Below, one piece after another: positions 1 through 64,000 of a stretch of DNA of 64,000 nt. The translations under genes and the position numbers were made by a program. The stretch lies in sequence record PQ488502.1; one strand, written 5' to 3'. This stretch comes from Escherichia phage BUCT632. Below the pieces are notes generated by a model. It saw nothing but the letters and a program-made list of their open reading frames with translations, was not told the origin of the DNA and did no database searches. Within the stretch, counting starts at the first letter, position 1, and each line of letters opens with the position of its first letter.

Positions 1-560
1 ATGCTTACTTTGCAATCTACGGTCTGGAAGCAATGCAGTTTTACGCATCCTTTGCATGTACCTTTGCATTAGCAGAGAACGATATTCTGCAAGGTATTGC
101 TAAAAACCTACAATTAATCGCTAAAGATGAAGCTCTGCACACTCAGATGTCCAAAGCAATCATCCAGATTATGTTTCAGCAATTTGACAAAGATCTGGTA
201 GATGAAGCAGTGGCTAAAGCACCAGCACAGCTCTTAAAAACTCTGAAAACTGAAATTGAATGGGGTCATTTCATTTTCAAAGGTCGTAGTCTGATTGGTT
301 TGAACGCAGAACTTCTAGAAGAGTACCTATATTTTGTGGGACGTAATGCGTTTATGCACATTGGTGTAGAATGGCCTAGTCATTTACCAGTAATCACCAA
401 AAACCCTATTCCGTGGATCATGAACTGGTTGGATACCACTTCTTTACAGCCTGCTCCACAAGAAATCCAGATTGGTGCAGCCTACCGTGTAGGTCAGGTA
501 ACTGAGACCTCTACGGATACTCTGAAAGATCTGGGCAATGAATTTGGAGATTTCTTATGA
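1..560 (+). CDS. nrdB: Ribonucleotide reductase class Ia small (beta) subunit, C-terminal part; 5' end lies outside window
   Basis: C-terminal tail NPIPWIMNWL...QPAPQEIQIG...VGQV closely resembles recalled E. coli NrdB C-terminus; ORF open to window edge. Confidence 0.8.
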   Translation, partial: AYFAIYGLEAMQFYASFACTFALAENDILQGIAKNLQLIAKDEALHTQMSKAIIQIMFQQFDKDLVDEAVAKAPAQLLKTLKTEIEWGHFIFKGRSLIGLNAELLEEYLYFVGRNAFMHIGVEWPSHLPVITKNPIPWIMNWLDTTSLQPAPQEIQIGAAYRVGQVTETSTDTLKDLGNEFGDFL

Positions 561-1090
561 TAACGGCATTATATGCAGTTGGGCCGAATGGGGAGTTCGG
601 CCTCCGAGGTAAACTCCCCTGGGGTTCCTTCAAAGAAGAACTAGATGCTTTCTACTCTCAACTGGACGTGTTGAACCCAGATAACATCATCATTGGTGCG
701 GGTACTTATTTAGCACTTCCAGAAGTTGTTCGGCAACGTATGATTGGAGAATCTGACCTCTTTATTCGTGCGGATCGTCCTCTGCCTGATGATATTAAAC
801 ATGGTATTTACACTCCAATTTCTAAGATTGGGGATACATTACCTACATTCTTAAAAGATCAACAGACAGTGGTTTTAGGTGGCGCAACATTACTGTACGA
901 AATGTATATTCATGGACATATTGAAAGTGCTTTTGTATCAACAATCTTTAGTAATCAAAAACTAGAGGCAGATGTACATCTGGATAATATGATTCTAGAT
1001 TACAACTATGAATCTACTCGTTTAGTTTACGCAACCGGCGCAAACAGTGATAACAGCCTGCGATTTGTACAGGAATTGGTTACTTATTAA
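557..1090 (+). CDS. frd: Dihydrofolate reductase
   Basis: 177 aa; N-terminal IxAxxxNGxxGxxGxLPW pattern typical of DHFR; overlaps neighbours by 1-4 nt (operon with nrdB, thyA). Confidence 0.75.
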
Positions 1091-1944
1091 TGGATCAGTA
1101 TATCGAAGTTGGAAAACGTATTCTATCAGAAGGTCAGTGGGTAACGAACCCTAGAACAGGGGTTCGTTGCCTCACTATTATTGACGCAGACTTTACTTTT
1201 AACGTGGGTGCAGGGGAATTTCCACTTATTACTACTCGTAAGGCGTTTGCAAAACAAGCAATAATGGAAATGATTGGGTATCTACGTGGGTATGACTCAG
1301 CAGCACAATTCCGCGCTATTGGTGTTAACACATGGAATGCTAATGCAAATGAAAACTTAGCTTGGCTAGACAATCAATACCGTAAAGGTGAGGATGATAT
1401 GGGACGAGTCTATGGTGTTCAAGGACGTCAGTGGACTAATTCCGATGGTCTTATGTTTGACCAACTAGCCAAGATTTATCATAACCTGAAGAAGGGCATT
1501 GATGATCGTGGGGAAATTCTAACATTCTGGAATCCGGGAGAGTTCTCAAAGGGTTGCTTACGTCCATGTATGCACACTCATCAATTCTCTATTTTGGGAG
1601 ATACATTATACCTGAACTCTTTCCAGAGATCTAATGACTTCCTGTTAGGCCAAGTATTTAACATGGTTCAGTGCTATACGCTTCTAGCATTAATGGCACA
1701 GATTACAGGTCTTAAACCAGGAATTGCACGCCAGAAGATTATCAATCTTCATATCTATGAGGATCAGTATAATGTTTTGATGGAGCATAAGCAATTCGAT
1801 CGTGAACCTTTTGCGCATCCTACTCTAGAAATCAATCCAAACATCCGAACTCTGGAGGATGTATTGACCTGGGTAAGTAAGGATGATTTTACTGTTCGTG
1901 GTTACGAACACCACCCTGCTATTGCATATCCATTCACTGTGTAA
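1090..1944 (+). CDS. thyA: Thymidylate synthase
   Basis: 284 aa; ThyA-like motifs [10 protein letters not shown], active-site [20 protein letters not shown]; followed by hairpin terminator. Confidence 0.8.
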
Positions 1945-1949
1945 TTTAA

Positions 1950-1975
1950 ATAGCCCTTCGGGGCTATTATATTTG
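1950..1975 (+). terminator. Hairpin terminator after thyA (TAGCCC-TTCG-GGGCTA plus T-rich tail)
   Basis: perfect 6-bp GC-rich stem with tetraloop followed by TTATATTT. Confidence 0.5.
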
Positions 1976-2043
1976 AAATTGTATTTGCTTATTAAGTACA
2001 ATTTCAAATATAATATACTCAATAAGTACAAAAGGATAATAAA

Positions 2044-2427
2044 ATGAGTAAAGAAATTGAATTAGAACAAGCCCTTCTGAGTTACTCCAATTACTTGCAG
2101 AGTGATAAAGAAACTATTACTAAGGAACAGGTATTATTAATACTAGACTCTATCACTTCTAAATTCAGGACTTTAGAAGACTACTACTCTGTAGGCAATG
2201 GAGATGAGAAGGTAGAGTTACGTCTAAATCTTCTAGAAGATATGGGTTGGGACGAGGAAGATCAATTAGGACATTTAGGTATATCTACAGAAATTCTAGA
2301 AAATACAGAGTATGAAAATATACTTGAAGTAAAGAGCAGAAGTGCTATTCGATATAATACTTATGGTACAGGTATTACAGGAATAAAAGCATTACTTAGT
2401 ATAGACATAGGATGGTTAGATGAATAA
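2044..2427 (+). CDS. Hypothetical acidic protein
   Basis: 127-aa ORF in co-directional gene array; no recognisable motif. Confidence 0.45.
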   Translation: MSKEIELEQALLSYSNYLQSDKETITKEQVLLILDSITSKFRTLEDYYSVGNGDEKVELRLNLLEDMGWDEEDQLGHLGISTEILENTEYENILEVKSRSAIRYNTYGTGITGIKALLSIDIGWLDE

Positions 2428-2968
2428 AAAGTTACCTAGCCAAGAAAGATTAAAAGAATTATTAATCTATGATCCAGATACCGGTATATTTACTAATAAG
2501 GTAAGTCGTGGTAGGGGAGGAAAAGCAGGTTCACCCGCTGGATACCTAAGAAAAGATGGCTATATAACTATTAAGATAGATAAAATAGATTATTTAGCAC
2601 ATAGACTAGCCTTTCTATACATGACAGGATCAATACCAGATTTAATAGACCACAAAAATAGGATTAGGTCAGATAATAGGTGGATAAACCTAAGAGAAGC
2701 TACAAGCCAGTCTAATAATAGAAACTGTACCGCATCGAGTAAATCTGGATATCTAGGTGTACACTGGAACAAACAATTGCAGAAATGGCAAGTACAGGTG
2801 ATTGATAATAATGGTAAAAATATTTACGGGGGTGTTTTTGACTACTTAGACCTAGAAAGTGCGGTCATAAAGGCTAATGAACTAAGAAAAACACTTCATG
2901 GTAGCGAAGCTGTTATAGAAGATTTCTATACCAACTATTACCCACCAATAGAGGAACTTAATAAGTGA
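2420..2968 (+). CDS. HNH homing endonuclease with AP2-like DNA-binding domain
   Basis: HNH motif DHKNRIRSDNRWINLREATSQSNNRN and AP2-like SGYLGVHWNKQLQKWQVQV. Confidence 0.7.
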   Translation: MNKKLPSQERLKELLIYDPDTGIFTNKVSRGRGGKAGSPAGYLRKDGYITIKIDKIDYLAHRLAFLYMTGSIPDLIDHKNRIRSDNRWINLREATSQSNNRNCTASSKSGYLGVHWNKQLQKWQVQVIDNNGKNIYGGVFDYLDLESAVIKANELRKTLHGSEAVIEDFYTNYYPPIEELNK

Positions 2969-3441
2969 GCGTTTTCCACATTTACACAGATGGTGCTTGT
3001 AAGTCTAACCCAGGTCCAGGTGCTTGGGGTTTTATTGTCTATGATGATAACGACGATCGTTTAGGTTCTAAATCTGGTTATAATCCTAAAACTACAAATA
3101 ATGAGATGGAACTCACAGCTATTGTAGAAGCTCTACGTTGGTCTGTTAAAAAAGATAATAGACCGATTGCTATCTATACTGACTCTGCTTATTGCAAAAA
3201 TGGTATGGAAAGTTGGATGTTTTCTTGGCAAAGGAAAGGTTGGAAGAAAGCAGATGGTGAAGTTCCTCTTAATCTAGAACTTTGGCAGGAAGCATTTAAA
3301 TTAACACAGCAGTATATCAACTTTCATAACACTAACCCTACCTTTATTAAGGTTAAAGGACATTCTGGTATTAGTGGTAATGAAGCTGTAGATGCCTTAT
3401 GTAATACAGTTATTACTGAAGCTGAAATGGCTGAGATGTGA
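2965..3441 (+). CDS. rnhA: Ribonuclease H
   Basis: RNase HI motifs IYTDGAC...GxGAWG, ELTAIVEAL, YTDSAY, GHSGISGNEAVDAL. Confidence 0.85.
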   Translation: MSVFHIYTDGACKSNPGPGAWGFIVYDDNDDRLGSKSGYNPKTTNNEMELTAIVEALRWSVKKDNRPIAIYTDSAYCKNGMESWMFSWQRKGWKKADGEVPLNLELWQEAFKLTQQYINFHNTNPTFIKVKGHSGISGNEAVDALCNTVITEAEMAEM

Positions 3442-3461
3442 TAAATAAACTAAAAATTTTC

Positions 3462-3490
3462 TTGCTTAAAACCCTCTAATTTAGTATAAT
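3462..3490 (+). promoter_or_regulatory. PN25-type sigma70 promoter (-35 TTGCTT, 17-nt spacer, -10 TATAAT)
   Basis: TTGCTT at 3462-3467, TATAAT at 3485-3490, AT-rich upstream element. Confidence 0.6.
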
Positions 3491-3517
3491 ATTCGTATTG
3501 AAAGTGAGGAGGGCTTT

Positions 3518-3796
3518 ATGCGAATTTATAACTCAAATTCATTAGGGTTTAAACCATTGAGAAAACGTGCACAATCACCTCGTAAAATAAGAAAGGCTAA
3601 TATTGGTGAGCCAGAAACACGTCTTCCACCTCCACCAGAACAACGTTTAGTTTACCTGGATGAAGAATTAGCTGAACGCGAAAGAAAAGCTCAAGAAGAG
3701 ATTGAGCGTAAGAAAATGTGTACTGCTCCAGCGTATAATAAAGGGGCGTATCAATATGTCTCAGATGCCGAACAAGCTAAGATGGTTGGTAGATAA
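3518..3796 (+). CDS. Hypothetical basic protein
   Basis: 92-aa ORF downstream of promoter with GAGGAGG RBS. Confidence 0.4.
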   Translation: MRIYNSNSLGFKPLRKRAQSPRKIRKANIGEPETRLPPPPEQRLVYLDEELAERERKAQEEIERKKMCTAPAYNKGAYQYVSDAEQAKMVGR

Positions 3797-3812
3797 TTTT
3801 TAAAAAATTCAT

Positions 3813-3841
3813 TTGCTAAACGCTTCAAATTCTCGTATAAT
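3813..3841 (+). promoter_or_regulatory. PN25-type sigma70 promoter
   Basis: AAAAATTCATTTGCTA -35 (3813-3818), 17-nt spacer, TATAAT 3836-3841, conserved ATAAATTGA leader. Confidence 0.65.
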
Positions 3842-3879
3842 ATACTTCATAAATTGATAAACAAAAAGGAAAATAAATA

Positions 3880-4395
3880 ATGGCTAAGCAGAAAACCGCA
3901 AAAACTCAAGCAGCTCCGGCAGTTAAAACTTTCCCGCAGACCGAGGCTAATCGCAAAGCTCGTCTGGAACGCCACCTGCGTAAGCATCCTACCGATGCTC
4001 AGGCTGCTCAAGCACTGAATAATCCGGCTCCGATTCGTCAGAAGCCTAAGGCTAAAAATGCCACACGTCAATTCTACAAAATGGTTATGTATGTAGAAAA
4101 TTACGGCCACAAATCTGTCCCAGTTTCCCTGAGCTTCAACGCTGGGGCTGAATTGTTCTCTCGTAATGGTATGTCTATGAAAGACTATGAAAAGGCAGTT
4201 AACCAGAAGCGTAAACCAACAGCAGATGTATTGCGTGATACTCGTGGACAGTTTGGCTCTGTTAAACCAAATATCTTTGGCGTAGAGTATAGTAAAGATA
4301 ATGTTCGTGCTCTGTGTTACGGTGTAGGCATTAAGTTCACGGGTGATTCTGCTCGTAAATCTGCTAAACCAGCTCGTAAGCGTAAAGCGAAGTAA
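3880..4395 (+). CDS. Hypothetical lysine/arginine-rich protein (possible nucleic-acid binding)
   Basis: 171-aa ORF with basic N- and C-termini; followed by hairpin AGGGGC-GAAA-GCCCCT at 4405-4420. Confidence 0.5.
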   Translation: MAKQKTAKTQAAPAVKTFPQTEANRKARLERHLRKHPTDAQAAQALNNPAPIRQKPKAKNATRQFYKMVMYVENYGHKSVPVSLSFNAGAELFSRNGMSMKDYEKAVNQKRKPTADVLRDTRGQFGSVKPNIFGVEYSKDNVRALCYGVGIKFTGDSARKSAKPARKRKAK

Positions 4396-4436
4396 TAGAT
4401 AAATAGGGGCGAAAGCCCCTCTTATTTGGAGAGACT

Positions 4437-4673
4437 ATGCGTAATTTTGTAGCAAAGAATGATTTTAACCGTGCTAGCACTCATAAGTCCGCTAGAGATT
4501 ACACGCGACTTTCTAGTCATGAGGTAATGGACACCTGTTATGAAGAGCTGGAAGGTAGCTGGAATGAATGGCCCGACTTCTCTATGGAAGAGAACTGGGA
4601 TGTCAGTGAGGATATGCTTCCTGGTTTTAAAGACCCCAAGAAGTGGGAGTCTATTAAAGAGACAGCTCTTTAA
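4437..4673 (+). CDS. Hypothetical acidic protein
   Basis: 78-aa ORF in gene array. Confidence 0.35.
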   Translation: MRNFVAKNDFNRASTHKSARDYTRLSSHEVMDTCYEELEGSWNEWPDFSMEENWDVSEDMLPGFKDPKKWESIKETAL

Positions 4674-4701
4674 TAGTTTTCTACACAATAAAGGATAAGT
4701 T

Positions 4702-5403
4702 ATGAAAGTAAAACCATTTGGTATGCTAGATATTGAATCTCTAGGAACTCCAGGAGATTGTGGTACTACTCATATCGCAATGCCTTCATTCGCTTTTGTA
4801 GCTATGCATGGAATTGATAAAGACCCTGGTCTAGTATTTGTTACTTTGGATGTACAAGATCAGCTTAATTCTGGTGCTAAAGTTACAGCGTCTACTCTAG
4901 CATTCTGGATGGATCAAGCTAAGCATAGCCCGTCTGCTATCCACATTATGGAAGCTATGAACGAGCGTAATCCAAAGCTGATTGCATTCCAAAACGGTAA
5001 ACATCATTGTACTAGTAAACTCGGCTCTAACTATGCTGCCTACTCTAAGGCCCAAAATATTATGGAGTTGGCTCTAGGCGATAATGCTTTGTATTATGGC
5101 AACGGCCCAGAGTTCGATATGACTATCTACTCTGCAAACACTTTCCATGCTGGAACCAATGAAGAAATAGTTCCGTGGAAATTCTGGAACTTGGGTAATG
5201 TTCGATCTCTTCGTAATCTCTGGATGCAAACTGGCTATAGTTATAAAGCTCTAGAAACCGAAGCTATTAGCTGGGCAATAGCTAAAATGGAGAAAATGGA
5301 CACTATTCGTTATGGGATCTATCCGGTTAAGCATGATCCAGCATTCGATGCCTTAGTTGAGAGCTATTGTGTTGCAGCTATGATCGAAAAAATGAAAATT
5401 TGA
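4702..5403 (+). CDS. Hypothetical protein
   Basis: 233-aa ORF with RBS AAAGGA upstream; N-terminal MLDIESLG could be a DEDD-like exonuclease motif (weak). Confidence 0.5.
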   Translation: MKVKPFGMLDIESLGTPGDCGTTHIAMPSFAFVAMHGIDKDPGLVFVTLDVQDQLNSGAKVTASTLAFWMDQAKHSPSAIHIMEAMNERNPKLIAFQNGKHHCTSKLGSNYAAYSKAQNIMELALGDNALYYGNGPEFDMTIYSANTFHAGTNEEIVPWKFWNLGNVRSLRNLWMQTGYSYKALETEAISWAIAKMEKMDTIRYGIYPVKHDPAFDALVESYCVAAMIEKMKI

Positions 5404-5404
5404 T

Positions 5405-5433
5405 TTGCTTTCGGCTCCAAAATTCTGTATAAT
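5405..5433 (+). promoter_or_regulatory. PN25-type sigma70 promoter
   Basis: TTGCTT 5405-5410, 17-nt spacer, TATAAT 5428-5433. Confidence 0.6.
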
Positions 5434-5473
5434 ATATTCATAAATTTGAGAAAACAATAAAAGGAAAACAAAT

Positions 5474-5656
5474 ATGCCAGTATCTAAAAATGTTCGTAAA
5501 AATGGTAAGAAAGCTACTCGTAATCTGGGTATCCGTCGTATGGCTGAACGTCAATCAGGTATCCAGAAAATCTTTGATCTGCTAAATCGTGCTAATCCTA
5601 AAATTGATAACAGTAACGATACTGTTCTGCGCACTCTGCTGGCAATTGGTCTGTAA
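5474..5656 (+). CDS. Hypothetical small basic protein
   Basis: 60-aa ORF directly downstream of promoter. Confidence 0.4.
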   Translation: MPVSKNVRKNGKKATRNLGIRRMAERQSGIQKIFDLLNRANPKIDNSNDTVLRTLLAIGL

Positions 5657-5709
5657 TAGACCAAATTTAAACAAATTCAAATCTCAAACTTCATATAAGG
5701 AAGCAAATA

Positions 5710-6348
5710 ATGACTACTCGTATTTCTAAAACTCGCGCTCTGGCAACTATCAAATCTCTGGAAGCTAAAATCCGTAAAGCTACTGAACAACAGCTTCTGA
5801 TCGCTGTTGGTGAAGGTAAGGATAAAAATAAGGTTGTAGTTGGCGCTGCAATCGAAGTAGATGACCTGTCTACCCGTATTAAGACTGATTTCCAATCTCT
5901 GCTGGATATGATGTCCCAGCGTGATCGTATCAAAGCTGCTCTGATTAAGAGCAATGCAGAAACAATCGTTGAGATTGGTTCTCGTAAAATGACTGTTGCG
6001 GAAGCAATTGAAGCTAAGCGTTCTATGGAGCTTAAAGCTCAACTGCTGGCTAACATGCGTAAGCAGTTCCATGCCGCTACGGTTAAGTTTAATACGCAGA
6101 AAGCACAGTTTGATGCTAAATATGAGCGTTTGCAGGATAGCATGGCTACCCGCGATAAGAAAACTTCCGAAGATGAAGTTAAAATGCAGCTCAACCTGCT
6201 GGAACTCAAGAATACTCCATTCTTGATTGATCCTCTGGAACTGGAGAAGCTGATTAAGCAGCATGACGAGGAATACCAGGACTTTGCAACAAATGTTGAC
6301 TTTGTTCTGTCCGAGTCTAACGCTTCTACCTTCATTGAAGTAGAGTAA
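5710..6348 (+). CDS. Hypothetical coiled-coil protein
   Basis: 212-aa ORF with RBS AAGGAAG; antisense ORF 5677..6390 judged spurious. Confidence 0.55.
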   Translation: MTTRISKTRALATIKSLEAKIRKATEQQLLIAVGEGKDKNKVVVGAAIEVDDLSTRIKTDFQSLLDMMSQRDRIKAALIKSNAETIVEIGSRKMTVAEAIEAKRSMELKAQLLANMRKQFHAATVKFNTQKAQFDAKYERLQDSMATRDKKTSEDEVKMQLNLLELKNTPFLIDPLELEKLIKQHDEEYQDFATNVDFVLSESNASTFIEVE

Positions 6349-6731
6349 TAATTTAAAAGCTAGTAAATCGGTAGACGAAAGCCCAAGCATCTTACCTCGC
6401 AGCAGCGGTTGAAATACGAGGTTAAATAAGACCGCTGACCATACTATAAAGTATAATCTATTGGAGATTATGTTTATTACACCAGCCTTTTAAGCTGACA
6501 CGTAAGAACAAAGCGTCGTTGATATTACCGACACAACTTCAAAGATAAACATTTAAGTATGAAAGCTGAAAAGTTTAAAGAACTCAAACTTCTAAACTTC
6601 TAAAGCTAAAAGATGCAAAGTATTCGTTGATGATTCAAACCCTAGATCAAAGGTACATGGCTCATAAGATATGGCCTGTGGCGCCTCTAGGCTGTTTATC
6701 GGTTTACTAGTTTCACAATTTAAAAATGTAT

Positions 6732-6760
6732 TTGCTAATTTACTAAGTTATCTGTATAAT
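6732..6760 (+). promoter_or_regulatory. PN25-type sigma70 promoter
   Basis: TTGCTA 6732-6737, 17-nt spacer, TATAAT 6755-6760. Confidence 0.6.
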
Positions 6761-6790
6761 ATATTTTTAAATTGATGAAACGAGGCTATT

Positions 6791-7108
6791 ATGACTTTTC
6801 ATATTTTGATTGATGATGTGCGTAATCTTCACGGAATGGACATTATCATTCGAACCCCAGAAGCCGCTGTAGAGTTTCTGAATAAAACTGATACCACAGG
6901 CCATTTCGTTTATATGGATAATGACTTGGCTGTAGATGGTATGGAAGGTTATCAAATTCTTCGTTTACTCTTAGAATTTGGGCAGAGACCAAAGAAAGTG
7001 GTACTAGTAACCTCGAACCCAGTAGCTAAGCAAAATATGCGTAATGATTTGCTTGACTTAGGGTATAAAGAAAATCCCAATCGTGTTGAATATGATTGGC
7101 AGGAGTAA
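6791..7108 (+). CDS. Hypothetical protein
   Basis: 105-aa ORF downstream of promoter. Confidence 0.45.
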   Translation: MTFHILIDDVRNLHGMDIIIRTPEAAVEFLNKTDTTGHFVYMDNDLAVDGMEGYQILRLLLEFGQRPKKVVLVTSNPVAKQNMRNDLLDLGYKENPNRVEYDWQE

Positions 7109-7113
7109 AAAGA

Positions 7114-7563
7114 ATGAAGGCAGCTTTGCTTTTAGTAGCTGCCCTTACCTTCAGCTTTAGTAGTCAGGCATCGCACGATGCAAAAGAAATAGATTGCATT
7201 GCTAAAAATATCTATTTCGAGAGTCGTGGTGAGGGCATAAAGGGAATGACGGCGATTGCACATGTTACTAAAAACCGTGTAAACTCCGGTAAATTCCCAG
7301 ATTCCTACTGTAAAGTAGTATATCAGTCTAACCAGTTCTCTTGGGTATCTAAGAGACCAAAAGTTGATAAAACCGATGAGGCTTGGCAAACAGCCAAGAA
7401 TTTAGCTAGAGTGATATACTACGTTGATTTACCACAAGATCCTACACATGGAGCACTATACTTCCATAGTGGTAAAGATAAACCTTATTGGACAAAGAAG
7501 TTTAAGAAAACAACTAAGATTAAGGGACATACGTTTTATAAACCTGTTGTCACTAAAACTTAA
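7114..7563 (+). CDS. SleB-like cell wall hydrolase domain protein with signal peptide
   Basis: N-terminal signal-like MKAALLLVAALTFSFSSQA; SleB-like stretch NIYFESRGEG...AIAHVTKNRV...YQSNQFSWV; ATG at 7114 with AGGAG RBS (track start 7096 is TTG). Confidence 0.6.
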   Translation: MKAALLLVAALTFSFSSQASHDAKEIDCIAKNIYFESRGEGIKGMTAIAHVTKNRVNSGKFPDSYCKVVYQSNQFSWVSKRPKVDKTDEAWQTAKNLARVIYYVDLPQDPTHGALYFHSGKDKPYWTKKFKKTTKIKGHTFYKPVVTKT

Positions 7564-7571
7564 AAATTTAC

Positions 7572-7600
7572 TTGCTTAAATACTTAAATTTCTGTATAAT
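7572..7600 (+). promoter_or_regulatory. PN25-type sigma70 promoter
   Basis: TTGCTT 7572-7577, 17-nt spacer, TATAAT 7595-7600. Confidence 0.6.
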
Positions 7601-7801
7601 ACTTCCATAAACTAATGAGAGGAAGCGAAATATGAAATCAGTTGTAATTATTGGTGTTAACACTCGCGGTATTCGTACTACGAAAACTGTTAAAACATCT
7701 AACGTGGCTGAAATTACTACTAACCCTAAAAAGTTTGATTTCGCCAAAGTCTCGGCAGTTATGACAGAACAATCTTTTAACCAAGCGTTAGGAATGAAAT
7801 A

Positions 7802-8245
7802 ATGGAAGAGAATATTTTAGATGTTTTGCGTAGAGCTTTGCAGGATTCTAAGTTTAATGGTTCTGATAAAGAAGTCGCTAAAAGCTACCAGACCATAATC
7901 GGGGATCTTCAGCGTATTGATAAAGATTTCATCACTTCTGAACAATTTGTGTCTTATCTCAAAGCTCAACTAAAAAGCATTAACCAGATGAAAGCTAAAC
8001 TTCATGGTCGAGATCTTGATAGCTATAGCTTACAGTCTGCTCAGTATGAATACATTCTAAATAAGTGGTTGCAGGAGTATCTGCCTCCTCAGTTATCTGA
8101 TACTGAGATTCGTAAATACTTTGCAGAATTAGTTAAGCTAAACCCTGGAATTACAAAGGGTATGCTGATGAAAGCGATTAAGGAAGAATTTCCTGGGCGT
8201 TATGATGGTGGTACTGCTGCTCAGATTGCTGGCGAATTTAATTAA
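7802..8245 (+). CDS. Hypothetical protein, possibly GatB/YqeY-domain like
   Basis: 147-aa ORF; weak resemblance to YqeY-type helical domain; assignment tentative. Confidence 0.4.
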   Translation: MEENILDVLRRALQDSKFNGSDKEVAKSYQTIIGDLQRIDKDFITSEQFVSYLKAQLKSINQMKAKLHGRDLDSYSLQSAQYEYILNKWLQEYLPPQLSDTEIRKYFAELVKLNPGITKGMLMKAIKEEFPGRYDGGTAAQIAGEFN

Positions 8246-8253
8246 AAATTCAT

Positions 8254-8282
8254 TTGCTAAATGCTTATAAATTCTGTATAAT
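8254..8282 (+). promoter_or_regulatory. PN25-type sigma70 promoter driving an ORF-free transcript
   Basis: TTGCTA 8254-8259, 17-nt spacer, TATAAT 8277-8282; no ORF for about 790 nt downstream. Confidence 0.6.
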
Positions 8283-8289
8283 ATATTCA

Positions 8290-9079
8290 TAAATTAGGGA
8301 ACAGCGAGCCGATTACGCTGAGTGCAGAATCCCAACCGGAGCGCATTGAATAGAGTCGGTGGGTTAGTTGTAAAACTAGTACACAGGGGGCGGCAATCCC
8401 GGTTAGTGGCTAGAACGTGTAAAATGAGGCGTCTGAAACCTCTCCCCTAAACTCTTCTCTAATTTATAAATAGTGGGGTGTGGAAATCACTTATGTAGTA
8501 ACACTGCCGTCCTAGTATAATTGGTATTATCAAGCCGTAACTGGTGGAAGATGTAGGTTCGAATCCTACGGTCGGTAAGAACTGGATAACTGATGCTTTT
8601 AACGTAAAAGCTTCCGAGGTTAGTTGCGCACTGCCTAAACCACGCGGTAGTTGGTTCCAGACTAACCAACCAGTCTGCTGAATAGTTTTATTACGATTTA
8701 ACTATGTCCAGGCTAAAGAAGAACTTTAGAAGGTATTCTAGGATAGTGAAGTTCTTTCTCCATATCGGAGTAGTTTTTCAAGCTATCCACAAAGTGGGAA
8801 ATGCTGACATGAGAGATGTCACTAATGGTGCACAATAGCACAGGTAATTCGCGATAACTCCTGTTGAGTAGCAGCAAAAGGCGGGAAGTCATGACCCCAA
8901 GCCTAACCGAGTCCTCAATATACCGCAGGATATAACCACTAAGTCACCCTGACTTAAACTGGAAAATAATAGACGTTACCGTATTTTGTCTTGAAATACT
9001 TAATGAGTGAGACTTATGACTCTCCCGGTATCGTCTGTATTTTTAAGAGTTTTTACGAGAGTTCTTAAAAATACTTAAA
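8290..9079 (+). ncRNA. Promoter-driven ORF-free region; candidate structured non-coding RNA(s) or degenerate tRNA
   Basis: no plus-strand ORF of 60 aa or more; T-arm-like hairpin GTAGG-TTCGAAT-CCTAC at 8553-8569 with acceptor-like pairing 8506-8512/8570-8576 but no anticodon arm; several local hairpins. Confidence 0.3.
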
Positions 9080-9154
9080 CGGGGTGTAGTCTAAGGGAGA
9101 GGCAGGAGTCTTCTAAATTCCTTTATGCAGGTTCGAATCCTGTCACCTCGGCCA
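9080..9154 (+). tRNA. tRNA-Arg (anticodon UCU)
   Basis: acceptor CGGGGTG/CACCTCG, D-stem GTCT/AGGC, anticodon arm GGAGT-CTTCTAA-ATTCC, T-arm GCAGG-TTCGAAT-CCTGT, encoded CCA. Confidence 0.7.
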
Positions 9155-9188
9155 ATTTTATTAACTGTAACTAAAACAAAGGAAACAT

Positions 9189-10136
9189 ATGTTTAATACT
9201 AAAAATATGAAAGAACTGACTTCTGAGCAGAAAGTAATTCGTACTATTAAACGTTGGGGTATTGGTGCTGTAGTTGGTTTAGCAGGCTTGATTCTAGCTT
9301 TTAATTCATATACTATTGTTTCTGATGGTACGGTTAAAACCCAAACATTCCTGGGTAAAGTAGATCCTAATCCAGTATTGCCTGGTTTCCATCTTGTAAA
9401 TCCGTTTGCATCTTTCGATACTTTTAGTACAAAAGATATTGCTGTAAAATTAGATAAACTTCAGGTTCCTAGCCAGGATAAGTTTAAATCCACTGTTGAC
9501 CTGACTGTTATGTTGCAGTTTGATGGTTCTAAGGCACCGATTAACCGTATTAACGCAGGTACTCAGGATCAGGCACTAGACAAGTATGTAACTGAAAAAT
9601 TATTGTCTACTATTCGTGAGTTTGGTAAGTCTGTACCTAAAGCACAAGATTTGTTTGATGCTAAAATTCAGGCTCAATTACAAACTGCAATTCAACAGGA
9701 AGTTGAAGAGTATGCACGCCCATATGGTTACACAGTTAAGCAGGTGTTCCTTCAGGATATTACTCTGCCACCAGTAATCATGGAGCAGGTACAGAATACC
9801 AAAGTTCGTGAAGAGCAAGTTAATGCTGCGAAAGCTGAACTGGCTCGTGTTGAACAGGAAGCACAGCAGAAGGTTAAACAAGCAGAAGCAGATCGTGAAG
9901 CTCGTAATAACCAAGCTATTGCTAATGAACGTGACGCAGATGCTAAACTGTATGCAGCTAAGAAAGAAGCTGAAGCTAACGCCGCACTGCAACGTACCAT
10001 TACTCCTGAGATGATTCGTTGGAAACAACTGGAAGTTGAAATGATTCGTGCTCAGAAATATCAAGGTGGTGTACCGCAGACTGTGGTTGGCACTGGCTAT
10101 GATGGCCAAATGATTATGGATATGCGTAATAAATAA
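9189..10136 (+). CDS. SPFH/band-7 (prohibitin/HflK-like) membrane protein
   Basis: N-terminal TM segment, SPFH-like core and C-terminal Ala/Glu/Gln-rich coiled coil. Confidence 0.7.
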   Translation: MFNTKNMKELTSEQKVIRTIKRWGIGAVVGLAGLILAFNSYTIVSDGTVKTQTFLGKVDPNPVLPGFHLVNPFASFDTFSTKDIAVKLDKLQVPSQDKFKSTVDLTVMLQFDGSKAPINRINAGTQDQALDKYVTEKLLSTIREFGKSVPKAQDLFDAKIQAQLQTAIQQEVEEYARPYGYTVKQVFLQDITLPPVIMEQVQNTKVREEQVNAAKAELARVEQEAQQKVKQAEADREARNNQAIANERDADAKLYAAKKEAEANAALQRTITPEMIRWKQLEVEMIRAQKYQGGVPQTVVGTGYDGQMIMDMRNK

Positions 10137-10160
10137 TACCCGCATGTAACATCTGAAGTA

Positions 10161-10195
10161 AGCCCTGCGTTCCCTGGAGAGCGCAGGGTTTTTCT
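10161..10195 (+). terminator. Rho-independent terminator
   Basis: GCCCTGCG...CGCAGGGT hairpin followed by TTTTTCTG. Confidence 0.7.
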
Positions 10196-10213
10196 GTATT
10201 TAAGATAAAAGAA

Positions 10214-10248
10214 AAGCCCCTAAGTCTTTCGACTAGGGGCTTTATTGT
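10214..10248. terminator. Bidirectional hairpin terminator between convergent genes
   Basis: AGCCCCTAAGTC / GACTAGGGGCT stem flanked by A-run upstream and T-run downstream. Confidence 0.6.
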
Positions 10249-10460
10249 TTGGTTCTTTAGAACCATATACTCTTATTACAGCAACCACCCATACGGGAGG
10301 CCAATCTTGACTGAAAATCTACTCTAGGGGGCAGGATAAGAGTAGGCTTAAAGGCAAACGGATTGAACGCCGGTATTTGCGTAAACATTGCTGGAGAGCA
10401 ACAACGTGCTACAGGCATTGGGCAGCACGAAACAGATTTTCTGCAACACATAATTCCTCC

Positions 10461-10877
10461 TTAGGAGTTATTACCACCATTTTGAGCTTTTGCAACTTGG
10501 CTTTGGCAGAAGCTATTAAACTTACCCATAAGTGATACAAGCTGTTTCCCATCCTCTGTCTTTGCGAAGTCTTCGAAAAGGGCTAGTACTGCCTGTCCTT
10601 CCGCAGAAACCTGCGATTGTTGGGTTTGTTGCTGAACTTGCTGCTGCGGCACCTGTTGCTGCATTTGTTGAGGCATTTGCGACTGCCCGCTCATTTGCTG
10701 CATCATTTGTATAGGACTCACACTTCCAGGGTTTTGCTGGAGTTGTTGCTGCATCTGTTGCGCTTCTGCTAAACGCTGTTGCAATTGTTGTAAGTAGGGG
10801 TTATCCAGACCCGGAATGGGCTGCTGGGAGCCCATACTTTGATTAAGTCCGTTATTTACAAAACCATATTTACTCAT
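10461..10877 (-). CDS. Hypothetical glutamine-rich low-complexity protein
   Basis: 138-aa minus-strand ORF, Q-rich repeats (QQMQQQLQQ, QQQVQQQTQQ); one of few minus-strand genes in the early region. Confidence 0.5.
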   Translation of the reverse strand: MSKYGFVNNGLNQSMGSQQPIPGLDNPYLQQLQQRLAEAQQMQQQLQQNPGSVSPIQMMQQMSGQSQMPQQMQQQVPQQQVQQQTQQSQVSAEGQAVLALFEDFAKTEDGKQLVSLMGKFNSFCQSQVAKAQNGGNNS

Positions 10878-10898
10878 AATGGGCTCCTCCCCTTAATA

Positions 10899-11888
10899 TT
10901 AAGCCGGCAGTTTAGCCTGCAGACCAGCCAGAGTCTGAGTGATAGCACCAAGACTTAAAGCGATTTGATTAATTACCTGACCGTTAGCACCGCTACCTGC
11001 AGCGATTGCTTCACGTAGGCGACATGCATCTAACTCATCCTGGATACGCGCAGTAGTTACACCAGCGATCGCAGTCTGAAGTTCACAGCAACATTCAGCG
11101 ATCTGACGTTCCAGAGAGTTCTGGTTAGCACACATCTGAGCCTGAACAGCGGCAAACTGGTTATTAGTTTGTAAAGTCTGCTGGAAAGCGATCTGTGCAG
11201 AATCAAACTTATCTTGTGCACGAGCTATCTGGTTAGCTGCGAAAGATTGATCAATCTGGCGAGAAAGATCGAACTGACCCTGAATAACGTTGCGAGTTTC
11301 CTGGCAGATCTGATTAGATAGATTAGCACCTGTACCATAGATCGTAGTTAGTACAGACTGAGTATCACGGCTCTGGTTTTGGGATGTCTGGCTAAAACCA
11401 TTGTTAACTGCGCTTAAAACAGCTCCAGTACCCTGGTTAGCTTCTGTACGAGTAGTGTTAATAGCTGCTAGAATACTAGCGGTATCTTGGTTCTGAAGTA
11501 CTGCATCAACTGCGGTACCTTCACCAACTACACCACGTCCACCGAATCCACCGAAACCACCGAATCCGCCTGTTAATAGAGCACCGATTAGGATAGCTCC
11601 GAATAGTCCCATACCTTCACCACCGAAAGCACCTGCGTTTGCTGGGTAACCACCCAGTAGGCCAGGGAAGCCACTAGTGAATACGTTTACTGGTTCTTGC
11701 ATTTTATGTTTTCCATATTTATGACAATGTTCATCATCATCTTCTTCATCATCTTCATCGTGTTCGCGATGTTTCTCTTCGTAGGCTCTGACCTTCTCCC
11801 ACTTTTTCTTATCTGATTCCTCGTGACGGTGCAGTTCTGCTGCAACGCTAGCGACGGTCTCAGGACTCTTAGCTACTTCTTCTGTCAT
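10899..11888 (-). CDS. Hypothetical protein with acidic His/Asp/Glu-rich segment and Gly-rich (GGFGGFGGFGG) segment
   Basis: minus-strand ORF; start taken at ATG 11888 preceded by AGGAGGTG RBS (track start 11948 is further upstream). Confidence 0.5.
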   Translation of the reverse strand: MTEEVAKSPETVASVAAELHRHEESDKKKWEKVRAYEEKHREHDEDDEEDDDEHCHKYGKHKMQEPVNVFTSGFPGLLGGYPANAGAFGGEGMGLFGAILIGALLTGGFGGFGGFGGRGVVGEGTAVDAVLQNQDTASILAAINTTRTEANQGTGAVLSAVNNGFSQTSQNQSRDTQSVLTTIYGTGANLSNQICQETRNVIQGQFDLSRQIDQSFAANQIARAQDKFDSAQIAFQQTLQTNNQFAAVQAQMCANQNSLERQIAECCCELQTAIAGVTTARIQDELDACRLREAIAAGSGANGQVINQIALSLGAITQTLAGLQAKLPA

Positions 11889-12095
11889 TTTTTGACACCT
11901 CCTAGTATATAGAAAATGTGTGTCTCTTTGATCACTCATCCATAACATATACTTTACACTACCCCAGCGAAAATGTCAAGGGGTCTTTAAAAATTGCCCC
12001 CGGATTTTTAGTGGGGTCACAAATTTTGGTCCTCACCACTTATCTGCTACCCTTAAGTGCCCTATGATTTTCCTCTAAAAAGTTAAAAAATTTGA

Positions 12096-12124
12096 TTGCT
12101 TGAATGCTAAATTCTCTGTATAAT
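12096..12124 (+). promoter_or_regulatory. PN25-type sigma70 promoter
   Basis: TTGCTT 12096-12101, 17-nt spacer, TATAAT 12119-12124, leader ATAAATTTGAGAGAGG. Confidence 0.65.
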
Positions 12125-12154
12125 ATATCTATAAATTTGAGAGAGGAACCAAAT

Positions 12155-12673
12155 ATGAATGTTGATGAGCTAACACAGCACCTCTTATCTAGAGGATTTG
12201 ATACAGATAAATATCATTGCTGGTTAAGTCCGGAAGGGTGGCTAACAGTCCCGTTGTATGATTTCTCTGGAATGTTGAGGGGCTATCAAACTTATAATCC
12301 TTCTGCTCCAAAAGGTCATGGTAAGTGCCCATTTGAAGCTAAATACTTTACTTATTCTACTACACAGTGTGTATGGGGACTAGAAACTCTCAATGGAGAT
12401 GAAAAAGTAGTATTGATCGCTGAATCTGTATTTAAGGCAGTTGCGTTACATAATGCGGGTTATCCAGCCCTGGCAATGTTGGGTTCTTCTCCAGGAAAAG
12501 CGTTATTAAAGCAACTGAAATTACTACCTTTTAAATTGGTAGCTGTTGGAGACAATGATCCCGATGGTGAAAAATTTGCTAGACAATTAAATGGATTTGT
12601 TTCTCCTGTAGATGTAGATGAGATGTCTACCGAAAACTTGAAAAATTTTCTTGCTATGAAGCTAAATTTCTAA
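12155..12673 (+). CDS. Hypothetical protein (possible Toprim-like fold)
   Basis: ORF from ATG 12155 after promoter; segment VVLIAESVF...VAVGDNDPDGEKFA loosely Toprim-like. Confidence 0.45.
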   Translation: MNVDELTQHLLSRGFDTDKYHCWLSPEGWLTVPLYDFSGMLRGYQTYNPSAPKGHGKCPFEAKYFTYSTTQCVWGLETLNGDEKVVLIAESVFKAVALHNAGYPALAMLGSSPGKALLKQLKLLPFKLVAVGDNDPDGEKFARQLNGFVSPVDVDEMSTENLKNFLAMKLNF

Positions 12674-12694
12674 TATAATATATCTTATAAATTC

Positions 12695-12783
12695 GGAAGA
12701 ATAGCATAACGGTATTGCAGCAGATTGCTAATCTGTCGGTTTGAAATATAGCCTTGTGGGTTCGATTCCCACTTCTTCCGCCA
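12695..12783 (+). tRNA. tRNA-Ser (anticodon GCU), type II
   Basis: acceptor GGAAGAA/TTCTTCC, anticodon loop TTGCTAA, long variable arm, T-arm GTGGG-TTCGATT-CCCAC, encoded CCA. Confidence 0.75.
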
Positions 12784-12789
12784 GATTTT

Positions 12790-12867
12790 GGTTCTCAAGC
12801 TCATATGGTATGAGCACCCGGCTCATAACCGGAAGGTACGTAGGTTCGAATCCTCGGGGAGCCACCA
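12790..12867 (+). tRNA. tRNA with CAU anticodon (Met or Ile2)
   Basis: acceptor GGTTCTC/GGGAGCC with G-U pairs, D-arm GCTC-ATATGGTAT-GAGC, anticodon loop CTCATAA, T-loop TTCGAAT, CCA. Confidence 0.65.
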
Positions 12868-12885
12868 ATTAAATAGAGGTCACAA

Positions 12886-13074
12886 ATGGATCTATATATA
12901 GTTTATGTTGTGTTTATTCAAGATAGAGAATACCCGGGTGAATATAAAAAAGGATATAGGTTAGCCAGAGCTACCTCTGAAGCCCAAGCTATGGATAAAG
13001 TGGCGGATTATATGATTACAGTAGAAAACGTACACTATATCGACTACCTTGAAGCCTCAAAAGTAATTGACTAA
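12886..13074 (+). CDS. Hypothetical small protein
   Basis: 62-aa ORF between tRNA genes. Confidence 0.35.
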   Translation: MDLYIVYVVFIQDREYPGEYKKGYRLARATSEAQAMDKVADYMITVENVHYIDYLEASKVID

Positions 13075-13081
13075 ACTACAC

Positions 13082-13158
13082 GGGGGTGTAATCGAATTGG
13101 CATAGGTACTGGACTTAAAATTCAGGTTTTGTGGGTTCGAATCCCACCACCCCTACCA
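13082..13158 (+). tRNA. tRNA with UAA anticodon (Leu by anticodon) and short variable arm
   Basis: acceptor GGGGGTG/CACCCCT, anticodon arm CTGGA-CTTAAAA-TTCAG, T-arm GTGGG-TTCGAAT-CCCAC, A73, CCA. Confidence 0.6.
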
Positions 13159-13333
13159 AATTAAGGAAATAAGATGTATAGACATCCACCTCCGCCAACA
13201 CGTCGTTCTAGGGAAGTCGTCCTTATGGAATTGACTAAAAACTTCAAGGCAACTCTTGAAGATAGAGATCTGGGCACGGATGAAGACATTGATTTTATTT
13301 GTAGACTATTAAAGATGAAACTGGAGAAACAAC

Positions 13334-13540
13334 ATGGCTAATCCTGAAATTACCGCACAACGTTTCATGCTTAAAGGCATGATTGCTGAGGCAGGTATAA
13401 CTCAAGAGGTTGCAGATTTTCATAAGCAATTTCTTGACATTATAACTCTAGCTAAAGAGACTGGAGAAAAAGAACATGGAGCGGCAATTATGGCTATATC
13501 TCTTATTAGTCTAGACTTGGCTGAAGAATCTGGAGTTTAG
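13334..13540 (+). CDS. Hypothetical small protein
   Basis: 68-aa ORF. Confidence 0.4.
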   Translation: MANPEITAQRFMLKGMIAEAGITQEVADFHKQFLDIITLAKETGEKEHGAAIMAISLISLDLAEESGV

Positions 13541-13570
13541 CTCCTCCAAACAGAATTTTTAAAAATGTAC

Positions 13571-13600
13571 TTGCCTTTTGCTTTAAATTTCTGATATAAT
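13571..13600 (+). promoter_or_regulatory. PN25-type sigma70 promoter
   Basis: TTGCCT 13571-13576, 18-nt spacer, TATAAT 13595-13600. Confidence 0.55.
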
Positions 13601-13630
13601 AGTTATATAAATTGATGAAGGAGTTAACGA

Positions 13631-13906
13631 ATGCAAAATCGTGTTATAGCTGCTGGTATTGAAAGTGCAATCTGTAAATCCTGGGAAGGCTGGGAAGGTG
13701 AGATTGAATGGCTTTATTTCTACGATGTAGAACTTCTGCCGGAAATTAAAGCTAAATGTATTGAAGCTGGCATGGCTCCAGATGCAAAAGCTGATATTGA
13801 TATTTCAATGTCTGAACTTAAAGGTCGTGTAATCACTGTTAGTGATGAGGGCGAAGAAGTTTTTGAACTTCCATTCTCCTTAACTGTCACTCCTAAGTTC
13901 GACTAA
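13631..13906 (+). CDS. Hypothetical acidic protein
   Basis: 91-aa ORF downstream of promoter with GAAGGAG RBS. Confidence 0.45.
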   Translation: MQNRVIAAGIESAICKSWEGWEGEIEWLYFYDVELLPEIKAKCIEAGMAPDAKADIDISMSELKGRVITVSDEGEEVFELPFSLTVTPKFD

Positions 13907-13942
13907 CTAATACAGCATTGGGCAAGTTCTTTAAAATTTGAC

Positions 13943-13971
13943 TTGCTCAGTGCCTTAAAACTTGATATAAT
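13943..13971 (+). promoter_or_regulatory. PN25-type sigma70 promoter ahead of hairpin and tRNA-Tyr
   Basis: TTGCTC 13943-13948, 17-nt spacer, TATAAT 13966-13971. Confidence 0.55.
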
Positions 13972-13990
13972 AGTTATCTAATTTGGAAAC

Positions 13991-14095
13991 ATATCTGAAT
14001 GAGAAGTAATTAGGCGAGTTGCTTTTAGGGGTAAAGTCAGGAAATCCTGAAATATTCCACCTTGAGTTTAACCGACTTACTTTTCATTCAAATAT
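13991..14095 (+). other. Long hairpin (about 19-bp closing stem) abutting the tRNA-Tyr 5' end; candidate RNase III processing site or small structured RNA
   Basis: 5' arm ATATCTGAATGAGAAGTAA (13991-14009) pairs with 3' arm TTACTTTTCATTCAAATAT (14077-14095), one mismatch and one G-U. Confidence 0.45.
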
Positions 14096-14176
14096 GGGGG
14101 ATTGGCTCAGCGGCGACGGCGCCTGGCTGTAGACCGGGTATATCACGCGGAGGTTCGAGTCCTCCATCCCCCACCA
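14096..14176 (+). tRNA. tRNA-Tyr (anticodon GUA), type II
   Basis: acceptor GGGGGAT/ATCCCCC, anticodon arm CCTGG-CTGTAGA-CCGGG, long variable arm, T-arm GGAGG-TTCGAGT-CCTCC, CCA. Confidence 0.7.
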
Positions 14177-14194
14177 AATTACTAAGGAAGTAAT

Positions 14195-14740
14195 ATGCAC
14201 AATAAGTTAATAAATGAGCTTCAAAAAAGACAGATAATAACAAAAACTAAGGAGTTTGATATAACTCCAGATTTAATAGTTGAATGCTCGAAAGTTTACT
14301 TAGAGTTAAGTAATACAAAGGCTAAGAAAGTCTCCTTAGGAGATCTTAGATATAATGTTAAACTATTGTGCTTATCCTTAATTAAATTTAAGCAAAAAAA
14401 TAAACTTCCCATAAAAGAAGGCTTCATATATTTTATAGCAAATAAGGCCTGGCCCAATTATTTTAAGATTGGTATGTCAGCTAACCCAAAGAAACGCTTA
14501 GCAAACTATCAAACATATAGCCCTTTTAGGGACTATACAATGCTACACTGGTCTTTCTGGTTTGATAGAAAGGAAGGCAAAAAGTTTGTCCATAGCCTCT
14601 ATCAAGATAGGGATCATGAATGGGTTAAGTTGCCTCGAAGAAAACTAAATAAAATATTTGAACAAATTAATAAACTTTCTGGCTTGGAACATTTAGTACA
14701 GAAAGTTAATAAAGAAATAGTTAATGCACCTATCGTCTAA
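14195..14740 (+). CDS. T5orf172-domain protein (GIY-YIG-related, MUG113-like)
   Basis: motif GFIYFIANKAWPNYFKIGMSANPKKRLANYQTYSP matches the T5orf172-type core; 3' end overlaps tRNA-Glu by 15 nt. Confidence 0.55.
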   Translation: MHNKLINELQKRQIITKTKEFDITPDLIVECSKVYLELSNTKAKKVSLGDLRYNVKLLCLSLIKFKQKNKLPIKEGFIYFIANKAWPNYFKIGMSANPKKRLANYQTYSPFRDYTMLHWSFWFDRKEGKKFVHSLYQDRDHEWVKLPRRKLNKIFEQINKLSGLEHLVQKVNKEIVNAPIV

Positions 14741-14800
14741 TGGTTAGGACATCAGGATTTCAATCTGAGAATCGGAGTTCAATTCTCCGTGGGTGTACCA
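14726..14800 (+). tRNA. tRNA-Glu (anticodon UUC)
   Basis: acceptor GCACCTA/TGGGTGT with G-U pairs, D-stem GTCT/GGAC, anticodon arm TCAGG-ATTTCAA-TCTGA, T-arm CGGAG-TTCAATT-CTCCG, CCA. Confidence 0.65.
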
Positions 14801-14808
14801 ATTTCTGC

Positions 14809-14885
14809 ATTCCTAGAGTGTTACTGGACAGCATGTCGGTCTCCAAAACCGTACGGTCTAGGTTCGAGTCCTAGTAGGTTTGCCA
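14809..14885 (+). tRNA. tRNA-Trp (anticodon CCA), with U-U mismatches in acceptor stem
   Basis: T-arm CTAGG-TTCGAGT-CCTAG, anticodon loop CTCCAAA on CGGT/ACCG stem, D-stem GTGT/GCAT, CCA; acceptor ATTCCTA/TAGGTTT has two U-U. Confidence 0.5.
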
Positions 14886-14891
14886 AAATTT

Positions 14892-14966
14892 GCACCTTTA
14901 GCTGAGATGGATTAGCGCTTGCCTGAAGAGCTTGAGAGGTTCGTTCGATACGAACAGGGTGCACCA
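14892..14966 (+). tRNA. tRNA-Phe (anticodon GAA), with U-U mismatches in anticodon stem
   Basis: acceptor GCACCTT/AGGGTGC, D-stem GCTG/TAGC, anticodon loop CTGAAGA, T-arm GTTCG-TTCGATA-CGAAC, CCA. Confidence 0.5.
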
Positions 14967-14983
14967 AATTGAAGGAGCTGCTG

Positions 14984-15256
14984 ATGCATCCTGAAAACTT
15001 CTTTATTTACTGCGCGGATAAGTCGCTGAAACGTAGAATTAACAAAGTCTATCATTATCGTGCTAGTCAACAGCCTTATGTATACGCTTTTGACGGTGAT
15101 CACATTCCACTAGAACAATTATCTTGTGATTACATGATATTGAAGAACTTTGACGAGACGAAGATCTCAAGCGTTCATAATCGACAGAATCCATTAACGT
15201 GGAAATATAAGAAGAAAAAGAAAGGCATCAAATTCTTAAAAAATGTAGTTGCTTAG
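14984..15256 (+). CDS. Hypothetical protein
   Basis: ORF from ATG 14984; lysine-rich C-terminus; low confidence. Confidence 0.3.
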   Translation: MHPENFFIYCADKSLKRRINKVYHYRASQQPYVYAFDGDHIPLEQLSCDYMILKNFDETKISSVHNRQNPLTWKYKKKKKGIKFLKNVVA

Positions 15257-15277
15257 TTTCCAAAAGTTCTGTATAAT
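15249..15277 (+). promoter_or_regulatory. PN25-type sigma70 promoter
   Basis: TTGCTT 15249-15254, 17-nt spacer, TATAAT 15272-15277. Confidence 0.6.
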
Positions 15278-15325
15278 AATTACATAAATTGAACTGGAGA
15301 AGCAACATGACAGAACAAGATAAAT

Positions 15326-15401
15326 CGACCGTTGGCTGAATGGCTTAGGCGAAGGATTGCAAATCCTTTTTATGTGAGTTCAAATCTCATGCGGTCGTCC
15401 A
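15326..15401 (+). tRNA. tRNA-Cys (anticodon GCA)
   Basis: acceptor CGACCGT/GCGGTCG, anticodon arm AAGGA-TTGCAAA-TCCTT, T-arm GTGAG-TTCAAAT-CTCAT, CCA. Confidence 0.75.
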
Positions 15402-15402
15402 A

Positions 15403-15547
15403 TTTGCTGAAAGAATTGTTAAATCAATTCAGGCACGCGTAGGAACACTGTCTCCGTAATTGAAAGATGGGGCACGGTTTGGAGAGGTATGCCGCTACAC
15501 GCTACGGTGCTAACTCCGTCTAGGTGAAAATCCTAGTCAGCAATGTA
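15403..15547 (+). other. Structured ORF-free element closed by a 7-bp long-range stem with T-arm-like hairpin; candidate ncRNA or degenerate tRNA
   Basis: TTGCTGA (15403-15409) pairs with TCAGCAA near 15540; hairpin CTAGG-TGAAAAT-CCTAG just before the 3' arm. Confidence 0.3.
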
Positions 15548-15553
15548 AATTTA

Positions 15554-15635
15554 GGGTCGTTAGCCAAGCGGTTTGGCGGCGGATTGTTAATCCGTGTCGA
15601 AAGACAACGTAGGTTCGAATCCTACACGGCCCGCC
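15554..15635 (+). tRNA. tRNA with GUU anticodon (Asn) and unusually long variable arm
   Basis: acceptor GGGTCGT/ACGGCCC, anticodon arm GCGGA-TTGTTAA-TCCGT, 13-nt variable arm GTC-GAAA-GAC, T-arm GTAGG-TTCGAAT-CCTAC, G73, CCA. Confidence 0.6.
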
Positions 15636-15738
15636 AAATTCTGTGTAGAGTTAAGTAAACCGGTAGCCAATCAGCTATCATTGCTGACATCGAATTCAGC
15701 CACAGATACCATTTTCATTAATAACTGAGGAAACAAGC

Positions 15739-15924
15739 ATGTCCAAGAATGTAATTGCACAGTTAGAAGTTCATCGTGATAGCACTATCAACAATATTGA
15801 AGTTGAGAAGAAATACATCGAAGAACTTAAACATGATATACTAGTAAGTCTTAATCGTCTTAATGTACGAAAAGAGTTTCTTAAAGAACTTAATGCAGCT
15901 ATTGAAAAACTCAAAGCTGAGTAA
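15739..15924 (+). CDS. Hypothetical small coiled-coil protein
   Basis: 61-aa ORF with GAGGAAA RBS. Confidence 0.4.
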   Translation: MSKNVIAQLEVHRDSTINNIEVEKKYIEELKHDILVSLNRLNVRKEFLKELNAAIEKLKAE

Positions 15925-15933
15925 ATGAATTAT

Positions 15934-16010
15934 GCGACCGGGGCTGGCTTGGTAATGGTACTCCCCTGTCACGGGAGGGAATGTGGGTTCAAATCCCATC
16001 GGTCGCGCCA
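15934..16010 (+). tRNA. tRNA-Asp (anticodon GUC)
   Basis: acceptor GCGACCG/CGGTCGC, anticodon arm CTCCC-CTGTCAC-GGGAG, T-arm GTGGG-TTCAAAT-CCCAT, CCA. Confidence 0.8.
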
Positions 16011-16036
16011 AACTAAACTAGCACGAGAAAAATGCT

Positions 16037-16384
16037 ATGATTAATGCTAAAGAAGAATTGTTACTTGCCCTAAAGAATACTAATTCTGAAGTTAAGTGTA
16101 TTAAGATAGAATTCGGTTATTATGGGGACAAAGAAGTTTGGGTATTACCCGTAGGTTATACAGAAAAAGATATTGAAGATTTTCTAAATAATCTAGACTT
16201 TAAATATGATTCTGGTTTCGGTGGACAATTGCTTTATGGTAACGTATGGTTTACTGATGGAACTTGGTTAGAACGTGGTGAATATGATGGTTCTGAATGG
16301 TGGGAGTATAAGACTACACCAGCAATCCCTGAGGAATGCCGAACAATTAATGGTGAGGTAGATAATACTTTACGGTTAAACTAA
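16037..16384 (+). CDS. Hypothetical protein
   Basis: 115-aa ORF between tRNA genes. Confidence 0.45.
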   Translation: MINAKEELLLALKNTNSEVKCIKIEFGYYGDKEVWVLPVGYTEKDIEDFLNNLDFKYDSGFGGQLLYGNVWFTDGTWLERGEYDGSEWWEYKTTPAIPEECRTINGEVDNTLRLN

Positions 16385-16506
16385 TAAAATTTCAGTGCAG
16401 AACACGGAGCTAGCAATTCGGAAGTGCTGACTCATGATAAGCTGCCTATGTACTTGCGAAGCGGTCGTGTCCAAGACTCGGACTCTTGCACTGAAAACAA
16501 TCAAAC

Positions 16507-16627
16507 ATTCTAGCGTGGTTGATGGGGAAACCAGCTTGGCGAGGGCAGAAGCTCGTTCGATTCGAGTGAAAGAATGGTTCTCGTAAGTCCGCACAAGTGA
16601 TAACAGGTTCGAGTCCTGTCTAGAATG
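16507..16627 (+). tRNA. Oversized tRNA-like gene (121 nt) with about 55-nt insertion in the anticodon loop; no encoded CCA
   Basis: acceptor ATTCTAG/CTAGAAT, D-arm TGGT-TGATGGGGAA-ACCA, anticodon-stem-like pairing GCTTG(16534-16538)/CAAGT(16594-16598) enclosing 55 nt, T-arm ACAGG-TTCGAGT-CCTGT. Confidence 0.4.
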
Positions 16628-16635
16628 ACACTATA

Positions 16636-16763
16636 AAGTTTACTTATTATGTAGGTTCCGGTAGATCGGCGGGTCTATTCTGGCATTTAAGAGGGGTCTC
16701 GCAAACTTCTTTGTCAGCCGTGGGGTTGGTAGCCTCCAGGCGGCCTACACAATAAGTAAATTT
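16636..16763 (+). other. Long hairpin (about 20-bp closing stem enclosing about 88 nt); candidate small structured RNA or RNase III site
   Basis: AAGTTTACTTATTATGTAGG (16636-16655) pairs with CCTACACAATAAGTAAATTT (16744-16763). Confidence 0.45.
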
Positions 16764-16776
16764 ATTAAAAATTCAT

Positions 16777-16805
16777 TTGCTATTCTGCTTAATTCTCTGT
16801 ATAAT
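16777..16805 (+). promoter_or_regulatory. PN25-type sigma70 promoter
   Basis: TTGCTA 16777-16782, 17-nt spacer, TATAAT 16800-16805. Confidence 0.6.
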
Positions 16806-17000
16806 ATATTTTATAAAGTGAAGAGAAGGAAAGCAAAATGAAACACAAGATAGCTCAAGTTTTTATGGCATTATGGTGTATGCCAATAGCTGTAACAGCT
16901 TTTAATCTAGATACTTTTACTATAGAAGAAAAATGTATCGGATTAGTTAGCGGCTTTAGTATGCTTGGCTTATCTTTGTTGTGGTTGAAGAAATAATATT

Positions 17001-17078
17001 CTCCGTGTAGCTCAGTTTGGCCAGAGCGTTTCGTTTGGGGCGATAGGGTCGGGGGTTCAAATCCTCCCACGGAGACCA
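17001..17078 (+). tRNA. tRNA-Pro (anticodon UGG)
   Basis: acceptor CTCCGTG/CACGGAG, D-stem GCTC/GAGC, anticodon loop TTTGGGG, T-arm GGGGG-TTCAAAT-CCTCC, CCA. Confidence 0.65.
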
Positions 17079-17084
17079 AACAAT

Positions 17085-17162
17085 TGCGGGTTAGATCTCT
17101 GGTAGAGATCGCTAGTCTCATAAGCTAGAAAGAGGTAGGTTCGATTCCTGCACCCGCTTCCA
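17085..17162 (+). tRNA. tRNA with CAU anticodon (Met or Ile2)
   Basis: D-arm GATC-TCTGGTAGA-GATC, anticodon arm CTAGT-CTCATAA-GCTAG, T-arm GTAGG-TTCGATT-CCTGC, CCA. Confidence 0.65.
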
Positions 17163-17351
17163 TTTTAATAGGGGATTTCGAAATGAAAGTATTTCGATTA
17201 GTAGTAAGTGACAAACGTTTAGGTAAGAATACCTCAAAATCATTACTTGCTCATTATGGTAAAAATTGGGATGAAGTAATGGTAGAGTTTAATACTAATC
17301 ACCCTTACTTGAAAGTTCACTCTATTAAAGAAGTATACAATGGTTACTAAT

Positions 17352-17430
17352 AGATCGCTAGCTCAATAGGTTTAGTAGCATCCGACTTTTAATCGGAAGG
17401 TTCTGGGTTCGAGTCCCAGGCGATCTACCA
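17352..17430 (+). tRNA. tRNA-Lys (anticodon UUU)
   Basis: acceptor AGATCGC/GCGATCT, anticodon arm TCCGA-CTTTTAA-TCGGA, T-arm CTGGG-TTCGAGT-CCCAG, CCA. Confidence 0.8.
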
Positions 17431-17448
17431 ATTTCAAGAAAAACGCAG

Positions 17449-17477
17449 TTGCTTGATGCTTAATTTCTTGTTATAAT
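17449..17477 (+). promoter_or_regulatory. PN25-type sigma70 promoter ahead of structured RNA and tRNA-Ala
   Basis: TTGCTT 17449-17454, 17-nt spacer, TATAAT 17472-17477. Confidence 0.6.
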
Positions 17478-17516
17478 ATTTATATAAATTGATGAGGAGA
17501 AATCCTCATCATAGTT

Positions 17517-17701
17517 CACTAAGGTATTAGCTCGACCTAGGACTGGCTGCCAAAAAGCACGATCCCCATGATTCGGGAGAAGTTCTAGATTGGTCCACTA
17601 GATTCAGCGGCAACTGAATAGTGTATTGGGTTTGCGAGATGACGCAGTTCCTTCCGCTCGAAGCGAAGGTGCTGTAGTTACGCCGAGCTAATAGCCTTAG
17701 T
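17517..17701 (+). other. Structured ORF-free element closed by about 17-bp long-range stem (one bulge); candidate ncRNA or RNase III processing domain
   Basis: ACTAAGGTATTAGCTCG (17517-17534) pairs with CGAGCTAATAGCCTTAGT (17684-17701); internal hairpins. Confidence 0.4.
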
Positions 17702-17715
17702 AAACTAAAGAATTT

Positions 17716-17794
17716 GGGGAATGGGTCTGCATGGAGTGGACACCTCGCTTGCACCGAGGACATCAGAACGGTTCGATTCCGTTATTCTCCACCA
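17716..17794 (+). tRNA. tRNA-Ala (anticodon UGC)
   Basis: acceptor GGGGAAT/ATTCTCC, anticodon arm CCTCG-CTTGCAC-CGAGG, T-arm AACGG-TTCGATT-CCGTT, CCA. Confidence 0.75.
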
Positions 17795-17799
17795 AATAC

Positions 17800-17876
17800 G
17801 CGTGATTGATGGAATTGGCATACATACCGTCCTTAGAAGTCGGGTTTTGAGGGTTCGAATCCCTTGTCACGCACCA
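17800..17876 (+). tRNA. tRNA with UAG anticodon (Leu by anticodon) and short variable arm
   Basis: acceptor GCGTGAT/GTCACGC, anticodon arm CCGTC-CTTAGAA-GTCGG, T-arm GAGGG-TTCGAAT-CCCTT, A73, CCA. Confidence 0.55.
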
Positions 17877-17987
17877 AATTTGATGGTCAGAGTAAATTAA
17901 ACCTACTATCTCGGTTGAGCTGTTTTAATGGGTTCGAATCCCAGCGAGGCGTAACTGCCTGGTGTGATAGAGGCATCATCTTATTAT

Positions 17988-18078
17988 TGGAAGAGCAAAT
18001 CGAATTGGCGACGAAAACCGCTTGGAAAGTGGCTGACTGGTAAAACGGCTTGAGAGTTCAAATCTCTCCTCTTCCGCC
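17988..18078 (+). tRNA. tRNA-Ser (anticodon GGA), type II
   Basis: acceptor GGAAGAG/CTCTTCC, D-stem TCG/CGA, anticodon loop TTGGAAA, long variable arm, T-arm GAGAG-TTCAAAT-CTCTC, CCA. Confidence 0.6.
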
Positions 18079-18098
18079 AAACACTTGAGGTAATAATA

Positions 18099-18446
18099 AT
18101 GCTAGCAAAAGATAAAGCTCTAGAGTTTTTAGCATCTTTAGATGAAGATAAGATTATAGATGCTGCTGAAAAAGCTGGAATGCCAGATTTAACATATCTG
18201 GAACGTGCTATTATTGCTCGTGATAAACTACAGAAAGAGTTTGCTATTGCTCAGGAGGAGTTTTATACTCGCTATAACGCTCTTACTAAGCAAATTGAAA
18301 ATGAGTGTTCTCATACTTGGGGAGTAACAGAAAACCTAGGTAATGATCACGATGGCTGGTCTAAAGTAAAAATTACCTACTACCATCGTAGGACTTGTAA
18401 AATTTGTGGAAAAGTAGAAAACTTCACTAGTACGAGTGACTATTAG
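18099..18446 (+). CDS. Hypothetical protein with C-terminal zinc-ribbon-like Cys/His cluster
   Basis: 115-aa ORF; CSHTWG...HRRTCKICGKVE. Confidence 0.45.
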   Translation: MLAKDKALEFLASLDEDKIIDAAEKAGMPDLTYLERAIIARDKLQKEFAIAQEEFYTRYNALTKQIENECSHTWGVTENLGNDHDGWSKVKITYYHRRTCKICGKVENFTSTSDY

Positions 18447-18459
18447 TATAATAAATACT

Positions 18460-18549
18460 AGAAGATAGGACGTAGTGGTATGTAACTGGTCTTGAAAACC
18501 AGCCCGCTGTAGTGATACGGTGATGGTTCGACTCCATTATCTTCTGCCA
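18460..18549 (+). tRNA. tRNA-Ser (anticodon UGA), type II
   Basis: acceptor AGAAGAT/ATCTTCT, anticodon arm CTGGT-CTTGAAA-ACCAG, long variable arm, T-arm GATGG-TTCGACT-CCATT, CCA. Confidence 0.75.
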
Positions 18550-18569
18550 ATTAACTATAAGGAAATCTT

Positions 18570-18743
18570 ATGAGCAAAACAGTTACTGTAACAATGAAGG
18601 ATGGTAAAAAATTTAAAGCATGTCTTCATGAAACAGATAAGGGATGGATGGCTTATTTGCCACACCTAGATTCCACCGGGTACGGAATGACCCAACGTGA
18701 AGCTATTGTTGATGCTTTAAATGAGGCTTCTGCTGGTTTATAA
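18570..18743 (+). CDS. Hypothetical small protein
   Basis: 57-aa ORF with AAGGAAA RBS, below the ORF-track length cutoff. Confidence 0.3.
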   Translation: MSKTVTVTMKDGKKFKACLHETDKGWMAYLPHLDSTGYGMTQREAIVDALNEASAGL

Positions 18744-18750
18744 AAATTCT

Positions 18751-18882
18751 TGAAGTATGCCGGAATTGGTAGACGGGGCTGCCTAAAAGGTTTATAGAGA
18801 ACATCCACTCTCTACAACATACCTCATAAAGCGGCTGAGATAAATGGTCTATCTCGTGAAGGTTCAAGTCCTTCTGCTTCTT
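18751..18882 (+). tRNA. Oversized tRNA-like gene (132 nt, Leu-like D-arm, type II variable arm) with 48-nt insertion in anticodon loop; no encoded CCA
   Basis: acceptor TGAAGTA/TGCTTCT, D-region CCGGAATTGGTAGACGG, anticodon-stem GCTGC(18778-18782)/GCGGC(18831-18835) enclosing 48 nt with internal hairpin, variable-arm hairpin GAGATA/TATCTC, T-arm GAAGG-TTCAAGT-CCTTC. Confidence 0.4.
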
Positions 18883-18996
18883 GATACATCTATGGCTCAA
18901 AGTGTAACGGTGCTATTTGATGCTCTTAGTAAGACTTCCCCGACATGCGTTCGGGAGTAAGCTGCTAAGGCTAGAGTAGAAGAGTTTCTGAGAGCC

Positions 18997-19116
18997 GCCA
19001 CAATTGAAAATTCGTACTCGTCTTGAGCTGCGTGCAATAGGAGATAACTTGATTAGTATTCTAGAACATGCTAATTGAGGAAGGTTTCGCTAACCCTGCG
19101 AGTTTTCAATTGTGGC
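18997..19116 (+). other. Long-range 14-bp stem whose 3' arm overlaps the tRNA-His 5' end; candidate processing hairpin
   Basis: GCCACAATTGAAAA (18997-19010) pairs perfectly with TTTTCAATTGTGGC (19103-19116). Confidence 0.4.
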
Positions 19117-19188
19117 TATATTATAATTGGTTAATGATCCTGATTGTGAATCAGGCCTATGTGGATTCGAATTCCACTAGCCACCCCA
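19112..19188 (+). tRNA. tRNA-His (anticodon GUG)
   Basis: acceptor GTGGCTA/TAGCCAC, anticodon arm CCTGA-TTGTGAA-TCAGG, T-arm GTGGA-TTCGAAT-TCCAC, CCA. Confidence 0.75.
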
Positions 19189-19213
19189 AATTAACTTAAA
19201 TAGGAAATAAAAT

Positions 19214-19414
19214 ATGGCTGATTTCTGCAAACAATGCTCTATTGATATGTGGGGTAAAGATACTGGTGATCTTTCTGGTTTGATTACAGAAGCTGAAGTT
19301 AAAGAAGGTTACGGTGCTGTTGTGCTTTGCGAGGGATGCGGAGTTATTCGTGTAGATCATGAAGGCAAACGTCTAGAAGAACCAGAACCAATAGCCACGG
19401 TTCCTGTAGAGTAA
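19214..19414 (+). CDS. Hypothetical small Cys-rich (zinc-ribbon-like) protein
   Basis: 66-aa ORF with CKQC...CEGC pairs. Confidence 0.45.
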   Translation: MADFCKQCSIDMWGKDTGDLSGLITEAEVKEGYGAVVLCEGCGVIRVDHEGKRLEEPEPIATVPVE

Positions 19415-19422
19415 AGAATTAT

Positions 19423-19498
19423 TGGAGTGTAGATCAATTGGCAGATCGTCGGCCTCTGACTCCGAAGGTTCCTGGTTCGATCCCAGGCACTCCAGCCA
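19423..19498 (+). tRNA. tRNA-Gln (anticodon CUG)
   Basis: acceptor TGGAGTG/CACTCCA, D-stem GATC/GATC, anticodon loop CTCTGAC, T-arm CCTGG-TTCGATC-CCAGG, CCA. Confidence 0.65.
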
Positions 19499-19504
19499 AA
19501 CAAT

Positions 19505-19580
19505 TGGAGAGTAGTGTAACGGTTAGCACAACGGCCTTTGACCCCGTTAATGGTAGGTTCGATTCCTCCTTCTCCAGCCA
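19505..19580 (+). tRNA. tRNA-Gln (anticodon UUG)
   Basis: acceptor TGGAGAG/TTCTCCA, D-stem GTGT/GCAC, anticodon loop CTTTGAC, T-loop TTCGATT, CCA. Confidence 0.65.
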
Positions 19581-19588
19581 AATAATAA

Positions 19589-19664
19589 GCGGTTAAGCAC
19601 ACGGGTTGTGTCGCAGGCCTTCCAAGCCTCGCTGAGTAGGGTTCGATTCCCTCTAGCCGCTCCA
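19589..19664 (+). tRNA. tRNA-Gly (anticodon UCC)
   Basis: acceptor GCGGTTA/TAGCCGC, anticodon arm AGGC-CTTCCAA-GCCT, T-loop TTCGATT, CCA. Confidence 0.65.
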
Positions 19665-19680
19665 ACTTTAAGGAAACATT

Positions 19681-19932
19681 ATGCACGTTTTTGAGTTTCG
19701 TAATAAAAGTACCGATAAACGAGTTATTGTTATTGGAGAAACATACCGAGCATACGAACAAACTGACGGCTCTGTTATCCTGAATGATGAGAAAGGAGGT
19801 TTTAGCTTTTATCCAGAAGAACCTTATGAAGAGTTTCGAAAACAATTTAACCTAGACTGGAGAAAGCATTTAAACACTGTTGCTTCATCCGTAGTATTGC
19901 CAACTACCAGTACTGTACTCTCTAATGGCTGA
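19681..19932 (+). CDS. Hypothetical protein
   Basis: 83-aa ORF with AAGGAAA RBS after the tRNA triplet. Confidence 0.45.
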   Translation: MHVFEFRNKSTDKRVIVIGETYRAYEQTDGSVILNDEKGGFSFYPEEPYEEFRKQFNLDWRKHLNTVASSVVLPTTSTVLSNG

Positions 19933-20075
19933 TAACCTAAAAGTCAAGATCGATAAACAAAAGAAACGTGTAGAAGTAGAGATTGGTGAAGAACGTGTAG
20001 CCTTCACCTTTGAATTTCTACAACAAATGGCAATGACAGTTATGACTGACAAGTCTCTTGTTATTGAAAAAGAAA

Positions 20076-20099
20076 TCCCGTTGAAATAACGGGTTTTTG
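20076..20099 (+). terminator. Rho-independent terminator
   Basis: CCCGTT-GAAATA-ACGGG hairpin followed by TTTTT. Confidence 0.7.
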
Positions 20100-20173
20100 C
20101 TCCTAAAGCATTGTTGGCGATGCAGTTGCCTTGTAAGCATCTGAACCGGGTTCGATTCCTGGTGGGAGCACCA
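20099..20173 (+). tRNA. tRNA-Thr (anticodon UGU)
   Basis: acceptor GCTCCTA/TGGGAGC, D-arm GCAT-TGTTGGCG-ATGC, anticodon loop CTTGTAA, T-arm CCGGG-TTCGATT-CCTGG, CCA. Confidence 0.7.
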
Positions 20174-20188
20174 AATTTAAAAATTCAT

Positions 20189-20217
20189 TTGCTTTCTCTC
20201 TTATTTCTTGTTATAAT
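20189..20217 (+). promoter_or_regulatory. PN25-type sigma70 promoter
   Basis: TTGCTT 20189-20194, 17-nt spacer, TATAAT 20212-20217. Confidence 0.6.
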
Positions 20218-20247
20218 ACTTGTATAAATTAACGAGAGGGAAACCAA

Positions 20248-20541
20248 ATGAAACGTTATCTTTCTGTTATGTTCCAAACTGGTGGTCAACGCTATACCTA
20301 TGAATTTCCTAGCTCTTGGAAAATCAAAGAAGGTGATCAAGTAGTTGTACTAACACCGCGTGATGGGTACAAGGTAGTAACGGTTAAGCAAGTCTTTCCA
20401 AAAGATTATACGCCATCTAAGTCTATTAATTATAAGATGATTCATGGTGTAGTTCGTCAAGTACCCCGAGTGGACATCGAGGTCAAAGTAGATAAAGATG
20501 GTAAACTTAAATATACCTCTTGCTTAGACGAGTTGCTATAA
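20248..20541 (+). CDS. Hypothetical protein
   Basis: 97-aa ORF downstream of promoter. Confidence 0.5.
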   Translation: MKRYLSVMFQTGGQRYTYEFPSSWKIKEGDQVVVLTPRDGYKVVTVKQVFPKDYTPSKSINYKMIHGVVRQVPRVDIEVKVDKDGKLKYTSCLDELL

Positions 20542-20747
20542 TGAGAATTACTTTCACAGAAAAGATTATGGGTGATGGTGTTATGATCATTACCGCATGG
20601 GATGGTAATCAGTGGTGTAGTGTTTCAGGTATTAAGCCTGAAGAACAAACACTAGAAAATATCTCAAAGATTAAGCGAAGAATGGCAGAACGTGCACGAC
20701 TTCCAGGTGCGCCTAGAAATGGTAAACGTTCTGCAATTAAATGTTAA
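20541..20747 (+). CDS. Hypothetical protein
   Basis: ORF from ATG 20541 overlapping upstream stop (ATAATG). Confidence 0.4.
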   Translation: MRITFTEKIMGDGVMIITAWDGNQWCSVSGIKPEEQTLENISKIKRRMAERARLPGAPRNGKRSAIKC

Positions 20748-20748
20748 T

Positions 20749-20825
20749 GCTTCGGTAGCTTAGCGATCTAAAGCACTCGGCTGATAACCGAGAGATCGGG
20801 GGTTTAAATCCCTCCCGGAGTACCA
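20749..20825 (+). tRNA. tRNA-Ile (anticodon GAU)
   Basis: acceptor GCTTCGG/CCGGAGT with G-U pairs, anticodon arm CTCGG-CTGATAA-CCGAG, variant T-loop TTTAAAT, CCA. Confidence 0.65.
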
Positions 20826-20931
20826 AATTTAGGAATTAAGACTATGCGTCCAGGAAAGTTTAAAAAAGCTAATTGGTCTAAAGAGTATAAAGAATACTTA
20901 CTTAGTCTAATAAAACATAATAGTTAGTTGG

Positions 20932-21007
20932 CAGAGTGGTTATGCACCTCCTTCATACGGAGCGACTACAGTGGTTCAAATCCACTACTAACTACCATTA
21001 AAATAGC
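20932..21007 (+). tRNA. tRNA with CAU anticodon (Met or Ile2)
   Basis: acceptor AGTTAGT/ACTAACT, anticodon loop TTCATAC on CTCC/GGAG stem, T-arm AGTGG-TTCAAAT-CCACT, CCA. Confidence 0.6.
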
Positions 21008-21034
21008 TAGAGATAGCTAAATTTAGGAGCAGCT

Positions 21035-21229
21035 ATGTTAACAATTAAAATAATGTCAGCCAAGAATGGGGAACAGATTCATACAGGCAAAAGTGTAAGC
21101 TTTAATCCTAGAAATAAAAGATTGGCTATAGTTGGAGTAGATCAAGCCATCTTTTTAAAAGAAGATGAAGTAGCATATGTCATGAACCAAACTGGTAAGA
21201 CAGTTTCCGTATACTATGGAAAAGTATAA
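21035..21229 (+). CDS. Hypothetical small protein
   Basis: 64-aa ORF. Confidence 0.4.
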   Translation: MLTIKIMSAKNGEQIHTGKSVSFNPRNKRLAIVGVDQAIFLKEDEVAYVMNQTGKTVSVYYGKV

Positions 21230-21271
21230 AGAATAAATAGCTGAGCCAAATTCTAACATCGGGGAGATCTA

Positions 21272-21640
21272 ATGAAAGCATATCAAAATCTTAAATCTGG
21301 CGTAATTAACCTTGTTCATGAAAATCAGATTATTCAGCTATACTCCGACAATGGTGAACTTAAACAGAAAGTTCTAGTTGAAGATCTAGAAGGTATCACA
21401 CCACAATTCGATCCCGAAGCCTTCCGTGAAGTCAAAGTGGAAGTCGCTCCTCAAATCGAAGGTGGTCAGCACCTAAATGTCAATGTATTAAGCCGTGATC
21501 AGCTTTTGGATGCGCAGAAACATCCTGAAAAATATCCTCAGCTGACAATCCGTGTCTCTGGCTATGCTGTTCGATTTAATGCATTGACGCGTGAACAACA
21601 GAACGACGTTATTAGTCGTACATTTACTCAGGCGATGTAA
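21272..21640 (+). CDS. grcA: Autonomous glycyl-radical cofactor (GrcA/YfiD-like)
   Basis: C-terminal half [11 protein letters not shown]...[36 protein letters not shown] matches recalled E. coli GrcA glycyl-radical region. Confidence 0.75.
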
Positions 21641-21721
21641 TGGGGTTTGGATACGGTTTCTCCGAACTACGCAAGGTAGTCGAGCAAACTCCATTTATCT
21701 CCCAAGTTTTAGGAGAAATGT

Positions 21722-22027
21722 GTGGATCGAGCATTAAGACGCCATCACCGGCAACGTGTGAAAAACAACCGCAAGAAGTATTGGACAGTCTTCCCACATG
21801 AAGAAAGTCCCAAGCGGTTAGGTATTGTCACTACTACTCCTTGCATCTGTTCTTGCTGGATGTGTGGGAACCCTCGCAAGTATTATAAGAATAGTAAAGC
21901 AGGCATGAAAACCTCGGAGATCCGGAAAATGGAAGCGATGATTGCGGACATCACCTATACTGGTGGTATTTCAAATGATGAATTTGATGGCTTCGTAGCG
22001 TTCGAAGATGAACGCCCCGATCTGTAA
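21722..22027 (+). CDS. Hypothetical Cys-rich protein
   Basis: 101-aa ORF, CICSCWMC cluster; followed by terminator. Confidence 0.4.
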   Translation: MDRALRRHHRQRVKNNRKKYWTVFPHEESPKRLGIVTTTPCICSCWMCGNPRKYYKNSKAGMKTSEIRKMEAMIADITYTGGISNDEFDGFVAFEDERPDL

Positions 22028-22035
22028 TTAATAAC

Positions 22036-22073
22036 AAACCCCAGCTATTGAATAAGTAGTCTGGGGTTTTTCT
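22036..22073 (+). terminator. Rho-independent terminator
   Basis: AACCCCAG...CTGGGGTT hairpin followed by TTTCTG. Confidence 0.65.
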
Positions 22074-22148
22074 GTATAAAGGTACATAATATATGTATAA
22101 TAAAATCCATCCACATTAGGTTAACTTAAAAGACTTAATGGAGGTAAT

Positions 22149-22496
22149 ATGAGCCGTACTTATCGTAGACAATCTGGGGATCAGTGGTGGAAGTCTAAAG
22201 AACAATTCTCTCAAGAATATTCTTTCCTCAAAGAAAATGGCTACTGGATTCGTGTTATTTATGCTAAATCCTGGGATGATGTAGAGCAGGAAATGAAGGA
22301 AGCAACCATTCGTAATGAGAAAAAGGATGGTTATAACTGGAATTCTATTAGTAAGAATGTTAAGTGGCATTCTAATAAAATGGTTCGTCAAGGGAATCGT
22401 CAAGAACTCCACCGCGTGATGAAAGATCCAGAAAATTATGACTATAATCGCGATCATGACATGCGTAAGCGTGGATTATGGTGGTGCTATGACTAA
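22149..22496 (+). CDS. Hypothetical protein
   Basis: 115-aa ORF with GGAGG RBS. Confidence 0.5.
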   Translation: MSRTYRRQSGDQWWKSKEQFSQEYSFLKENGYWIRVIYAKSWDDVEQEMKEATIRNEKKDGYNWNSISKNVKWHSNKMVRQGNRQELHRVMKDPENYDYNRDHDMRKRGLWWCYD

Positions 22497-22513
22497 TTTC
22501 TGAAATAATTCAT

Positions 22514-22542
22514 TTGCTAAACCTCTCTTTTCTTGCTATAAT
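22514..22542 (+). promoter_or_regulatory. PN25-type sigma70 promoter
   Basis: TTGCTA 22514-22519, 17-nt spacer, TATAAT 22537-22542. Confidence 0.6.
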
Positions 22543-22572
22543 ATGTTTATAAATTGATGAGAGAGGTTTGAA

Positions 22573-22854
22573 ATGAAAACTCGTCTAGACTGTGCTGTTC
22601 ATGTTCTTGAACATGATGTTGCAGGAACCTGTATGTCTTACCACGAAGCAGGTCGTTTAATTAAAGAACGTGTGGCAGATGTGTGCGGATTGAAGATTAC
22701 TGCTGAGGAAGCTGATGATCTTTTAGGCCAAGCACTGGAGAAAACCGAAATGTTTCTCTGCGATTCTTGTTCTTGGTGGTGTGAAGCTCACGAACGTTCT
22801 TTCAACGATTATGATGTATGTCGTGACTGTAGTGGGGAGGATGAAGATGAATAA
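22573..22854 (+). CDS. Hypothetical Cys-rich acidic protein
   Basis: 93-aa ORF; CDSCSWWC...CRDC zinc-binding-like pattern. Confidence 0.5.
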   Translation: MKTRLDCAVHVLEHDVAGTCMSYHEAGRLIKERVADVCGLKITAEEADDLLGQALEKTEMFLCDSCSWWCEAHERSFNDYDVCRDCSGEDEDE

Positions 22855-23146
22855 GTTTATTATTGCACTGGTGATCTCCGCAGTTAGTTTCGGTTCTCTG
22901 GCGTCTACCAAAGTTTCTATGAAAAATGGCAGTGTTAAAGTCCAACAGAACGGCATTATTACCGAGTATGGTAAAGTTCGTGATGTTAAGGAACGTAATG
23001 GTAAAGTAGAAATATATACTAATAAAAACTTCTCTACTCCAGCCGTTACTATTAGCAAACGCGGTGAAATAACCACTCAACGTACTAATAGCTCCAGTTC
23101 TTTTACTTGTCGTTATGATTGCGACTTTGAAGGTGAAGATGAATAA
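22847..23146 (+). CDS. Hypothetical secreted protein
   Basis: ORF from ATG 22847, signal-peptide-like MNKFIIALVISAVSFGSLAST. Confidence 0.45.
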   Translation: MNKFIIALVISAVSFGSLASTKVSMKNGSVKVQQNGIITEYGKVRDVKERNGKVEIYTNKNFSTPAVTISKRGEITTQRTNSSSSFTCRYDCDFEGEDE

Positions 23147-23534
23147 TTTAGACCCTAGAATTAAATTTGCAATTACAGAAATCCAAGATCAAATTGATGA
23201 GGATTTCACTGTTTGGTCAAGGTCTGGTAATGGAGAATATTGCCAGCTTTATAGTATGAAAATGGGTATCTCAATTGAGCTTAATATCAACTCTGAAGGT
23301 AAAGTAGAAGCCCAACCCATGTTCAGTATTCCAGGCTTCTCTGGATTTGTTGAAGGTATAAAACTATGCCTACCAAATAACCATCTTCATCGAGTTATTT
23401 GTCAGTTAGAGACTATTAAGCATTTCTTGCCAGAGGGTAACATTAATGACTACTACCATGAAGTTGTAGCAGCTCATATGATGAAAGAACGCAAACGTCG
23501 GAGAGAAGAACGTGAAAAGACTAAACATCAATAG
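23139..23534 (+). CDS. Hypothetical protein
   Basis: ORF from ATG 23139 overlapping upstream gene end. Confidence 0.45.
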   Translation: MNNLDPRIKFAITEIQDQIDEDFTVWSRSGNGEYCQLYSMKMGISIELNINSEGKVEAQPMFSIPGFSGFVEGIKLCLPNNHLHRVICQLETIKHFLPEGNINDYYHEVVAAHMMKERKRRREEREKTKHQ

Positions 23535-23808
23535 CACAGTGCAGATTCCAGCAACTAAGGATGTTTTAACATTCCTACGTAGTGAGAATACCCAGTTTTG
23601 GCATGACTATATTCAGGAAAATAAAAATAATCCAGATATAGTTGCCTTTGCAAAAAAACGTATCGAAGAATATAAAGATCCAGAGATTAAAGATGGGATG
23701 ATCACTATGCAATTGTGGGTAGCCATGAATACGTTTGGCCCTACTATGAGTCTAGGAGTTACTCCACTGTTTACTAATATTCTAATTAATGAAAAGGATC
23801 TGAAATGA
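23512..23808 (+). CDS. Hypothetical protein
   Basis: 98-aa ORF. Confidence 0.4.
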   Translation: MKRLNINSTVQIPATKDVLTFLRSENTQFWHDYIQENKNNPDIVAFAKKRIEEYKDPEIKDGMITMQLWVAMNTFGPTMSLGVTPLFTNILINEKDLK

Positions 23809-24089
23809 TTATCTCTCCATTTGCTCTTTGGTTCGTCATTGGATCTATAGTAGCTATTTACAGCTTGGTTGATGATCTGTATATTTCTAAGAATAAAGAT
23901 GTAATATTATACGTTATACATAAAACTCGACCGTTAGATCTGCCTCCTCTTGATGATAAAACATTACTCAGATGTGCTAGATCTATGATATTTATTGTAG
24001 ATATTCTTCTAGGCCCAACATCTGTGTTTTTCTTTTATAGAAAGACTCGTAATATGAAAAAATTTAAAGCTGAAATGCAGAATACCTAA
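23805..24089 (+). CDS. Hypothetical membrane protein
   Basis: 94-aa ORF with two hydrophobic segments. Confidence 0.4.
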   Translation: MIISPFALWFVIGSIVAIYSLVDDLYISKNKDVILYVIHKTRPLDLPPLDDKTLLRCARSMIFIVDILLGPTSVFFFYRKTRNMKKFKAEMQNT

Positions 24090-24199
24090 AGAACTCGCGT
24101 AGGACCGAGTTGCGTCACCTGCAACTGTTACGGATAAGGGAGTCGTGCCCCTTAGTGCGGTAAGTGGTGAGGTGGCTGCTAGCCATAACTGGAGATAAT

Positions 24200-24544
24200 A
24201 TGACTATATTACTAATTCTTGTTACAACTTGGTTTTTAATCGGTGCTGTATATGCGATAGCTATTATTAGACATTTGGACGAATATTCTGCTGAATGGTT
24301 TATTAAGTATCTACGTATTGATGATCAAGAACAGAAGTTTAAAGATGAAAAGCAGAAAAAAGCAGTAAATAATATGACAGCCAAAGAATGCTTGTTCTAC
24401 ATGCGTATTGTAGGGTTCTTTGGACTATTAGTTGCTGGCCCAATTGGTTCTACCATTGCTCCATATAAAGAAACAGTTGCTGACATCAAATTGTGGAGAA
24501 ATGCAGGGGTACTACGCAAAGCTAGAGAAACTAATATTACATAA
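24200..24544 (+). CDS. Hypothetical membrane protein
   Basis: ORF from ATG 24200; N-terminal TM segment ILLILVTTWFLIGAVYAIAII. Confidence 0.4.
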   Translation: MTILLILVTTWFLIGAVYAIAIIRHLDEYSAEWFIKYLRIDDQEQKFKDEKQKKAVNNMTAKECLFYMRIVGFFGLLVAGPIGSTIAPYKETVADIKLWRNAGVLRKARETNIT

Positions 24545-24587
24545 GATTGATGCTAAATCAACTTACTAGCAAAAGCAAATAATGACA

Positions 24588-24625
24588 AAGCCCAGCCTGC
24601 ACTTTTGCGACTGGGCTATTTTTAT
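24588..24625 (+). terminator. Rho-independent terminator
   Basis: AAGCCCAG...CTGGGCT hairpin followed by ATTTTTAT. Confidence 0.6.
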
Positions 24626-24638
24626 AATAAAATTTTAG

Positions 24639-24667
24639 TTGCTTAGATGCCCAAACTTTTGTATAAT
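24639..24667 (+). promoter_or_regulatory. PN25-type sigma70 promoter
   Basis: TTGCTT 24639-24644, 17-nt spacer, TATAAT 24662-24667. Confidence 0.6.
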
Positions 24668-24698
24668 ATGTTTATAGATTGAGGCAAGAGGATTAAAT

Positions 24699-25397
24699 AT
24701 GAGGATTATTTCTAAGTTCGCCGATGTGTATGATTTGCAGAACAGTTTGTTCGACCCAGATCGTGTGTGGGAACGTAAAACTGAGGAGTTGCTGGTTAAA
24801 GTAACTGATGATGCAGAAAAGAACATTGTGCATACTCGCCAGGTATTTCGTGATGGTTCACTATCCTTCCGTGGTGATTTCGAATATTTTGTAAACCCAC
24901 TATTTGTTGCAGGTGAAGTTTACTGGTTGCACGAGCTGTACTGCTGGCATCCGGCATTTAGCTTCAAAACGTTCAACCTAGACACTATGTTCGATAAAAT
25001 GGAAGAGATGGGATTGCATGCCCGCTCTTATTTAATGGATAAGAGTCGCGGAGATGTTCGTGAAACAATGCGTGATTTGCTCGCTGAAGCAAAACCTAAA
25101 GCAGAACGTATCTTATCCGAACTGCGTGTACCGATTGCATATGTGAAAGGTATTAAAAAGAACGATAACGATGATGTTCGTAACTTCGTGATTCAGACTA
25201 ACATTCGTTTCCATCAGTCAGGTATTCCGTGGCAGGAAATTGAAAGTAACTTATACCGTTTACACCAAGTTCTCGAACAGTATATCTTCGGTGTACTAGG
25301 AACTGGTGAGCCTGATATGATTAAAGTATCAGATAAAGACAGGTTAGCAGCGCATGGATTTGATACAAAAACTTCTTTCAGGAATATGGCACGGTAA
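24699..25397 (+). CDS. Hypothetical protein
   Basis: 232-aa ORF downstream of promoter. Confidence 0.5.
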   Translation: MRIISKFADVYDLQNSLFDPDRVWERKTEELLVKVTDDAEKNIVHTRQVFRDGSLSFRGDFEYFVNPLFVAGEVYWLHELYCWHPAFSFKTFNLDTMFDKMEEMGLHARSYLMDKSRGDVRETMRDLLAEAKPKAERILSELRVPIAYVKGIKKNDNDDVRNFVIQTNIRFHQSGIPWQEIESNLYRLHQVLEQYIFGVLGTGEPDMIKVSDKDRLAAHGFDTKTSFRNMAR

Positions 25398-25803
25398 GTG
25401 GTATATCCTGGGAGCAGGTCTAGCGATAGGCATCGGGTTCGGTGCTTATCACTTAGTAAATAAAGTGGAGACTTTGGCGGGAGATCTTGCGGTAGCTACT
25501 AAAAAGATTTCTTCTCTAGAGACTTCCCTTAACAAGGTGAAAGCTGAAAGCGAACTTCGTGAGACTAGAATGAATCAGTATTTCACGATGAATAATATTT
25601 CTCAAGCAGATCTAGATAAGAAAATTAGTCAGCTTGATAAAGCACTTAGTCGTCAAGACATTATAGCTGCAAAGCCTAGATTGGTAACATTAATTGCTAA
25701 AAAGCAGGGTAAGGAGTTCGAGGAAAGATTAGCATGTTTAACTGGAAACTTGGAATACTGCTCGCAGCCGCAATCACAATCACAGGCTGTGCACAAGAAA
25801 TAA
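25354..25803 (+). CDS. Membrane-anchored coiled-coil protein (i-spanin-like candidate)
   Basis: N-terminal TM ILGAGLAIGIGFGAY then coiled coil; 3' end overlapped by lipoprotein ORF. Confidence 0.4.
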   Translation: MDLIQKLLSGIWHGKWYILGAGLAIGIGFGAYHLVNKVETLAGDLAVATKKISSLETSLNKVKAESELRETRMNQYFTMNNISQADLDKKISQLDKALSRQDIIAAKPRLVTLIAKKQGKEFEERLACLTGNLEYCSQPQSQSQAVHKK

Positions 25804-26087
25804 AGACAGAATCTACACATGAGCTACCAACAGCTCATGTAGACTGGCCCAAAGGACTTCAACCTTGTAGCTTTGACTTTAAGTTTGAAAAGAAATTAGC
25901 TACAAATGGAGAAGATGGCGTAGTAGTTGTTGTACCATATAAAGACTGGAATATGTTGGCAAAATGCCGTGAGGCAGAATATTCCTATATTTCACGACTG
26001 ACTGGTATGGTTTGCTTCTATCGCCAAGATTTACAAGAAAAACGTTGCTTAGTTTACTATCCACCAATTAACAATAGGAAAGATTAA
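25734..26087 (+). CDS. Lipoprotein (o-spanin-like candidate)
   Basis: signal peptide with lipobox ITGC; starts inside preceding gene, as in Rz/Rz1-type pairs. Confidence 0.4.
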   Translation: MFNWKLGILLAAAITITGCAQEIKTESTHELPTAHVDWPKGLQPCSFDFKFEKKLATNGEDGVVVVVPYKDWNMLAKCREAEYSYISRLTGMVCFYRQDLQEKRCLVYYPPINNRKD

Positions 26088-26839
26088 TGTCAGTATTAGT
26101 CGGTTTACATGGTGAAGCTGGTTCGGGAAAAGATACTGTTGCAAAATTAATTATCGATTGGTGTAATGACACGTATCCAACGTGTTTACCCCGTCGTTAC
26201 AGTTTTGCTAAGCCCGTTTATGAACTTGCATCCGTAATCCTCGGTGTAACTCCAGAGTTTCTAGGAGAGCGCAGGGGAAAAGAGGTTGACCAATGGTTTA
26301 CAGTCACACAATCTCAATTGGAGCGAGCCAGAGATGTGTGGTTTAAGTACGGTATCGATAAGTTTGAAGACTTCTCGTACGTTTGGCCTATTTTTGAGGA
26401 AAAATATCTTAATCCTCAACAACTTATCTCAGAGAATAAAGAAGACGGACTTTATAGTTTATTTATTTCTCCGAGAAAAATGTTACAGCTCGTAGGGACA
26501 GAGCTAGGAAGGCAGCTGGTGCATGAACGCATTTGGCTCATAATTCTGGAGCAATCCATCGCTAAAGACGACCCAGATGTCGCCGTAATAACAGATGTTA
26601 GATTCCCCAATGAAGGAGAGCTACTCAGAGAAACAAACCATTTAGATATGGATTCTTTGATAGTAAATGTAGTACCCGCTGAGCAGAAGTTCACTATTAA
26701 ATCAGATCATCCATCTGAAAGTGGTATTCCTGCAAAATATATTACTCACGAATTAGTTAATAAATTCGATGGTATCAATAACCTTAAACTAGAAGTTTAT
26801 AACTTCTGTGACTTAGAGCTAGAACCACTAGTAGGATAA
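26087..26839 (+). CDS. Deoxynucleoside monophosphate kinase (P-loop NTPase)
   Basis: 250 aa, Walker A GLHGEAGSGKDT at N-terminus; length matches recalled T5 dNMP kinase. Confidence 0.6.
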   Translation: MSVLVGLHGEAGSGKDTVAKLIIDWCNDTYPTCLPRRYSFAKPVYELASVILGVTPEFLGERRGKEVDQWFTVTQSQLERARDVWFKYGIDKFEDFSYVWPIFEEKYLNPQQLISENKEDGLYSLFISPRKMLQLVGTELGRQLVHERIWLIILEQSIAKDDPDVAVITDVRFPNEGELLRETNHLDMDSLIVNVVPAEQKFTIKSDHPSESGIPAKYITHELVNKFDGINNLKLEVYNFCDLELEPLVG

Positions 26840-26851
26840 TCAAGGATCGCT

Positions 26852-27451
26852 ATGACTAATAAAAAAGAAGAAAAGACTAACCTGTTTCACTCCATTCGCC
26901 AATCTAACGAGTATACCTTTTTCTTTGATGAAGAATTAGGGCCGCCGGATGAATACCGTGATTTATCAATGGTACTTATGCAGGCAAATGAGGACGACGA
27001 AATTAATCTGATGATTAATGGCCCGGGTGGTTATGTTGATACTGCTGCACAGTTATCTAACTTAATTGCTAATTGCCGTGGAACAGTTATAGGACATCTG
27101 ATTGGTCCTAGTGCTTCTGCTTACTGCACAATTTTCCTATCCTGTCATGGATGGGTAGTACATCCACATGCTACGCTAATGGGACACACGTTCTCTGGCG
27201 GGTTCTGTGAGAAAGGTCAAGAAATCAAGAAAGCCTATGAATCTTACAACAAGTTTGTAGAAGATATGATGCTAGATGTCTACTATCCATTTTTCTCAAT
27301 AGATGAAATCGACGAGATGGTAAAAGACAACAAAAATATCTATCTAGATAGCAAAGAAATCCATAAGCGTATTGAAATCTTGGCAAAATATCGATCTGAG
27401 CAATATAATAAAGCCCAGTTACCTCAATCCGGGGAGCACAACGAAGAGTAA
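26852..27451 (+). CDS. ClpP-like serine protease domain protein (tentative)
   Basis: LMINGPGG and GPSASAY segments resemble ClpP INSPGG and GxAAS(M)G motifs. Confidence 0.4.
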   Translation: MTNKKEEKTNLFHSIRQSNEYTFFFDEELGPPDEYRDLSMVLMQANEDDEINLMINGPGGYVDTAAQLSNLIANCRGTVIGHLIGPSASAYCTIFLSCHGWVVHPHATLMGHTFSGGFCEKGQEIKKAYESYNKFVEDMMLDVYYPFFSIDEIDEMVKDNKNIYLDSKEIHKRIEILAKYRSEQYNKAQLPQSGEHNEE

Positions 27452-27459
27452 GTAATTTT

Positions 27460-27493
27460 AAGCCAGGGTTTAACGACCCTGGCTTTTCTTTTA
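27460..27493 (+). terminator. Rho-independent terminator
   Basis: AGCCAGGGT-TTAAC-GACCCTGGCT hairpin followed by TTTCTTTT. Confidence 0.75.
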
Positions 27494-27554
27494 TCTAAAA
27501 TTCTTCTTGACAACGACAAAATTTTATGCTCCAGAAGTGATCTTTAAAAACACA

Positions 27555-27582
27555 TTGTAATTTTCCTCCAAAATTAGTATAA
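27555..27582 (+). promoter_or_regulatory. sigma70-type promoter ahead of lysis genes
   Basis: TTGTAA 27555-27560, 16-nt spacer, TATAAT 27577-27582. Confidence 0.45.
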
Positions 27583-27607
27583 TGGTACTGGTTAGAGGAG
27601 GTTACAA

Positions 27608-28264
27608 TTGGAAAAGTTCTTACAATTATTAACGGTACTGCTCCAAGAAGCGAAAGATCCAGCATCGCTTCTTAAACGTCTGCTAACTATCTTAGTTGCT
27701 GTCATTATTTTCTTATTTGTTAGTAATACTAGCGAGGTGATGTCATTCTTAAAGACTTTCTCCACGTCTGCGGTTCTACAGGATGTTCAAACTCAAAGGA
27801 TAGATAACTTTCCTAATGTAGCTAGAGAGAAGAGCATGGTACTCTTTTCTCAAACGGGTGCGGATGCTGTTTTTGTCGTCAAGTATAAACCCGATGCCAT
27901 TAATGATTATTCTAACATTATTGCATGGGAAAGCAATGCGCAATTAGATAGGGCTGACTTGGCCGATAAAGCGGTAAATAAAACGTCTGAGCTATATAGA
28001 CGTCACTTGGAAGGCTTTAACTACGCATCGGATTTAAGTGTAAAAGTAAATAAATACATGGGGTTAAATATACCTGCGTTTAAGAACGTTACTTTTAATT
28101 ACATATACACTTGTCCGTATTTCAATCTAAACAATATCTATGCTGGATATATTGGTATTGCTTGGAAAGATAATCCTGTAGATGCAGCCGATTCTGAGAA
28201 ATTTAACGAGTATTTAACAAAGCTCTGTTCCCCACAACAGAGATCTTTAGGTAGATCAATATGA
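27608..28264 (+). CDS. Holin-like membrane protein (candidate)
   Basis: 218-aa ORF directly upstream of and overlapping endolysin; N-terminal TM LTILVAVIIFLFV; TTG start after AGGAGG RBS. Confidence 0.4.
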   Translation: MEKFLQLLTVLLQEAKDPASLLKRLLTILVAVIIFLFVSNTSEVMSFLKTFSTSAVLQDVQTQRIDNFPNVAREKSMVLFSQTGADAVFVVKYKPDAINDYSNIIAWESNAQLDRADLADKAVNKTSELYRRHLEGFNYASDLSVKVNKYMGLNIPAFKNVTFNYIYTCPYFNLNNIYAGYIGIAWKDNPVDAADSEKFNEYLTKLCSPQQRSLGRSI

Positions 28265-28674
28265 GTTTTAAATTTGGTAAAAATAGCGAAAAACAATTAG
28301 CTACCGTTAAGCCAGAGCTACAAAAAGTAGCTCGTAGAGCTTTAGAATTATCTCCGTATGATTTCACGATCGTACAGGGTATTCGTACAGTAGCACAAAG
28401 TGCCCAGAATATTGCTAATGGTACTTCATTTTTAAAAGATCCTAGTAAAAGCAAGCATATTACTGGGGATGCCCTTGATTTTGCTCCATACATTAATGGC
28501 AAAATTGATTGGAATGATTTAGAAGCATTTTGGGCAGTTAAAAAGGCTTTTGAACAAGCTGGTAAAGAACTGGGCATTAAACTTCGCTTTGGTGCTGATT
28601 GGAATGCTTCGGGAGATTATCACGATGAAATAAAACGTGGTACCTATGATGGCGGTCATGTCGAACTAGTTTAA
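28261..28674 (+). CDS. Endolysin, L-alanyl-D-glutamate peptidase (peptidase M15 / VanY-like)
   Basis: 137 aa; zinc-peptidase motifs HITGDALDF and DGGHVEL; length matches recalled T5 endolysin. Confidence 0.75.
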   Translation: MSFKFGKNSEKQLATVKPELQKVARRALELSPYDFTIVQGIRTVAQSAQNIANGTSFLKDPSKSKHITGDALDFAPYINGKIDWNDLEAFWAVKKAFEQAGKELGIKLRFGADWNASGDYHDEIKRGTYDGGHVELV

Positions 28675-28683
28675 TTAATAACT

Positions 28684-28708
28684 GAGGCGGGAATATTCCC
28701 GCCTTTTT
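28684..28708 (+). terminator. Rho-independent terminator
   Basis: GGCGGGA-ATATT-CCCGCC hairpin followed by TTTTT. Confidence 0.75.
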
Positions 28709-28751
28709 AGGCAAAGGGGGCTTTAATAATTTTTGAAGATAGGAGAAAGCC

Positions 28752-29168
28752 ATGTTTGCAGAACTATTCACTATGATGCTGCTAGGTATCTGGAAAATAA
28801 GTCTAGTAGTATTCGTTTTAATGATAGTCTTTACTATCCTTGCATTAACTACCCGAAATAGCTTATTAATAAAGGTTATTCACGGACTAGAGTATATAAT
28901 TATGGGTTCATTCGGCGTTTGTAAATGCAATTGCCATAGAGATACGAAATATTGTTGGTTATGGATGGAACTAGAGAATCCTATATCCATAGCTTTGGCT
29001 GTTTCATTCGGTATGATTCTTATGGCCCTTACTCTAGCATTAATACCTTTGATGTTAGCTGGGGGAGTTACAGCGTATTTCACCCTTTTCTCCCCGATAC
29101 TTATGTACTCAATTTACCCAATAACTATGTATCTAGTTAGGAAAAGATTTATACATGTAGTAGATTAA
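28752..29168 (+). CDS. Hypothetical multi-pass membrane protein
   Basis: 138-aa ORF with several hydrophobic segments. Confidence 0.4.
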   Translation: MFAELFTMMLLGIWKISLVVFVLMIVFTILALTTRNSLLIKVIHGLEYIIMGSFGVCKCNCHRDTKYCWLWMELENPISIALAVSFGMILMALTLALIPLMLAGGVTAYFTLFSPILMYSIYPITMYLVRKRFIHVVD

Positions 29169-29181
29169 GATAAAAAAGTAG

Positions 29182-29210
29182 TTGACTTTTAGTCCTAGTT
29201 ATTATATAAT
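29182..29210 (+). promoter_or_regulatory. PN25-type sigma70 promoter
   Basis: TTGACT 29182-29187, 17-nt spacer, TATAAT 29205-29210. Confidence 0.6.
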
Positions 29211-29243
29211 ATATACATAAATTAGTTAAGAGAGGTATATATT

Positions 29244-29675
29244 ATGTCTGATCGTTTCTATACTCAAATGGCGGAACATTTTCGTATACCACATTACGAG
29301 CTAAACATTGCACTCCGTGATCATGACTCTCCTGAGTACAAAAAGCTCGAAAAGAAAGCGGAAAAATCTATTGATACAAAGGTAGGTGCATCTATGTCTA
29401 AGGGCAAAAAGTTAACTCGTCTTGATCTTAATAAAATTTTAACTGAACTTTTGGGTACTGATATTGAAGGTGCTAAATTACCGCTTCTTGTACTAGAGAC
29501 TATGATTAAAAAGGTCAAAAATAAAGAGTATAAAAAGGTAGAAGTCCCAGAAGGCAGATTAAAAGCTCCTTATCAGGAAGCATTAACCGAGTGTTTGGGT
29601 GTAAATCTTGATCTAAGCACTGCAACCGTAAAAACTATGAGAAACTTCTTAGAGGCCATTAATAACTATGAGTAA
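29244..29675 (+). CDS. Hypothetical protein
   Basis: 143-aa ORF downstream of promoter. Confidence 0.45.
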   Translation: MSDRFYTQMAEHFRIPHYELNIALRDHDSPEYKKLEKKAEKSIDTKVGASMSKGKKLTRLDLNKILTELLGTDIEGAKLPLLVLETMIKKVKNKEYKKVEVPEGRLKAPYQEALTECLGVNLDLSTATVKTMRNFLEAINNYE

Positions 29676-29958
29676 ATTAGTATATCTATTGAAAGGTTCC
29701 ACTTGCAATCCTTGCAAAATGTTTGAGCCAGTATTTGATAAAGTAGTCAATGACTATAATTTGGAAATCCATAAAGAGACTGATAATACAGAATTAATGC
29801 AGAAATTTGGTGTGCGCCAAGTTCCTGTAGTAGTTCTGGCGGATCGCTTACCTAATGGTCGAGTAGAAGCTAATCATATTCTGATTGGACGTCAGCTTCG
29901 TAAAGAAACTATGCACGAAGCTATTAAAAATTTCCTGGATGATAATCCAGAGGACTAA
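29668..29958 (+). CDS. Thioredoxin/glutaredoxin-like protein
   Basis: 96-aa ORF with CNPC active-site-like motif (STCNPCKMFEP). Confidence 0.5.
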   Translation: MSKLVYLLKGSTCNPCKMFEPVFDKVVNDYNLEIHKETDNTELMQKFGVRQVPVVVLADRLPNGRVEANHILIGRQLRKETMHEAIKNFLDDNPED

Positions 29959-29965
29959 TAAACAA

Positions 29966-29997
29966 AGCCTGATCTTAGCTGATCAGGCTTTTATTTT
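29966..29997 (+). terminator. Rho-independent terminator
   Basis: AGCCTGATC-TTAGCT-GATCAGGCT hairpin followed by TTTATTTT. Confidence 0.75.
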
Positions 29998-29999
29998 AC

Positions 30000-30028
30000 T
30001 TGCTTTTTGCTAAAAATTTTGGTATAAT
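30000..30028 (+). promoter_or_regulatory. PN25-type sigma70 promoter
   Basis: TTGCTT 30000-30005, 17-nt spacer, TATAAT 30023-30028. Confidence 0.6.
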
Positions 30029-30137
30029 ACTTATATAAATTGATGAGAGACATTAATATGATTATGTCACATATCTTTGTATGGATTTTAGTCATATTAA
30101 TGGCTTTCTTTGTCCTTCAAGAAATAGGAGTATTACG

Positions 30138-30515
30138 ATGAACTATGCATATCTTATTATTAATAATAATGTAGTTTGTGGTACTCGCGCCGTTGAGATG
30201 GGTATTACAGAAGAAAAGTATAAGTCACTTCCAGAAAAGGAACAACAATATTATGTTGAAGAAGCTGCTTGGGAATATGCTGATGTTTATCCCGAACAAC
30301 GTGAAGATCGCGTTACTATTGTTGTTTCTTTGGGGTTGGTTGGCTGTGATACCGAAGTTGATACAGACCTAGAGACTTTAGAAGAATGGGGAGAATTAGA
30401 CATTTTAGCTAAAAACTCTTTAATCCGTGAGGCTTTTTGGGAAGCAGTTGACTGCCATGTTGTCTTTGAGCCTAACGATGAGGAAGCTGAGAAGCATACT
30501 AATCACTGGAGATAA
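30138..30515 (+). CDS. Hypothetical acidic protein
   Basis: ORF from ATG 30138 with GGAG RBS. Confidence 0.4.
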   Translation: MNYAYLIINNNVVCGTRAVEMGITEEKYKSLPEKEQQYYVEEAAWEYADVYPEQREDRVTIVVSLGLVGCDTEVDTDLETLEEWGELDILAKNSLIREAFWEAVDCHVVFEPNDEEAEKHTNHWR

Positions 30516-30519
30516 TTAA

Positions 30520-30765
30520 ATGTTAGCAGAACAAGCAAAACGTTTAACCAGAATAAATAGAGCTGCACTTCTTAAGAGCAGAAAGAAATCATATAAGTAT
30601 GTTAAAAAGAGAATAGTTTCTTCTGTGGAGATTGGGGGTTCTTTTGTACAGTTTAATCGTGATGAAATTAGTTATGAAGCTATAAAAGCCCTCTATAAAG
30701 AGGGTTATACTCTCCAACTATCTAATGATTATGGCACAACTATTTTAACTGTTATTTGGGAATAA
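30520..30765 (+). CDS. Hypothetical small basic protein
   Basis: 81-aa ORF. Confidence 0.4.
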   Translation: MLAEQAKRLTRINRAALLKSRKKSYKYVKKRIVSSVEIGGSFVQFNRDEISYEAIKALYKEGYTLQLSNDYGTTILTVIWE

Positions 30766-30767
30766 TT

Positions 30768-31631
30768 ATGAAAAAAGAATTTAATGTACATAAAACTCTA
30801 GTAGTGCCTGATGACGCCAACTTATTTTTCGTTGGTGATATTCATGGATGCAATGATTTGCTAGAAGATGCGTTGAAATTAGCAGGGTATAATGGCAAAA
30901 AAGATTGCTTAGTATGTGTTGGTGACTTAATTGACCGAGGCACACAAAACCTACAAGTTTTAGCCAAATTCCTGTATAATCCACATTTTATCAGTGTCCG
31001 TGGTAATCATGACCAATTTATGATTGCAGGAGATTGGGCTAATTGGATGTATAACGGTGGTATGTGGGCTATGGATGAGCTGGATGCAGACACCATTAAA
31101 AATATTGCCGAAGATATGGCTGAAAAAATGCCAGTATTCCTAACTGTTAGACATCGTGGTAAGAAGTATGGTGTTGTTCACGGTGGCGTACCTTTTACGT
31201 ACAAAGAATGTGGTAATGAAGTAGAAACCCCAATATGGGATAATCTTATTGCACAAGTAGAAGCAGCTAAGGAAGACCCACATGACCATCCTGGATACCA
31301 TATTGAACCATATTTATGGGATCGAGATGTAATCCAAGAAATAGGCTTCTACTTGTCCAAAAATGGTGAAGAACACCCGTATTTCCAGCGTTATGCAGGA
31401 TTTAAAGAAAAATATATGGTAGAAGTGCCAGAGGTTAAAGGGGTAGATTTCGTATTTCACGGACATACTGGGGTTCCTTACCCACTTCTTTATAAAAACC
31501 GTGTTTATCTTGATACTGGCGGTGTTTTCAACGGGCAGTTGACGATTGCGCAAGTTAATGATGAAACGGGTAAAATCACCACATTTACTACACTCCGGGA
31601 AGATAGCTGTGGTGTACAGAGGGTTCTTTAA
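30768..31631 (+). CDS. Serine/threonine protein phosphatase (PPP-family metallophosphatase)
   Basis: motifs GDIHG, GDLIDRG, GNHD in canonical order. Confidence 0.75.
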   Translation: MKKEFNVHKTLVVPDDANLFFVGDIHGCNDLLEDALKLAGYNGKKDCLVCVGDLIDRGTQNLQVLAKFLYNPHFISVRGNHDQFMIAGDWANWMYNGGMWAMDELDADTIKNIAEDMAEKMPVFLTVRHRGKKYGVVHGGVPFTYKECGNEVETPIWDNLIAQVEAAKEDPHDHPGYHIEPYLWDRDVIQEIGFYLSKNGEEHPYFQRYAGFKEKYMVEVPEVKGVDFVFHGHTGVPYPLLYKNRVYLDTGGVFNGQLTIAQVNDETGKITTFTTLREDSCGVQRVL

Positions 31632-32152
31632 TGAAAGTTCGCTTTTGGAGTGATCTCCACTTGTGGCATGCAAATATTACTAAATTCAGACCAATCTTCT
31701 CTACTATGGAAGAGCATGACGAATTTATTATGGATACTATTACATCCGTGAAAGATAAGCGTACAGTATTCTATATTTTAGGAGACGCATTTGTATCTAG
31801 AAATGGTTTGGAGAAGTTCGAAAAACTCTTTGGCAATGTTAGAACTACGTTAGTTTTGGGAAACCACGACTTAGAACGAGAAGGATTATCTTTCAAAGAC
31901 TTAATAGGGATTGTAGATAATGTACAATCACTAGTTAAGTATAAAAACTTCTGGCTTTCCCATGCTCCAATACACCATGGGGAGCTGAGAGGTAAGAAGA
32001 ACTTACATGGGCATACTCACTTTGAGCTAATGGGGGATCCTCGTTATATTAACGTTTGTGTCGAGTATGCAAAATCACCAGTACGTCTGGAAGACATCAT
32101 GAGTGGTAAGTATACCTCACATGATAAAACTAGCTGGATGTTAAATGTCTGA
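31631..32152 (+). CDS. Calcineurin-like metallophosphoesterase
   Basis: 173 aa; SDLHLWH, GDAF, GNHDLE, HGHTHFE motifs. Confidence 0.6.
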   Translation: MKVRFWSDLHLWHANITKFRPIFSTMEEHDEFIMDTITSVKDKRTVFYILGDAFVSRNGLEKFEKLFGNVRTTLVLGNHDLEREGLSFKDLIGIVDNVQSLVKYKNFWLSHAPIHHGELRGKKNLHGHTHFELMGDPRYINVCVEYAKSPVRLEDIMSGKYTSHDKTSWMLNV

Positions 32153-32260
32153 GTATATAGCTGAGGCTATTATTAAACGAATCATACAAGCGATAGCAAT
32201 ACTTATAATCATTTATATTGCTATTGGCACAGGATTAGGCATTTTAATTAAAAGTTTTAT

Positions 32261-32289
32261 TTGCTAAAATGCTTAAGTTTCTGTATAAT
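32261..32289 (+). promoter_or_regulatory. PN25-type sigma70 promoter
   Basis: TTGCTA 32261-32266, 17-nt spacer, TATAAT 32284-32289. Confidence 0.6.
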
Positions 32290-32319
32290 TACTTTATAAA
32301 TTGATGAGAGGGAATCAAA

Positions 32320-32751
32320 ATGAACAAAGTTGATAAAGCTCTAGTTTTCGCAGCAGCAGATAAGTTTGAACAAGTTAAGGCAACTTTCCGAACCTTATTC
32401 CAGTCTTACGTTCAGGATAAGTCTAACCCTATCTCTGAACGTTTGATGGTCTGGGAATGTCATGCTTGCAATGCCCTATTAATTGCTGATTATCGTAGCG
32501 ATATAGATAAAGATCTGTGCGAAATTCTTATCCCTGAGGAGGCAGAACGTTATCAGTTAATCTCTTTCCAAGATTTGGCGGAGCATATCATTCCTGATGA
32601 TCTTTGGGATAAATACTATGGTGATCCTGAAGATGAAGGAATGACTCCAGAAGCCTGTATTGAGCTGATCTGCAAAGATCATCCTGAAATTGCAGAGAAA
32701 TTTGAAAAAGTTTTTGCTTCTGAGTTCTCCGGCGTTGTTAACGATTGGTAA
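32320..32751 (+). CDS. Hypothetical acidic protein
   Basis: 143-aa ORF downstream of promoter. Confidence 0.45.
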   Translation: MNKVDKALVFAAADKFEQVKATFRTLFQSYVQDKSNPISERLMVWECHACNALLIADYRSDIDKDLCEILIPEEAERYQLISFQDLAEHIIPDDLWDKYYGDPEDEGMTPEACIELICKDHPEIAEKFEKVFASEFSGVVNDW

Positions 32752-32768
32752 GTAATTAAAAAATTCAG

Positions 32769-32797
32769 TTGCTTTAAGCCTTAAAATTCTGTATAAT
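32769..32797 (+). promoter_or_regulatory. PN25-type sigma70 promoter
   Basis: TTGCTT 32769-32774, 17-nt spacer, TATAAT 32792-32797. Confidence 0.6.
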
Positions 32798-32829
32798 AAG
32801 TTCATAAATTAATGAGAGAGGAAATTCTA

Positions 32830-33081
32830 ATGGAAAACATGACTAAAAACGAAATGGCTAACGTTCTGGCAATTCTCCTCGACATGCAGGGTTTTGAGGG
32901 TCAGCTCATGAAGATGTCTATTCCAGCAATGAAAAAGATGTATGATTCTCTGAATAAGAATGCTATGGCATTCAACCTTGCAAAACAGGAAGCACGTTTT
33001 GCTAAAGAGCATCAGGCGACTGCCGAACGCCGTGCAGCATCTTTTGAGCGTGAAGTTAAGCAACTGAAAGGTAAGAAATAA
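32830..33081 (+). CDS. Hypothetical protein
   Basis: ORF from ATG 32830 downstream of promoter. Confidence 0.45.
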   Translation: MENMTKNEMANVLAILLDMQGFEGQLMKMSIPAMKKMYDSLNKNAMAFNLAKQEARFAKEHQATAERRAASFEREVKQLKGKK

Positions 33082-33247
33082 TAATGGAAAGAGTATCAAT
33101 TTCAATACTGTCATTCCTTATAGGAATACTAATATATAATATGGTTTCTCTTAACATACGCTTAACTGAAGTAGACAAGTCTCTTCATGAGCTAAACGTA
33201 GAGATTTGCAAAGTAACTCCAAATAACGAAAAATGTAGGGGTATTTA

Positions 33248-33529
33248 ATGTTAATTGAAATTCTCATTGGATTGCTAGTGCTTATGACACTAGCAGCGAT
33301 TGGTGGAGTTATTGGTATTGTAAGCATACGAAAAAATATGGAGAGTATGCTTATTACTAATAGTGGACTCCACTGTCGCTTAATAGAACAAGAACAAGAT
33401 ATTGAACTAGCACAAAGACGCTCAGATATTCTAAAAGAAAAACTAAACAATATTGAAGCAATAGCTGGGGATACAAAATTACCTAATAAAGTAATGCGTG
33501 CACAGATAATTACGGAGATTAAAAAATGA
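33248..33529 (+). CDS. Hypothetical membrane protein
   Basis: 93-aa ORF, N-terminal TM segment. Confidence 0.4.
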   Translation: MLIEILIGLLVLMTLAAIGGVIGIVSIRKNMESMLITNSGLHCRLIEQEQDIELAQRRSDILKEKLNNIEAIAGDTKLPNKVMRAQIITEIKK

Positions 33530-33771
33530 TGATGTTTATTCTAGCGTTTTATCTAATTGTGGTTGGTGTACTGGTTACTAAATACCACACATGGACGCCA
33601 AAGAATGTTGTTAAGGTAGCCTTATTTGTTATTCCAGTTCCACTTATTATCTTTTCTATGTTACTGGTGATGTTAGTTGGTAAAGTAACAAAAACCGATA
33701 TTAAACGTATTGCTGATGAATTGCAACAGTCTTGTGATATGGTAGAGGATATTCTTAAAGATGAAGCTTAA
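33526..33771 (+). CDS. Hypothetical membrane protein
   Basis: 81-aa ORF with two TM segments. Confidence 0.4.
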   Translation: MMMFILAFYLIVVGVLVTKYHTWTPKNVVKVALFVIPVPLIIFSMLLVMLVGKVTKTDIKRIADELQQSCDMVEDILKDEA

Positions 33772-34087
33772 TTTTAATGAATTAAATACCTTACATGAGA
33801 TACTACAGTTTGTGAATAATAATATTAGTATTCCAGATGATACATTAGAAGTTCTCACGTTAATCGAGAAAAAGGTAGGAATTGAGATTGAGGACTCTTG
33901 GAAACCACTTTCTGTATTAACACCACTTAATATGAAAGTGATAGTTAAAAATATTGATACTGGTGAAGAGTGTGAAATGATTCGTAAAGAACTAGCTGAT
34001 AGCTATTCACCAAAGTCTGTAGTAATGTACCATGATGATACCGCTAAGACTCTACAGACAGCTAATTACGTATGGCGTCTCCCATGA
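33761..34087 (+). CDS. Hypothetical protein
   Basis: 108-aa ORF. Confidence 0.45.
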   Translation: MKLNFNELNTLHEILQFVNNNISIPDDTLEVLTLIEKKVGIEIEDSWKPLSVLTPLNMKVIVKNIDTGEECEMIRKELADSYSPKSVVMYHDDTAKTLQTANYVWRLP

Positions 34088-34383
34088 TTGATTTAGTACC
34101 AATTACTGCGGGGCTAATAGCACTATTAGTGCTTGCAGTTTTTATTATTGTGGAGCAGGCCAAAGTAATAAGGAGACTTAAAAACAATGATAAAACGTCT
34201 TGTTTATCAGGCACCAAAGATTGTAACTGAGTATTTTGTATTACTTCCTCAGATTGTATTTCTAACAGCATTATTTAATATACTTTTTCGACATCTAGGA
34301 ATAACGGAAAATATCTTCTACACTTCTGGACTACTTCCTTTTATGTACGAAGGCATCATCGTGGCAATTAACGGAGTTCGTAA

Positions 34384-34845
34384 ATGACAGCACTACAACA
34401 ACTACAGAATTACTGGTTTGATAATCAATTTAACGATCTCTTTATCCAGTTATTTGTCGAAACGAACGGACGCTTCAACTACCGATTCTTTAATAAGTTT
34501 CATGAAACAAAATTCTCCCATACAGAAATTAATGCAGCGATCCAAGACCTAACTGGTTCTAAAGTAGTTCAATATCGTGAAGTAGACTTTACACCAGATT
34601 GTTTTGGGTTTGAATTGTTTAAGAAAGCATATAAATTTGGTAAGTTTGAAGATGCTCGTCAATGGGTTCATGATTTCTGGTACAACACTGATATTGTTCC
34701 TAGTCGTGTACTGATTCTTAACTGGATTGCTAAACAACATCCACCTAAAACTCAATCGTCCTTCTTACCAACTGACACAGGAAACCTCTACCATGACAGA
34801 AAAGAAAAATCCATTGCTGGAGCAGATGAAGGAATGGGAGAGTAA
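34384..34845 (+). CDS. Hypothetical protein
   Basis: 153-aa ORF. Confidence 0.45.
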   Translation: MTALQQLQNYWFDNQFNDLFIQLFVETNGRFNYRFFNKFHETKFSHTEINAAIQDLTGSKVVQYREVDFTPDCFGFELFKKAYKFGKFEDARQWVHDFWYNTDIVPSRVLILNWIAKQHPPKTQSSFLPTDTGNLYHDRKEKSIAGADEGMGE

Positions 34846-35164
34846 TATTGAATCTGGTCTAGTAGACGGTGAAGATATTGTTAACTCCATGTTAGAAGTA
34901 ACAATAGATAATATTAATCCTATTTTGGCGGGGGAAGCTTCTGATCTTATAGGACTTTCTAGTACTTTCGATTCTTTGGCTAAATTAGCTTTAGATGATG
35001 AAGAGATAACCAAAGAAGATCTCGCCTCAGCTATGAATATGGCTATTAACGCTTACATTGGCAAACGTACCGATGAACTCGACAAACAAATCAAAAAGCG
35101 TGATACAACGTTAAATCTTATGGAAACGGCCACTATGTTAAGAAGTGGTAAACAACTTCATTAA
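34793..35164 (+). CDS. Hypothetical acidic protein
   Basis: ORF from ATG 34793; followed by hairpin AGGCCAG...CTGGCCT at 35171-35196. Confidence 0.4.
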   Translation: MTEKKNPLLEQMKEWESNIESGLVDGEDIVNSMLEVTIDNINPILAGEASDLIGLSSTFDSLAKLALDDEEITKEDLASAMNMAINAYIGKRTDELDKQIKKRDTTLNLMETATMLRSGKQLH

Positions 35165-35218
35165 TTCTAGAGGCCAGGACTTAATTGTTCTGGCCTTTTG
35201 TGTTTCAAGGAATTTCAA

Positions 35219-35422
35219 ATGCAAGTATACGTCCTTACTAGAGATATAAATGAGTATAATCAGGATGGTGAATATTTTGTAAAGGTATTCGCTGAAAAGC
35301 CAAGTAAACAACAATTATTAGATGCTGGAGTACCAGAAGACCAGGCTAAGTGTATATTACAAGATAAAGAGTTTACTGGTGATGCTTACGAATGTTTCTA
35401 CCTTAGCTGTGAGAATATCTAA
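35219..35422 (+). CDS. Hypothetical small protein
   Basis: ORF from ATG 35219. Confidence 0.4.
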   Translation: MQVYVLTRDINEYNQDGEYFVKVFAEKPSKQQLLDAGVPEDQAKCILQDKEFTGDAYECFYLSCENI

Positions 35423-35423
35423 T

Positions 35424-35870
35424 ATGAGAGAAAAAGTAAATGAATTACTAATCGAGGAAGCTAACAACTTCCCAATAAATAGGTTTATCAAATCGGATGG
35501 ATCTATTAATAGAACCAAGATTAAGCAGCTACATCCCGACTTTCAGCAAGAAGCACTAAATCTTATATTTATCAAGAAAGCTGTTGCAGTTCATGGAGCT
35601 TTCTTTGGGTATGAGCGTGTAAATTACAAAACAATGCAACAGCAAGTCGAGATCTATTGTCCGGACCATGAAGGGTATTACTGGCAAACTGCTAGATCTC
35701 ATTTAGAAGGGCATGGTTGTCGACTGTGTGCACACAAGGTTGTGCAGCGTGTCACAGATTATGGAACCTACACCGTGCCAGCATGTTACCATAAATTTGT
35801 AATTGACGATAATCATATAGTTTGGTATAATAAGTTTTCAAAGTTAAGAATGGAGATAAATAGTGAGTAA
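35424..35870 (+). CDS. Hypothetical protein with Cys/His cluster
   Basis: ORF from ATG 35424; CPDHEGYYW...HGCRLCAHK. Confidence 0.4.
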   Translation: MREKVNELLIEEANNFPINRFIKSDGSINRTKIKQLHPDFQQEALNLIFIKKAVAVHGAFFGYERVNYKTMQQQVEIYCPDHEGYYWQTARSHLEGHGCRLCAHKVVQRVTDYGTYTVPACYHKFVIDDNHIVWYNKFSKLRMEINSE

Positions 35871-36153
35871 CTATATTATATGGTCAAATCCATTAGCAGC
35901 ACTTAGTAACAAACTATTTAAAACAACGTGGGGCTATAATGAAATAGACTTAAGCAGTCGCCCAATACCAAATACATGCTCACTAGTCCCAGATCTGTAT
36001 AAAGTAGTAATAAATAACGTAGAATATTTGGTTGACGAATTTGATAGAAGGCATATACTAGAGAGTATTTATGATGCCAATATATCAATGAATGAATTAA
36101 TAGATCATGCCCAAATGTGTGATAAAAGCTGGATGTTAATATGGAAATCATAG
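35863..36153 (+). CDS. Hypothetical protein
   Basis: 96-aa ORF. Confidence 0.4.
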   Translation: MSNYIIWSNPLAALSNKLFKTTWGYNEIDLSSRPIPNTCSLVPDLYKVVINNVEYLVDEFDRRHILESIYDANISMNELIDHAQMCDKSWMLIWKS

Positions 36154-36374
36154 CAATTATTTTAGTAGTTATGTTATTCATCGTAGTACTTGTATCTTTT
36201 GCTATTATGCGTAGAGCTAGAGAACTAGCAGAAGATCTAGTAAAATTACGTGGTGAGTTAGCTGCTCTTAAATTACAACGAGAGGCCTTAAAAGTATTTG
36301 TAGCTCAAGGTAGCGCAGCGCATACAGCAGAAGACTTCATCGTATATCTCAAACGTTACGTGGGAATCAAATAA
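36141..36374 (+). CDS. Hypothetical membrane protein
   Basis: 77-aa ORF with N-terminal TM segment. Confidence 0.4.
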   Translation: MEIIAIILVVMLFIVVLVSFAIMRRARELAEDLVKLRGELAALKLQREALKVFVAQGSAAHTAEDFIVYLKRYVGIK

Positions 36375-36559
36375 TGGAAACATTACTTCTTGTATTATTA
36401 GGAGGCTCACTCCTAATAATCCTGGGACTGATACTGATTTGCAGTCGCCTCAATACTAAGAATCTAGAGTTAACCTGTGAGAATGAAATTCTCAATAATG
36501 AACTCTTTCAATATAACATCGCAGCCCATAAACTGTTAGACAAACTGGAGAATAAATAA
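36374..36559 (+). CDS. Hypothetical small membrane protein
   Basis: 61-aa ORF, hydrophobic N-terminus. Confidence 0.35.
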   Translation: METLLLVLLGGSLLIILGLILICSRLNTKNLELTCENEILNNELFQYNIAAHKLLDKLENK

Positions 36560-37179
36560 TGACTTTTAATGCACAACAACCTATTCAAGTAGTACCGGAT
36601 CATGAACTGAACACATGGGATTATAGCTTTAAAGATTTAACTGCTACTGTACAATTTAAATCTATGAAGCTAACATTTGCACATAATGACCTTAGAGCAT
36701 GTAAAGATCTTGAGGATAAGCTCGAAGATGCTCGTAAGATTTTTGGCAAGGCTCGCATCCCAGCTGATAATCTAATTAACGCATTAATCGATGCAGGGTA
36801 CAAACTTGTGAAGACTGAGGTGAACCGCCCTAGTACTCCAGTGACTATTAGAGATCCGTGGCAGTCAGGGACAATCTCAATGCTGAATAACTCCGATAAA
36901 AGATTAATGTCGGATATGCACAATGTTCCTTGTGGGGGTGTGGTAAGTAGTACGCAGTCATATAAGTTTGTGGAAGATTACGGCCCTTCTGTACAGTTGA
37001 AACATACTCAAGAAGCTTTTGAATCTGATATGCGAAGCGTAGCACCTGCGGATGTTGGAGTTTCTAGGAGTTCTGTTTGTACTATTCATTTTAATAATCC
37101 TGGTCAACATGGAAGTTTAGAAGATGCTATTATGGAGGCGTTGGGAGCTGCCATTAATGAAGATAATAGGGGTAGCTAA
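36559..37179 (+). CDS. Hypothetical protein
   Basis: 206-aa ORF; followed by hairpin GAGCCTC-TACG-GAGGCTC. Confidence 0.5.
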   Translation: MTFNAQQPIQVVPDHELNTWDYSFKDLTATVQFKSMKLTFAHNDLRACKDLEDKLEDARKIFGKARIPADNLINALIDAGYKLVKTEVNRPSTPVTIRDPWQSGTISMLNNSDKRLMSDMHNVPCGGVVSSTQSYKFVEDYGPSVQLKHTQEAFESDMRSVAPADVGVSRSSVCTIHFNNPGQHGSLEDAIMEALGAAINEDNRGS

Positions 37180-37257
37180 TCCTCTAATACATGAGCCTCT
37201 ACGGAGGCTCTAAAATAAAAAGAAGGTCATCCAGACCTTAAAAATGAGAGATAAATA

Positions 37258-38142
37258 ATGTATAACTTTAAAGATAAACTAAGACAAAATGCTGGCAAAG
37301 GAAAGGCAAAGGAGAATAATAGTGTTCCTAATGCTAAAGTACTTCCGTTTCCTGAACTAACTCAAGAAGAAAAAGATAAACTAGCATTTATGTTCGATGC
37401 ACTTATAGGATTAAGTGGACGACTGTACTCCACCCTTAGTCTTAATGAGAAACGTCTAGTAGAGATGTTTTGTAAACGTTACCCAGTTACTTCAAAGGGC
37501 AATGCCCATAAAGAAGGTGAAAAAGCATTCACAGTCTTAAAAATCAGTGCATATGCACATCGTTTCTTAGTTTATGGGTTACAGATGGAATACTTCACCA
37601 TTCCACCATTTAAGTCATTTCACATTTTTGAAGATGAACGAATGAATATTGATGATCTCTATGGAGATACGTACAAATATTCAGGGAGTCCATTCCATGA
37701 TGCATTAAGAAGCTATCCTACTAGTTATTTACCAGTTAGGGCATCACAAGGTAAAGCTAGCATCTTTGCGGTATACTCAGGATCTAAAGCATCTGATCTA
37801 GAAACTTATATATTTAAAGAGCGTAAATCTGTGCTTCCAGATGAAGCATTATATAATAATCCATTGCTTCCAGAAAAAGAACCAGAGAAAATTGATGTAA
37901 CCCCACCAACCCCATCTGATTCTCCTTATCTGAAGTTTGAAAATCAAGTTGGATGGGTTCTAGAAATGGGTGTAGCCTCACCGCTTGCTGCAGCATTCAT
38001 CAATAGGTATCTAGAAATTCCTGACGAGTTCCACTCACGTTATAATACGAATATTCAGATTACAGATGAATTAATAGCCATTGCAAAAGGTACACCTACT
38101 GACACTGAGGCGTATCAAAAAGCATACCAAGAGTTACTATAA
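37258..38142 (+). CDS. Hypothetical protein
   Basis: 294-aa ORF with RBS GAGAGA; last plus-strand early gene before the repeat locus. Confidence 0.5.
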   Translation: MYNFKDKLRQNAGKGKAKENNSVPNAKVLPFPELTQEEKDKLAFMFDALIGLSGRLYSTLSLNEKRLVEMFCKRYPVTSKGNAHKEGEKAFTVLKISAYAHRFLVYGLQMEYFTIPPFKSFHIFEDERMNIDDLYGDTYKYSGSPFHDALRSYPTSYLPVRASQGKASIFAVYSGSKASDLETYIFKERKSVLPDEALYNNPLLPEKEPEKIDVTPPTPSDSPYLKFENQVGWVLEMGVASPLAAAFINRYLEIPDEFHSRYNTNIQITDELIAIAKGTPTDTEAYQKAYQELL

Positions 38143-38562
38143 GATCCTGCATGTCTCGGTGCACAATACCTGTACCGAGACTCAAATACAAACTCTCGTT
38201 GACAGATAGCTAAATGTATGTTATCATAACTCTATGAGTTAATAGAATTAACCATTTAGAGTTGCCACACAGAAGGTGTGGTGGTTCAGTAATTTAAAAT
38301 TACTAACTTGTAGCGGAGGATACGGAGCGACAGGACAAGTTAATAAGTAATTTAATATAAATTGCTAGAAACATCACGAGACCTTCTGGCGGGGCAAAGC
38401 TCTATATGAGAACCCTGGGGGGATCTTATATTTAAAATAAAAGTAAAACTTTTGACCACATAATTTACATTCAAGATGATACACCGGTTGCCGCTCATCT
38501 GCTAGGATGGCACAACACTTTCCTAAAAACTCCAGAGTTCTCACGAAATATCACACTTCTAG

Positions 38563-38640
38563 TGGGCGGTTCTCCTAAGTTTCTAGGAACATATACTAGG
38601 CGGTTTAATACAGGGCGGTTATTGGGAGGGCGGTTATTTC
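38563..38640. repeat. Four direct copies of GGGCGGTT spaced about 20-25 bp
   Basis: GTGGGCGGTT, TAGGCGGTT, AGGGCGGTT, AGGGCGGTT within 80 bp. Confidence 0.6.
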
Positions 38641-38679
38641 TAGAAGGCATTTTTCCAAAACACATTTCCAGAAATTACT

Positions 38680-39279
38680 GTCGGATTTGCACACTGACAT
38701 AAGTTTAAAAACTGGTCGGATTTGCACAATTGCCTAAGTTTTTAGGAACATATAATCTCCTGAAAATGGCAGCATTATTTCGGGCCGAAGGCCCATGATT
38801 GCCTGAGTTTTTAGAGCCACAGAAATTTTCACTTGTCAAGCTATTTTGCCCCATTTTGCTAATAAAATTTTACTTTATCTCACCCCAAGCCCAATTAACC
38901 CAAATCTTCTCAACTCTTCCCCAAAAACGCAGCAAATCAGGCGTTGCACGCCACCAATGCTGCTCCTCTCGCAGTTCCCCCTATTTTCTCTCGCTCTCTC
39001 ATCTTATCCCCAAACCCACACAATCACACACCCTCTCATCGAAGTCACAAAAATCTTGTCGGATTCGCACATCTTAATCCTAGAAAAACCGTGTCGGATT
39101 TGCACATACCCCACAGGATTCGAACGCAGTTCGAGATTGCTGGAGTTTTTGGGAGACAGATTCGTCACTCTCACGAATTTATAAATTTTTCGGGTCGGAT
39201 TTGCACACTACCAAAAATTGTCGGATTTGCACATACACGCCCGCACGTAACACCCGTGGAGCAATGTCGGATTTGCACA
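38680..39279. repeat. Seven direct copies of 14-bp iteron-like motif GTCGGATTTGCACA
   Basis: copies at 38680, 38715, 39058 (variant GTCGGATTCGCACA), 39093, 39193, 39219, 39266; irregular spacing. Confidence 0.8.
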
Positions 39280-39282
39280 AAA

Positions 39283-39306
39283 GCGCAGGGCAATTGCCCT
39301 GCGCTA
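39283..39306. repeat. Perfect 24-bp palindrome AGCGCAGGGCAATTGCCCTGCGCT
   Basis: 10-bp GC-rich arms around AATT centre. Confidence 0.75.
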
Positions 39307-39530
39307 AATGAGAATAAAAATAAGAATCATTCTCATTTAAAAAGCGGAATGAGAATGATAATAATTCGCATTTAGAAAGTGAAACGATTCTCACTTAGAA
39401 AGTGGAATGATTCTCATTTAAAAAACGGAATGAAAATTATTCAGGAAGTGAAACGATTCTCATTTAGAAAGTGGAATGCGAATGATAATGATTCGCATTT
39501 AAGAATGGAAGTGAGAAACACTGCTATTTA
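39307..39530. repeat. AT-rich degenerate tandem repeat array (units like GAATGATTCTCATTTAAAAA)
   Basis: at least 8 related units of about 20-25 bp with GAATGA/TCTCATTT cores. Confidence 0.65.
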
Positions 39531-39615
39531 AGTTATCCACAGACTTATCAACAGCACGATTTGACTTGACAAAATCCTAGCCATTTTGAAGCGTTATTAA
39601 CAGACTTATCCACAG
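39523..39615. promoter_or_regulatory. Two DnaA-box consensus sites (TTATCCACA)
   Basis: TTATCCACA at 39523-39531 and 39607-39615, exact matches to E. coli DnaA box consensus. Confidence 0.6.
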
Positions 39616-39960
39616 CTTATCCTACTGTATAAATATACAGTATTCCTATGCAGTGAATAATTCTAATATACCGCTAAAACGCTCTCAAAGATTGGAGGAG
39701 GCTTGAAAATTAGTTAGCCCGCTAACGATCACACAAGGCGACACGTAACACCCTAATCATTAGCAGGCTAACCATCGCGGGCGCTGTCAAATAAGAATGA
39801 TTCTTATTTGAGAATTGGGGGCACTTCCTGATAGTTGCGCCCCGTGATTATTATAGTAGTGGGCAATCGTTACGCTTTGCCCACTCCCGCCACTCATCTT
39901 GATGCCTAGACTTGCGACGGCGTACTAAAAACCGTTTGTACCAGTGATTAAACCATCGTT

Positions 39961-40164
39961 TCATAAATCTTCCTCCGGTAGTCGATGCGTGATTTTTTCC
40001 TCTTCCCCGTAGGAATCCACTAAATACTGATAATAACCATCGTGATCATAAATCACTTTATCATACTCGCCACGCTCGACCGCTTGTCTATTTTCCGGCG
40101 TATCGGGCACGTAAAAAACATCAACCATTGTGCTAGTTTTGGTCACAACAATTTTATTGCTCAT
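39961..40164 (-). CDS. Hypothetical protein
   Basis: 67-aa minus-strand ORF, first of a minus-strand block. Confidence 0.4.
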   Translation of the reverse strand: MSNKIVVTKTSTMVDVFYVPDTPENRQAVERGEYDKVIYDHDGYYQYLVDSYGEEEKITHRLPEEDL

Positions 40165-40216
40165 AATAACGCTCCGTTACTATATAATCTCGTTGCAATA
40201 CACCAAAATTATATAG

Positions 40217-40432
40217 TTACTCATATTCTAGCTCGAAAATATCCTCACCATATAATTTGATTAAATCAACTAAATAAAACGCTGTGCCAGTATTATTATT
40301 TCTCCTTATAAATCTATGATTCGCGTCTTTAAATACAGTGAATACATCACCTGTTTTACCTACTCCCCATAAATCCTGTGTTAATTTTACCCGTTTAACC
40401 TTTAGCAACATATTCCAAGTAATTTCATTCAT
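40217..40432 (-). CDS. Hypothetical protein
   Basis: 71-aa minus-strand ORF. Confidence 0.4.
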   Translation of the reverse strand: MNEITWNMLLKVKRVKLTQDLWGVGKTGDVFTVFKDANHRFIRRNNNTGTAFYLVDLIKLYGEDIFELEYE

Positions 40433-40788
40433 TGCGCCACCTTTCGAAACGCTGTTTCAATACTATCCGCAGTGGATTGAATATATGCGCCTTTCATTAT
40501 CAGGCGCTCGGTGCATACTTTGCGGAAAATATTAATAAAATCATCTTCATTTTCTGCAATTAATGCTTCCCCCATAACTTGAACGTCACAAGATGCAAAG
40601 GTCAAAAATTGAAACGCTAGTTCACGGGCAACGACCGCATTGATTTTATAATGCGCCTTGCCCTCATAAATATTAATAACGCCCTTATAAGCTGGGGAAA
40701 GCTGATTTAAGTAGTTTGCTAGTAATGCCGGACGGCAATTAGCAACAAAACGATTACCTTCATAAATAACCATTTGACAACCTCCCAA
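40429..40788 (-). CDS. Hypothetical protein
   Basis: 119-aa minus-strand ORF overlapping downstream gene by 4 nt. Confidence 0.4.
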   Translation of the reverse strand: MGGCQMVIYEGNRFVANCRPALLANYLNQLSPAYKGVINIYEGKAHYKINAVVARELAFQFLTFASCDVQVMGEALIAENEDDFINIFRKVCTERLIMKGAYIQSTADSIETAFRKVAQ

Positions 40789-40896
40789 TTATATAGCCGG
40801 ATAATAACATAAAGATCCCCAATGAAAGGGGATCATTCTTAAATAGGGTGGCTGTAAAACCGCCAACCATTGCAAGGATAATAACAATAACGCTTT

Positions 40897-41109
40897 TCAT
40901 AGCACCCCACGAAACGCAGCGTAAAAGGTGGCAAAATGTTTAACCGTTTCAGCGATCACGTTGCCGCGCTTATCAAATTTCTTTTCTGTAACACGAAAAG
41001 CGTTTTTATTACGTGCTACATATTCGATTTTACAATCTTCCCGCTCGAACGTGTTAACATCCACCAGCTTAAATCCTTTCGAACGTGCAAGAGAAACGTT
41101 ACGGATCAT
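40897..41109 (-). CDS. Hypothetical protein
   Basis: 70-aa minus-strand ORF. Confidence 0.4.
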   Translation of the reverse strand: MIRNVSLARSKGFKLVDVNTFEREDCKIEYVARNKNAFRVTEKKFDKRGNVIAETVKHFATFYAAFRGVL

Positions 41110-41307
41110 TTTTATTCTCCTTTACTAGTCATGCAGCCCAGCAGATAAGAAAACGCAGCAATGCCAGCGCCAATAATAACGGCGTGAACGCCAAAAGCTA
41201 TTGCAAATAACGATAAAATAGCGCCCAAGATACCCGCCAGAATAGCTCGAAAAATAATCATTTTTATTCTCCTAGTCAGTGGGGGATATAATATCCCCCG
41301 TTACTAA

Positions 41308-41538
41308 TTACATTAAAACAATTTTTGCGGCTTGTTTTTTAGTGCAATGTTCAGCTTTCAGGGTATCCAGCAAAAAGCCCGCCGTTTGCTGATCGATTTT
41401 ATCGGCGTTGTATAGTTCTTGGATGGTGTTATAAGTTTTAGCAATGCCGAACTCCTGCACCATTTCATGAATAACAACGCGATTGGACACCCAACCTTGA
41501 GCGGTAAACAGATGAGTAGCAGAAGAGTAAGCAACCAT
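41308..41538 (-). CDS. Hypothetical protein
   Basis: 76-aa minus-strand ORF. Confidence 0.4.
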   Translation of the reverse strand: MVAYSSATHLFTAQGWVSNRVVIHEMVQEFGIAKTYNTIQELYNADKIDQQTAGFLLDTLKAEHCTKKQAAKIVLM

Positions 41539-41642
41539 TTTAAGCCTCCAAATTTTTGGGAAATTTTCAATCCACCGTTTTGGTGTAAAGGCATTATAAC
41601 AAAAAAGGCCACCATAAAAGGCGACCTTTACAAAACTTTACA

Positions 41643-42137
41643 TTAGACTACTTGTAAGGATTCAACATTGAAACATCGTTTCAATTCGTCATGCAAAACA
41701 GCGTATTCCTCCCATCGGGTACTATCAGGAATATAAACAAGCTGTTTTAATCGATTTGCGTATATTACCGCTTTGTTATCGACTATCTCGACGCCGCCAT
41801 ATTTAATAATTAATTTCATGACGGAATTAATAGGATCGCCGCCGTTTACATATGTGCCGGATTTACTTAGCTGATAATGATAAAGGCTTGCATATACGTT
41901 TTCATTTTCATACCATTCGCCAGTTTCTTCGTCTTCATAGCCATCACTACCAAAACGAGAAGCATTATCAACAGCCATTTCCTGAGCAAAAGCGTCCAGA
42001 TCCGTACCAGCAGGAACAAAGTATTCCTCGGTGTTCCCTTCCCCGCAATAGCCAGTATGACAATCGACTAAAATGATCATATCATGTTTAGCCGTGCTTA
42101 CTTCCCCTAGCGAGAAGCCGTATTTTTCCTCAGCCAT
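41643..42137 (-). CDS. Hypothetical acidic protein
   Basis: 164-aa minus-strand ORF. Confidence 0.5.
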   Translation of the reverse strand: MAEEKYGFSLGEVSTAKHDMIILVDCHTGYCGEGNTEEYFVPAGTDLDAFAQEMAVDNASRFGSDGYEDEETGEWYENENVYASLYHYQLSKSGTYVNGGDPINSVMKLIIKYGGVEIVDNKAVIYANRLKQLVYIPDSTRWEEYAVLHDELKRCFNVESLQVV

Positions 42138-42202
42138 TTATTAGCCTCCTATTAATTAACAAGGGAATAGTAAAGTGGGGAAATAATCCCCACTAAATAT
42201 TA

Positions 42203-43213
42203 TTACTCGATTTCGGTGCTAGTGGTAAAAGTAGAAATATCAATACCTTTCACCATTTCATCAATCATTTCAGCGATGTTAAAACTTTGCACCATTTCCA
42301 GCATTGCCGCTTCCATAGCCGCCCCCGCTACCGCTTTCGCCTTTTGGTTACTCGGTGCGTACTGGTCAACCGCCACACTCAGCAGGTTAGCAATCACTAC
42401 TCGACCGATCGGCGTATCAATATAACCTTTAATCATAAACGGTGCTTTTTTAGCCGCTACTTTCGTAATTTGAGTCAGTGCAATTTTACCCGCTTCCAGT
42501 TTTGCAGCATTTACAACAGCGGATTTATTAGCGGCAACGATGTTAGCAATCTTGGTCATGGTGTTTTTTCCTTTGTTTTCAGTAGTTTGAGTATTAACGC
42601 TTTGAGTGTTAGAATTTACAGCATGGTTTTCTACGCTGTCAATAATCTGATCTTCATCTTTCCAGAAAGAAAAACCAGCGCTTTCTATATCCCCATCATA
42701 AATATACGGGTATAACTCCCGTGGTAACAAAAAATTACCATCGCCATCAAAAGCCATTATACCAGTATATTGAGATCCGTCGTTATCCGGCTTATGCCAT
42801 CCAGCGGGTAAATACTTCCAGATAACATCTAAAAATCCCTCAATGCTAGAAAGTCCATTTATCAGATCAAGCCCAATAAGCTCGAAACCATTTATATTAA
42901 ATGATTGACGGCCTGAATTGCTATGATACGCAACAATATTATTACCCTGCGTAATAATAAAATCGGCATCCGGCCCCGCTCCCCTGCCTGTAAAGATATG
43001 GCAATCCCGATTATATAAAACTAGCGTTGCCCCTTGTTTATATAACGGCAAAAAACCATCCATATCATAAGCGTCATAATCATCAAAAAAGTTTTGATGA
43101 ATAGTCTCAATCTTGTTAATAAAATGTTTAATGCTGGTTGACTTGCTACCGTCCAGCAGGTTGCGCAATGCACCCTTTAATACGGTGGCATTATCAGGTT
43201 TATACAGCCTCAT
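42203..43213 (-). CDS. Hypothetical protein
   Basis: 336-aa minus-strand ORF; start preceded (on minus strand) by AGGAGGCCGAACAA RBS. Confidence 0.55.
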   Translation of the reverse strand: MRLYKPDNATVLKGALRNLLDGSKSTSIKHFINKIETIHQNFFDDYDAYDMDGFLPLYKQGATLVLYNRDCHIFTGRGAGPDADFIITQGNNIVAYHSNSGRQSFNINGFELIGLDLINGLSSIEGFLDVIWKYLPAGWHKPDNDGSQYTGIMAFDGDGNFLLPRELYPYIYDGDIESAGFSFWKDEDQIIDSVENHAVNSNTQSVNTQTTENKGKNTMTKIANIVAANKSAVVNAAKLEAGKIALTQITKVAAKKAPFMIKGYIDTPIGRVVIANLLSVAVDQYAPSNQKAKAVAGAAMEAAMLEMVQSFNIAEMIDEMVKGIDISTFTTSTEIE

Positions 43214-43505
43214 TTGTTCGGCCTCCTCGTTAATCGGTGAGTGAATGATATAGATATTTGTTCACTAGGGGCAAGAAAAAAGAAAATGTTTTTTATTCCT
43301 TGCCTAGCGCCTATTTTTATGCTAACCGCGCAGCGGTGTAATAAAGAGCAAAAAACGGCGAAGCCACCAGGCCGCAGCATTGAGGCTTTACTTTACTATT
43401 ACCTTGCAGCGTTTAGCTCGTTAGAATGCGATTTAGGCCGCTTAAAATTGATTGCAGTTGTTAACACTACCTTTTTACCCTGTATATTTATACAGTGGAA
43501 TAACC

Positions 43506-43872
43506 TGTGGATAAGTCTGTGCAAAAGTCCTTATATCGCCGCCTATCGTGTCAAGTTATTTCGTGCTGTGGATAACGTTGTGGATAACTTAAATGATAGT
43601 GGTTCTCACTTAGGCCGATAGTTTCTTATAGTTATTATTTCTCATTAATTTATAAGTATATTATATATTATGAAATAGTTAGTTGGCTAATGAGATTTTT
43701 CGTGATTAATAGTCTGCTAATAGTTTACTCTGTTACAGTCCACCAGCATGATTATCATCCTAGCAATTATTATCCTGCTATCTTTCCGATACATACTAGC
43801 AAACAAAAGTCAATTAATTTATTTCATAAAATAAGTAGTTATCCACTGGAAAATAAAAGTCAAGTGGATAAC
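43506..43872. promoter_or_regulatory. Cluster of five DnaA-box matches in divergent intergenic region
   Basis: TGTGGATAA at 43506-43514, 43567-43575, 43579-43587; TTATCCAC at 43839-43846; GTGGATAAC at 43864-43872. Confidence 0.55.
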
Positions 43873-44751
43873 TAGGAAAATTTCATTTTTGCTTTTGGGG
43901 ATAAGTTATCAACAAGGCTAGAATGCGCCTAAAACGCCCTAGAACGCGATGAAGTTTTTAGCCATCCCATCATAAGGGGATAGGCCGTTTATCGCTGCCA
44001 CGAGCTTTTTGGATTTTGTCAAGTAGGGCAAAGCAAATATAAATGAAAAAATTACTTGCCTATCTGCTTTATTTTGTGGTATTCGCGCGCCCGTTTCTTT
44101 TAATTTTAGGCCATCGCCGCACGGTGTCCGGTGAGTTTTGTCTTTACGTTTCTTTACAAAAATAAGGTTGCGCCATTTTCGGGAATCCCCTATTATTTAT
44201 CACGTAGGGCGGCAATGACGAACTACACGGCGGGAAGTTTACCGCCACGCTCTTTAAAAATTGGGTACATCTTAAAGCCTATCGGCGGTAAACTTATACA
44301 TTATAAGGAATCGACGATATGAAACAAACGCTTTTGATCACTGGCAAGCCTATTAAGGCACTAGATAGCAAAACAAAAAATTTGTTGACAGTAGCTCAAA
44401 GATCAGTAAAATATAGATTCACGCAGTACAAGAAAGGCCGCCAGCAAGGTTTAGAAATGATCTGGCGCAATATTATGATTGACCTGAAGGAAAATCATAA
44501 AAAATTGCAAAAAATTGTTTGACACCCTAGCCGATAGGCTTTAAGATGTACTCAGTTCGATAAGAGCGATAACTTGATAAAATTTGACGGTCGGTGCTTA
44601 CCATAATGCATCCCGCCCCCTAACGGGATATAGCGGCCTACGTGGAGTTCTTTAAATTGATTATAGCGGCGGGAGGATTGTTACTTATTACCTGCTAGTA
44701 TTTTCTAGTAGGTAATGCGGAACAATCCCCAAATAACTAGGAGTTTATACT

Positions 44752-45003
44752 ATGCAAAACGTTATTACCGCGCCGAAAGTTGGTCAATCCGTCTTCATTC
44801 CTTTCGTTACTAAAACGGATGAATTAACCGGAAAAGCCGAACGTATTAAAGGTGCGGCGCTTATGCCGTTCGATACAATCGACGCGGTATATGCTGAAAA
44901 TGAACGCAGTAACAACGGCAAGCCGATTTATAACGTTCGCGTTAAATCCGGCGACGTTGTAAAGGTTGTTCAACGCAACGAAAAATGGGAAGCTGTATTG
45001 TAA
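44752..45003 (+). CDS. Hypothetical protein
   Basis: 83-aa ORF with AGGAGTTTATACT-ATG initiation context shared by neighbouring genes. Confidence 0.45.
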   Translation: MQNVITAPKVGQSVFIPFVTKTDELTGKAERIKGAALMPFDTIDAVYAENERSNNGKPIYNVRVKSGDVVKVVQRNEKWEAVL

Positions 45004-45104
45004 TGTAGTGTTAACTTTATATTCCCCTGAAATATGGGGAATATATGGATTAACATTTAGTTAATCATTAAATCCCTTAAATTAAACTAATAGGAGTTTT
45101 TACC

Positions 45105-45512
45105 ATGACTAACGCAAAAACCGCAAAATTCGCATGGAACGAAGAAAACACTCAGAAAGCTGTTTCTATGTATCAGCAGTTAATCAACGAAAACGGTTTA
45201 GATTTCGCAAATAGCGACGGTTTAAAAGAGATTGCAAAAGCAGTAGGCGCGGCTTCTCCCGTATCCGTTCGGTCAAAATTGACCAGTGCAAAAGCCTATC
45301 AAAAAAGCGATAAGCCGCGTAAAGTTGGCGGCGGTAGCTCTGTGCGTAAAGCTCACTATGTGCGCGTTATCGCTAAACATGCTATCGATTCCGGCATTAT
45401 CAAAGACGCCGATGATCTGGCAAGTCTGGAAAGTGCAAAACTTGAAACGCTGGACGCAGTAGCGCAATTGTTAGGCGTTGCTGATGAAGTAAAACAAGCC
45501 GCAGGCGAATAA
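45105..45512 (+). CDS. Hypothetical protein
   Basis: 135-aa ORF with shared AGGAGTTTTTACC-ATG context. Confidence 0.5.
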   Translation: MTNAKTAKFAWNEENTQKAVSMYQQLINENGLDFANSDGLKEIAKAVGAASPVSVRSKLTSAKAYQKSDKPRKVGGGSSVRKAHYVRVIAKHAIDSGIIKDADDLASLESAKLETLDAVAQLLGVADEVKQAAGE

Positions 45513-45513
45513 T

Positions 45514-45557
45514 AGTTATACCTTGCCCCCTTCTAGTGAGGGGGCAATAATATAACT
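45514..45557. other. Long palindromic hairpin (no U-tract) after gene
   Basis: AGTTATACCTTGCCCCC...GGGGGCAATAATATAACT. Confidence 0.5.
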
Positions 45558-45602
45558 GTTTAGCGATAGTTATTTTCTTCCCTTAAATCAGGAGTTTTAA
45601 AA

Positions 45603-45800
45603 ATGATTTTCTTCCCTACTGAATCTTTGATTCTAGGCTTGTTTATTATGGCGGCCTCATTATTGTTCGCTTATTTTCAAAATGATTTAGATTCGTATTA
45701 TTTTAAACGTAAATCTAAGTTAGCAAAACGTTTAGGTCTGCTTTGTTTTATCGCTGCCGTTGCTTGTGGTGTTAGTTCTAGCCTAGTGCCTTTAAATTAA
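45603..45800 (+). CDS. Hypothetical small membrane protein
   Basis: 65-aa ORF, two hydrophobic segments. Confidence 0.35.
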   Translation: MIFFPTESLILGLFIMAASLLFAYFQNDLDSYYFKRKSKLAKRLGLLCFIAAVACGVSSSLVPLN

Positions 45801-45890
45801 TGTTGCAAATTATAACGCCTATTATTTGAGGCGTTATATTTGGCAATATTGCCATTATTAATCTAATCCCTTTAATGGAGTTTTATTACT

Positions 45891-47561
45891 ATGATTATTT
45901 CCGCAGAAAAACAAACCGTTATCCTGAAAATGGCCGCTGACTTTAATTTCTATGGTAAACGTCTGCGCGCTACTAAACTGGAGGTCTGCGACGATATATC
46001 AAAAGCAGTCTACGATACAACGAAACATTCTACCGCCATTTGTGATTGGCTGGAAGCAAACAAACCAGCTAAACCGAAAGCGGCAAAAGTAGCAAAAGCC
46101 ATTAAAAACGACGAGCGCCCCGAAGCGGCTGGGATTGTTTCTAGTACGGTTGAGCAATGGGAAGTAAAACAGGGTAAACGTTTTATTATTACGTCGATTC
46201 AGAATAATACTTTCCCGCATAAAAACTTTTTAGCAAGTCTGGAAAAATTCGCTGAATATATCGGTGCCGATTTGCTTGTTTCTAAGTATATTTATAATAA
46301 AAACGGCTTCCAAAATGGAGAAGGTGCAGACGGAATCAAATATGATTCTGCGTTTGATAAATATATTTGCAGCAAAAACGTGTTTTTAAATAACCGCCGT
46401 TTTGCTTTCATGGCTGAAATTAATGTTTTGCCTACCGCAGATTATCCGCTTTCTGGATTCGCAGAAACTGCAACGGCTTTAAATATTGAAGGTCTGGCAA
46501 TTGGTCACGCTAAAATTACCGCTGAAAGCGTACCAGCTTTAAAAGGTGAAGTAGTGCGCCGTATGTACTCAACCGGAACGGCAACCCTCAAAAACTACAT
46601 TCAGCAGAAAGCAGGACAAAAGGCCGAGGCGCTGCATAACTTCGGTGCGCTGATTGTTGAGTTCGACGAGGACGGGGAATTTTTTGTTCGCCAGCTTGAA
46701 ACGATGGACGAAAGCGGGGTATTTTATGATCTGAATGTGTGCGCTACTCCTGCCGGATGCTATGAGACATCGGGGCATGTTTTAGGCTTGCAGTATGGTG
46801 ATATTCATGCAGAAAAACTAGATGAGGCTTGCGCTCAAGCGTCTTGGGGTCATGGTGATACTTATGGGCTTGTGGATATTCTCAAACCGAAATATCAGTT
46901 TGTACATGATGTGCATGATTTTACATCCCGCAATCATCATAACCGCGCTTCTGGTGTATTCCTAGCGAAACAGTACGCCGCCGGACGTGATAAGGTTATT
47001 GATGATCTTATCGATACGGGGCGCGTGCTGGAATCAATGGAGCGTGATTTTTCTCAAACAATCATTGTTGAATCAAATCACGATTTGGCGTTATCCCGTT
47101 GGCTGGATGATCGAAATGCTAACATCAAAGACGATCCAGCAAACGCCGAACTATATCACAGCCTAAACGCTGCAATCTATGCGGCTATTGCAAAGCAGGA
47201 CGATACTTTCAACGTGCTAGATTATGCCTTGCGTAAGGTAGCAGGTTGTGAATTTAACGCCATTTTCCTGACCACTGACCAATCATTTAAAATTGCAGGC
47301 ATTGAATGCGGCGTACACGGTCACAACGGCATTAACGGCAGCCGTGGCAACCCGAAACAATTTAAGAAATTGGGCAAGTTAAACACGGGGCATACGCATA
47401 CCGCCAGCATTTACGGTGGCGTTTATACCGCTGGCGTTGCTGGTAGTCTGGATATGGGTTACAACGTTGGCGCGTCAAGCTGGACGCAAACGCATTTAAT
47501 TACATACGCCAACGGCCAGCGCACTTTGATTGACTTTAAAAACGGCAAGTTTTTCGCATAA
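45891..47561 (+). CDS. A1: A1-like pre-early protein with calcineurin-like metallophosphoesterase motifs
   Basis: 556 aa (length matches recalled T5 A1); motifs GDIHAEKLD, HDVHDF, GHTHTASIY. Confidence 0.6.
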   Translation: MIISAEKQTVILKMAADFNFYGKRLRATKLEVCDDISKAVYDTTKHSTAICDWLEANKPAKPKAAKVAKAIKNDERPEAAGIVSSTVEQWEVKQGKRFIITSIQNNTFPHKNFLASLEKFAEYIGADLLVSKYIYNKNGFQNGEGADGIKYDSAFDKYICSKNVFLNNRRFAFMAEINVLPTADYPLSGFAETATALNIEGLAIGHAKITAESVPALKGEVVRRMYSTGTATLKNYIQQKAGQKAEALHNFGALIVEFDEDGEFFVRQLETMDESGVFYDLNVCATPAGCYETSGHVLGLQYGDIHAEKLDEACAQASWGHGDTYGLVDILKPKYQFVHDVHDFTSRNHHNRASGVFLAKQYAAGRDKVIDDLIDTGRVLESMERDFSQTIIVESNHDLALSRWLDDRNANIKDDPANAELYHSLNAAIYAAIAKQDDTFNVLDYALRKVAGCEFNAIFLTTDQSFKIAGIECGVHGHNGINGSRGNPKQFKKLGKLNTGHTHTASIYGGVYTAGVAGSLDMGYNVGASSWTQTHLITYANGQRTLIDFKNGKFFA

Positions 47562-47568
47562 TTAAATT

Positions 47569-47594
47569 TATAAGCTGGAAATATTTCCAGCTTA
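47569..47594. other. Perfect palindromic hairpin after A1-like gene
   Basis: ATAAGCTGGAAATATTTCCAGCTTAT. Confidence 0.5.
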
Positions 47595-47626
47595 TACCCT
47601 TATTAAATTAATTGGAGTTTATAACT

Positions 47627-48019
47627 ATGAAAAAGCAAAATATCCCATTCGATCGCGCTCAATCCTCAATCGTTCTGGTTTATTCTAATGGTGAACGTTA
47701 CCACGTCGAGGCGGGGCACGTTGTTGATGATTTAATCGAGTTTAACGAGGCGTTACAGATCACGACTTTCGCCTATACGCAAGGCCGCGCAAGTAGTCAC
47801 ATCAAGGCCGCTGGCGTTTATGTTGACACGGTGAAACAAGAAACGATTATCATCGACGCCGTAAAATCCGGCCTAGCCTTTGCAGTTGTCGCGCCTTGCC
47901 CCGCTTGCCTAGATGATCAGCTAACGAGTGCAAAGGTATATACCTGCGCGGGTATTCGTTCCAGTGTATCAGGTGAGGATGTTAGTTTTATCGCTGATGC
48001 GTTGGCTTATGGTCTTTAA
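47627..48019 (+). CDS. A2: A2-like pre-early protein (by position and size)
   Basis: 130-aa ORF immediately downstream of A1-like gene; ATG 47627 after GGAG. Confidence 0.45.
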   Translation: MKKQNIPFDRAQSSIVLVYSNGERYHVEAGHVVDDLIEFNEALQITTFAYTQGRASSHIKAAGVYVDTVKQETIIIDAVKSGLAFAVVAPCPACLDDQLTSAKVYTCAGIRSSVSGEDVSFIADALAYGL

Positions 48020-48098
48020 TAGTTAATTTATTATTACCCGCTTATAAATAGCGGGTAATGCTGAATTAATCTAATCCCTTAAATGGAGAACGTAACAA

Positions 48099-48833
48099 AT
48101 GAATAAAGCTATTATGAATATTTCCCGCAGCTTCCCGCATATTTCCCGCGTCATGATTTGGGATTTAGACGGCACTATCATTAATTCTTTCCATCGTGTA
48201 GCGCCTTGCTTTGATAGTGAGGGCAATTTAGATTTAAATAAGTATAAAAATGAAGCGTGTAAACATCATTTAATAATGCAGGATTCTTTATTGCCATTGG
48301 TTGAATACATGCGCCAATGTATGAATGACGCAAATACTTTAAATATTATTTGTACCGCTCGACTAATGAGCAAGTCGGACTATTATTATTTGCGTAAACA
48401 AGGTCTGCGCGGTCGTGGTAATAGTAATATCCGCGTGTTTTCCCGCGATACACTGCATAAATATTTTAAAGCTGATAAGGTTAGCGAGATATACCACAGC
48501 AAAGACGCAGTTTATAAATCTTATTATTTTGAATTATTTAAACAGCTATATCCGAACGCTGATTTTACGATGATTGATGATCATAAAGGCGTATTATCAG
48601 CGGCGGCATCATACGGATTTAAAACGCTGGACGCGCAAGCCGTTAACGATATTCTATCAATCGGGGTGGCATTGATAGGTGAAACCTTTATCGATGAATC
48701 GCTCGATGATGATAATGATTATCAGTTCCTAGCCGATCGTTTGAAATTATGTTGGGAAGGTATGACCGAGGAAGAACGCGCAGAATATAGTTGCAGCCCG
48801 CAACAATACATGGAGAAATTAAAAGTTGCATAA
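48099..48833 (+). CDS. dmp: HAD-family 5'-deoxynucleotidase (dmp-like)
   Basis: 244 aa; HAD motif I MIWDLDGTII near N-terminus; size and position consistent with recalled T5 dmp. Confidence 0.5.
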   Translation: MNKAIMNISRSFPHISRVMIWDLDGTIINSFHRVAPCFDSEGNLDLNKYKNEACKHHLIMQDSLLPLVEYMRQCMNDANTLNIICTARLMSKSDYYYLRKQGLRGRGNSNIRVFSRDTLHKYFKADKVSEIYHSKDAVYKSYYFELFKQLYPNADFTMIDDHKGVLSAAASYGFKTLDAQAVNDILSIGVALIGETFIDESLDDDNDYQFLADRLKLCWEGMTEEERAEYSCSPQQYMEKLKVA

Positions 48834-48847
48834 TAATTAAAGTTGAA

Positions 48848-48884
48848 ATAGTCACGGTGTGTAACGATAACATGCCGTGACTAT
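48848..48884. other. Hairpin with 10-bp perfect stem after dmp-like gene
   Basis: ATAGTCACGG...CCGTGACTAT. Confidence 0.5.
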
Positions 48885-48984
48885 TAGCTTGCTAAGTACC
48901 GGGCGGTAATGAGACTTATTCTCATCTCGGGGGGCACTGGACACACCTCCATGTGTAATCTTATGAAATTTGGCAAAAGTCAAA

Positions 48985-49230
48985 TTAGCGCATAGAAGGG
49001 TCATCAAACCTGTGTTCTGGTCTGAACTCACGGAATCTCTTCCGCGACGCCCGAGATCCATCCGACCACTCCCGATCAAACTCCGCACGTTTCTCGTCAA
49101 ACTTCCGCTCCCTTTCCGCAATCTCCCGCGCCACTTCCGCAATATATTTACGATGCTTGTTGATTGCCGCAGTCGTCCCGAAAACTCCCGCGAGTACCCC
49201 TATAATAAAAGCAATTACAATACTAAACAT
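48985..49230 (-). CDS. Hypothetical membrane-anchored protein
   Basis: 81-aa minus-strand ORF, N-terminal TM then Arg/Glu-rich tail; two shorter membrane ORFs follow upstream on the same strand. Confidence 0.35.
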   Translation of the reverse strand: MFSIVIAFIIGVLAGVFGTTAAINKHRKYIAEVAREIAERERKFDEKRAEFDREWSDGSRASRKRFREFRPEHRFDDPSMR

Positions 49231-49639
49231 TATTTATATTCCCGTAGCTTACGTTCAATACGAGCTAAGTGGTTATCCAAGACACATTGCCCTAGAATTA
49301 CCACAACTAATAAAACAATAATTATTACCTCCATTAAAGCCACCCCGCCATAGCTGCTAACCAAAAGCCTACGAAGATTAGGAATAATACAAAACCAAAT
49401 CCGTAAATATTAATCCACGCTTCATACACTTCTCCGCGTCTGCTCTTTCTTTTGTTTGGCATATCTTTCACTCTCCAATAAATATGGTATTTTAAAGTAT
49501 TTTATAGTTTGTACATAACCAACCATGCTCGTGACTTCCTAGAAGGACTTCTACTTTTCTCACATAGTGGTTTCTGCTAGTACACCATCCAAGAAATAAA
49601 AAATTTAGTTTACTTGGATGTCTTTTTGCTTTATACTAA

Positions 49640-49906
49640 TTACAGGTAGTTAGATTGCTCTAGTTTAAATTTACAATCACCATATTTAAGGTCAAACTGA
49701 CTGAGATCCCACCACCCAAACTTAGTACGGAGCTGTACTACTGGGAATCGATCTCCCTTAATACGAACTTTTTGAACCTTGAGGCCGTAATGTTCTTCTC
49801 CCGCACCACCAAAAGATTTTACAAATCCAGTACAAAATGGTTTGGGAGCAGGTGCACAACCAGATAACATAACTGCGGCAACTAGTGCAATCACAAACTT
49901 TTTCAT
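49640..49906 (-). CDS. llp: Lipoprotein, Llp-like (candidate receptor-blocking superinfection exclusion protein)
   Basis: signal peptide with lipobox LSGC; small; divergent from adjacent receptor-binding protein gene as recalled for T5 llp-oad. Confidence 0.5.
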   Translation of the reverse strand: MKKFVIALVAAVMLSGCAPAPKPFCTGFVKSFGGAGEEHYGLKVQKVRIKGDRFPVVQLRTKFGWWDLSQFDLKYGDCKFKLEQSNYL

Positions 49907-49991
49907 ATTTATCTCTCCATTTCTAATTTATGAGTATATTATAGCAAAATAGAGAGATGAAAGCAAATACATTTTTATAATAGGAGATTAT

Positions 49992-51749
49992 ATGGGTTTT
50001 TTCGCTGGAAAATATAGCGATGGTAAGACCGTACTATCTTTAAATACTGAATCTGGTGGTGACATTAATCGTCACTATAGTCCAAATGCCAATAGTATTT
50101 TTCATAGTGATATGCCATTTGTCCTAGTTGATGGTACTTATGAGTCTGGGTTAGGTGATGCCGGTAATGGGTTTTTTGTATGTCAGATGCCCTCTGACAT
50201 AATAAATATTAAATCCAATGACCCCGGTAGAGTTATATTAACTGCTATTGAGATTAATGGTACTCACAGAGCTTTTCTTAATGGTACTCAGAGTAAGGTG
50301 GGTCAAACTATAGTTGCCACTCAAGCAGATCCTTTTAGATCTTTTGCTAGTGTTTCCCAGACTAGTGGATTTGCATTTGGTAATAGCCTGGCATCTGGTA
50401 CATATAACTATAATCCATCTATAGGACATGAAGAATCTATTTCTAGGAATGGTACAGGGGGTACTACCTTACATAGTACGTATCATGGTATAGTTAGGCC
50501 AGGTGCAGGAGCTCCAGTAGGTATTACTGTTGCAGAAGCTTTTGCACAGTTAGGATTCCCTACTAATAGTAGTACAGTACCTATAGATAGTAATAACCAA
50601 TATTACTGGGACCCAGGATGGATGTCTCCTTTAGGATCAGCACACAGAGGGCACGATTGGTTTTATGTTTGTAACTCTAACATACGTGGGTATGGTGGGG
50701 TAAGACAAGGTCTTCCTGGTAATGTAAATACTATGTATCATGATGGGGGTAATAGATTTGTTTGTAGAGGTTCTACAACTAATTTAGCTAATCAATCTGG
50801 TAACGCTACAATATTACAGGATTGGTATAACATAACCCCTACTAAAGTTATTTGGTACGTTTTGAATTTAAGATACTCAAATGGTAATATGGGTATTTCT
50901 GGTAATCCTTTTACTGGCTCAGATATTCTTATCTCTCCCTCTAATTTTACTATAAAAGGGGTTAGTTTACCGAATACTGGGTATAAGTTTATCAACCAAA
51001 ATGCTTTTGGTAACTTAGGTTATAGACCAGATATGGAATATATTGGAAATAACGCAGCGTACACCGGGGCCTTTGGGGATACCACTGCAAGATGTGAACT
51101 TGTAGGTTCTAGTAACGGGAGTTTATGGTCTCCTGTAGACTATGGAGGGGCTAAGTCTCAAATTAGTATTTACAAATTCGGAGCTGGTAAGCAATGGTAT
51201 GTAAATTCTAATGATAATACTATCGGTAATGAACACGGGGTTGTTTGGGGGCCTTCAGCAGTTCCACTACGACTTTTTAGCGGAAATGTTGGTAGTTCTT
51301 ACATGGGGGATGATATTACTCCCAGCTATCCAGGAACTGGAGATAGATACGTTGGTTTATCAACTATTGGGCTAGGTATACCGGGTGGCAATGCTACTGT
51401 AATTCTTACCACTGAAGTTATATCAGGTAATCTTAACTGTGCAGGTGTTCCTGCTAATACATGGAATAACGGTGTGTTTCAAGTGCAGGGAAGAAGAGCA
51501 TATAGTTATAGTAATGGAGACGCGATATTCCACCAGATTTTAACACTACCAGTAGGGTATTTAGTACCTTTTCATACTACATCTGCTTTTAGATACACAC
51601 CTAACAATGCCCTAAGTAGAAATAGTTTTATATACACTGCTAAAAATCTGGGGAACGGAAATGTAGAGTTAGGGGTAGTTATGCACGTAAGTTTAGGTAG
51701 TGCAGTTTTTCTACCTAGATTAAGAGTAACAGTTCAACGCCTTACCTAA
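49992..51749 (+). CDS. Receptor-binding tail protein (pb5/Oad-like candidate)
   Basis: 585-aa Gly/Asn/Ser/Thr-rich ORF between Llp-like gene and terminase genes. Confidence 0.45.
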
Positions 51750-51759
51750 AGGAGGAAAT

Positions 51760-52242
51760 ATGGCAAATGATGTATTAGTACCAGATCTTATGTCCCCTGA
51801 AGGGATGGATGTGATTGAAGCTTATTTACAGTGCGGTAGCGATGTGCCTTCTGCCGCACGTAGTCTTGGAATGTCCGAAATTGCTTTCCGAGATATTATG
51901 AATCGTAGTGAAGTTAAGAATTACTTAAACGATATTTTTATGGAAAGTGGTTTCCGTAACAGGGATCGTTTATTTGGTGTTCTGGATGAAGTTATTAAGC
52001 GTAAGCTGGAGGAACTGGAAGAAACTGGCATGGGTTCTGACCAAGATATTATGGATATTCTCTGGAAAGCACATAAAATGAAAATGGAAGAAATGAAAAT
52101 GATGGTAGAATTGGAGAAAGTGAAGGCAGCAGCCCGTACTCCAGCTAACCAGACCAATATCCAGAATAATATTATTGCTGGAGCTGGGGATCAAAACTAC
52201 ATGGACTTAATTACTTCCCTAGCTACTGGAGGTAAGAAGTAA
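51760..52242 (+). CDS. Terminase small subunit (candidate)
   Basis: 160-aa ORF immediately upstream of and abutting large terminase; GGAGG RBS. Confidence 0.45.
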
Positions 52243-53558
52243 TGGAAGTATCAAGACCCTACGTTAATACGGTAGATGTTATTGATTTCGGGATAGATAA
52301 ACGTTTCTTTCGTCTACCTGTTTCAGGAATACTAGCACAAGAAGGTATTACACCTAATGGTCCTCAAATAGCGATTATCAATGCGCTAGAAGACCCTAGA
52401 CATCGTTTTGTAACGGCGTGTGTATCACGCCGTGTGGGCAAGTCCTTCATCGCGTATACTCTTGGGTTCCTAAAATTGCTGGAACCTAATGTGAAGGTGT
52501 TGGTAGTTGCTCCTAACTACTCACTGGCCAACATCGGGTGGTCTCAGATTCGTGGTCTTATTAAAAAGTACGGCCTACAAACCGAACGTGAGAACGCTAA
52601 AGATAAAGAGATTGAGCTAGCAAACGGCTCACTGTTTAAACTAGCTTCTGCGGCGCAGGCTGACTCCGCAGTTGGACGTTCATATGACTTTATCATCTTC
52701 GATGAGGCGGCAATTTCCGACGTTGGTGGTGATGCCTTTAGAGTTCAGTTGCGTCCTACTCTAGATAAGCCTAATTCTAAGGCTCTATTTATCTCTACTC
52801 CTCGTGGGGGTAACTGGTTTAAAGAGTTTTATGCCTATGGATTTGATGATACATTACCTAACTGGGTATCTATTCATGGTACATATCGTGATAACCCACG
52901 TGCTGATCTGAATGACATCGAAGAAGCACGTCGTACAGTTAGTAAAAACTACTTCCGTCAGGAATATGAGGCTGACTTCTCTGTATTCGAAGGTCAGATC
53001 TTTGATACCTTTAATGCTATCGATCATGTTAAAGATCTCAAAGGTATGCGTCACTTCTTTAAAGATGATGACGCATTCGAAACGTTGCTTGGTATTGACG
53101 TTGGTTATCGTGATCCTACAGCAGTTCTTACTATTAAGTACCACTATGATACAGATACCTACTATGTATTAGAAGAGTACCAGCAGGCAGAGAAAACTAC
53201 AGCGCAACATGCTGCGTATATTCAGCACTGTATAGATCGTTATAAAGTTGATCGTATTTTTGTTGACTCTGCAGCAGCTCAGTTCCGTCAGGACTTAGCT
53301 TATGAACATGAAATTGCATCAGCTCCAGCTAAAAAATCTGTCCTAGATGGTCTAGCATGTTTACAGGCACTATTCCAACAGGGAAAGATTATTGTAGACG
53401 CTTCATGCTCTTCATTAATCCATGCATTGCAGAACTACAAGTGGGATTTCCAAGAAGGTGAAGAGAAATTATCACGTGAAAAACCACGTCATGATGCTAA
53501 CTCTCACCTCTGTGATGCGCTGCGCTATGGAATTTACTCTATTTCCCGTGGTAAATAA
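52242..53558 (+). CDS. Terminase large subunit
   Basis: 438 aa; Walker A-like VSRRVGKSF and DE motif FIIFDEAA; position before portal/capsid genes. Confidence 0.7.
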   Translation: MEVSRPYVNTVDVIDFGIDKRFFRLPVSGILAQEGITPNGPQIAIINALEDPRHRFVTACVSRRVGKSFIAYTLGFLKLLEPNVKVLVVAPNYSLANIGWSQIRGLIKKYGLQTERENAKDKEIELANGSLFKLASAAQADSAVGRSYDFIIFDEAAISDVGGDAFRVQLRPTLDKPNSKALFISTPRGGNWFKEFYAYGFDDTLPNWVSIHGTYRDNPRADLNDIEEARRTVSKNYFRQEYEADFSVFEGQIFDTFNAIDHVKDLKGMRHFFKDDDAFETLLGIDVGYRDPTAVLTIKYHYDTDTYYVLEEYQQAEKTTAQHAAYIQHCIDRYKVDRIFVDSAAAQFRQDLAYEHEIASAPAKKSVLDGLACLQALFQQGKIIVDASCSSLIHALQNYKWDFQEGEEKLSREKPRHDANSHLCDALRYGIYSISRGK

Positions 53559-53672
53559 ATAAGTATAGGATGGGATACTACTCAGTTGGTATCCCATTCC
53601 TGCATTTTAAAATCCCCTTTACAAATTCGATACGATTATGTATACTATATTCATACAGTTGAGGAGAACACT

Positions 53673-54026
53673 ATGGCAAGCAATATAAAATATAAACGCG
53701 ATGCTATATCCCTTATGAGAGACGGAATAAAAAGTCAATATAAAAAAGACTCTCAATGTGCTATCTGCGGTTGTGCTGAAGAATTAGAGCTTCATCATTA
53801 CCATACGGTGTCTCTACTAGTTAAGGCATGAGCTAGTAGAAGACACTGTTACCCTTTGTGTACACCATCACCAATTATTACATAAGGTTTACACAAAAGA
53901 ACCTCCTTTATTTTCTGCTAATAAGCAAAAAGTGTGGGTTCAAAAGCAGAAAGACAAATTACAGAATCCTCAAGAAAAGACACAAGTCAAGACTGAAACA
54001 AAATCAGGATTCGCAAGGTTCTTATA
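53673..54026 (+). pseudogene. HNH endonuclease-like gene split by a frameshift near 53820-53833
   Basis: frame 0 gives ...CAICGCAEELELHHYH then stop at 53831; frame +1 continues ...TLCVHHHQLLH... to stop at 54026. Confidence 0.4.
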
Positions 54027-55039
54027 ATGGGTTTTAAAAGCTGGATTACTGAAAAGCTAAATCCGGGTCAACGTATTATAAGAGACATGGAACCAGTTAG
54101 TCATCGCACTAACCGTAAGCCTTTTACCACTGGACAAGCCTACAGTAAAATTGAGATTCTCAATAGAACTGCTAATATGGTTATAGATAGTGCGGCGGAG
54201 TGTTCTTATACTCATGTACGACCTAATCCGTAGACTTGTAGTCACTGACCTACTTTTTGAAGGTTGTGCATACATCTATTGGGATGGCACAGCACTTTAT
54301 CATGTCCCTGCTGCACTAATGCAAGTAGAGGCAGATGCCAATAAGTTTATCAAAAAATTTATATTTAATAATCAGATAGACTATCGCGTAGATGAGATTA
54401 TCTTTATAAAGGATAACAGTTACGTGTGTGGCACAAATTCTCAAATTTCTGGACAATCTCGTGTTGCTACTGTTATTGACTCTCTTGAGAAGCGTTCTAA
54501 GATGCTTAACTTTAAAGAGAAGTTCCTCGATAACGGAACCGTGATTGGTCTTATTCTTGAGACGGATGAAATCCTGAACAAGAAATTGCGTGAGCGTAAA
54601 CAAGAAGAATTACAACTAGATTATAATCCTAGTACAGGTCAGTCCTCTGTCCTGATTAGACTAAGTACTGCTTGATGGTGGTAATAATGCGAACATTCGA
54701 CCAAACATCGAATTGTTCTACTATATGACTATCATCCCTATGCTGAACAAGCTGACTAGTTCTCTTACTTTCTTTTTTGGTTATAAGATTACTCCTAATA
54801 CTAAGGAAGTAGCTGCATTAACACCAGATAAAGAATCTGAGGCTAAACATTTAACCTCATTGGTTAATAATGGTATTATAACTGGTAATGAAGCTCGTTT
54901 AGAGCTGAACCTTGAACCTTTAGATGATGAGCAGATGAATAAGATTCGTATTCCTGCTAACGTTGCTGGTTCTGCAACAGGTGTATCCGGTCAAGAAGGT
55001 GGTAGACCTCAAGGTTCCACCGAGGGAGATAAAGAATGA
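54027..55039 (+). pseudogene. Portal protein gene region, coding potential split across three reading frames
   Basis: ORFs 54027..54233, 54190..54675, 54713..55039 in three frames sit where portal is expected; an ATG at 53828 would give a 403-aa portal if frames were continuous. Confidence 0.4.
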
Positions 55040-55527
55040 TTGATTATAGTGGTCTAAAGACCATTTTTGGTGAAAAACTGCCAGAATCTCATATCTTCTT
55101 TGCTACGGTTGCTGCGCATAAATATGTTCCTAGCTATGCTTTTCTGCGTAGAGAACTAGGACTTTCATCTGCGCATACTAACCGTAAAGTATGGAAGAAA
55201 TTTGTAGAGGCTTATGGTGCAGCAGTTCCTCCTGCTCCGCCTGCTCCGCCCTTAACTCTTTCTAAAGATTTAACTGCTAGCATGTCTGTTGAAGAGGGAG
55301 CAGCGTTAACACTTTCTGTTACTGCAACCGGTGGCACTGGTCCGTATACTTATGCTTGGACTAAAGATGGTGCTCCTATTCCAGATGCTACAGATGCTAC
55401 CTATACTAAGCCTGCAGCAGCTACTGAGGATTCTGGAGTCTATAAAGTAACGGTAACAGATAGCAAGAAAGTTAGTAAGGATTCTACTGCATGCACAGTA
55501 ACGGTTAATCCCGGTGTTGGAGGCTAA
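55036..55527 (+). CDS. Capsid decoration protein with C-terminal Ig-like domain (pb10-like)
   Basis: 163 aa; Pro-rich linker then Ig-like segment LTLSVTATGGTGPYTYAWTKDG...VYKVTVTD. Confidence 0.55.
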   Translation: MIDYSGLKTIFGEKLPESHIFFATVAAHKYVPSYAFLRRELGLSSAHTNRKVWKKFVEAYGAAVPPAPPAPPLTLSKDLTASMSVEEGAALTLSVTATGGTGPYTYAWTKDGAPIPDATDATYTKPAAATEDSGVYKVTVTDSKKVSKDSTACTVTVNPGVGG

Positions 55528-55530
55528 TAA

Positions 55531-56163
55531 ATGACACAAGCTGCTATTGACTATAACAAGTTAAAATCAGCACCGGTTCATTTAGATGCTTATATTAAAT
55601 CTATTGATAGCGAATCTAAAGAGGGTGTTGTAAAAATCCGGGGATTCGCTAATACAATTAGTAAAGATCGCGCTGGCGATGTAATCCCTGCTTCCGCATG
55701 GAAAACATCTAATGCACTTGCTAACTATATGAAAAACCCGATTATTCTTTTCGGACACGACCATCGTCGTCCAATCGGCAAGTGTATTGATCTTAATCCT
55801 ACTGAAATGGGTCTCGAAATTGAGTGCGAGATTTATGAAAGTTCTGATCCGGCTATCTTTTCACTAATTAAAAACGGTGTGCTGAAAACTTTTAGTATCG
55901 GATTCCGCTGCTTAGATGCAGAGTGGGATGAAGCTACTGATATATTTATTATTAAAGATTTAGAACTATACGAAGTTTCGGTAGTTTCTGTACCTTGTAA
56001 TCAGGACTCAACATTCAATCTCGCTAAGAGCATGAATGGTCATGATTATACTGAATGGCGCAAATCTTTTACTGCAATAAGTTCTAAAGCTGTCCCAGCT
56101 CAAGAACGTAATCTTTCTGAACTAGAAAAACTTGCGATAGCTTTAGGCTACGTTAAAGAATAA
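55531..56163 (+). CDS. Prohead maturation protease (HK97-family S78-like)
   Basis: 210 aa, located between decoration and major capsid genes; segment FGHDHRRPIG. Confidence 0.6.
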   Translation: MTQAAIDYNKLKSAPVHLDAYIKSIDSESKEGVVKIRGFANTISKDRAGDVIPASAWKTSNALANYMKNPIILFGHDHRRPIGKCIDLNPTEMGLEIECEIYESSDPAIFSLIKNGVLKTFSIGFRCLDAEWDEATDIFIIKDLELYEVSVVSVPCNQDSTFNLAKSMNGHDYTEWRKSFTAISSKAVPAQERNLSELEKLAIALGYVKE

Positions 56164-56180
56164 CGGAGAATTATTTAAAA

Positions 56181-57557
56181 ATGACTATTGATATTAATAA
56201 GCTGAAAGAAGAACTTGGTCTGGGTGATCTGGCTAAATCTCTGGAAGGTCTGACCGCTGCTCAGAAAGCTGCTGAAGCTGAACGTATGCGTAAAGAGCAG
56301 GAAGAAAAAGAACTGGCTCGTATGAACGACCTGGTTTCTAAAGCAGTTGGCGAAGATCGTCAGAAGCTAGAAGAAGCTCTGGAACTGGTTAAATCCCTGG
56401 ATGAAAAATCCAAGAAGAGCGCAGAACTGTTTGCACAGACTGTAGAAAAACAGCAGGAAACTATTGTTGGTCTTCAGGACGAAATCAAATCTCTGCTGGC
56501 AGCTCGTGAAGGACGTTCCTTCGTCGGTGATAGCGTAGCTAAAGCACTGTATGGTACTCAGGAAAACTTTGAAGACGAAGTAGAGAAACTGGTTCTTCTG
56601 TCCTACGTGATGGAAAAAGGTGTATTTGATACCGAACATGGCCAGAGACACCTGAAAGCAGTAAACAACTCCTCTTCTGTAGAAGTTTCTAGTGAAAGTT
56701 ACGAAACTATTTTCTCCCAGCGTATTATTCGTGATCTGCAGAAAGAACTAGTGGTTGGTGCTCTGTTCGAAGAACTGCCAATGTCCAGCAAATTGCTGAC
56801 CATGCTGGTTGAGCCAGAAGCTGGTAAAGCTACCTGGGTAGATGCTTCCACTTATGGTACTGATGCTACTACGGGTAACGAAGTTAAAGGTGCTCTGACT
56901 GAAATTCAGTTCAAGACCTATAAACTGGCTGCTAAATCCTTCATTACTGATGAAACTGAAGAAGATGCAATCTTCTCCTTGCTGCCACTGCTTCGTAAGC
57001 GTCTGATTGAAGCACACGCTGTTTCTATTGAAGAAGCCTTTATGACTGGTGATGGTTCTGGCAAGCCAAAAGGTCTGCTGACTCTTGCTAGTGAAGATAG
57101 TGCTAAGGTTGTTACCGAAGCTAAAGCTGACGGTTCTGTACTGGTAACTGCTAAAACTATCTCTAAACTGCGTCGTAAACTGGGCCGTCATGGTCTGAAA
57201 CTGAGCAAACTGGTACTGATCGTATCTATGGATGCTTACTACGATCTGCTGGAAGATGAAGAATGGCAGGATGTTGCACAGGTTGGTAATGATGCTGTTA
57301 AACTGCAGGGCCAGGTTGGTCGTATTTATGGTCTGCCGGTTGTAGTTTCTGAGTACTTCCCGGCTAAAGCTAACTCTGCAGAATTCGCAGTTATTGTTTA
57401 TAAAGATAACTTCGTAATGCCGCGTCAGCGCGCTGTTACTGTTGAACGTGAGCGCCAGGCTGGTAAACAGCGTGATGCATACTACGTTACTCAGCGTGTT
57501 AACCTGCAACGTTACTTTGCAAATGGCGTTGTGTCCGGTACTTACGCTGCATCTTAA
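56181..57557 (+). CDS. Major capsid protein (pb8-like)
   Basis: 458 aa with N-terminal coiled-coil scaffold-like region; strongly biased codon usage; followed by strong terminator. Confidence 0.75.
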   Translation: MTIDINKLKEELGLGDLAKSLEGLTAAQKAAEAERMRKEQEEKELARMNDLVSKAVGEDRQKLEEALELVKSLDEKSKKSAELFAQTVEKQQETIVGLQDEIKSLLAAREGRSFVGDSVAKALYGTQENFEDEVEKLVLLSYVMEKGVFDTEHGQRHLKAVNNSSSVEVSSESYETIFSQRIIRDLQKELVVGALFEELPMSSKLLTMLVEPEAGKATWVDASTYGTDATTGNEVKGALTEIQFKTYKLAAKSFITDETEEDAIFSLLPLLRKRLIEAHAVSIEEAFMTGDGSGKPKGLLTLASEDSAKVVTEAKADGSVLVTAKTISKLRRKLGRHGLKLSKLVLIVSMDAYYDLLEDEEWQDVAQVGNDAVKLQGQVGRIYGLPVVVSEYFPAKANSAEFAVIVYKDNFVMPRQRAVTVERERQAGKQRDAYYVTQRVNLQRYFANGVVSGTYAAS

Positions 57558-57575
57558 TACAGGCTTTTCAGCCGA

Positions 57576-57603
57576 TAAGGAGAGCTTCGGCTCTCCTTTT
57601 TTA
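57576..57603 (+). terminator. Rho-independent terminator after capsid gene
   Basis: AAGGAGAGC-TTCG-GCTCTCCTT hairpin followed by TTTTTTATT. Confidence 0.8.
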
Positions 57604-57616
57604 TTGGGAAAAATAA

Positions 57617-58129
57617 ATGCAAATCATCACAGCCGAAGATTATAGATTATACGGTAGTTTAAAACGACCTGAATTAGAGTCTGGTGTAGAAATGATGATT
57701 ACTGCTGCCAATGCGCTGATTACGAGCCTTCTAGGCATGGATGATGCTGATGCGGTAGACCAGTTAATCAATACAAAACCTACACGTAGGAAATATTTTC
57801 TGAGCTCACCCTCTGCTACCTCCGTAACTAAAGTGACGATTAACGATAATGAGATTGATCCAGAGCAGTATAAGCTATACTCTGATGGTGTTATCCTCCT
57901 AAAGTTTAATCCTCCAGAAGGTTATATGGATGTAGCATATACACAAGGTGGCTTCAATCCAATGCCTGAAGATCTTAAGTTAGCAGCATGTATGCTAGTA
58001 GATCATTGGCATAAACAAGATTACCGCCAAGCTAAAACAATTGGTGGTGAAACAGTAACCTTCAATAATACTAAATCTGGTATTCCAGAGCATATTCGTA
58101 CTATTATTGAAGTATACAGGAGAGTATAA
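57617..58129 (+). CDS. Hypothetical head-tail joining/completion protein
   Basis: 170-aa ORF immediately after capsid gene. Confidence 0.45.
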   Translation: MQIITAEDYRLYGSLKRPELESGVEMMITAANALITSLLGMDDADAVDQLINTKPTRRKYFLSSPSATSVTKVTINDNEIDPEQYKLYSDGVILLKFNPPEGYMDVAYTQGGFNPMPEDLKLAACMLVDHWHKQDYRQAKTIGGETVTFNNTKSGIPEHIRTIIEVYRRV

Positions 58130-58896
58130 TGTCTCTTTCCGATCTAGCTAAACAAATTATTAAAGAGCAGCTAGATACTGCAGGACGATCTGAAAATAAT
58201 AAGAATACTGTTGTATACTCTGTTGAAACAGGGTTAAAAGATCCTACCAGAGATGGTACTGTTGCTCAAGTATCTTTTAAGTTTTCAAAACCCGTATCAC
58301 AAGATCTTCTTGATGTTAGAACAGCCTCTATACTAAAAGCGGTATCCTCTAGTTTAGATCTTTCTGGGGATTTAGGTGCTCTAGAAAATCTTATACAGGC
58401 AACTGCTGGTAAAAAATCCGCTGTAGGTAAAAAACGTTCTACAGGCAGAGTACAGGTAAACTTTGGGGATCCTAGAGACGTAGAGGATGGATACTCAGGT
58501 GCAATAACAGGTGCTTCTGGACGCTTCGTGTCTAATAGCAATATGAAGGTTATACTAGAGATAGTTGCTAAAGAATACTTAATAAAGGATATGAAGAAGA
58601 CAGGAGCACCACTAAAATTTAGAACCGGTCGCTTTGCAAACTCTTTAAAAATTAAAGATGTTATGCTTAGAGATGCAGAGACTAGTAAAGGTGCCCCAGA
58701 ACTAAACGTAACATATAACTATATGACTCGTCCATATTCTGTATTCAACCCCGTAGTATCTACATACAGGAGATTATCTCTACGACCTTATCCTGGCGCT
58801 AGAAACCCACAAAAACTTATTGGTGAGGCTATAGCAAAAGCTGCAAGAGACCTGATTCACTCCAGATATAAAATTAAGGTTAATCAAGGAACCTAA
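58129..58896 (+). CDS. Hypothetical structural protein
   Basis: 255-aa ORF, translationally coupled (ATAATG overlap). Confidence 0.45.
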   Translation: MSLSDLAKQIIKEQLDTAGRSENNKNTVVYSVETGLKDPTRDGTVAQVSFKFSKPVSQDLLDVRTASILKAVSSSLDLSGDLGALENLIQATAGKKSAVGKKRSTGRVQVNFGDPRDVEDGYSGAITGASGRFVSNSNMKVILEIVAKEYLIKDMKKTGAPLKFRTGRFANSLKIKDVMLRDAETSKGAPELNVTYNYMTRPYSVFNPVVSTYRRLSLRPYPGARNPQKLIGEAIAKAARDLIHSRYKIKVNQGT

Positions 58897-58899
58897 TAA

Positions 58900-59385
58900 A
58901 TGGATCATAGAACAAGTATTGCACAAGCTATGGTTGACCGAATCTCTAAACAAATGGATGGTTCTCAACCTGACGAATATTTTAATAACCTATACGGAAA
59001 CGTTTCTCGTCAAACTTATAAATTTGAGGAAATACGAGAGTTTCCTTATGTGGCAGTTCATATCGGAACTGAAACTGGGCAGTATCTTCCTTCGGGCCAA
59101 CAGTGGATGTTTTTAGAACTTCCAATCCTGGTGTACGATAAAGAGAAAACAGACATTCAAGAGCAACTTGAAAAACTCGTAGCGGATATAAAAACCGTTA
59201 TTGACACAGGTGGAAATTTAGAATATACTGTTAGTAAACCTAATGGATCGACCTTCCCATGTGAGGCAACTGATATGATCATTACATCAGTTAGTACAGA
59301 TGAGGGTCTACTGGCCCCATATGGTTTAGCAGAAATAAATGTAACAGTGAGGTATCAGCCTCCACGTAGGTCACTTCGCAGATAA
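58900..59385 (+). CDS. Hypothetical structural protein
   Basis: 161-aa ORF. Confidence 0.45.
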   Translation: MDHRTSIAQAMVDRISKQMDGSQPDEYFNNLYGNVSRQTYKFEEIREFPYVAVHIGTETGQYLPSGQQWMFLELPILVYDKEKTDIQEQLEKLVADIKTVIDTGGNLEYTVSKPNGSTFPCEATDMIITSVSTDEGLLAPYGLAEINVTVRYQPPRRSLRR

Positions 59386-59411
59386 GTTACAGATTAGGAG
59401 AAAATAATTAA

Positions 59412-60806
59412 ATGTCTTTACAACTATTACGTAATACTCGAATCTTCGTGTCTACGGTTAAGACTGGTCATGATAAGACCAACACGCAAGAGATTCTAGT
59501 TCAGGATGATATTTCTTGGGGTCAGGACAGTAACTCAACAGATATTACTGTTAATGAAGCTGGTCCACGTCCAACTCGTGGTTCTAAACGTTTTAATGAC
59601 TCTTTAAACGCGGCTGAGTGGAGTTTCTCTACTTATATCCTGCCGTATAAAGATAAAACTACTAGCAAACAAATTGTTCCTGACTATATGTTATGGCATG
59701 CACTTTCTAGTGGTAAAGCTCTTAACCTAGAAGGTGATACAGGGGCACACAATAACGAAGCTAACTTTATGGTTAACTTCAAAGATAACTCCTACCATGA
59801 GTTAGCAATGTTACACATTTATATTCTGACTGATAAAGCATGGAGTTATATCGATTCCTGTCAGATTAATCAGGCAGAAGTTAACGTTGATATCGAAGAT
59901 ATTGGCCGTGTAACTTGGTCTGGTAATGGTAATCAGCTTATTCCTCTGGATGAGCAACCATTTGACCCAGATGAATTAGGTATTGATGATGAAACTTATA
60001 TGACTATCCAGAGTTCTTATATTAAGAACAAACTTACTATCCTGAAAATTAAGGATATGGATTCTGGTAAAGCATATGATATTCCTATTACTGGTGGTAC
60101 TTTCACTATTAATAACAACATCACGTACCTAACCCCGAATATTATGTCCCGTGTAAATATTCCGATCGGTTCATTTACTGGCGCATTTGAACTGACTGGT
60201 TCATTAACTGCTTATCTGAATGATAAATCTCTTGGTTCTATGGAGCTGTACAAAGATCTTATCAAAACTCTGAAGGTAGTTAACCGCTTCGAAATTGCTC
60301 TAGTACTTGGTGGTGAATACGATGAAGAACGTCCTGCGGCTATTCTAGTAGCTAAACAAGCACACGTTAATATCCCTACTATTGAAACTGATGATGTACT
60401 TGGTACTTCAGTAGAGTTTAAAGCTATTCCATCTGATCTGGATGCTGGTGATGAAGGTTACTTAGGCTTCTCTAGTAAATATACCAAAACAACTATTAAT
60501 AACTTGATTGTTAATGGTGATGGTGCTACTAATGCTGTAACCGCAATTACTGTTAAATCTGCTGGTGATGCTACTACAGTAAACAACTCGGCTACTCTTC
60601 AAATGAGTGTTGAAGTTACTCCTTCTTCCGCAAAGAATAAGGAAGTTACTTGGGCTATCACTGCCGGTGATGCAGCTACTATCAGTGCAACCGGACTGTT
60701 AACAGCAGATGCTACTAAAACTGGTGCAGTTACTGTAGAAGCTACTGCTAAAGATGGTTCTGGAGTTAAAGGTACTAAACAGATTACTGTAACAGCAGGT
60801 GGCTAA
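59412..60806 (+). CDS. Major tail tube protein with C-terminal Ig-like domain (pb6-like)
   Basis: 464 aa (length matches recalled T5 pb6); C-terminal Ig-like/BIG2-like segment. Confidence 0.6.
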   Translation: MSLQLLRNTRIFVSTVKTGHDKTNTQEILVQDDISWGQDSNSTDITVNEAGPRPTRGSKRFNDSLNAAEWSFSTYILPYKDKTTSKQIVPDYMLWHALSSGKALNLEGDTGAHNNEANFMVNFKDNSYHELAMLHIYILTDKAWSYIDSCQINQAEVNVDIEDIGRVTWSGNGNQLIPLDEQPFDPDELGIDDETYMTIQSSYIKNKLTILKIKDMDSGKAYDIPITGGTFTINNNITYLTPNIMSRVNIPIGSFTGAFELTGSLTAYLNDKSLGSMELYKDLIKTLKVVNRFEIALVLGGEYDEERPAAILVAKQAHVNIPTIETDDVLGTSVEFKAIPSDLDAGDEGYLGFSSKYTKTTINNLIVNGDGATNAVTAITVKSAGDATTVNNSATLQMSVEVTPSSAKNKEVTWAITAGDAATISATGLLTADATKTGAVTVEATAKDGSGVKGTKQITVTAGG

Positions 60807-60810
60807 TTAA

Positions 60811-61710
60811 ATGTACTACTCTCTAATGAGAGAGTCAAAAGTTATAGTTGAGTATGATGGTAGGGCATTTCATTTTGATGCCCTATCAAACTATGATATA
60901 CAGACTTCCTACGAGGAATTCAAGACTCTTCGTAGGACTGTTCATCGTAGAACTAACTATGCAGACTCTATTATAAATGCTCAAACCCCCTCTTCTATCT
61001 CTCTAGCAGTAAATTTCAGCAATACTCTTACGGAGGCTAACTTCTTTGAATGGTTAGGTTTTGATAGAAAAGGTAATACTTTCTTACTCCCACTATATAG
61101 TAATAATATTGAACCTATTATGTTCAATATCTATATGGTAAACAAAGATAATAACTGTGTATATTTTGAAAACTGCTATGTATCTACGGTAGATTTTTCT
61201 TTAGATAAGAATATACCAATTCTTAATGTTGGTATTGAATCGGGGAAATTTTCCGAAGTATCTACGTATAGAGAAGCAGCTTCTATTATACAGGGTGAAG
61301 TAATGTCTTATAGCCCAGTAGTAGCTTCTACTAATGGTAGCATCTTACCTGGTCTTATTTCCGCCTCTTTATCTTTCCAACAGCAGTGCTCCTGGAGAGA
61401 GGATAAGAGTGTTTTTGATATAAATAAAATTTATAATAATAAAAGAGCCTATGTAACTGAAATGAATGCTTCGGCAACCATTTCTCTATACTACTTAAAA
61501 CGTTTTGCAGGAGATATGGTTTATAATATAGAACCGGAGACAGATGTACCTTTAACGATAAGAAATAATAATATTTCTATAGATTTTCCTTCAGCACGTA
61601 TTACAAAACGCCTAGATTTCTCAGATGTGTATAGAGTTGAGTGGGATATTATACCTACTGCTTCTTCAGACCCAGTGAGAATAGATTTCTTTGGAGAAAT
61701 TAAAAAATGA
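60811..61710 (+). CDS. Hypothetical tail protein
   Basis: 299-aa ORF between tail tube and tape measure genes. Confidence 0.45.
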   Translation: MYYSLMRESKVIVEYDGRAFHFDALSNYDIQTSYEEFKTLRRTVHRRTNYADSIINAQTPSSISLAVNFSNTLTEANFFEWLGFDRKGNTFLLPLYSNNIEPIMFNIYMVNKDNNCVYFENCYVSTVDFSLDKNIPILNVGIESGKFSEVSTYREAASIIQGEVMSYSPVVASTNGSILPGLISASLSFQQQCSWREDKSVFDINKIYNNKRAYVTEMNASATISLYYLKRFAGDMVYNIEPETDVPLTIRNNNISIDFPSARITKRLDFSDVYRVEWDIIPTASSDPVRIDFFGEIKK

Positions 61711-62111
61711 TTAATTTAAAAGATATTACTCTTGATACTCGTACTATTACTCTTTCCTACCCAGGTATGCCGAACTTTAAACTAGAACTTAACTATATGT
61801 CTCGTGCTACCTCTAAACGTGTTATTTCTTCTGCTAAACGCGATGAATGGGTTAACGGTACTTTGGTTCAGATACAGGATGATGATAAGTTTATTGAAGC
61901 TTTCGTTGATGCTGCGATTAAAGGTTGGACTGGTTTGACTGTAGGTGACGTTGAAAAACTGATGCTGATTGAAACTGATGCTGATCCTGAGACTGAAGTT
62001 CCTTTTAGCCGCGATAATGCTGTAATGCTCATGCAGAACTCTGCTGCGTTTGATTCTTGGATCAACCAGACAGTGTTCCACTTAGACACTTTTCGTAGCC
62101 CAAAAGCGTAA
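61707..62111 (+). CDS. Hypothetical protein (possible tail assembly chaperone)
   Basis: 134-aa acidic ORF upstream of tape measure gene. Confidence 0.4.
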   Translation: MINLKDITLDTRTITLSYPGMPNFKLELNYMSRATSKRVISSAKRDEWVNGTLVQIQDDDKFIEAFVDAAIKGWTGLTVGDVEKLMLIETDADPETEVPFSRDNAVMLMQNSAAFDSWINQTVFHLDTFRSPKA

Positions 62112-62172
62112 AGAGTTACTAAATGCTGTTGCTGACTTTGCTGATAAGTGTATTAAAAGCTCAGCATCTAAA

Positions 62173-62541
62173 ATGACTAAACAACAATATTTAATACTTT
62201 GCGAGTCAATGGGTATAGAACCTGATCCTAAGGCTATGCCTGTTGAACTTGAAGATTTTCCACCGATTGTAGCTATTAGTATGAATATTTATAACAGTCT
62301 AATTGACTGTTTCATACCGGGTGACTTTCCTATTTTTATAGGTAAGGATAAGGCTGCATTAGGTGTTTTATTTGATATTTATGGGATTACTGATCCCATA
62401 GAAAAAGAATTTGTTCTACACATTATCAATATATTTGATGCTAAAGCTGTAGATGCTGCACGTAAACGTGCTGAGAAGCATAAACCGCAAAACGGAAGGA
62501 TTCCTAACGTTAAGCCACATGCTAGATCTCGTGCACGGTAA
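62173..62541 (+). CDS. Hypothetical protein
   Basis: 122-aa ORF; followed by terminator. Confidence 0.4.
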   Translation: MTKQQYLILCESMGIEPDPKAMPVELEDFPPIVAISMNIYNSLIDCFIPGDFPIFIGKDKAALGVLFDIYGITDPIEKEFVLHIINIFDAKAVDAARKRAEKHKPQNGRIPNVKPHARSRAR

Positions 62542-62574
62542 AAGTTTCCTCCAATGGGCGTTCCACGATGAGGC

Positions 62575-62607
62575 TTGGCTCTGGGTGATTTGCCCAGAGC
62601 CTTTTTT
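62575..62607 (+). terminator. Rho-independent terminator
   Basis: GGCTCTGGG-TGATTTG-CCCAGAGCC hairpin followed by TTTTTTATT. Confidence 0.8.
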
Positions 62608-62624
62608 ATTGGGAAAAATAAAAC

Positions 62625-64000
62625 ATGACTGATAAGCTAATACGAGAATTACTAATAGACGTTAAACAGAAGGGGGCAACTCGTACTGCAAAGTCTATTG
62701 AAAACGTATCTGATGCGTTGGAAAATGCTGCTGCTGCTTCCGAACTGACAAATGAGCAGTTAGGTAAAATGCCCAGAACTCTTTATTCCATTGAGAGGGC
62801 AGCAGACAGAGCAGCGAAAAGTCTTACTAAAATGCAAGCTAGTAGGGGTATGGCTGGTATCACTAAATCCATTGATGGTATTGGTGATAAGCTAGATTAC
62901 CTGGCTATCCAACTTATTGAAGTAACAGATAAACTAGAAATTGGGTTTGATGGAGTTTCTAGATCTGTTAAAGCAATGGGTAATGATGTTGCAGCTGCAA
63001 CAGAGAAAGTTCAAGATAGATTGTATGATACTAATAGAGCATTAGGTGGCACAGCTAGGGGTTTTAATGACACTGCTGGTGCCGCTGGTAGAGCTTCTAG
63101 AGCTATTGGTAATACTTCTGGTTCAGCACGTGGTGCAACTCGTGATTTTGCGGCAATGGCTAAGATAGGTGGTAGTTTACCTATTATGTATGCAGCTCTT
63201 GCTTCCAACATCTTCGTTTTGCAATCTGCATTCGAACAACTTAAACTAGGTGATCAGTTAAATCGTCTAGAAAAATTTGGTGTTATAGTAGGTACTCAGA
63301 CAGGTACTCCTGTTCAGACCCTTGCTAGATCACTACAAGAAGCTGCTGGATATGCTATTTCTTTTGAGGAAGCAATGAGACAGGCATCTTCAGCATCTGC
63401 TTATGGATTTGATGCTGAACAGCTTAATAAATTTGGTTTAGTAGCTCGTCGTGCTGCTGCTGTTCTTGGCGTTGATATGACTGATGCACTTAACCGTGTA
63501 ATTAAGGGTGTATCTAAACAAGAAATCGAACTTCTGGATGAACTTGGTGTCACCATTCGTCTTAATGACGCATACGCTGATTATGTTAAACAGTTAAATG
63601 CTGCAAACACAGGTATAACATATAATGTTAATAGTCTTACTACCTTCCAGAAACAACAAGCGTACGCTAACGCGGTAATTGCTGAATCTACTAAACGGTT
63701 TGGCTACCTAGATGAAGTACTACGTGCAACTCCATGGGAGCAATTTGCTGCTAATGCAGATGCTGCACTAAGAAAAATACAACAAGCTGCTGCTAAGTAT
63801 TTAGGGCCAGTAATTGATGCTATCAACACAGTATTTTATACATCTCAGGCTTCTATATCCGCTGAGGCAGCTAGAGCTCAAGAAAAAACTAATAGACAGA
63901 TAGACCCTACCAACGTTGGTGCTGTTGCTTTAAGTTTAGCTGCTTCTGAAGAAGGCTATAATAAAGCTCTAGATATGTATAAGGAATCTCTTGATAAGCG
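62625..64000 (+). CDS. Tail tape measure protein (pb2-like), 5' part; continues beyond window
   Basis: open frame from ATG 62625 to window end (not in ORF track because no stop); Ala/Gly-rich helical repeats. Confidence 0.6.
   Translation, partial: MTDKLIRELLIDVKQKGATRTAKSIENVSDALENAAAASELTNEQLGKMPRTLYSIERAADRAAKSLTKMQASRGMAGITKSIDGIGDKLDYLAIQLIEVTDKLEIGFDGVSRSVKAMGNDVAAATEKVQDRLYDTNRALGGTARGFNDTAGAAGRASRAIGNTSGSARGATRDFAAMAKIGGSLPIMYAALASNIFVLQSAFEQLKLGDQLNRLEKFGVIVGTQTGTPVQTLARSLQEAAGYAISFEEAMRQASSASAYGFDAEQLNKFGLVARRAAAVLGVDMTDALNRVIKGVSKQEIELLDELGVTIRLNDAYADYVKQLNAANTGITYNVNSLTTFQKQQAYANAVIAESTKRFGYLDEVLRATPWEQFAANADAALRKIQQAAAKYLGPVIDAINTVFYTSQASISAEAARAQEKTNRQIDPTNVGAVALSLAASEEGYNKALDMYKESLDK

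Follow-up and report, generated by a model that had tools for sequence, protein, structure and literature searches.

A conserved C-rich box in the leaders of pre-early genes of a T5-like phage looks like an RNA signal for translation

The pre-early region of Escherichia phage BUCT632 carries near-identical short motifs just upstream of the start codons of several genes, which raises the question whether these motifs are promoters of this gene class or elements acting in translation. The 64,000-nt stretch of DNA that we analysed (record PQ488502.1; hereafter, the window) is that of a T5-like phage (Tequintavirus). The pre-early genes of T5, including A1, A2, and dmp, serve host takeover and the two-step injection of phage DNA. 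The motif-bearing pre-early operon of the + strand is driven from homologues of the T5 pre-early promoters P-H22 (44385..44412, +; TTGACA-16-TAAAAT; 11/12 in the sigma-70 scan) and P-D/E20 (44519..44547, +; TTGACA-17-TAAGAT; 10/12), both of which lie upstream of it, while that of the minus strand is driven from a divergent promoter. By our analysis, the motif resembles an RNA signal for the control of pre-early translation rather than a promoter.

Copies of the box and their restriction to pre-early leaders

A pattern search located the 23-nt motif, as claimed in a sequence-only reading of this region, before A1 (TTAATCTAATCCCTTTAATGGAG, 45858-45880, +, one mismatch) and before dmp (TTAATCTAATCCCTTAAATGGAG, 48066-48088, +, exact), both copies scoring 18.9 bits; no further match with up to three mismatches occurs in the window, and none occurred in 100 shuffles. 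In the A1 leader the motif is composed of TTAATCTA, a C-rich box AATCCCTTTAAT (45865-45876), and the Shine-Dalgarno GGAG, whereas in the dmp leader its first nucleotides (48066-48070) form the 3' foot of the preceding stem-loop, with the box AATCCCTTAAAT following at 48073-48084. The conserved core of the motif, the 11-nt sequence WWTCCCTTWAAT, is common to six paralogous leaders, being found also upstream of A2, T5.005, and T5.002 and, in the divergent pre-early operon, of one gene; we refer to it as the C-box.

Two shortened copies had been described in the sequence-only reading. That in the A2 leader (45071..45082, +; 17.8 bits; ATG 45105) is an exact AATCCCTTAAAT, whereas that in the leader of T5.005, a gene of a small membrane protein (45577..45588, +; 15.2 bits; ATG 45603), reads CTTCCCTTAAAT and agrees in 10/12 positions, only its CCCTTAAAT core being exact. 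Three further sites are absent from that reading, namely, the C-box of the T5.002 leader (ATACCCTTATTAAAT, 47594..47608, +; ATG 47627), the C-box preceding a 164-aa gene of the divergent operon (ATTCCCTTGTTAAT, 42168-42155, minus strand; ATG 42137), and a weak, variable CCCC run in the leader of the T5.007 homologue (AATCCCCAAATAAC, 44724..44737, +; ATG 44752), which lacks conservation and shares positions with the 3' arm of the leader stem-loop. The Shine-Dalgarno GGAG of A2 (45093..45096, +) is 16 nt distant from the CCC of its box, and its counterparts in the other leaders are at 45591-45594, 45877-45880, 47614-47617, and 48085-48088 (+) and at 42149-42145 (-). A GGAGTTT initiation context, earlier ascribed to the genes before A1, dmp, A2, and T5.005 copies alike, is present in A2, T5.005, A1, T5.002, and T5.007, but not in dmp, which has GGAGAAC.

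The C-box occurs more often than expected by chance and is class-specific, as had been proposed. At a threshold of 15 bits, its weight matrix gave four matches in the window, each of them in a C-box leader (30 shuffles: mean 0.33, maximum 2), and three in 111 kb of T5, all in pre-early leaders. By our own gene calls, on which these counts rest, it precedes 6/16 first-step-transfer (FST) genes vs. 1/80 others (Fisher p = 5e-5), and the arrangement of CCCTT[AT], GGAG, and ATG followed by a real ORF is found in the FST region only. Both divergent operons have the box exclusively in sense orientation, and neither first cistrons located behind promoters nor overlapping, coupled genes carry it. Early genes of the window have leaders of another type, TATAAT...CATAAATTGA, and the motif is thus distinct from early promoters, in agreement with the sequence-only reading. 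A scan of viral contigs for ATCCCTTWAAT-N(0-12)-GGAG yielded single matches in many contigs and four loci with more than one match; since the latter are confined to three T5-like genomes, each with an A1 gene, the scan reveals no new families.

Conservation of the box and of the stem-loops that precede it

Lack of conservation in relatives had been named beforehand as evidence that would count against the motif; our search of related phages found it conserved there. The CCC core before A1, A2, and dmp does not vary among about 40 T5-like genomes, while the 5' flanks are replaced: CCC is present in all unique leaders of A1 (32/32; the 5' part TTAATCTA varies), A2 (25/25), and dmp (27/27). Orthologous leaders have the C-box in 25/26 cases for T5.005, 19/22 for T5.002, and 11/11 for the minus-strand 164-aa gene, and leaders of T5.007 have CCCC in 15/27 cases and CCA or CCG in the remainder. 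In the case of T5.002, the sequence 5' of the box is swapped for at least three different, unrelated contexts among phages. A more or less degenerate C-box is retained in Klebsiella, Erwinia, and Proteus Demerecviridae, as well as in the L042/L044 phages and, in degenerate form, in Vibrio Demerecviridae, which cannot otherwise be aligned; it is absent at A1-like loci outside the family. Conservation among the paralogous sites extends to the bases on either side of CCC (T before, TT and AAT after), the G content across the box region is 0-7%, and the distance from the box to the Shine-Dalgarno sequence, 6-16 nt across genes, is constant for each gene. The C-box is shared by nearly every internal pre-early gene of this phage and its relatives and, judging from these alignments, is apparently under purifying selection. 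No description of the motif was found in the literature searched, which did not include Davison 2015, the likeliest place for it.

The boxes follow intercistronic stem-loops, which have 20-24 pairs before A2, T5.005, A1, dmp, and T5.007 and 12-13 pairs before T5.002 and the minus-strand gene. The stem-loop between T5.007 and A2 (45001..45063, +) has 24 pairs (-26 kcal/mol) with compensatory changes in 8/18 consensus pairs, and that between A2 and T5.005 (45505..45564, +) has 22 pairs and is represented in T5 by a different hairpin at the same place. Between T5.005 and A1 (45798..45851, +; one or more stem-loops) there are 21 pairs, with 7/18 pairs compensatory, and this region includes a conserved palindrome TTGGCAATATTGCCA (45840-45854). 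The A1/T5.002 stem-loop (47569..47596, +) is of 12 pairs. The T5.002/dmp one (48022..48070, +; 20 pairs, 5/13 compensatory) begins at the upstream stop codon, and unrelated hairpins occupy this position in other phages. On the minus strand, a stem-loop at 42169..42207 precedes the C-box. Most of these structures are not classical terminators, as no U-runs follow them. Irregular intercistronic stems of about 20 bp or longer, as in the RNase III sites of the T7 early region, belong to these neighbouring stem-loops rather than to the motif, and the distance from the hairpin foot to the C-box ranges from 0 to about 20 nt.

Pairing with the Shine-Dalgarno sequence and rival explanations

Most likely, although we favour this reading only tentatively, the C-box is a built-in anti-Shine-Dalgarno partner that governs the initiation of pre-early translation. 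The motif would be a cis-acting RNA element of the 5' leaders of internal cistrons in polycistronic pre-early mRNAs. Such cistrons share an upstream module, which begins with a long, stable intercistronic stem-loop starting from or near the preceding stop codon, continues with a G-free, A/U-rich single-stranded stretch in which the C-box (WWUCCCUUWAAU) is the sole C-rich feature, and ends, 6-16 nt further on, with the sole G-rich feature, the Shine-Dalgarno GGAG, followed by AUG. The CC may pair with the two Gs of G-A-G, leaving the A bulged, and one or two more pairs may extend the helix to CCC(U) with (A)GG-A-G. The resulting small hairpin would hold the ribosome-binding site and so could set or regulate the translation initiation of toxic, first-expressed genes, either alone or as a handle for a factor. 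Our data establish that the box exists, is class-specific, conserved, and sense-oriented, adjoins conserved stem-loops, and complements and co-varies with the Shine-Dalgarno sequence; formation of the pairing in vivo and an effect on translation are inferred.

All six leaders with a box in the window show complementarity of CCC(U) to (A)GG-A-G, and for dmp, A2, and T5.005 both RNAfold and alifold predict pairing of the C-box with GG(A)G. In relatives, divergent Shine-Dalgarno sequences are accompanied by matching boxes: CCGC/GCGAG in A1 and dmp of Javier and dmp of 70E34-5, CCAC/GUGAG in A1 and CCUA/UAGAG in A2 of JSF12, CCUC/GAGAG in A1 of VCPH and dmp of JSF12, CCCG/CGGAG in dmp of Erwinia phage KEY and A1 of L279, and CCCA/UGGAG in 6/6 cases. 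The covariation score of 90 distinct box/Shine-Dalgarno pairs is 0.139 vs. 0.073 +/- 0.012 in shuffles (0/500 reach it) that ignore phylogenetic relatedness, the first two pairs being fixed by the definition of the box and the Shine-Dalgarno sequence; slid registers score at most 0.066. The third pair is CG in 75 cases, UA in 4, GC in 3, AU in 1, UG in 1, and other in 6, and the fourth is UA in 25, AU in 8, CG in 6, GU in 3, GC in 2, UG in 1, and other in 45; the fourth pair thus forms in only half of the sequences, and a fifth is not formed. Among informative cases other than CCC/GGAG, only 7/14 are Watson-Crick (P = 0.06). The predicted accessibility of the Shine-Dalgarno sequence is 0.26 in the box genes vs. 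0.43 in 67 other genes (p = 0.038), and replacing CCC with AAA in silico increases it in 4/6 leaders. The isolated mini-helix is marginal (dG -1.0 to +2.5 kcal/mol, with loops of up to 16 nt), and in the A1 leader the box is 83% unpaired in the predicted ensemble. Pairing does not explain the conservation of the flanking bases, and a perfect anti-Shine-Dalgarno (CUCC) is not conserved by the enteric phages.

The weakness of this helix makes a protein operator a serious rival. It is possible, if rather unlikely, that the C-box is a sequence-specific single-stranded RNA site for a phage or host protein (S1 or a KH-domain protein), independent of Shine-Dalgarno pairing, and serves as a class-specific translational operator or enhancer like the targets of T4 RegA/RegB on early mRNAs. 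The sharing and conservation of 11 nt, beyond CCC alone, in the six paralogous leaders would suit such a site, as would the Shine-Dalgarno distance that varies between genes and is fixed within each, and the prediction that the box is mostly unpaired in several leaders. Moreover, enteric and Vibrio phages have different boxes in spite of a conserved ribosome, which suggests co-evolution with a phage factor, and the shut-off of pre-early expression depends on A1 by a mechanism described in recent papers as unknown (PMC10644984; preprint). A protein site does not, however, predict the covariation of the box with the Shine-Dalgarno sequence, and a Pfam scan of ten pre-early proteins of the window returned only DUFs, with no match to an RNA-binding family and no recognisable RegA/RegB-like protein. 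A variant that keeps the pairing, which we regard as improbable, is that the bulged-A mini-hairpin of C-box and GGAG is itself the operator through which a factor made from FST DNA, possibly A1-dependent, jointly shuts off the translation of all internal pre-early cistrons. If true, such a class-wide operator would explain the long-puzzling A1-dependent pre-early shut-off in T5.

It would be quite surprising if the C-box marked an RNA-processing site, i.e., a putative RNase III cut at the stem-loops or an RNase E cut in the A/U stretch, and defined or protected the 5' ends of the monocistronic mRNAs thus produced: the irregular stems of 20-24 bp have the size of RNase III substrates, begin at the upstream stop codon, are maintained by compensatory change, and lack subsequent U-runs, but the box stays by the Shine-Dalgarno sequence even where no hairpin precedes it (T5.002, many phages), and its spacing from the hairpin foot is inconsistent. 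RNase E prefers R-N|W-U-U, to which the C-box seems a poor fit, and no paper linking T5 with RNase III processing was found in the literature searched. That the box is read by RNA polymerase together with a pre-early factor such as A1, on non-template DNA or nascent RNA, as a pause, termination, or roadblock signal for gene-by-gene shut-off of pre-early transcription is very unlikely; A1 co-purifies with RNA polymerase and is required in the shut-off (PMC7472727; preprint), and reading of the non-template strand equally predicts the sense-strand orientation, but the close positional tie to the Shine-Dalgarno sequence and the covariation would be unexpected, and the box resembles no known polymerase-associated element.

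Weak internal sigma-70 promoters, one per gene, were the first option of the sequence-only reading, and we consider them hardly plausible. An A/T hexamer often precedes CCC (TAATCT; TATAAT in the T5.005 leader of T5), and TTGGCA-16-TCTAAT is present upstream of A1 in the window, but none of the sites reported by the sigma-70 scan (39900-49900) makes use of the box, the hexamers 5' of CCC (TCTAAT, TTAAAT, TTTCTT, CTTATA) do not consistently fit TAnnnT, and the conserved TCCCTT is not read by sigma-70. Instead of a conserved -35 element there is a covarying stem-loop or, in the T5.002 leaders, unrelated sequence, while the box stays. In A1 and dmp, the start site would land on or past GGAG, and since the gap between box and GGAG is only 6 nt, a transcript starting there would have no leader. 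The three experimentally characterised FST promoters are not at C-boxes (preprint), and no 5'-end mapping or internal pre-early transcription starts for T5 were found in the literature searched. The alternative option of that reading, a translational element, fits the anatomy of the leaders, the sense-strand orientation, and the covariation. It is scarcely credible that the similarity is functionless, a leftover of duplication or gene-cassette recombination; gene-content breakpoints before T5.002 do fall at the 5' boundary of the box, but CCC is invariant in the leaders of essential genes in about 40 genomes while neighbouring bases turn over, and the box is retained in genera with no more than 31-46% identity in A1.

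Whatever its mode of action, this family-wide, class-specific leader module is a concrete, mutable handle on pre-early expression and shut-off, marks pre-early cistrons in unannotated Demerecviridae genomes, and could act as a compact insulating cassette for translation initiation.

Comparison with known signals

Several known elements were considered as identities of the C-box and rejected. The T5 nick site has the consensus 5'-N Pu pGCGC N-3' on one strand only (T5 record), whereas the box has no GCGC and is present on both strands, following gene direction. The covariance models of Rfam 15 gave just two chance-level hits elsewhere in 39900-49900 (E = 0.23 and 0.85). A likeness to sigma-32 or sigma-54 promoters (CCCCATNT; TGGCA-N-TTGC) was dismissed by eye on misfitting geometry and spacing, and DnaA and IHF boxes, also by eye, matched only partially. 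The order of elements, with a conserved single-stranded box downstream of a hairpin whose sequence is free, resembles that of boxA/nut, and the C-box agrees with lambda boxA in 6/9 positions (C3, C5, U6, U7, A8, A9). The boxA substitution G2U abolishes NusB-NusE binding and antitermination, and C5A and U6G also abolish function (PMC3177189); the C-box region is G-free, with U where G2 is needed, and boxA was rejected. Since a canonical boxA is present elsewhere in the same operon (44246-44263), the C-box is a different signal; no report of boxA in T5 was found in the literature searched.

The 'epsilon' element of T7 gene 10 is a translational enhancer and, like the C-box region, is A/U-rich and located right upstream of the Shine-Dalgarno sequence of a phage gene. 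The difference is that an ungapped scan gave the core C-box no exceptional complementarity to 16S or 23S rRNA. Among the variants, TCTAATCC alone matches the 16S 790 loop, over 9 nt and in a part that is not conserved; the 9-nt match of AUCUAAUCC to 16S positions 785-793 is equalled by 5% of shuffles and is located toward the 5' end of the motif, where conservation is lacking. Pairing with rRNA was rejected. The early region of T7 has intercistronic RNase III sites in its early mRNAs and is, like the operon described here, a polycistronic operon expressed first, transcribed by host polymerase, and provided with irregular stem-loops of roughly 20 bp between genes. In contrast to the T7 sites, conservation here concerns a single-stranded box beyond the stem, the stem sequences are not conserved between sites, and cleavage is only putative. 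In T4-type phages, the promoter-early stem-loop (PeSL) motif is a sigma-70 early promoter; both there and here a stem-loop and a short conserved motif flank small early genes, and breakpoints of gene gain and loss fall at the motif (T5.002), but no promoter is detectable by the sigma-70 scan after the stem-loops of C-box leaders.

Regulation of a whole gene class at the ribosome-binding site is known from T4, in which the RegB site is GGAG itself and RegA sites overlap AUG. Like these targets, the C-box is a short signal in or beside the ribosome-binding sites of many early genes of the same class and a plausible handle for class-wide shut-off; unlike them, it is separate, C-rich, and located upstream. 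We know of no T5 counterpart of the RegA or RegB protein. Hairpins that sequester the Shine-Dalgarno sequence are present in early transcripts of T4 lysozyme (e) and gene 49 and in the ROSE and fourU RNA thermometers. As in these hairpins, the pyrimidine element of the C-box complements the Shine-Dalgarno sequence of its own mRNA, from a few to about 16 nt upstream of it, and the partner bases co-vary. The C-box helix differs from them in having just 3-5 pairs, a bulged A, and marginal predicted stability, in showing no evident logic of alternative transcripts or temperature, and in recurring, with family-wide conservation, upstream of almost all internal genes of a single temporal class.

A conserved leader module of the pre-early genes

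Hundreds of T5-like phages of the genera Tequintavirus and Epseptimavirus are 82-93% identical to the window over 44000-49000, where the matching genes are annotated as A2, A1, and dmp, and comparison with the annotated T5 record places the pre-early (first-step-transfer, FST) region of the window at 39900-49500. By the same comparison, its plus strand encodes homologues of T5.008/hdi (ATG at 44319), T5.007 (44752), A2 (45105), T5.005 (45603), A1 (45891), T5.002 (47627), and dmp (48099), and a divergent pre-early operon runs on the minus strand from 43213 downwards. A consensus scan identified homologues of the strong T5 promoters of the plus-strand operon, P-H22 (44385-44412, 11/12) and P-D/E20 (44519-44547, 10/12). 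A preprint on T5 regards dmp, A1, and A2 as probably belonging to a single operon.

The near-identical 23-nt motifs reported by the sequence-only reading before A1 (45858-45880, one mismatch) and dmp (48066-48088, exact) occur nowhere else (0/100 shuffles). Of the shortened versions reported, that before A2 is exact (AATCCCTTAAAT, 45071-45082), whereas that before T5.005 in fact reads CTTCCCTTAAAT, and the GGAGTTT thought to be common to all copies is replaced in dmp by GGAGAAC. Additional copies of the C-containing core (C-box), located 5' of the Shine-Dalgarno sequence, are found at 47594-47608, before T5.002, and at 42168-42155, before the minus-strand gene whose start is at 42137. T5.007 is preceded by a variable CCCC run, and the box is not conserved in its leaders; first cistrons behind promoters and overlapping, coupled genes are devoid of it. 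In the whole window, the order CCCTT(A/T), GGAG, ATG, and a real ORF is confined to the FST region. With a weight matrix built from orthologous sites, four sites in the window score 15 bits or more (0.33 expected), and each of them is in a box leader. In the 111 kb of T5, three matches reach 15 bits and six exceed 13.5 bits; all of the former and five of the latter belong to the leaders of dmp, T5.002, A1, and A2. The T5.005 leader of T5 scores 11.4 bits, and the sole early-gene match falls within a promoter spacer.

Among unique leaders gathered per gene from 57 viral loci and annotated records, CCC is kept in A1 (32/32), A2 (25/25), and dmp (27/27), as well as in leaders of T5.005 (25/26), T5.002 (19/22), and the minus-strand gene (11/11). 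The consensus, w-w-T-w-A-T-CCC-T-T-w-A-A-t, contains hardly any G. The motif search in relatives bears out the core of the 23-mer but not its 5' third (TTAATCTA), which varies; the A1 leader of T5 reads CGTTTTTTAATCCCTTTAATGGAG. At least three unrelated sequences adjoin the T5.002 box on its 5' side in different phages, and therefore the box belongs to the downstream gene. Most internal pre-early genes of Klebsiella phages, Erwinia phage KEY, Proteus phage 1, and two further genera have a looser form, W-CCC-W-W-A-A... GGAG, in front of them, and Vibrio Demerecviridae have an AACC(C/U) form; no box was found in A1-like loci outside the family. The C-box module is real and conserved, and it is specific to one class of leaders, those of the polycistronic pre-early mRNAs in T5-like phages. 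We found no description of it in the accessible literature; an earlier mention is possible, Davison's 2015 review of pre-early functions lying outside this search.

In the A2 leader of a T5-like IMG/VR contig (L007), the 5' part of the motif is tandemly duplicated (AATCTAATCTAATCCC), which suggests slippage or recombination at an A/T-rich repeat. T5.003 has no counterpart in the window phage; its leader in T5 (1649-1720, minus strand) has the reversed order of C-run (TTATTCCCCT), hairpin, and GGAG. The window lacks the homing endonuclease gene hegG, which in T5 occupies the equivalent place in the leftward operon, upstream of T5.009. The non-coding gap separating the divergent operons contains a DnaA-box-like cluster (TGTGGATAA / TTATCCACT, 43500-43870). 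In the window, dmp, which in T5 is the leftmost gene, has the gene of a 585-aa receptor-binding protein (49992-51749) within about 1.1 kb after it (48834-49990), and therefore the assembly seems to hold a single collapsed terminal-repeat copy that is fused to the unique region at its right end. A BF23 record is also matched by the end of the window.

Predicted pairing of the box with the Shine-Dalgarno sequence

Box leaders are otherwise composed of A and U only, with all Cs in the box and all Gs in the Shine-Dalgarno sequence, and RNAfold and alifold predict that CCC(U) pairs with (A)GG-A-G and leaves the A as a bulge. The informative cases are relatives with a Shine-Dalgarno sequence other than GGAG, in which the box is altered to match: CCGC-AAAA-GCGAG (A1) and CCGC-AUAA-GCGAG (dmp) in Vibrio phage Javier, CCGC...GCGAG in 70E34-5 dmp, CCAC...GUGAG in JSF12 A1, CCUC...GAGAG in VCPH A1 and JSF12 dmp, and CCUA...UAGAG in JSF12 A2. 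In two near relatives of Javier (dmp 91% identical), both sides are switched to CCC...GGAG. In GGAG leaders, the base 3' of CCC tends to match that 5' of GGAG (CCCG/CGGAG in Erwinia KEY dmp and A1 of locus L279; CCCA/UGGAG, 6/6; CCCU/AGGAG, 11/25).

For the statistics, neither element was defined by complementarity: the last C-run within 26 nt was taken as the box, and a GAG lying 4-13 nt from the start as the Shine-Dalgarno sequence; pairs 1-2 are fixed by this construction. Among 50 unique combinations, which come from related sequences, the third pair is Watson-Crick in 43 (shuffle mean 30.6) and the fourth in 25 (shuffle mean 14.5; P = 0.0005); the fifth is not formed. The covariation score of 90 distinct, likewise related, box/Shine-Dalgarno pairs is 0.139, a value reached by none of 500 shuffles (0.073 +/- 0.012), and does not exceed 0.066 in any slid register. 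The informative subset by itself gives P = 0.06.

The isolated mini-helix is computed to be marginal (-1.0 to +2.5 kcal/mol). In the predicted ensemble in context, the box Cs pair with the Shine-Dalgarno Gs in A2, T5.005, and dmp (~2/3 pairs), and no such pairing appears in the A1 leader. The in silico replacement of CCC by AAA raised Shine-Dalgarno accessibility in four of six leaders. All box genes have a low predicted accessibility (0.22-0.31; mean 0.26), compared with 0.43 for 67 other window genes (p = 0.038, one-sided Mann-Whitney test).

Possible functions of the box

Of the two functions proposed earlier, promoter or translational element, the second is favoured: very probably, the module belongs to the translation-initiation region and works at the level of RNA. 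The mechanism that we place highest, albeit tentatively, is that the box serves as a built-in anti-Shine-Dalgarno partner: its CCC(U) would pair with (A)GG-A-G to form a putative small bulged-A hairpin covering the ribosome-binding site. Its main rival, a site for a sequence-specific protein, is less likely, although it better explains why 11 nt, extending beyond CCC, are common to paralogous sites; no RNA-binding domain was found by Pfam in ten pre-early proteins. An RNA-processing signal comes next and is rather improbable, and a polymerase-associated signal still more so. That the boxes are promoters is very unlikely, because no promoter-like site in a consensus scan uses the box, the would-be -35 element lies in the covarying or replaced hairpin, several leaders have hexamers 5' of CCC without the A2/T6 signature, the letters that are conserved read TCCCTT, only 6 nt separate the box from GGAG in A1 and dmp, and the promoter-linked leaders of early genes in the window look quite different. 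The least credible option is a box of no function at all.

The distinction drawn earlier between the motif and early promoters is upheld, since early-gene leaders (TATAAT...CATAAATTGA...GAGG) are obviously promoter-linked. At many sites between 3400 and 36000 (e.g., 3880, 5474, 6791, 12155, and 32320), early genes share a stereotyped promoter and leader, ...TATAAT-ATAyTT-CATAAATTGA-(6-12 nt)-GAGG/AGGA, and each seems to be served by a promoter of its own, followed by a leader of some 20 nt. Such an arrangement differs from the operon-plus-module layout of the pre-early genes, for which we found no mapped 5' ends of internal transcripts in the accessible literature.

Other identities of the box were rejected. 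It has no Rfam match, the T5 nick consensus noted in the T5 record (Pu-GCGC) is unrelated to it, and the complementarity of its core to 16S/23S rRNA is not unusual; the TCTAATCC variant matches the 16S 790 loop over 9 nt, a length that 5% of shuffles reach as well, and the matching stretch belongs to the variable part of the motif. The box agrees with lambda boxA at six of nine positions but has no G2, and a G2U change abolishes the binding of NusB-NusE (PMC3177189); moreover, a canonical boxA occurs at another place in the operon.

Intercistronic stem-loops and a boxA-like sequence

Every box has a stable stem-loop 5' of it, which starts at or near the stop codon of the preceding gene: at 45001-45063 (24 pairs) before A2, 45505-45564 (22 pairs) before T5.005, 45798-45851 (21 pairs) before A1, 47569-47596 (12 pairs) before T5.002, 48022-48070 (20 pairs) before dmp, where the 3' foot of the stem covers the first five bases of the 23-mer, and 42169-42207 on the minus strand. 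U-runs are missing after most stems. In orthologue alignments, compensatory changes affect 8/18, 7/18, and 5/13 of the consensus stem pairs, few pairs are broken, and in some phages an unrelated hairpin occupies the same position; therefore, these stem-loops are the opposite of the box, their structure being under selection and their sequence free.

Just 5' of the A1 box lies a perfect palindrome of 14-15 nt (TTGGCAATATTGCCA, 45840-45854, plus strand), conserved among T5-like phages in sequence, not in structure alone. It can also be recognised in phages of Klebsiella and Erwinia, and it resembles an operator to which a dimeric DNA-binding protein would bind, or else a second small hairpin.

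The leader between P-D/E20 and T5.007 (44560-44750, about 200 nt) is highly structured (dG -57 kcal/mol), is conserved in T5, and contains a weak boxA-like string (GAGTTCTTTAAATTG, about 44647-44661, plus strand). A near-canonical boxA, CGCTCTTTAAAAATTGGG, is located at 44246-44263 (plus strand), about 60 nt 5' of the T5.008/hdi start, and at the same place in T5 (L001) and five other compared loci (L002, L003, L004, L042, and L044); its conservation extends from T5 to phages of Klebsiella, Erwinia, and Proteus. Our literature search found nothing linking T5 with boxA. The sequence, which is nearly identical to boxA and the spacer of lambda nutL, suggests that the pre-early operon may be subject to Nus-factor antitermination, in which case its intercistronic hairpins would be read through.

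Follow-up and report, generated by a model that had tools for sequence, protein, structure and literature searches.

The window analysed here, a 64,000-nt stretch of the genome of Escherichia phage BUCT632 (PQ488502.1), belongs to a T5-like phage (Demerecviridae, Tequintavirus) and includes its late-gene block, with the genes for the receptor-binding protein, both terminase subunits, the decoration protein, the prohead protease and the major capsid protein (Table 1). The first-pass annotation had recorded the large terminase, decoration, protease and capsid genes as intact, which they are, and had drawn attention to the interval 53673-55039 that lies among them, where an HNH-like ORF changes frame and the portal region is divided over ORFs at 54027-54233, 54190-54675 and 54713-55039, in three frames; we find the ORFs at exactly these places. 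A megablast search with positions 53400-55300 matched 445 phage records, 429 of them with at least 80% query coverage at 90-99% identity, and in all top matches the 1,901 query bases correspond to 2,180-2,189 bases of the record and align in four pieces. In the relatives, the interval holds two genes, the 438-nt sciA (145 aa) and the 1,218-nt portal gene (405 aa), and measures 1,655 bp in its intact form against 1,367 bp as recorded in the window, a shortfall of 288 bp.

Table 1. Features of the late-gene region in window coordinates, followed by the recurrent lesion sites in coordinates (p) of the intact reference ABTNLsp9
Feature	Position	Strand	Description
Receptor-binding protein gene	49992-51749		
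Small terminase gene	51760-52242		
Large terminase gene	52242-53558		438 aa, intact
sciA 5′ fragment	53673-53823	+	codons 1-51; CxxC and LELHHYH motifs kept
Deletion D1	53823/53824 junction	+	83 bp, sciA; shifts the sciA frame
sciA 3′ fragment	53824-54027	+	codons 79-145 and stop TAA (54025-54027), different frame
Portal fragment 1	54027-54212	+	codons 1-62; ATG 54027; 100% identity (tblastn)
Portal deletion	54212/54213 junction	+	59 bp
Portal deletion	54213/54214 junction	+	10 bp
14-nt island	54213-54226	+	C followed by ATGTACGACCTAA; left between the 59-, 10- and 23-bp deletions
Portal deletion	54226/54227 junction	+	23 bp
Portal fragment 2	54227-54656	+	codons ~99-241, second frame; 100% identity (tblastn)
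Portal deletion	54656/54657 junction	+	56 bp, out of frame
6-nt island	54657-54662	+	TAGACT; left between the 56-bp and 57-bp deletions
Portal deletion	54662/54663 junction	+	57 bp
Portal fragment 3	54663-55039	+	codons ~282-405 and stop TGA (55037-55039), third frame; 100% identity (tblastn)
Decoration protein gene	55036-55527		163 aa, intact
Prohead protease gene	55531-56163		210 aa, intact
Major capsid protein gene	56181-57557		458 aa, intact
Recurrent site D1	p265-302		38 bp in most records; 37 in SP1a, 41 in OSY-STA, 83 in the window; left edge common
Recurrent site D2	p737-795		59 bp; 58 in SP1a, 50 in STWB21, 100 in OSY-STA, 59+10+23 in the window
Recurrent site D3	p1272/3-1328		56 or 57 bp in all records compared
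Capsid-gene site	~p3478-3721		most records; not the window, not GSP044

Many near-identical relatives carry, between the large terminase gene and sciA, a gene for a 224-230-aa homing endonuclease of the T5orf172/MUG113 family (GIY-YIG-like), which is absent from the window (53559-53672) and from ABTNLsp9; this presence/absence polymorphism adjoins the lesion cluster. Among 20 intact relatives, nucleotide diversity in the sciA-to-capsid block is by far the highest in the 3′ half of the decoration gene (~55300-55527), at 0.2-0.3 compared to a mean of 0.08; the products measure 160-164 aa, and several short metagenome contigs end within this stretch. Upstream of the late genes, the pre-early genes (A1/A2 region, ~38400-49300) directly adjoin the receptor-binding protein gene (49992 onward); in T5, the same pre-early/late junction is the start of the right terminal repeat, and the window assembly, like that of ABTNLsp9, appears to hold one collapsed copy of the ~10-kb terminal repeat. 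The receptor-binding protein of the window looks like a distinct allele: two segments of its gene (50306-50626 and 51248-51629) find no counterpart in ABTNLsp9, SP3 or SP1a by megablast, the remainder is 81-92% identical, and the exact 585-aa protein is not among the 15 billion proteins of the collection searched, nor are the decoration protein and the fragment proteins of the window.

The HNH-like gene is, by homology, sciA, predicted to encode the nicking site-specific endonuclease of T5, an HNH-type enzyme (PF26848). Like intact SciA (HNH/His-Me finger), the recorded gene immediately follows that for the large terminase and retains the Cys/His motifs: by tblastn, its 5′ fragment is 98% identical to residues 1-51 of the 145-aa ABTNLsp9 protein, and its 3′ fragment, in frame 1, is 100% identical to residues 79-145. 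Both fragments match phrog_3497, the 5′ fragment with E=7.5e-19 together with a weak match to an HNH phrog and the 3′ fragment together with phrog_37261. The label PF26848 (Phage_T5_Nicking_endo) derives from precomputed hits on intact contigs and the sciA annotation from DT57C; our local Pfam search gave no PF26848 match, even for the intact 145-aa protein. Unlike intact SciA, the window copy lacks residues 52-78, the 83-bp deletion shifts the frame at 53823/53824, and a contiguous HNH core is not encoded. The first-pass annotation had placed the frame change near 53820-53833, in good agreement with the N-terminal ORF ending at 53831. By contrast, its proposal that the portal gene starts at 53828, overlapping the HNH-like frame and leaving the boundary between the two genes unresolved, did not hold. 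The ATG at 53828 sits out of frame inside sciA (AGG CAT GAG), the supposed 403-aa frame from there to 55039 contains 24 stops, and the match of this length to the 403 aa of T5 pb7 is coincidental. The boundary is clean, with the portal ATG at 54027 overlapping the sciA stop (TAATG), as in the relatives.

The three portal ORFs are collinear segments of a single portal protein rather than distinct small proteins, according to both tblastn and Pfam comparisons with relatives. All 329 retained residues are identical to those of the ABTNLsp9 portal, an intact protein that matches PDB 8hqo_D with E=7.6e-270. Fragment 2 matches PF04860 (Phage_portal) with 51 bits (cutoff 39.1; profile positions 56-195) and fragment 3 with 38.6 bits, slightly below the cutoff (profile positions 241-321), compared to 170 bits for the intact portal of a relative; the N-terminal fragment alone has no Pfam match. 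The gene occupies the same genomic position as that for the T5 portal pb7 (403 aa, PDB 9ilp/9imv; 405-aa homologue 8hqo; HK97-type, PF04860), between terminase/sciA and the decoration, protease and major capsid genes. However, in place of the continuous ORF of ~403-405 aa that encodes the subunit of the dodecameric portal ring, the window has three frames, lacks 205 bp at five junctions compared to T5-like portals, and can encode no full portal. About 72 codons (218 bp; residues ~63-98 and 242-281, including, for example, the peptide VGDKYNIVTYANGIK) are absent and not just out of frame. Thus, the portal gene as recorded is a gene remnant and not a functional member of the family. There is no sequence decay in the retained codons, which differ from those of ABTNLsp9 at nine synonymous sites and at no genuine nonsynonymous site, the single nonsynonymous difference being a deletion-junction base itself.

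Alignment to intact relatives resolves the shortfall into six deletions within 0.85 kb of sciA and the portal gene, and it is these multi-base deletions, of 10-83 bp, that cause the frame changes among the ORFs. The first-pass annotation had suggested localised sequencing or assembly indels; the kind of explanation is the one that we favour, but homopolymer indels are not what is seen, the deletions being far longer and falling at recurrent sites. The DNA between the sciA junction and the first portal junction (53824-54212) is 100% identical to that of ABTNLsp9. A tblastn scan with 148 ABTNLsp9 ORFs of at least 80 aa revealed no other gene split across frames in the 64-kb window, the remaining flagged ORFs being either cut by the window ends or spurious antisense ORFs. 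Such clustering, with six deletions in 0.85 kb while the other ~60 kb of coding sequence have none, is unlike the decay of a defective genome. Neither scattered lesions nor signs of relaxed selection, the marks of a pseudogene or a defective phage, were found, and, with the lesions confined to sciA and the portal gene and the retained codons undecayed, a defective phage, another option of the first-pass annotation, is unlikely.

The missing 288 bp are present in ~430 relatives at 90-99% identity, which encode continuous 145-aa and 405-aa proteins, and the 60 best GenBank matches to the intact T5_ev212 region are all single-piece and intact. Among the exact-terminase and exact-protease contigs described next, the sole apparent exception for sciA, that of saus132, is intact and has a GTG start missed by the gene caller; accordingly, a 46-aa ‘hypothetical protein’ annotated in saus132, SE20 and other phages, which we had considered as a further lesion, was rejected as such. 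In Epseptimavirus, sciA starts with GTG, as seen at MF431736.1 (GCA_002955435.1) 1250-1810, in STWB21 and in other records of the genus, and only the 46-aa C-terminal ORF is annotated (a UniRef cluster with 13 phages), which is an annotation gap and not a lesion. The exact large terminase of the window occurs in seven ENA/Logan contigs, and those that reach the region have a 145-aa sciA and a 405-aa portal. Its exact protease occurs in 534 blocks of an assembly collection, and all ten of those listed have a 405-aa portal and a 458-aa capsid protein. Altogether, all 17 listed contigs (ENA, Logan, NCBI) with the exact terminase or protease of the window carry an intact 405-aa portal; their sciA products measure 127-145 aa, except where a GTG start was not called (one contig) and where the contig stops upstream (one contig). 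In the metagenome-contig collection, the junction at site D3 was found 0 times and the intact sequence 8 times; in IMG/VR, the lesion junctions are present solely in the imported SP3 record; and, in the 15-billion-protein collection, lesion-specific protein fragments are confined to the GenBank records, the only additional short fragments being some from ENA with ends at or near the lesion sites.

The lesions of the window are shared with other deposited genomes. Short junction-spanning queries detected the sciA junction in nine other phages (13 records, including RefSeq copies), namely, SP3 (MG387042), Stp1 (KY775453), SP1a (MF774689), STWB21 (MW567727), OSY-STA (MN187969), GSP044 (OP394141), MET_P1-88 (PV804860), MET_P1-197_46 and CPphiVTCCBPA_418 (PQ773600.1). 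The downstream portal junction, searched in the same way, is present in six of the nine phages (8 records), and the upstream portal lesion is also found in GSP001. In sciA and at two portal sites, the left edges of the deletions coincide between the window and the lesion-bearing Salmonella T5-like records; the 59-bp deletion of the window has the exact boundaries of those in SP3, GSP044 and MET_P1-88, and its 56-bp deletion those of SP3. Unlike these records, the window has extra losses just downstream of the shared lesions (+45, +10, +23 and +57 bp), and it lacks the capsid-gene lesion, whereas most of the others have one; at site D3, a further loss is also found in OSY-STA (98 bp, compared to 57 bp in the window). 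A 104-aa ORF of the window, from the ATG at 54725, has identical counterparts in SP3 and SP1a, annotated there as ‘hypothetical’ or ‘portal’. The window is 87-97% identical overall to SP3 and SP1a and thus represents a different phage. Furthermore, several junctions are identical across records of different genera with SNP differences within 15 nt, and are therefore recurrent rather than one inherited allele.

In genome-wide scans of SP3 and OSY-STA, only the sciA, portal and major capsid genes are broken. The records come from about six laboratories and were assembled with IVA+SEQuel, CLC or Geneious. At three lesions, SP1a retains exactly one base more on the left side than does SP3, a record from the same laboratory, and this looks more like an effect of edges or coordinates than like inheritance. 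Two of the nine records have peculiarities of their own. PQ773600.1, deposited as a 41,325-bp Corynebacterium phage, contains T5-like Salmonella-phage DNA at ~4759-6145, with a 294-aa portal fragment 100% identical to that of STWB21 and the same sciA junction; its Corynebacterium label is likely a case of contamination or mislabelling. MET_P1-88 has many single-base deletions, at 961-2275 and elsewhere, and a fragmented large terminase gene, which suggests that this assembly is generally error-prone, unlike those of SP3, OSY-STA and the window.

Some of the phages with the broken genes have been characterized experimentally. SP3 forms normal siphovirus particles by electron microscopy and was sequenced on a HiSeq, assembled with IVA+SEQuel, and deposited as a record labelled partial genome (PMC6812015). 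Portal and capsid peptides were identified by LC-MS/MS in virions of STWB21, the genome of which was assembled with CLC (PMC9441917). OSY-STA reaches 1e9 PFU/ml and was sequenced from a Nextera XT library at 1,235x and assembled with Geneious (PMC7453293), and GSP001 makes BtuB-dependent plaques (PMC9603643). The portal is on the list of virion proteins of T5-like phages (PMC10644984) and is reportedly required for correct T5 procapsid assembly (Huet 2016, as cited in PMC10644984). Given that SP3, STWB21, OSY-STA and GSP001 are viable, the broken portal and capsid genes in their records cannot be working genes. The case of sciA differs: T5 mutants without nicks are viable, according to work cited in PMC3517423, so that the loss of sciA alone would be tolerable, unlike that of the portal.

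We infer that the lesions are, very probably, a recurrent artefact of sequencing or assembly present in the deposited sequence, and that the real phage would have both genes intact, with a 145-aa sciA product and a 405-aa portal. The same sites are broken in records of viable phages, and the lesions are restricted to a few isolate submissions, with none in the automated assemblies examined. Under this interpretation, six segments of 10-83 bp, 288 bp in all, would have been lost while the sequence was produced, possibly at some step between library preparation or read processing and assembly, gap closure or consensus calling, so that the recorded sequence would not be that of the functional genome. 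The process would behave deterministically, yielding the same junctions on different SNP backgrounds and, in the window and OSY-STA, an extra loss just downstream. Given the shared exact 59- and 56-bp deletions and the common left edge in sciA, the same process most likely made the lesions of the window; and, given that the extra losses start only 0-14 nt downstream of shared junctions, this process seems tied to the junctions rather than being random further mutation.

The main competing explanation is that the deletions are physically real, the sequenced stock having been dominated by defective genomes without functional portal and sciA genes that were propagated by intact helpers, with site-specific hot spots accounting for the recurrence. 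In favor of this view, the same sites with identical junctions recur across some six laboratories, different assemblers and different SNP backgrounds, which is unlike random misassembly; the lesions are confined, genome-wide, to the sciA, portal and capsid genes; and a true zero-coverage segment, which simple point-lesion or read-trimming models do not predict, would be hard to obtain if reads were only trimmed or filtered. This combination of reproducible junctions with trimming models that lack true zero coverage is what leaves a small residual probability for physically real deletions. However, the phage needs both its portal and its major capsid protein, and each stock obtained by plaque purification descends from one self-sufficient genome. 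Furthermore, no microhomology, hairpin or nick-site motif was found at the junctions to account for a hot spot, metagenome, Logan and ENA assemblies from this phage group do not contain the junctions, and the retained codons have not decayed; nor would random further decay be expected to place the extra losses next to the shared ones. Accordingly, we consider defective genomes carried by helpers improbable, and a recurrent site-specific process that deletes four fixed sites within the sciA, portal and major capsid genes of T5-like phages quite improbable. If true, it would imply that defective genomes are frequent in lysates from several countries, with programmed or hot-spot self-inactivation of morphogenesis genes.

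Natural allelic variation as the source of some gaps, for instance, a tolerated in-frame deletion of a 57-bp (19-aa) portal loop, was considered because of STWB21, GSP044 and MET_P1-88, in which the in-frame 57-bp version gives a 294-aa ORF. All eight records with the 57-bp junction, however, also carry frame-breaking sciA and portal lesions, the version in the window is 56 bp and out of frame, and, in intact phages, few other parts of the gene are as conserved as this segment (nucleotide diversity 0.010, 5th percentile). Our search for a read-verified, otherwise intact T5-like genome with the 57-bp deletion alone found none, and we regard natural variation as very improbable. The first-pass annotation had also raised an unusual mode of expression, by which the portal would be produced from the split ORFs through several programmed frameshifts, through translational bypasses or by assembly from separate fragments. 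Three collinear fragments in three frames do bear a superficial likeness to the bypass in T4 gene 60 or the -1 frameshift of tail chaperones, where one protein is encoded over more than one frame, and mass spectrometry of STWB21 ‘detected’ its 294-aa fragment, with the authors' own ORFs as the database (PMC9441917). In those systems, however, all coding information is kept and the arrangement is conserved in relatives, whereas the window portal loses information: the ~72 codons are physically missing, beyond the reach of any recoding; the split is not conserved, ~430 relatives having one continuous ORF; the lesion lengths vary between records, which is incompatible with a conserved recoding signal; and the N-terminal fragment matches no Pfam family on its own. 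This option is thus excluded on the ground of the missing coding sequence, and its probability is practically nil.

With respect to why these sites in particular are affected, we considered a range of causes, none of which gained support. Adapter sequences (Nextera mosaic end, TruSeq, index primers) have better matches elsewhere in the genome, at sites free of lesions. The DNA folds of the four sites have z-scores of -0.84 to +0.76, which lends no support to hairpins or inverted repeats. The T5 nick consensus R/GCGCRGG (PMC3517423) does not match at any boundary, even with one mismatch allowed. Searches for microhomology, direct repeats and copies of the junction sequences elsewhere in the genome, and for a motif common to the four lost segments, also found none. 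Exact matches to the published T5 major-nick consensus RGCGCRGG occur in the window at 10180, 26268, 39282(+)/39298(-), 49125 and 52652, including a facing pair 16 nt apart; these six matches compare to 2.5 expected, 6 of 100 shuffles reach six, and none lies near the deletions. For the sciA and portal segments, no 28-nt match was found in 5,426 E. coli genomes, and a search of 72,556 plasmids for vector similarity likewise gave no 28-nt match.

Several more specific scenarios were rejected. Collapse of mixed strains at hypervariable patches is at odds with the lost segments being, among intact phages, of average conservation or more conserved than their flanks, and a T5-guided assembly that drops divergent patches with T5 being 87-100% identical in the lost segments. 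The involvement of about six laboratories using IVA, CLC or Geneious refutes the pipeline of a single laboratory as the source. Inheritance from a faulty reference, such as SP3, does not fit either: the junction sets combine differently between records, as in MET_P1-88, which has the portal junction of SP3 and the capsid junction of STWB21, and the window holds regions that are absent from SP3. All the lesion records are those of Salmonella phages, but, given that they come from some six laboratories, this host association is not significant (p about 0.1, an estimate).

The immediate implication concerns data quality, in that at least 10 T5-like phage records carry the same short deletions in the sciA, portal and capsid genes. 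Among these, SP3, OSY-STA and STWB21 have RefSeq copies in the collection searched, and SP3 and OSY-STA name virus species. Through such errors, protein databases acquire spurious ‘hypothetical proteins’ and ‘portal’ entries that are split, and the errors can spread via reference-guided work. The break sites are reproducible across laboratories, and it would come as a surprise if the deletions turned out to be real. For the biology of the phage itself, the consequences are small: BUCT632 almost certainly has ordinary sciA and portal genes.
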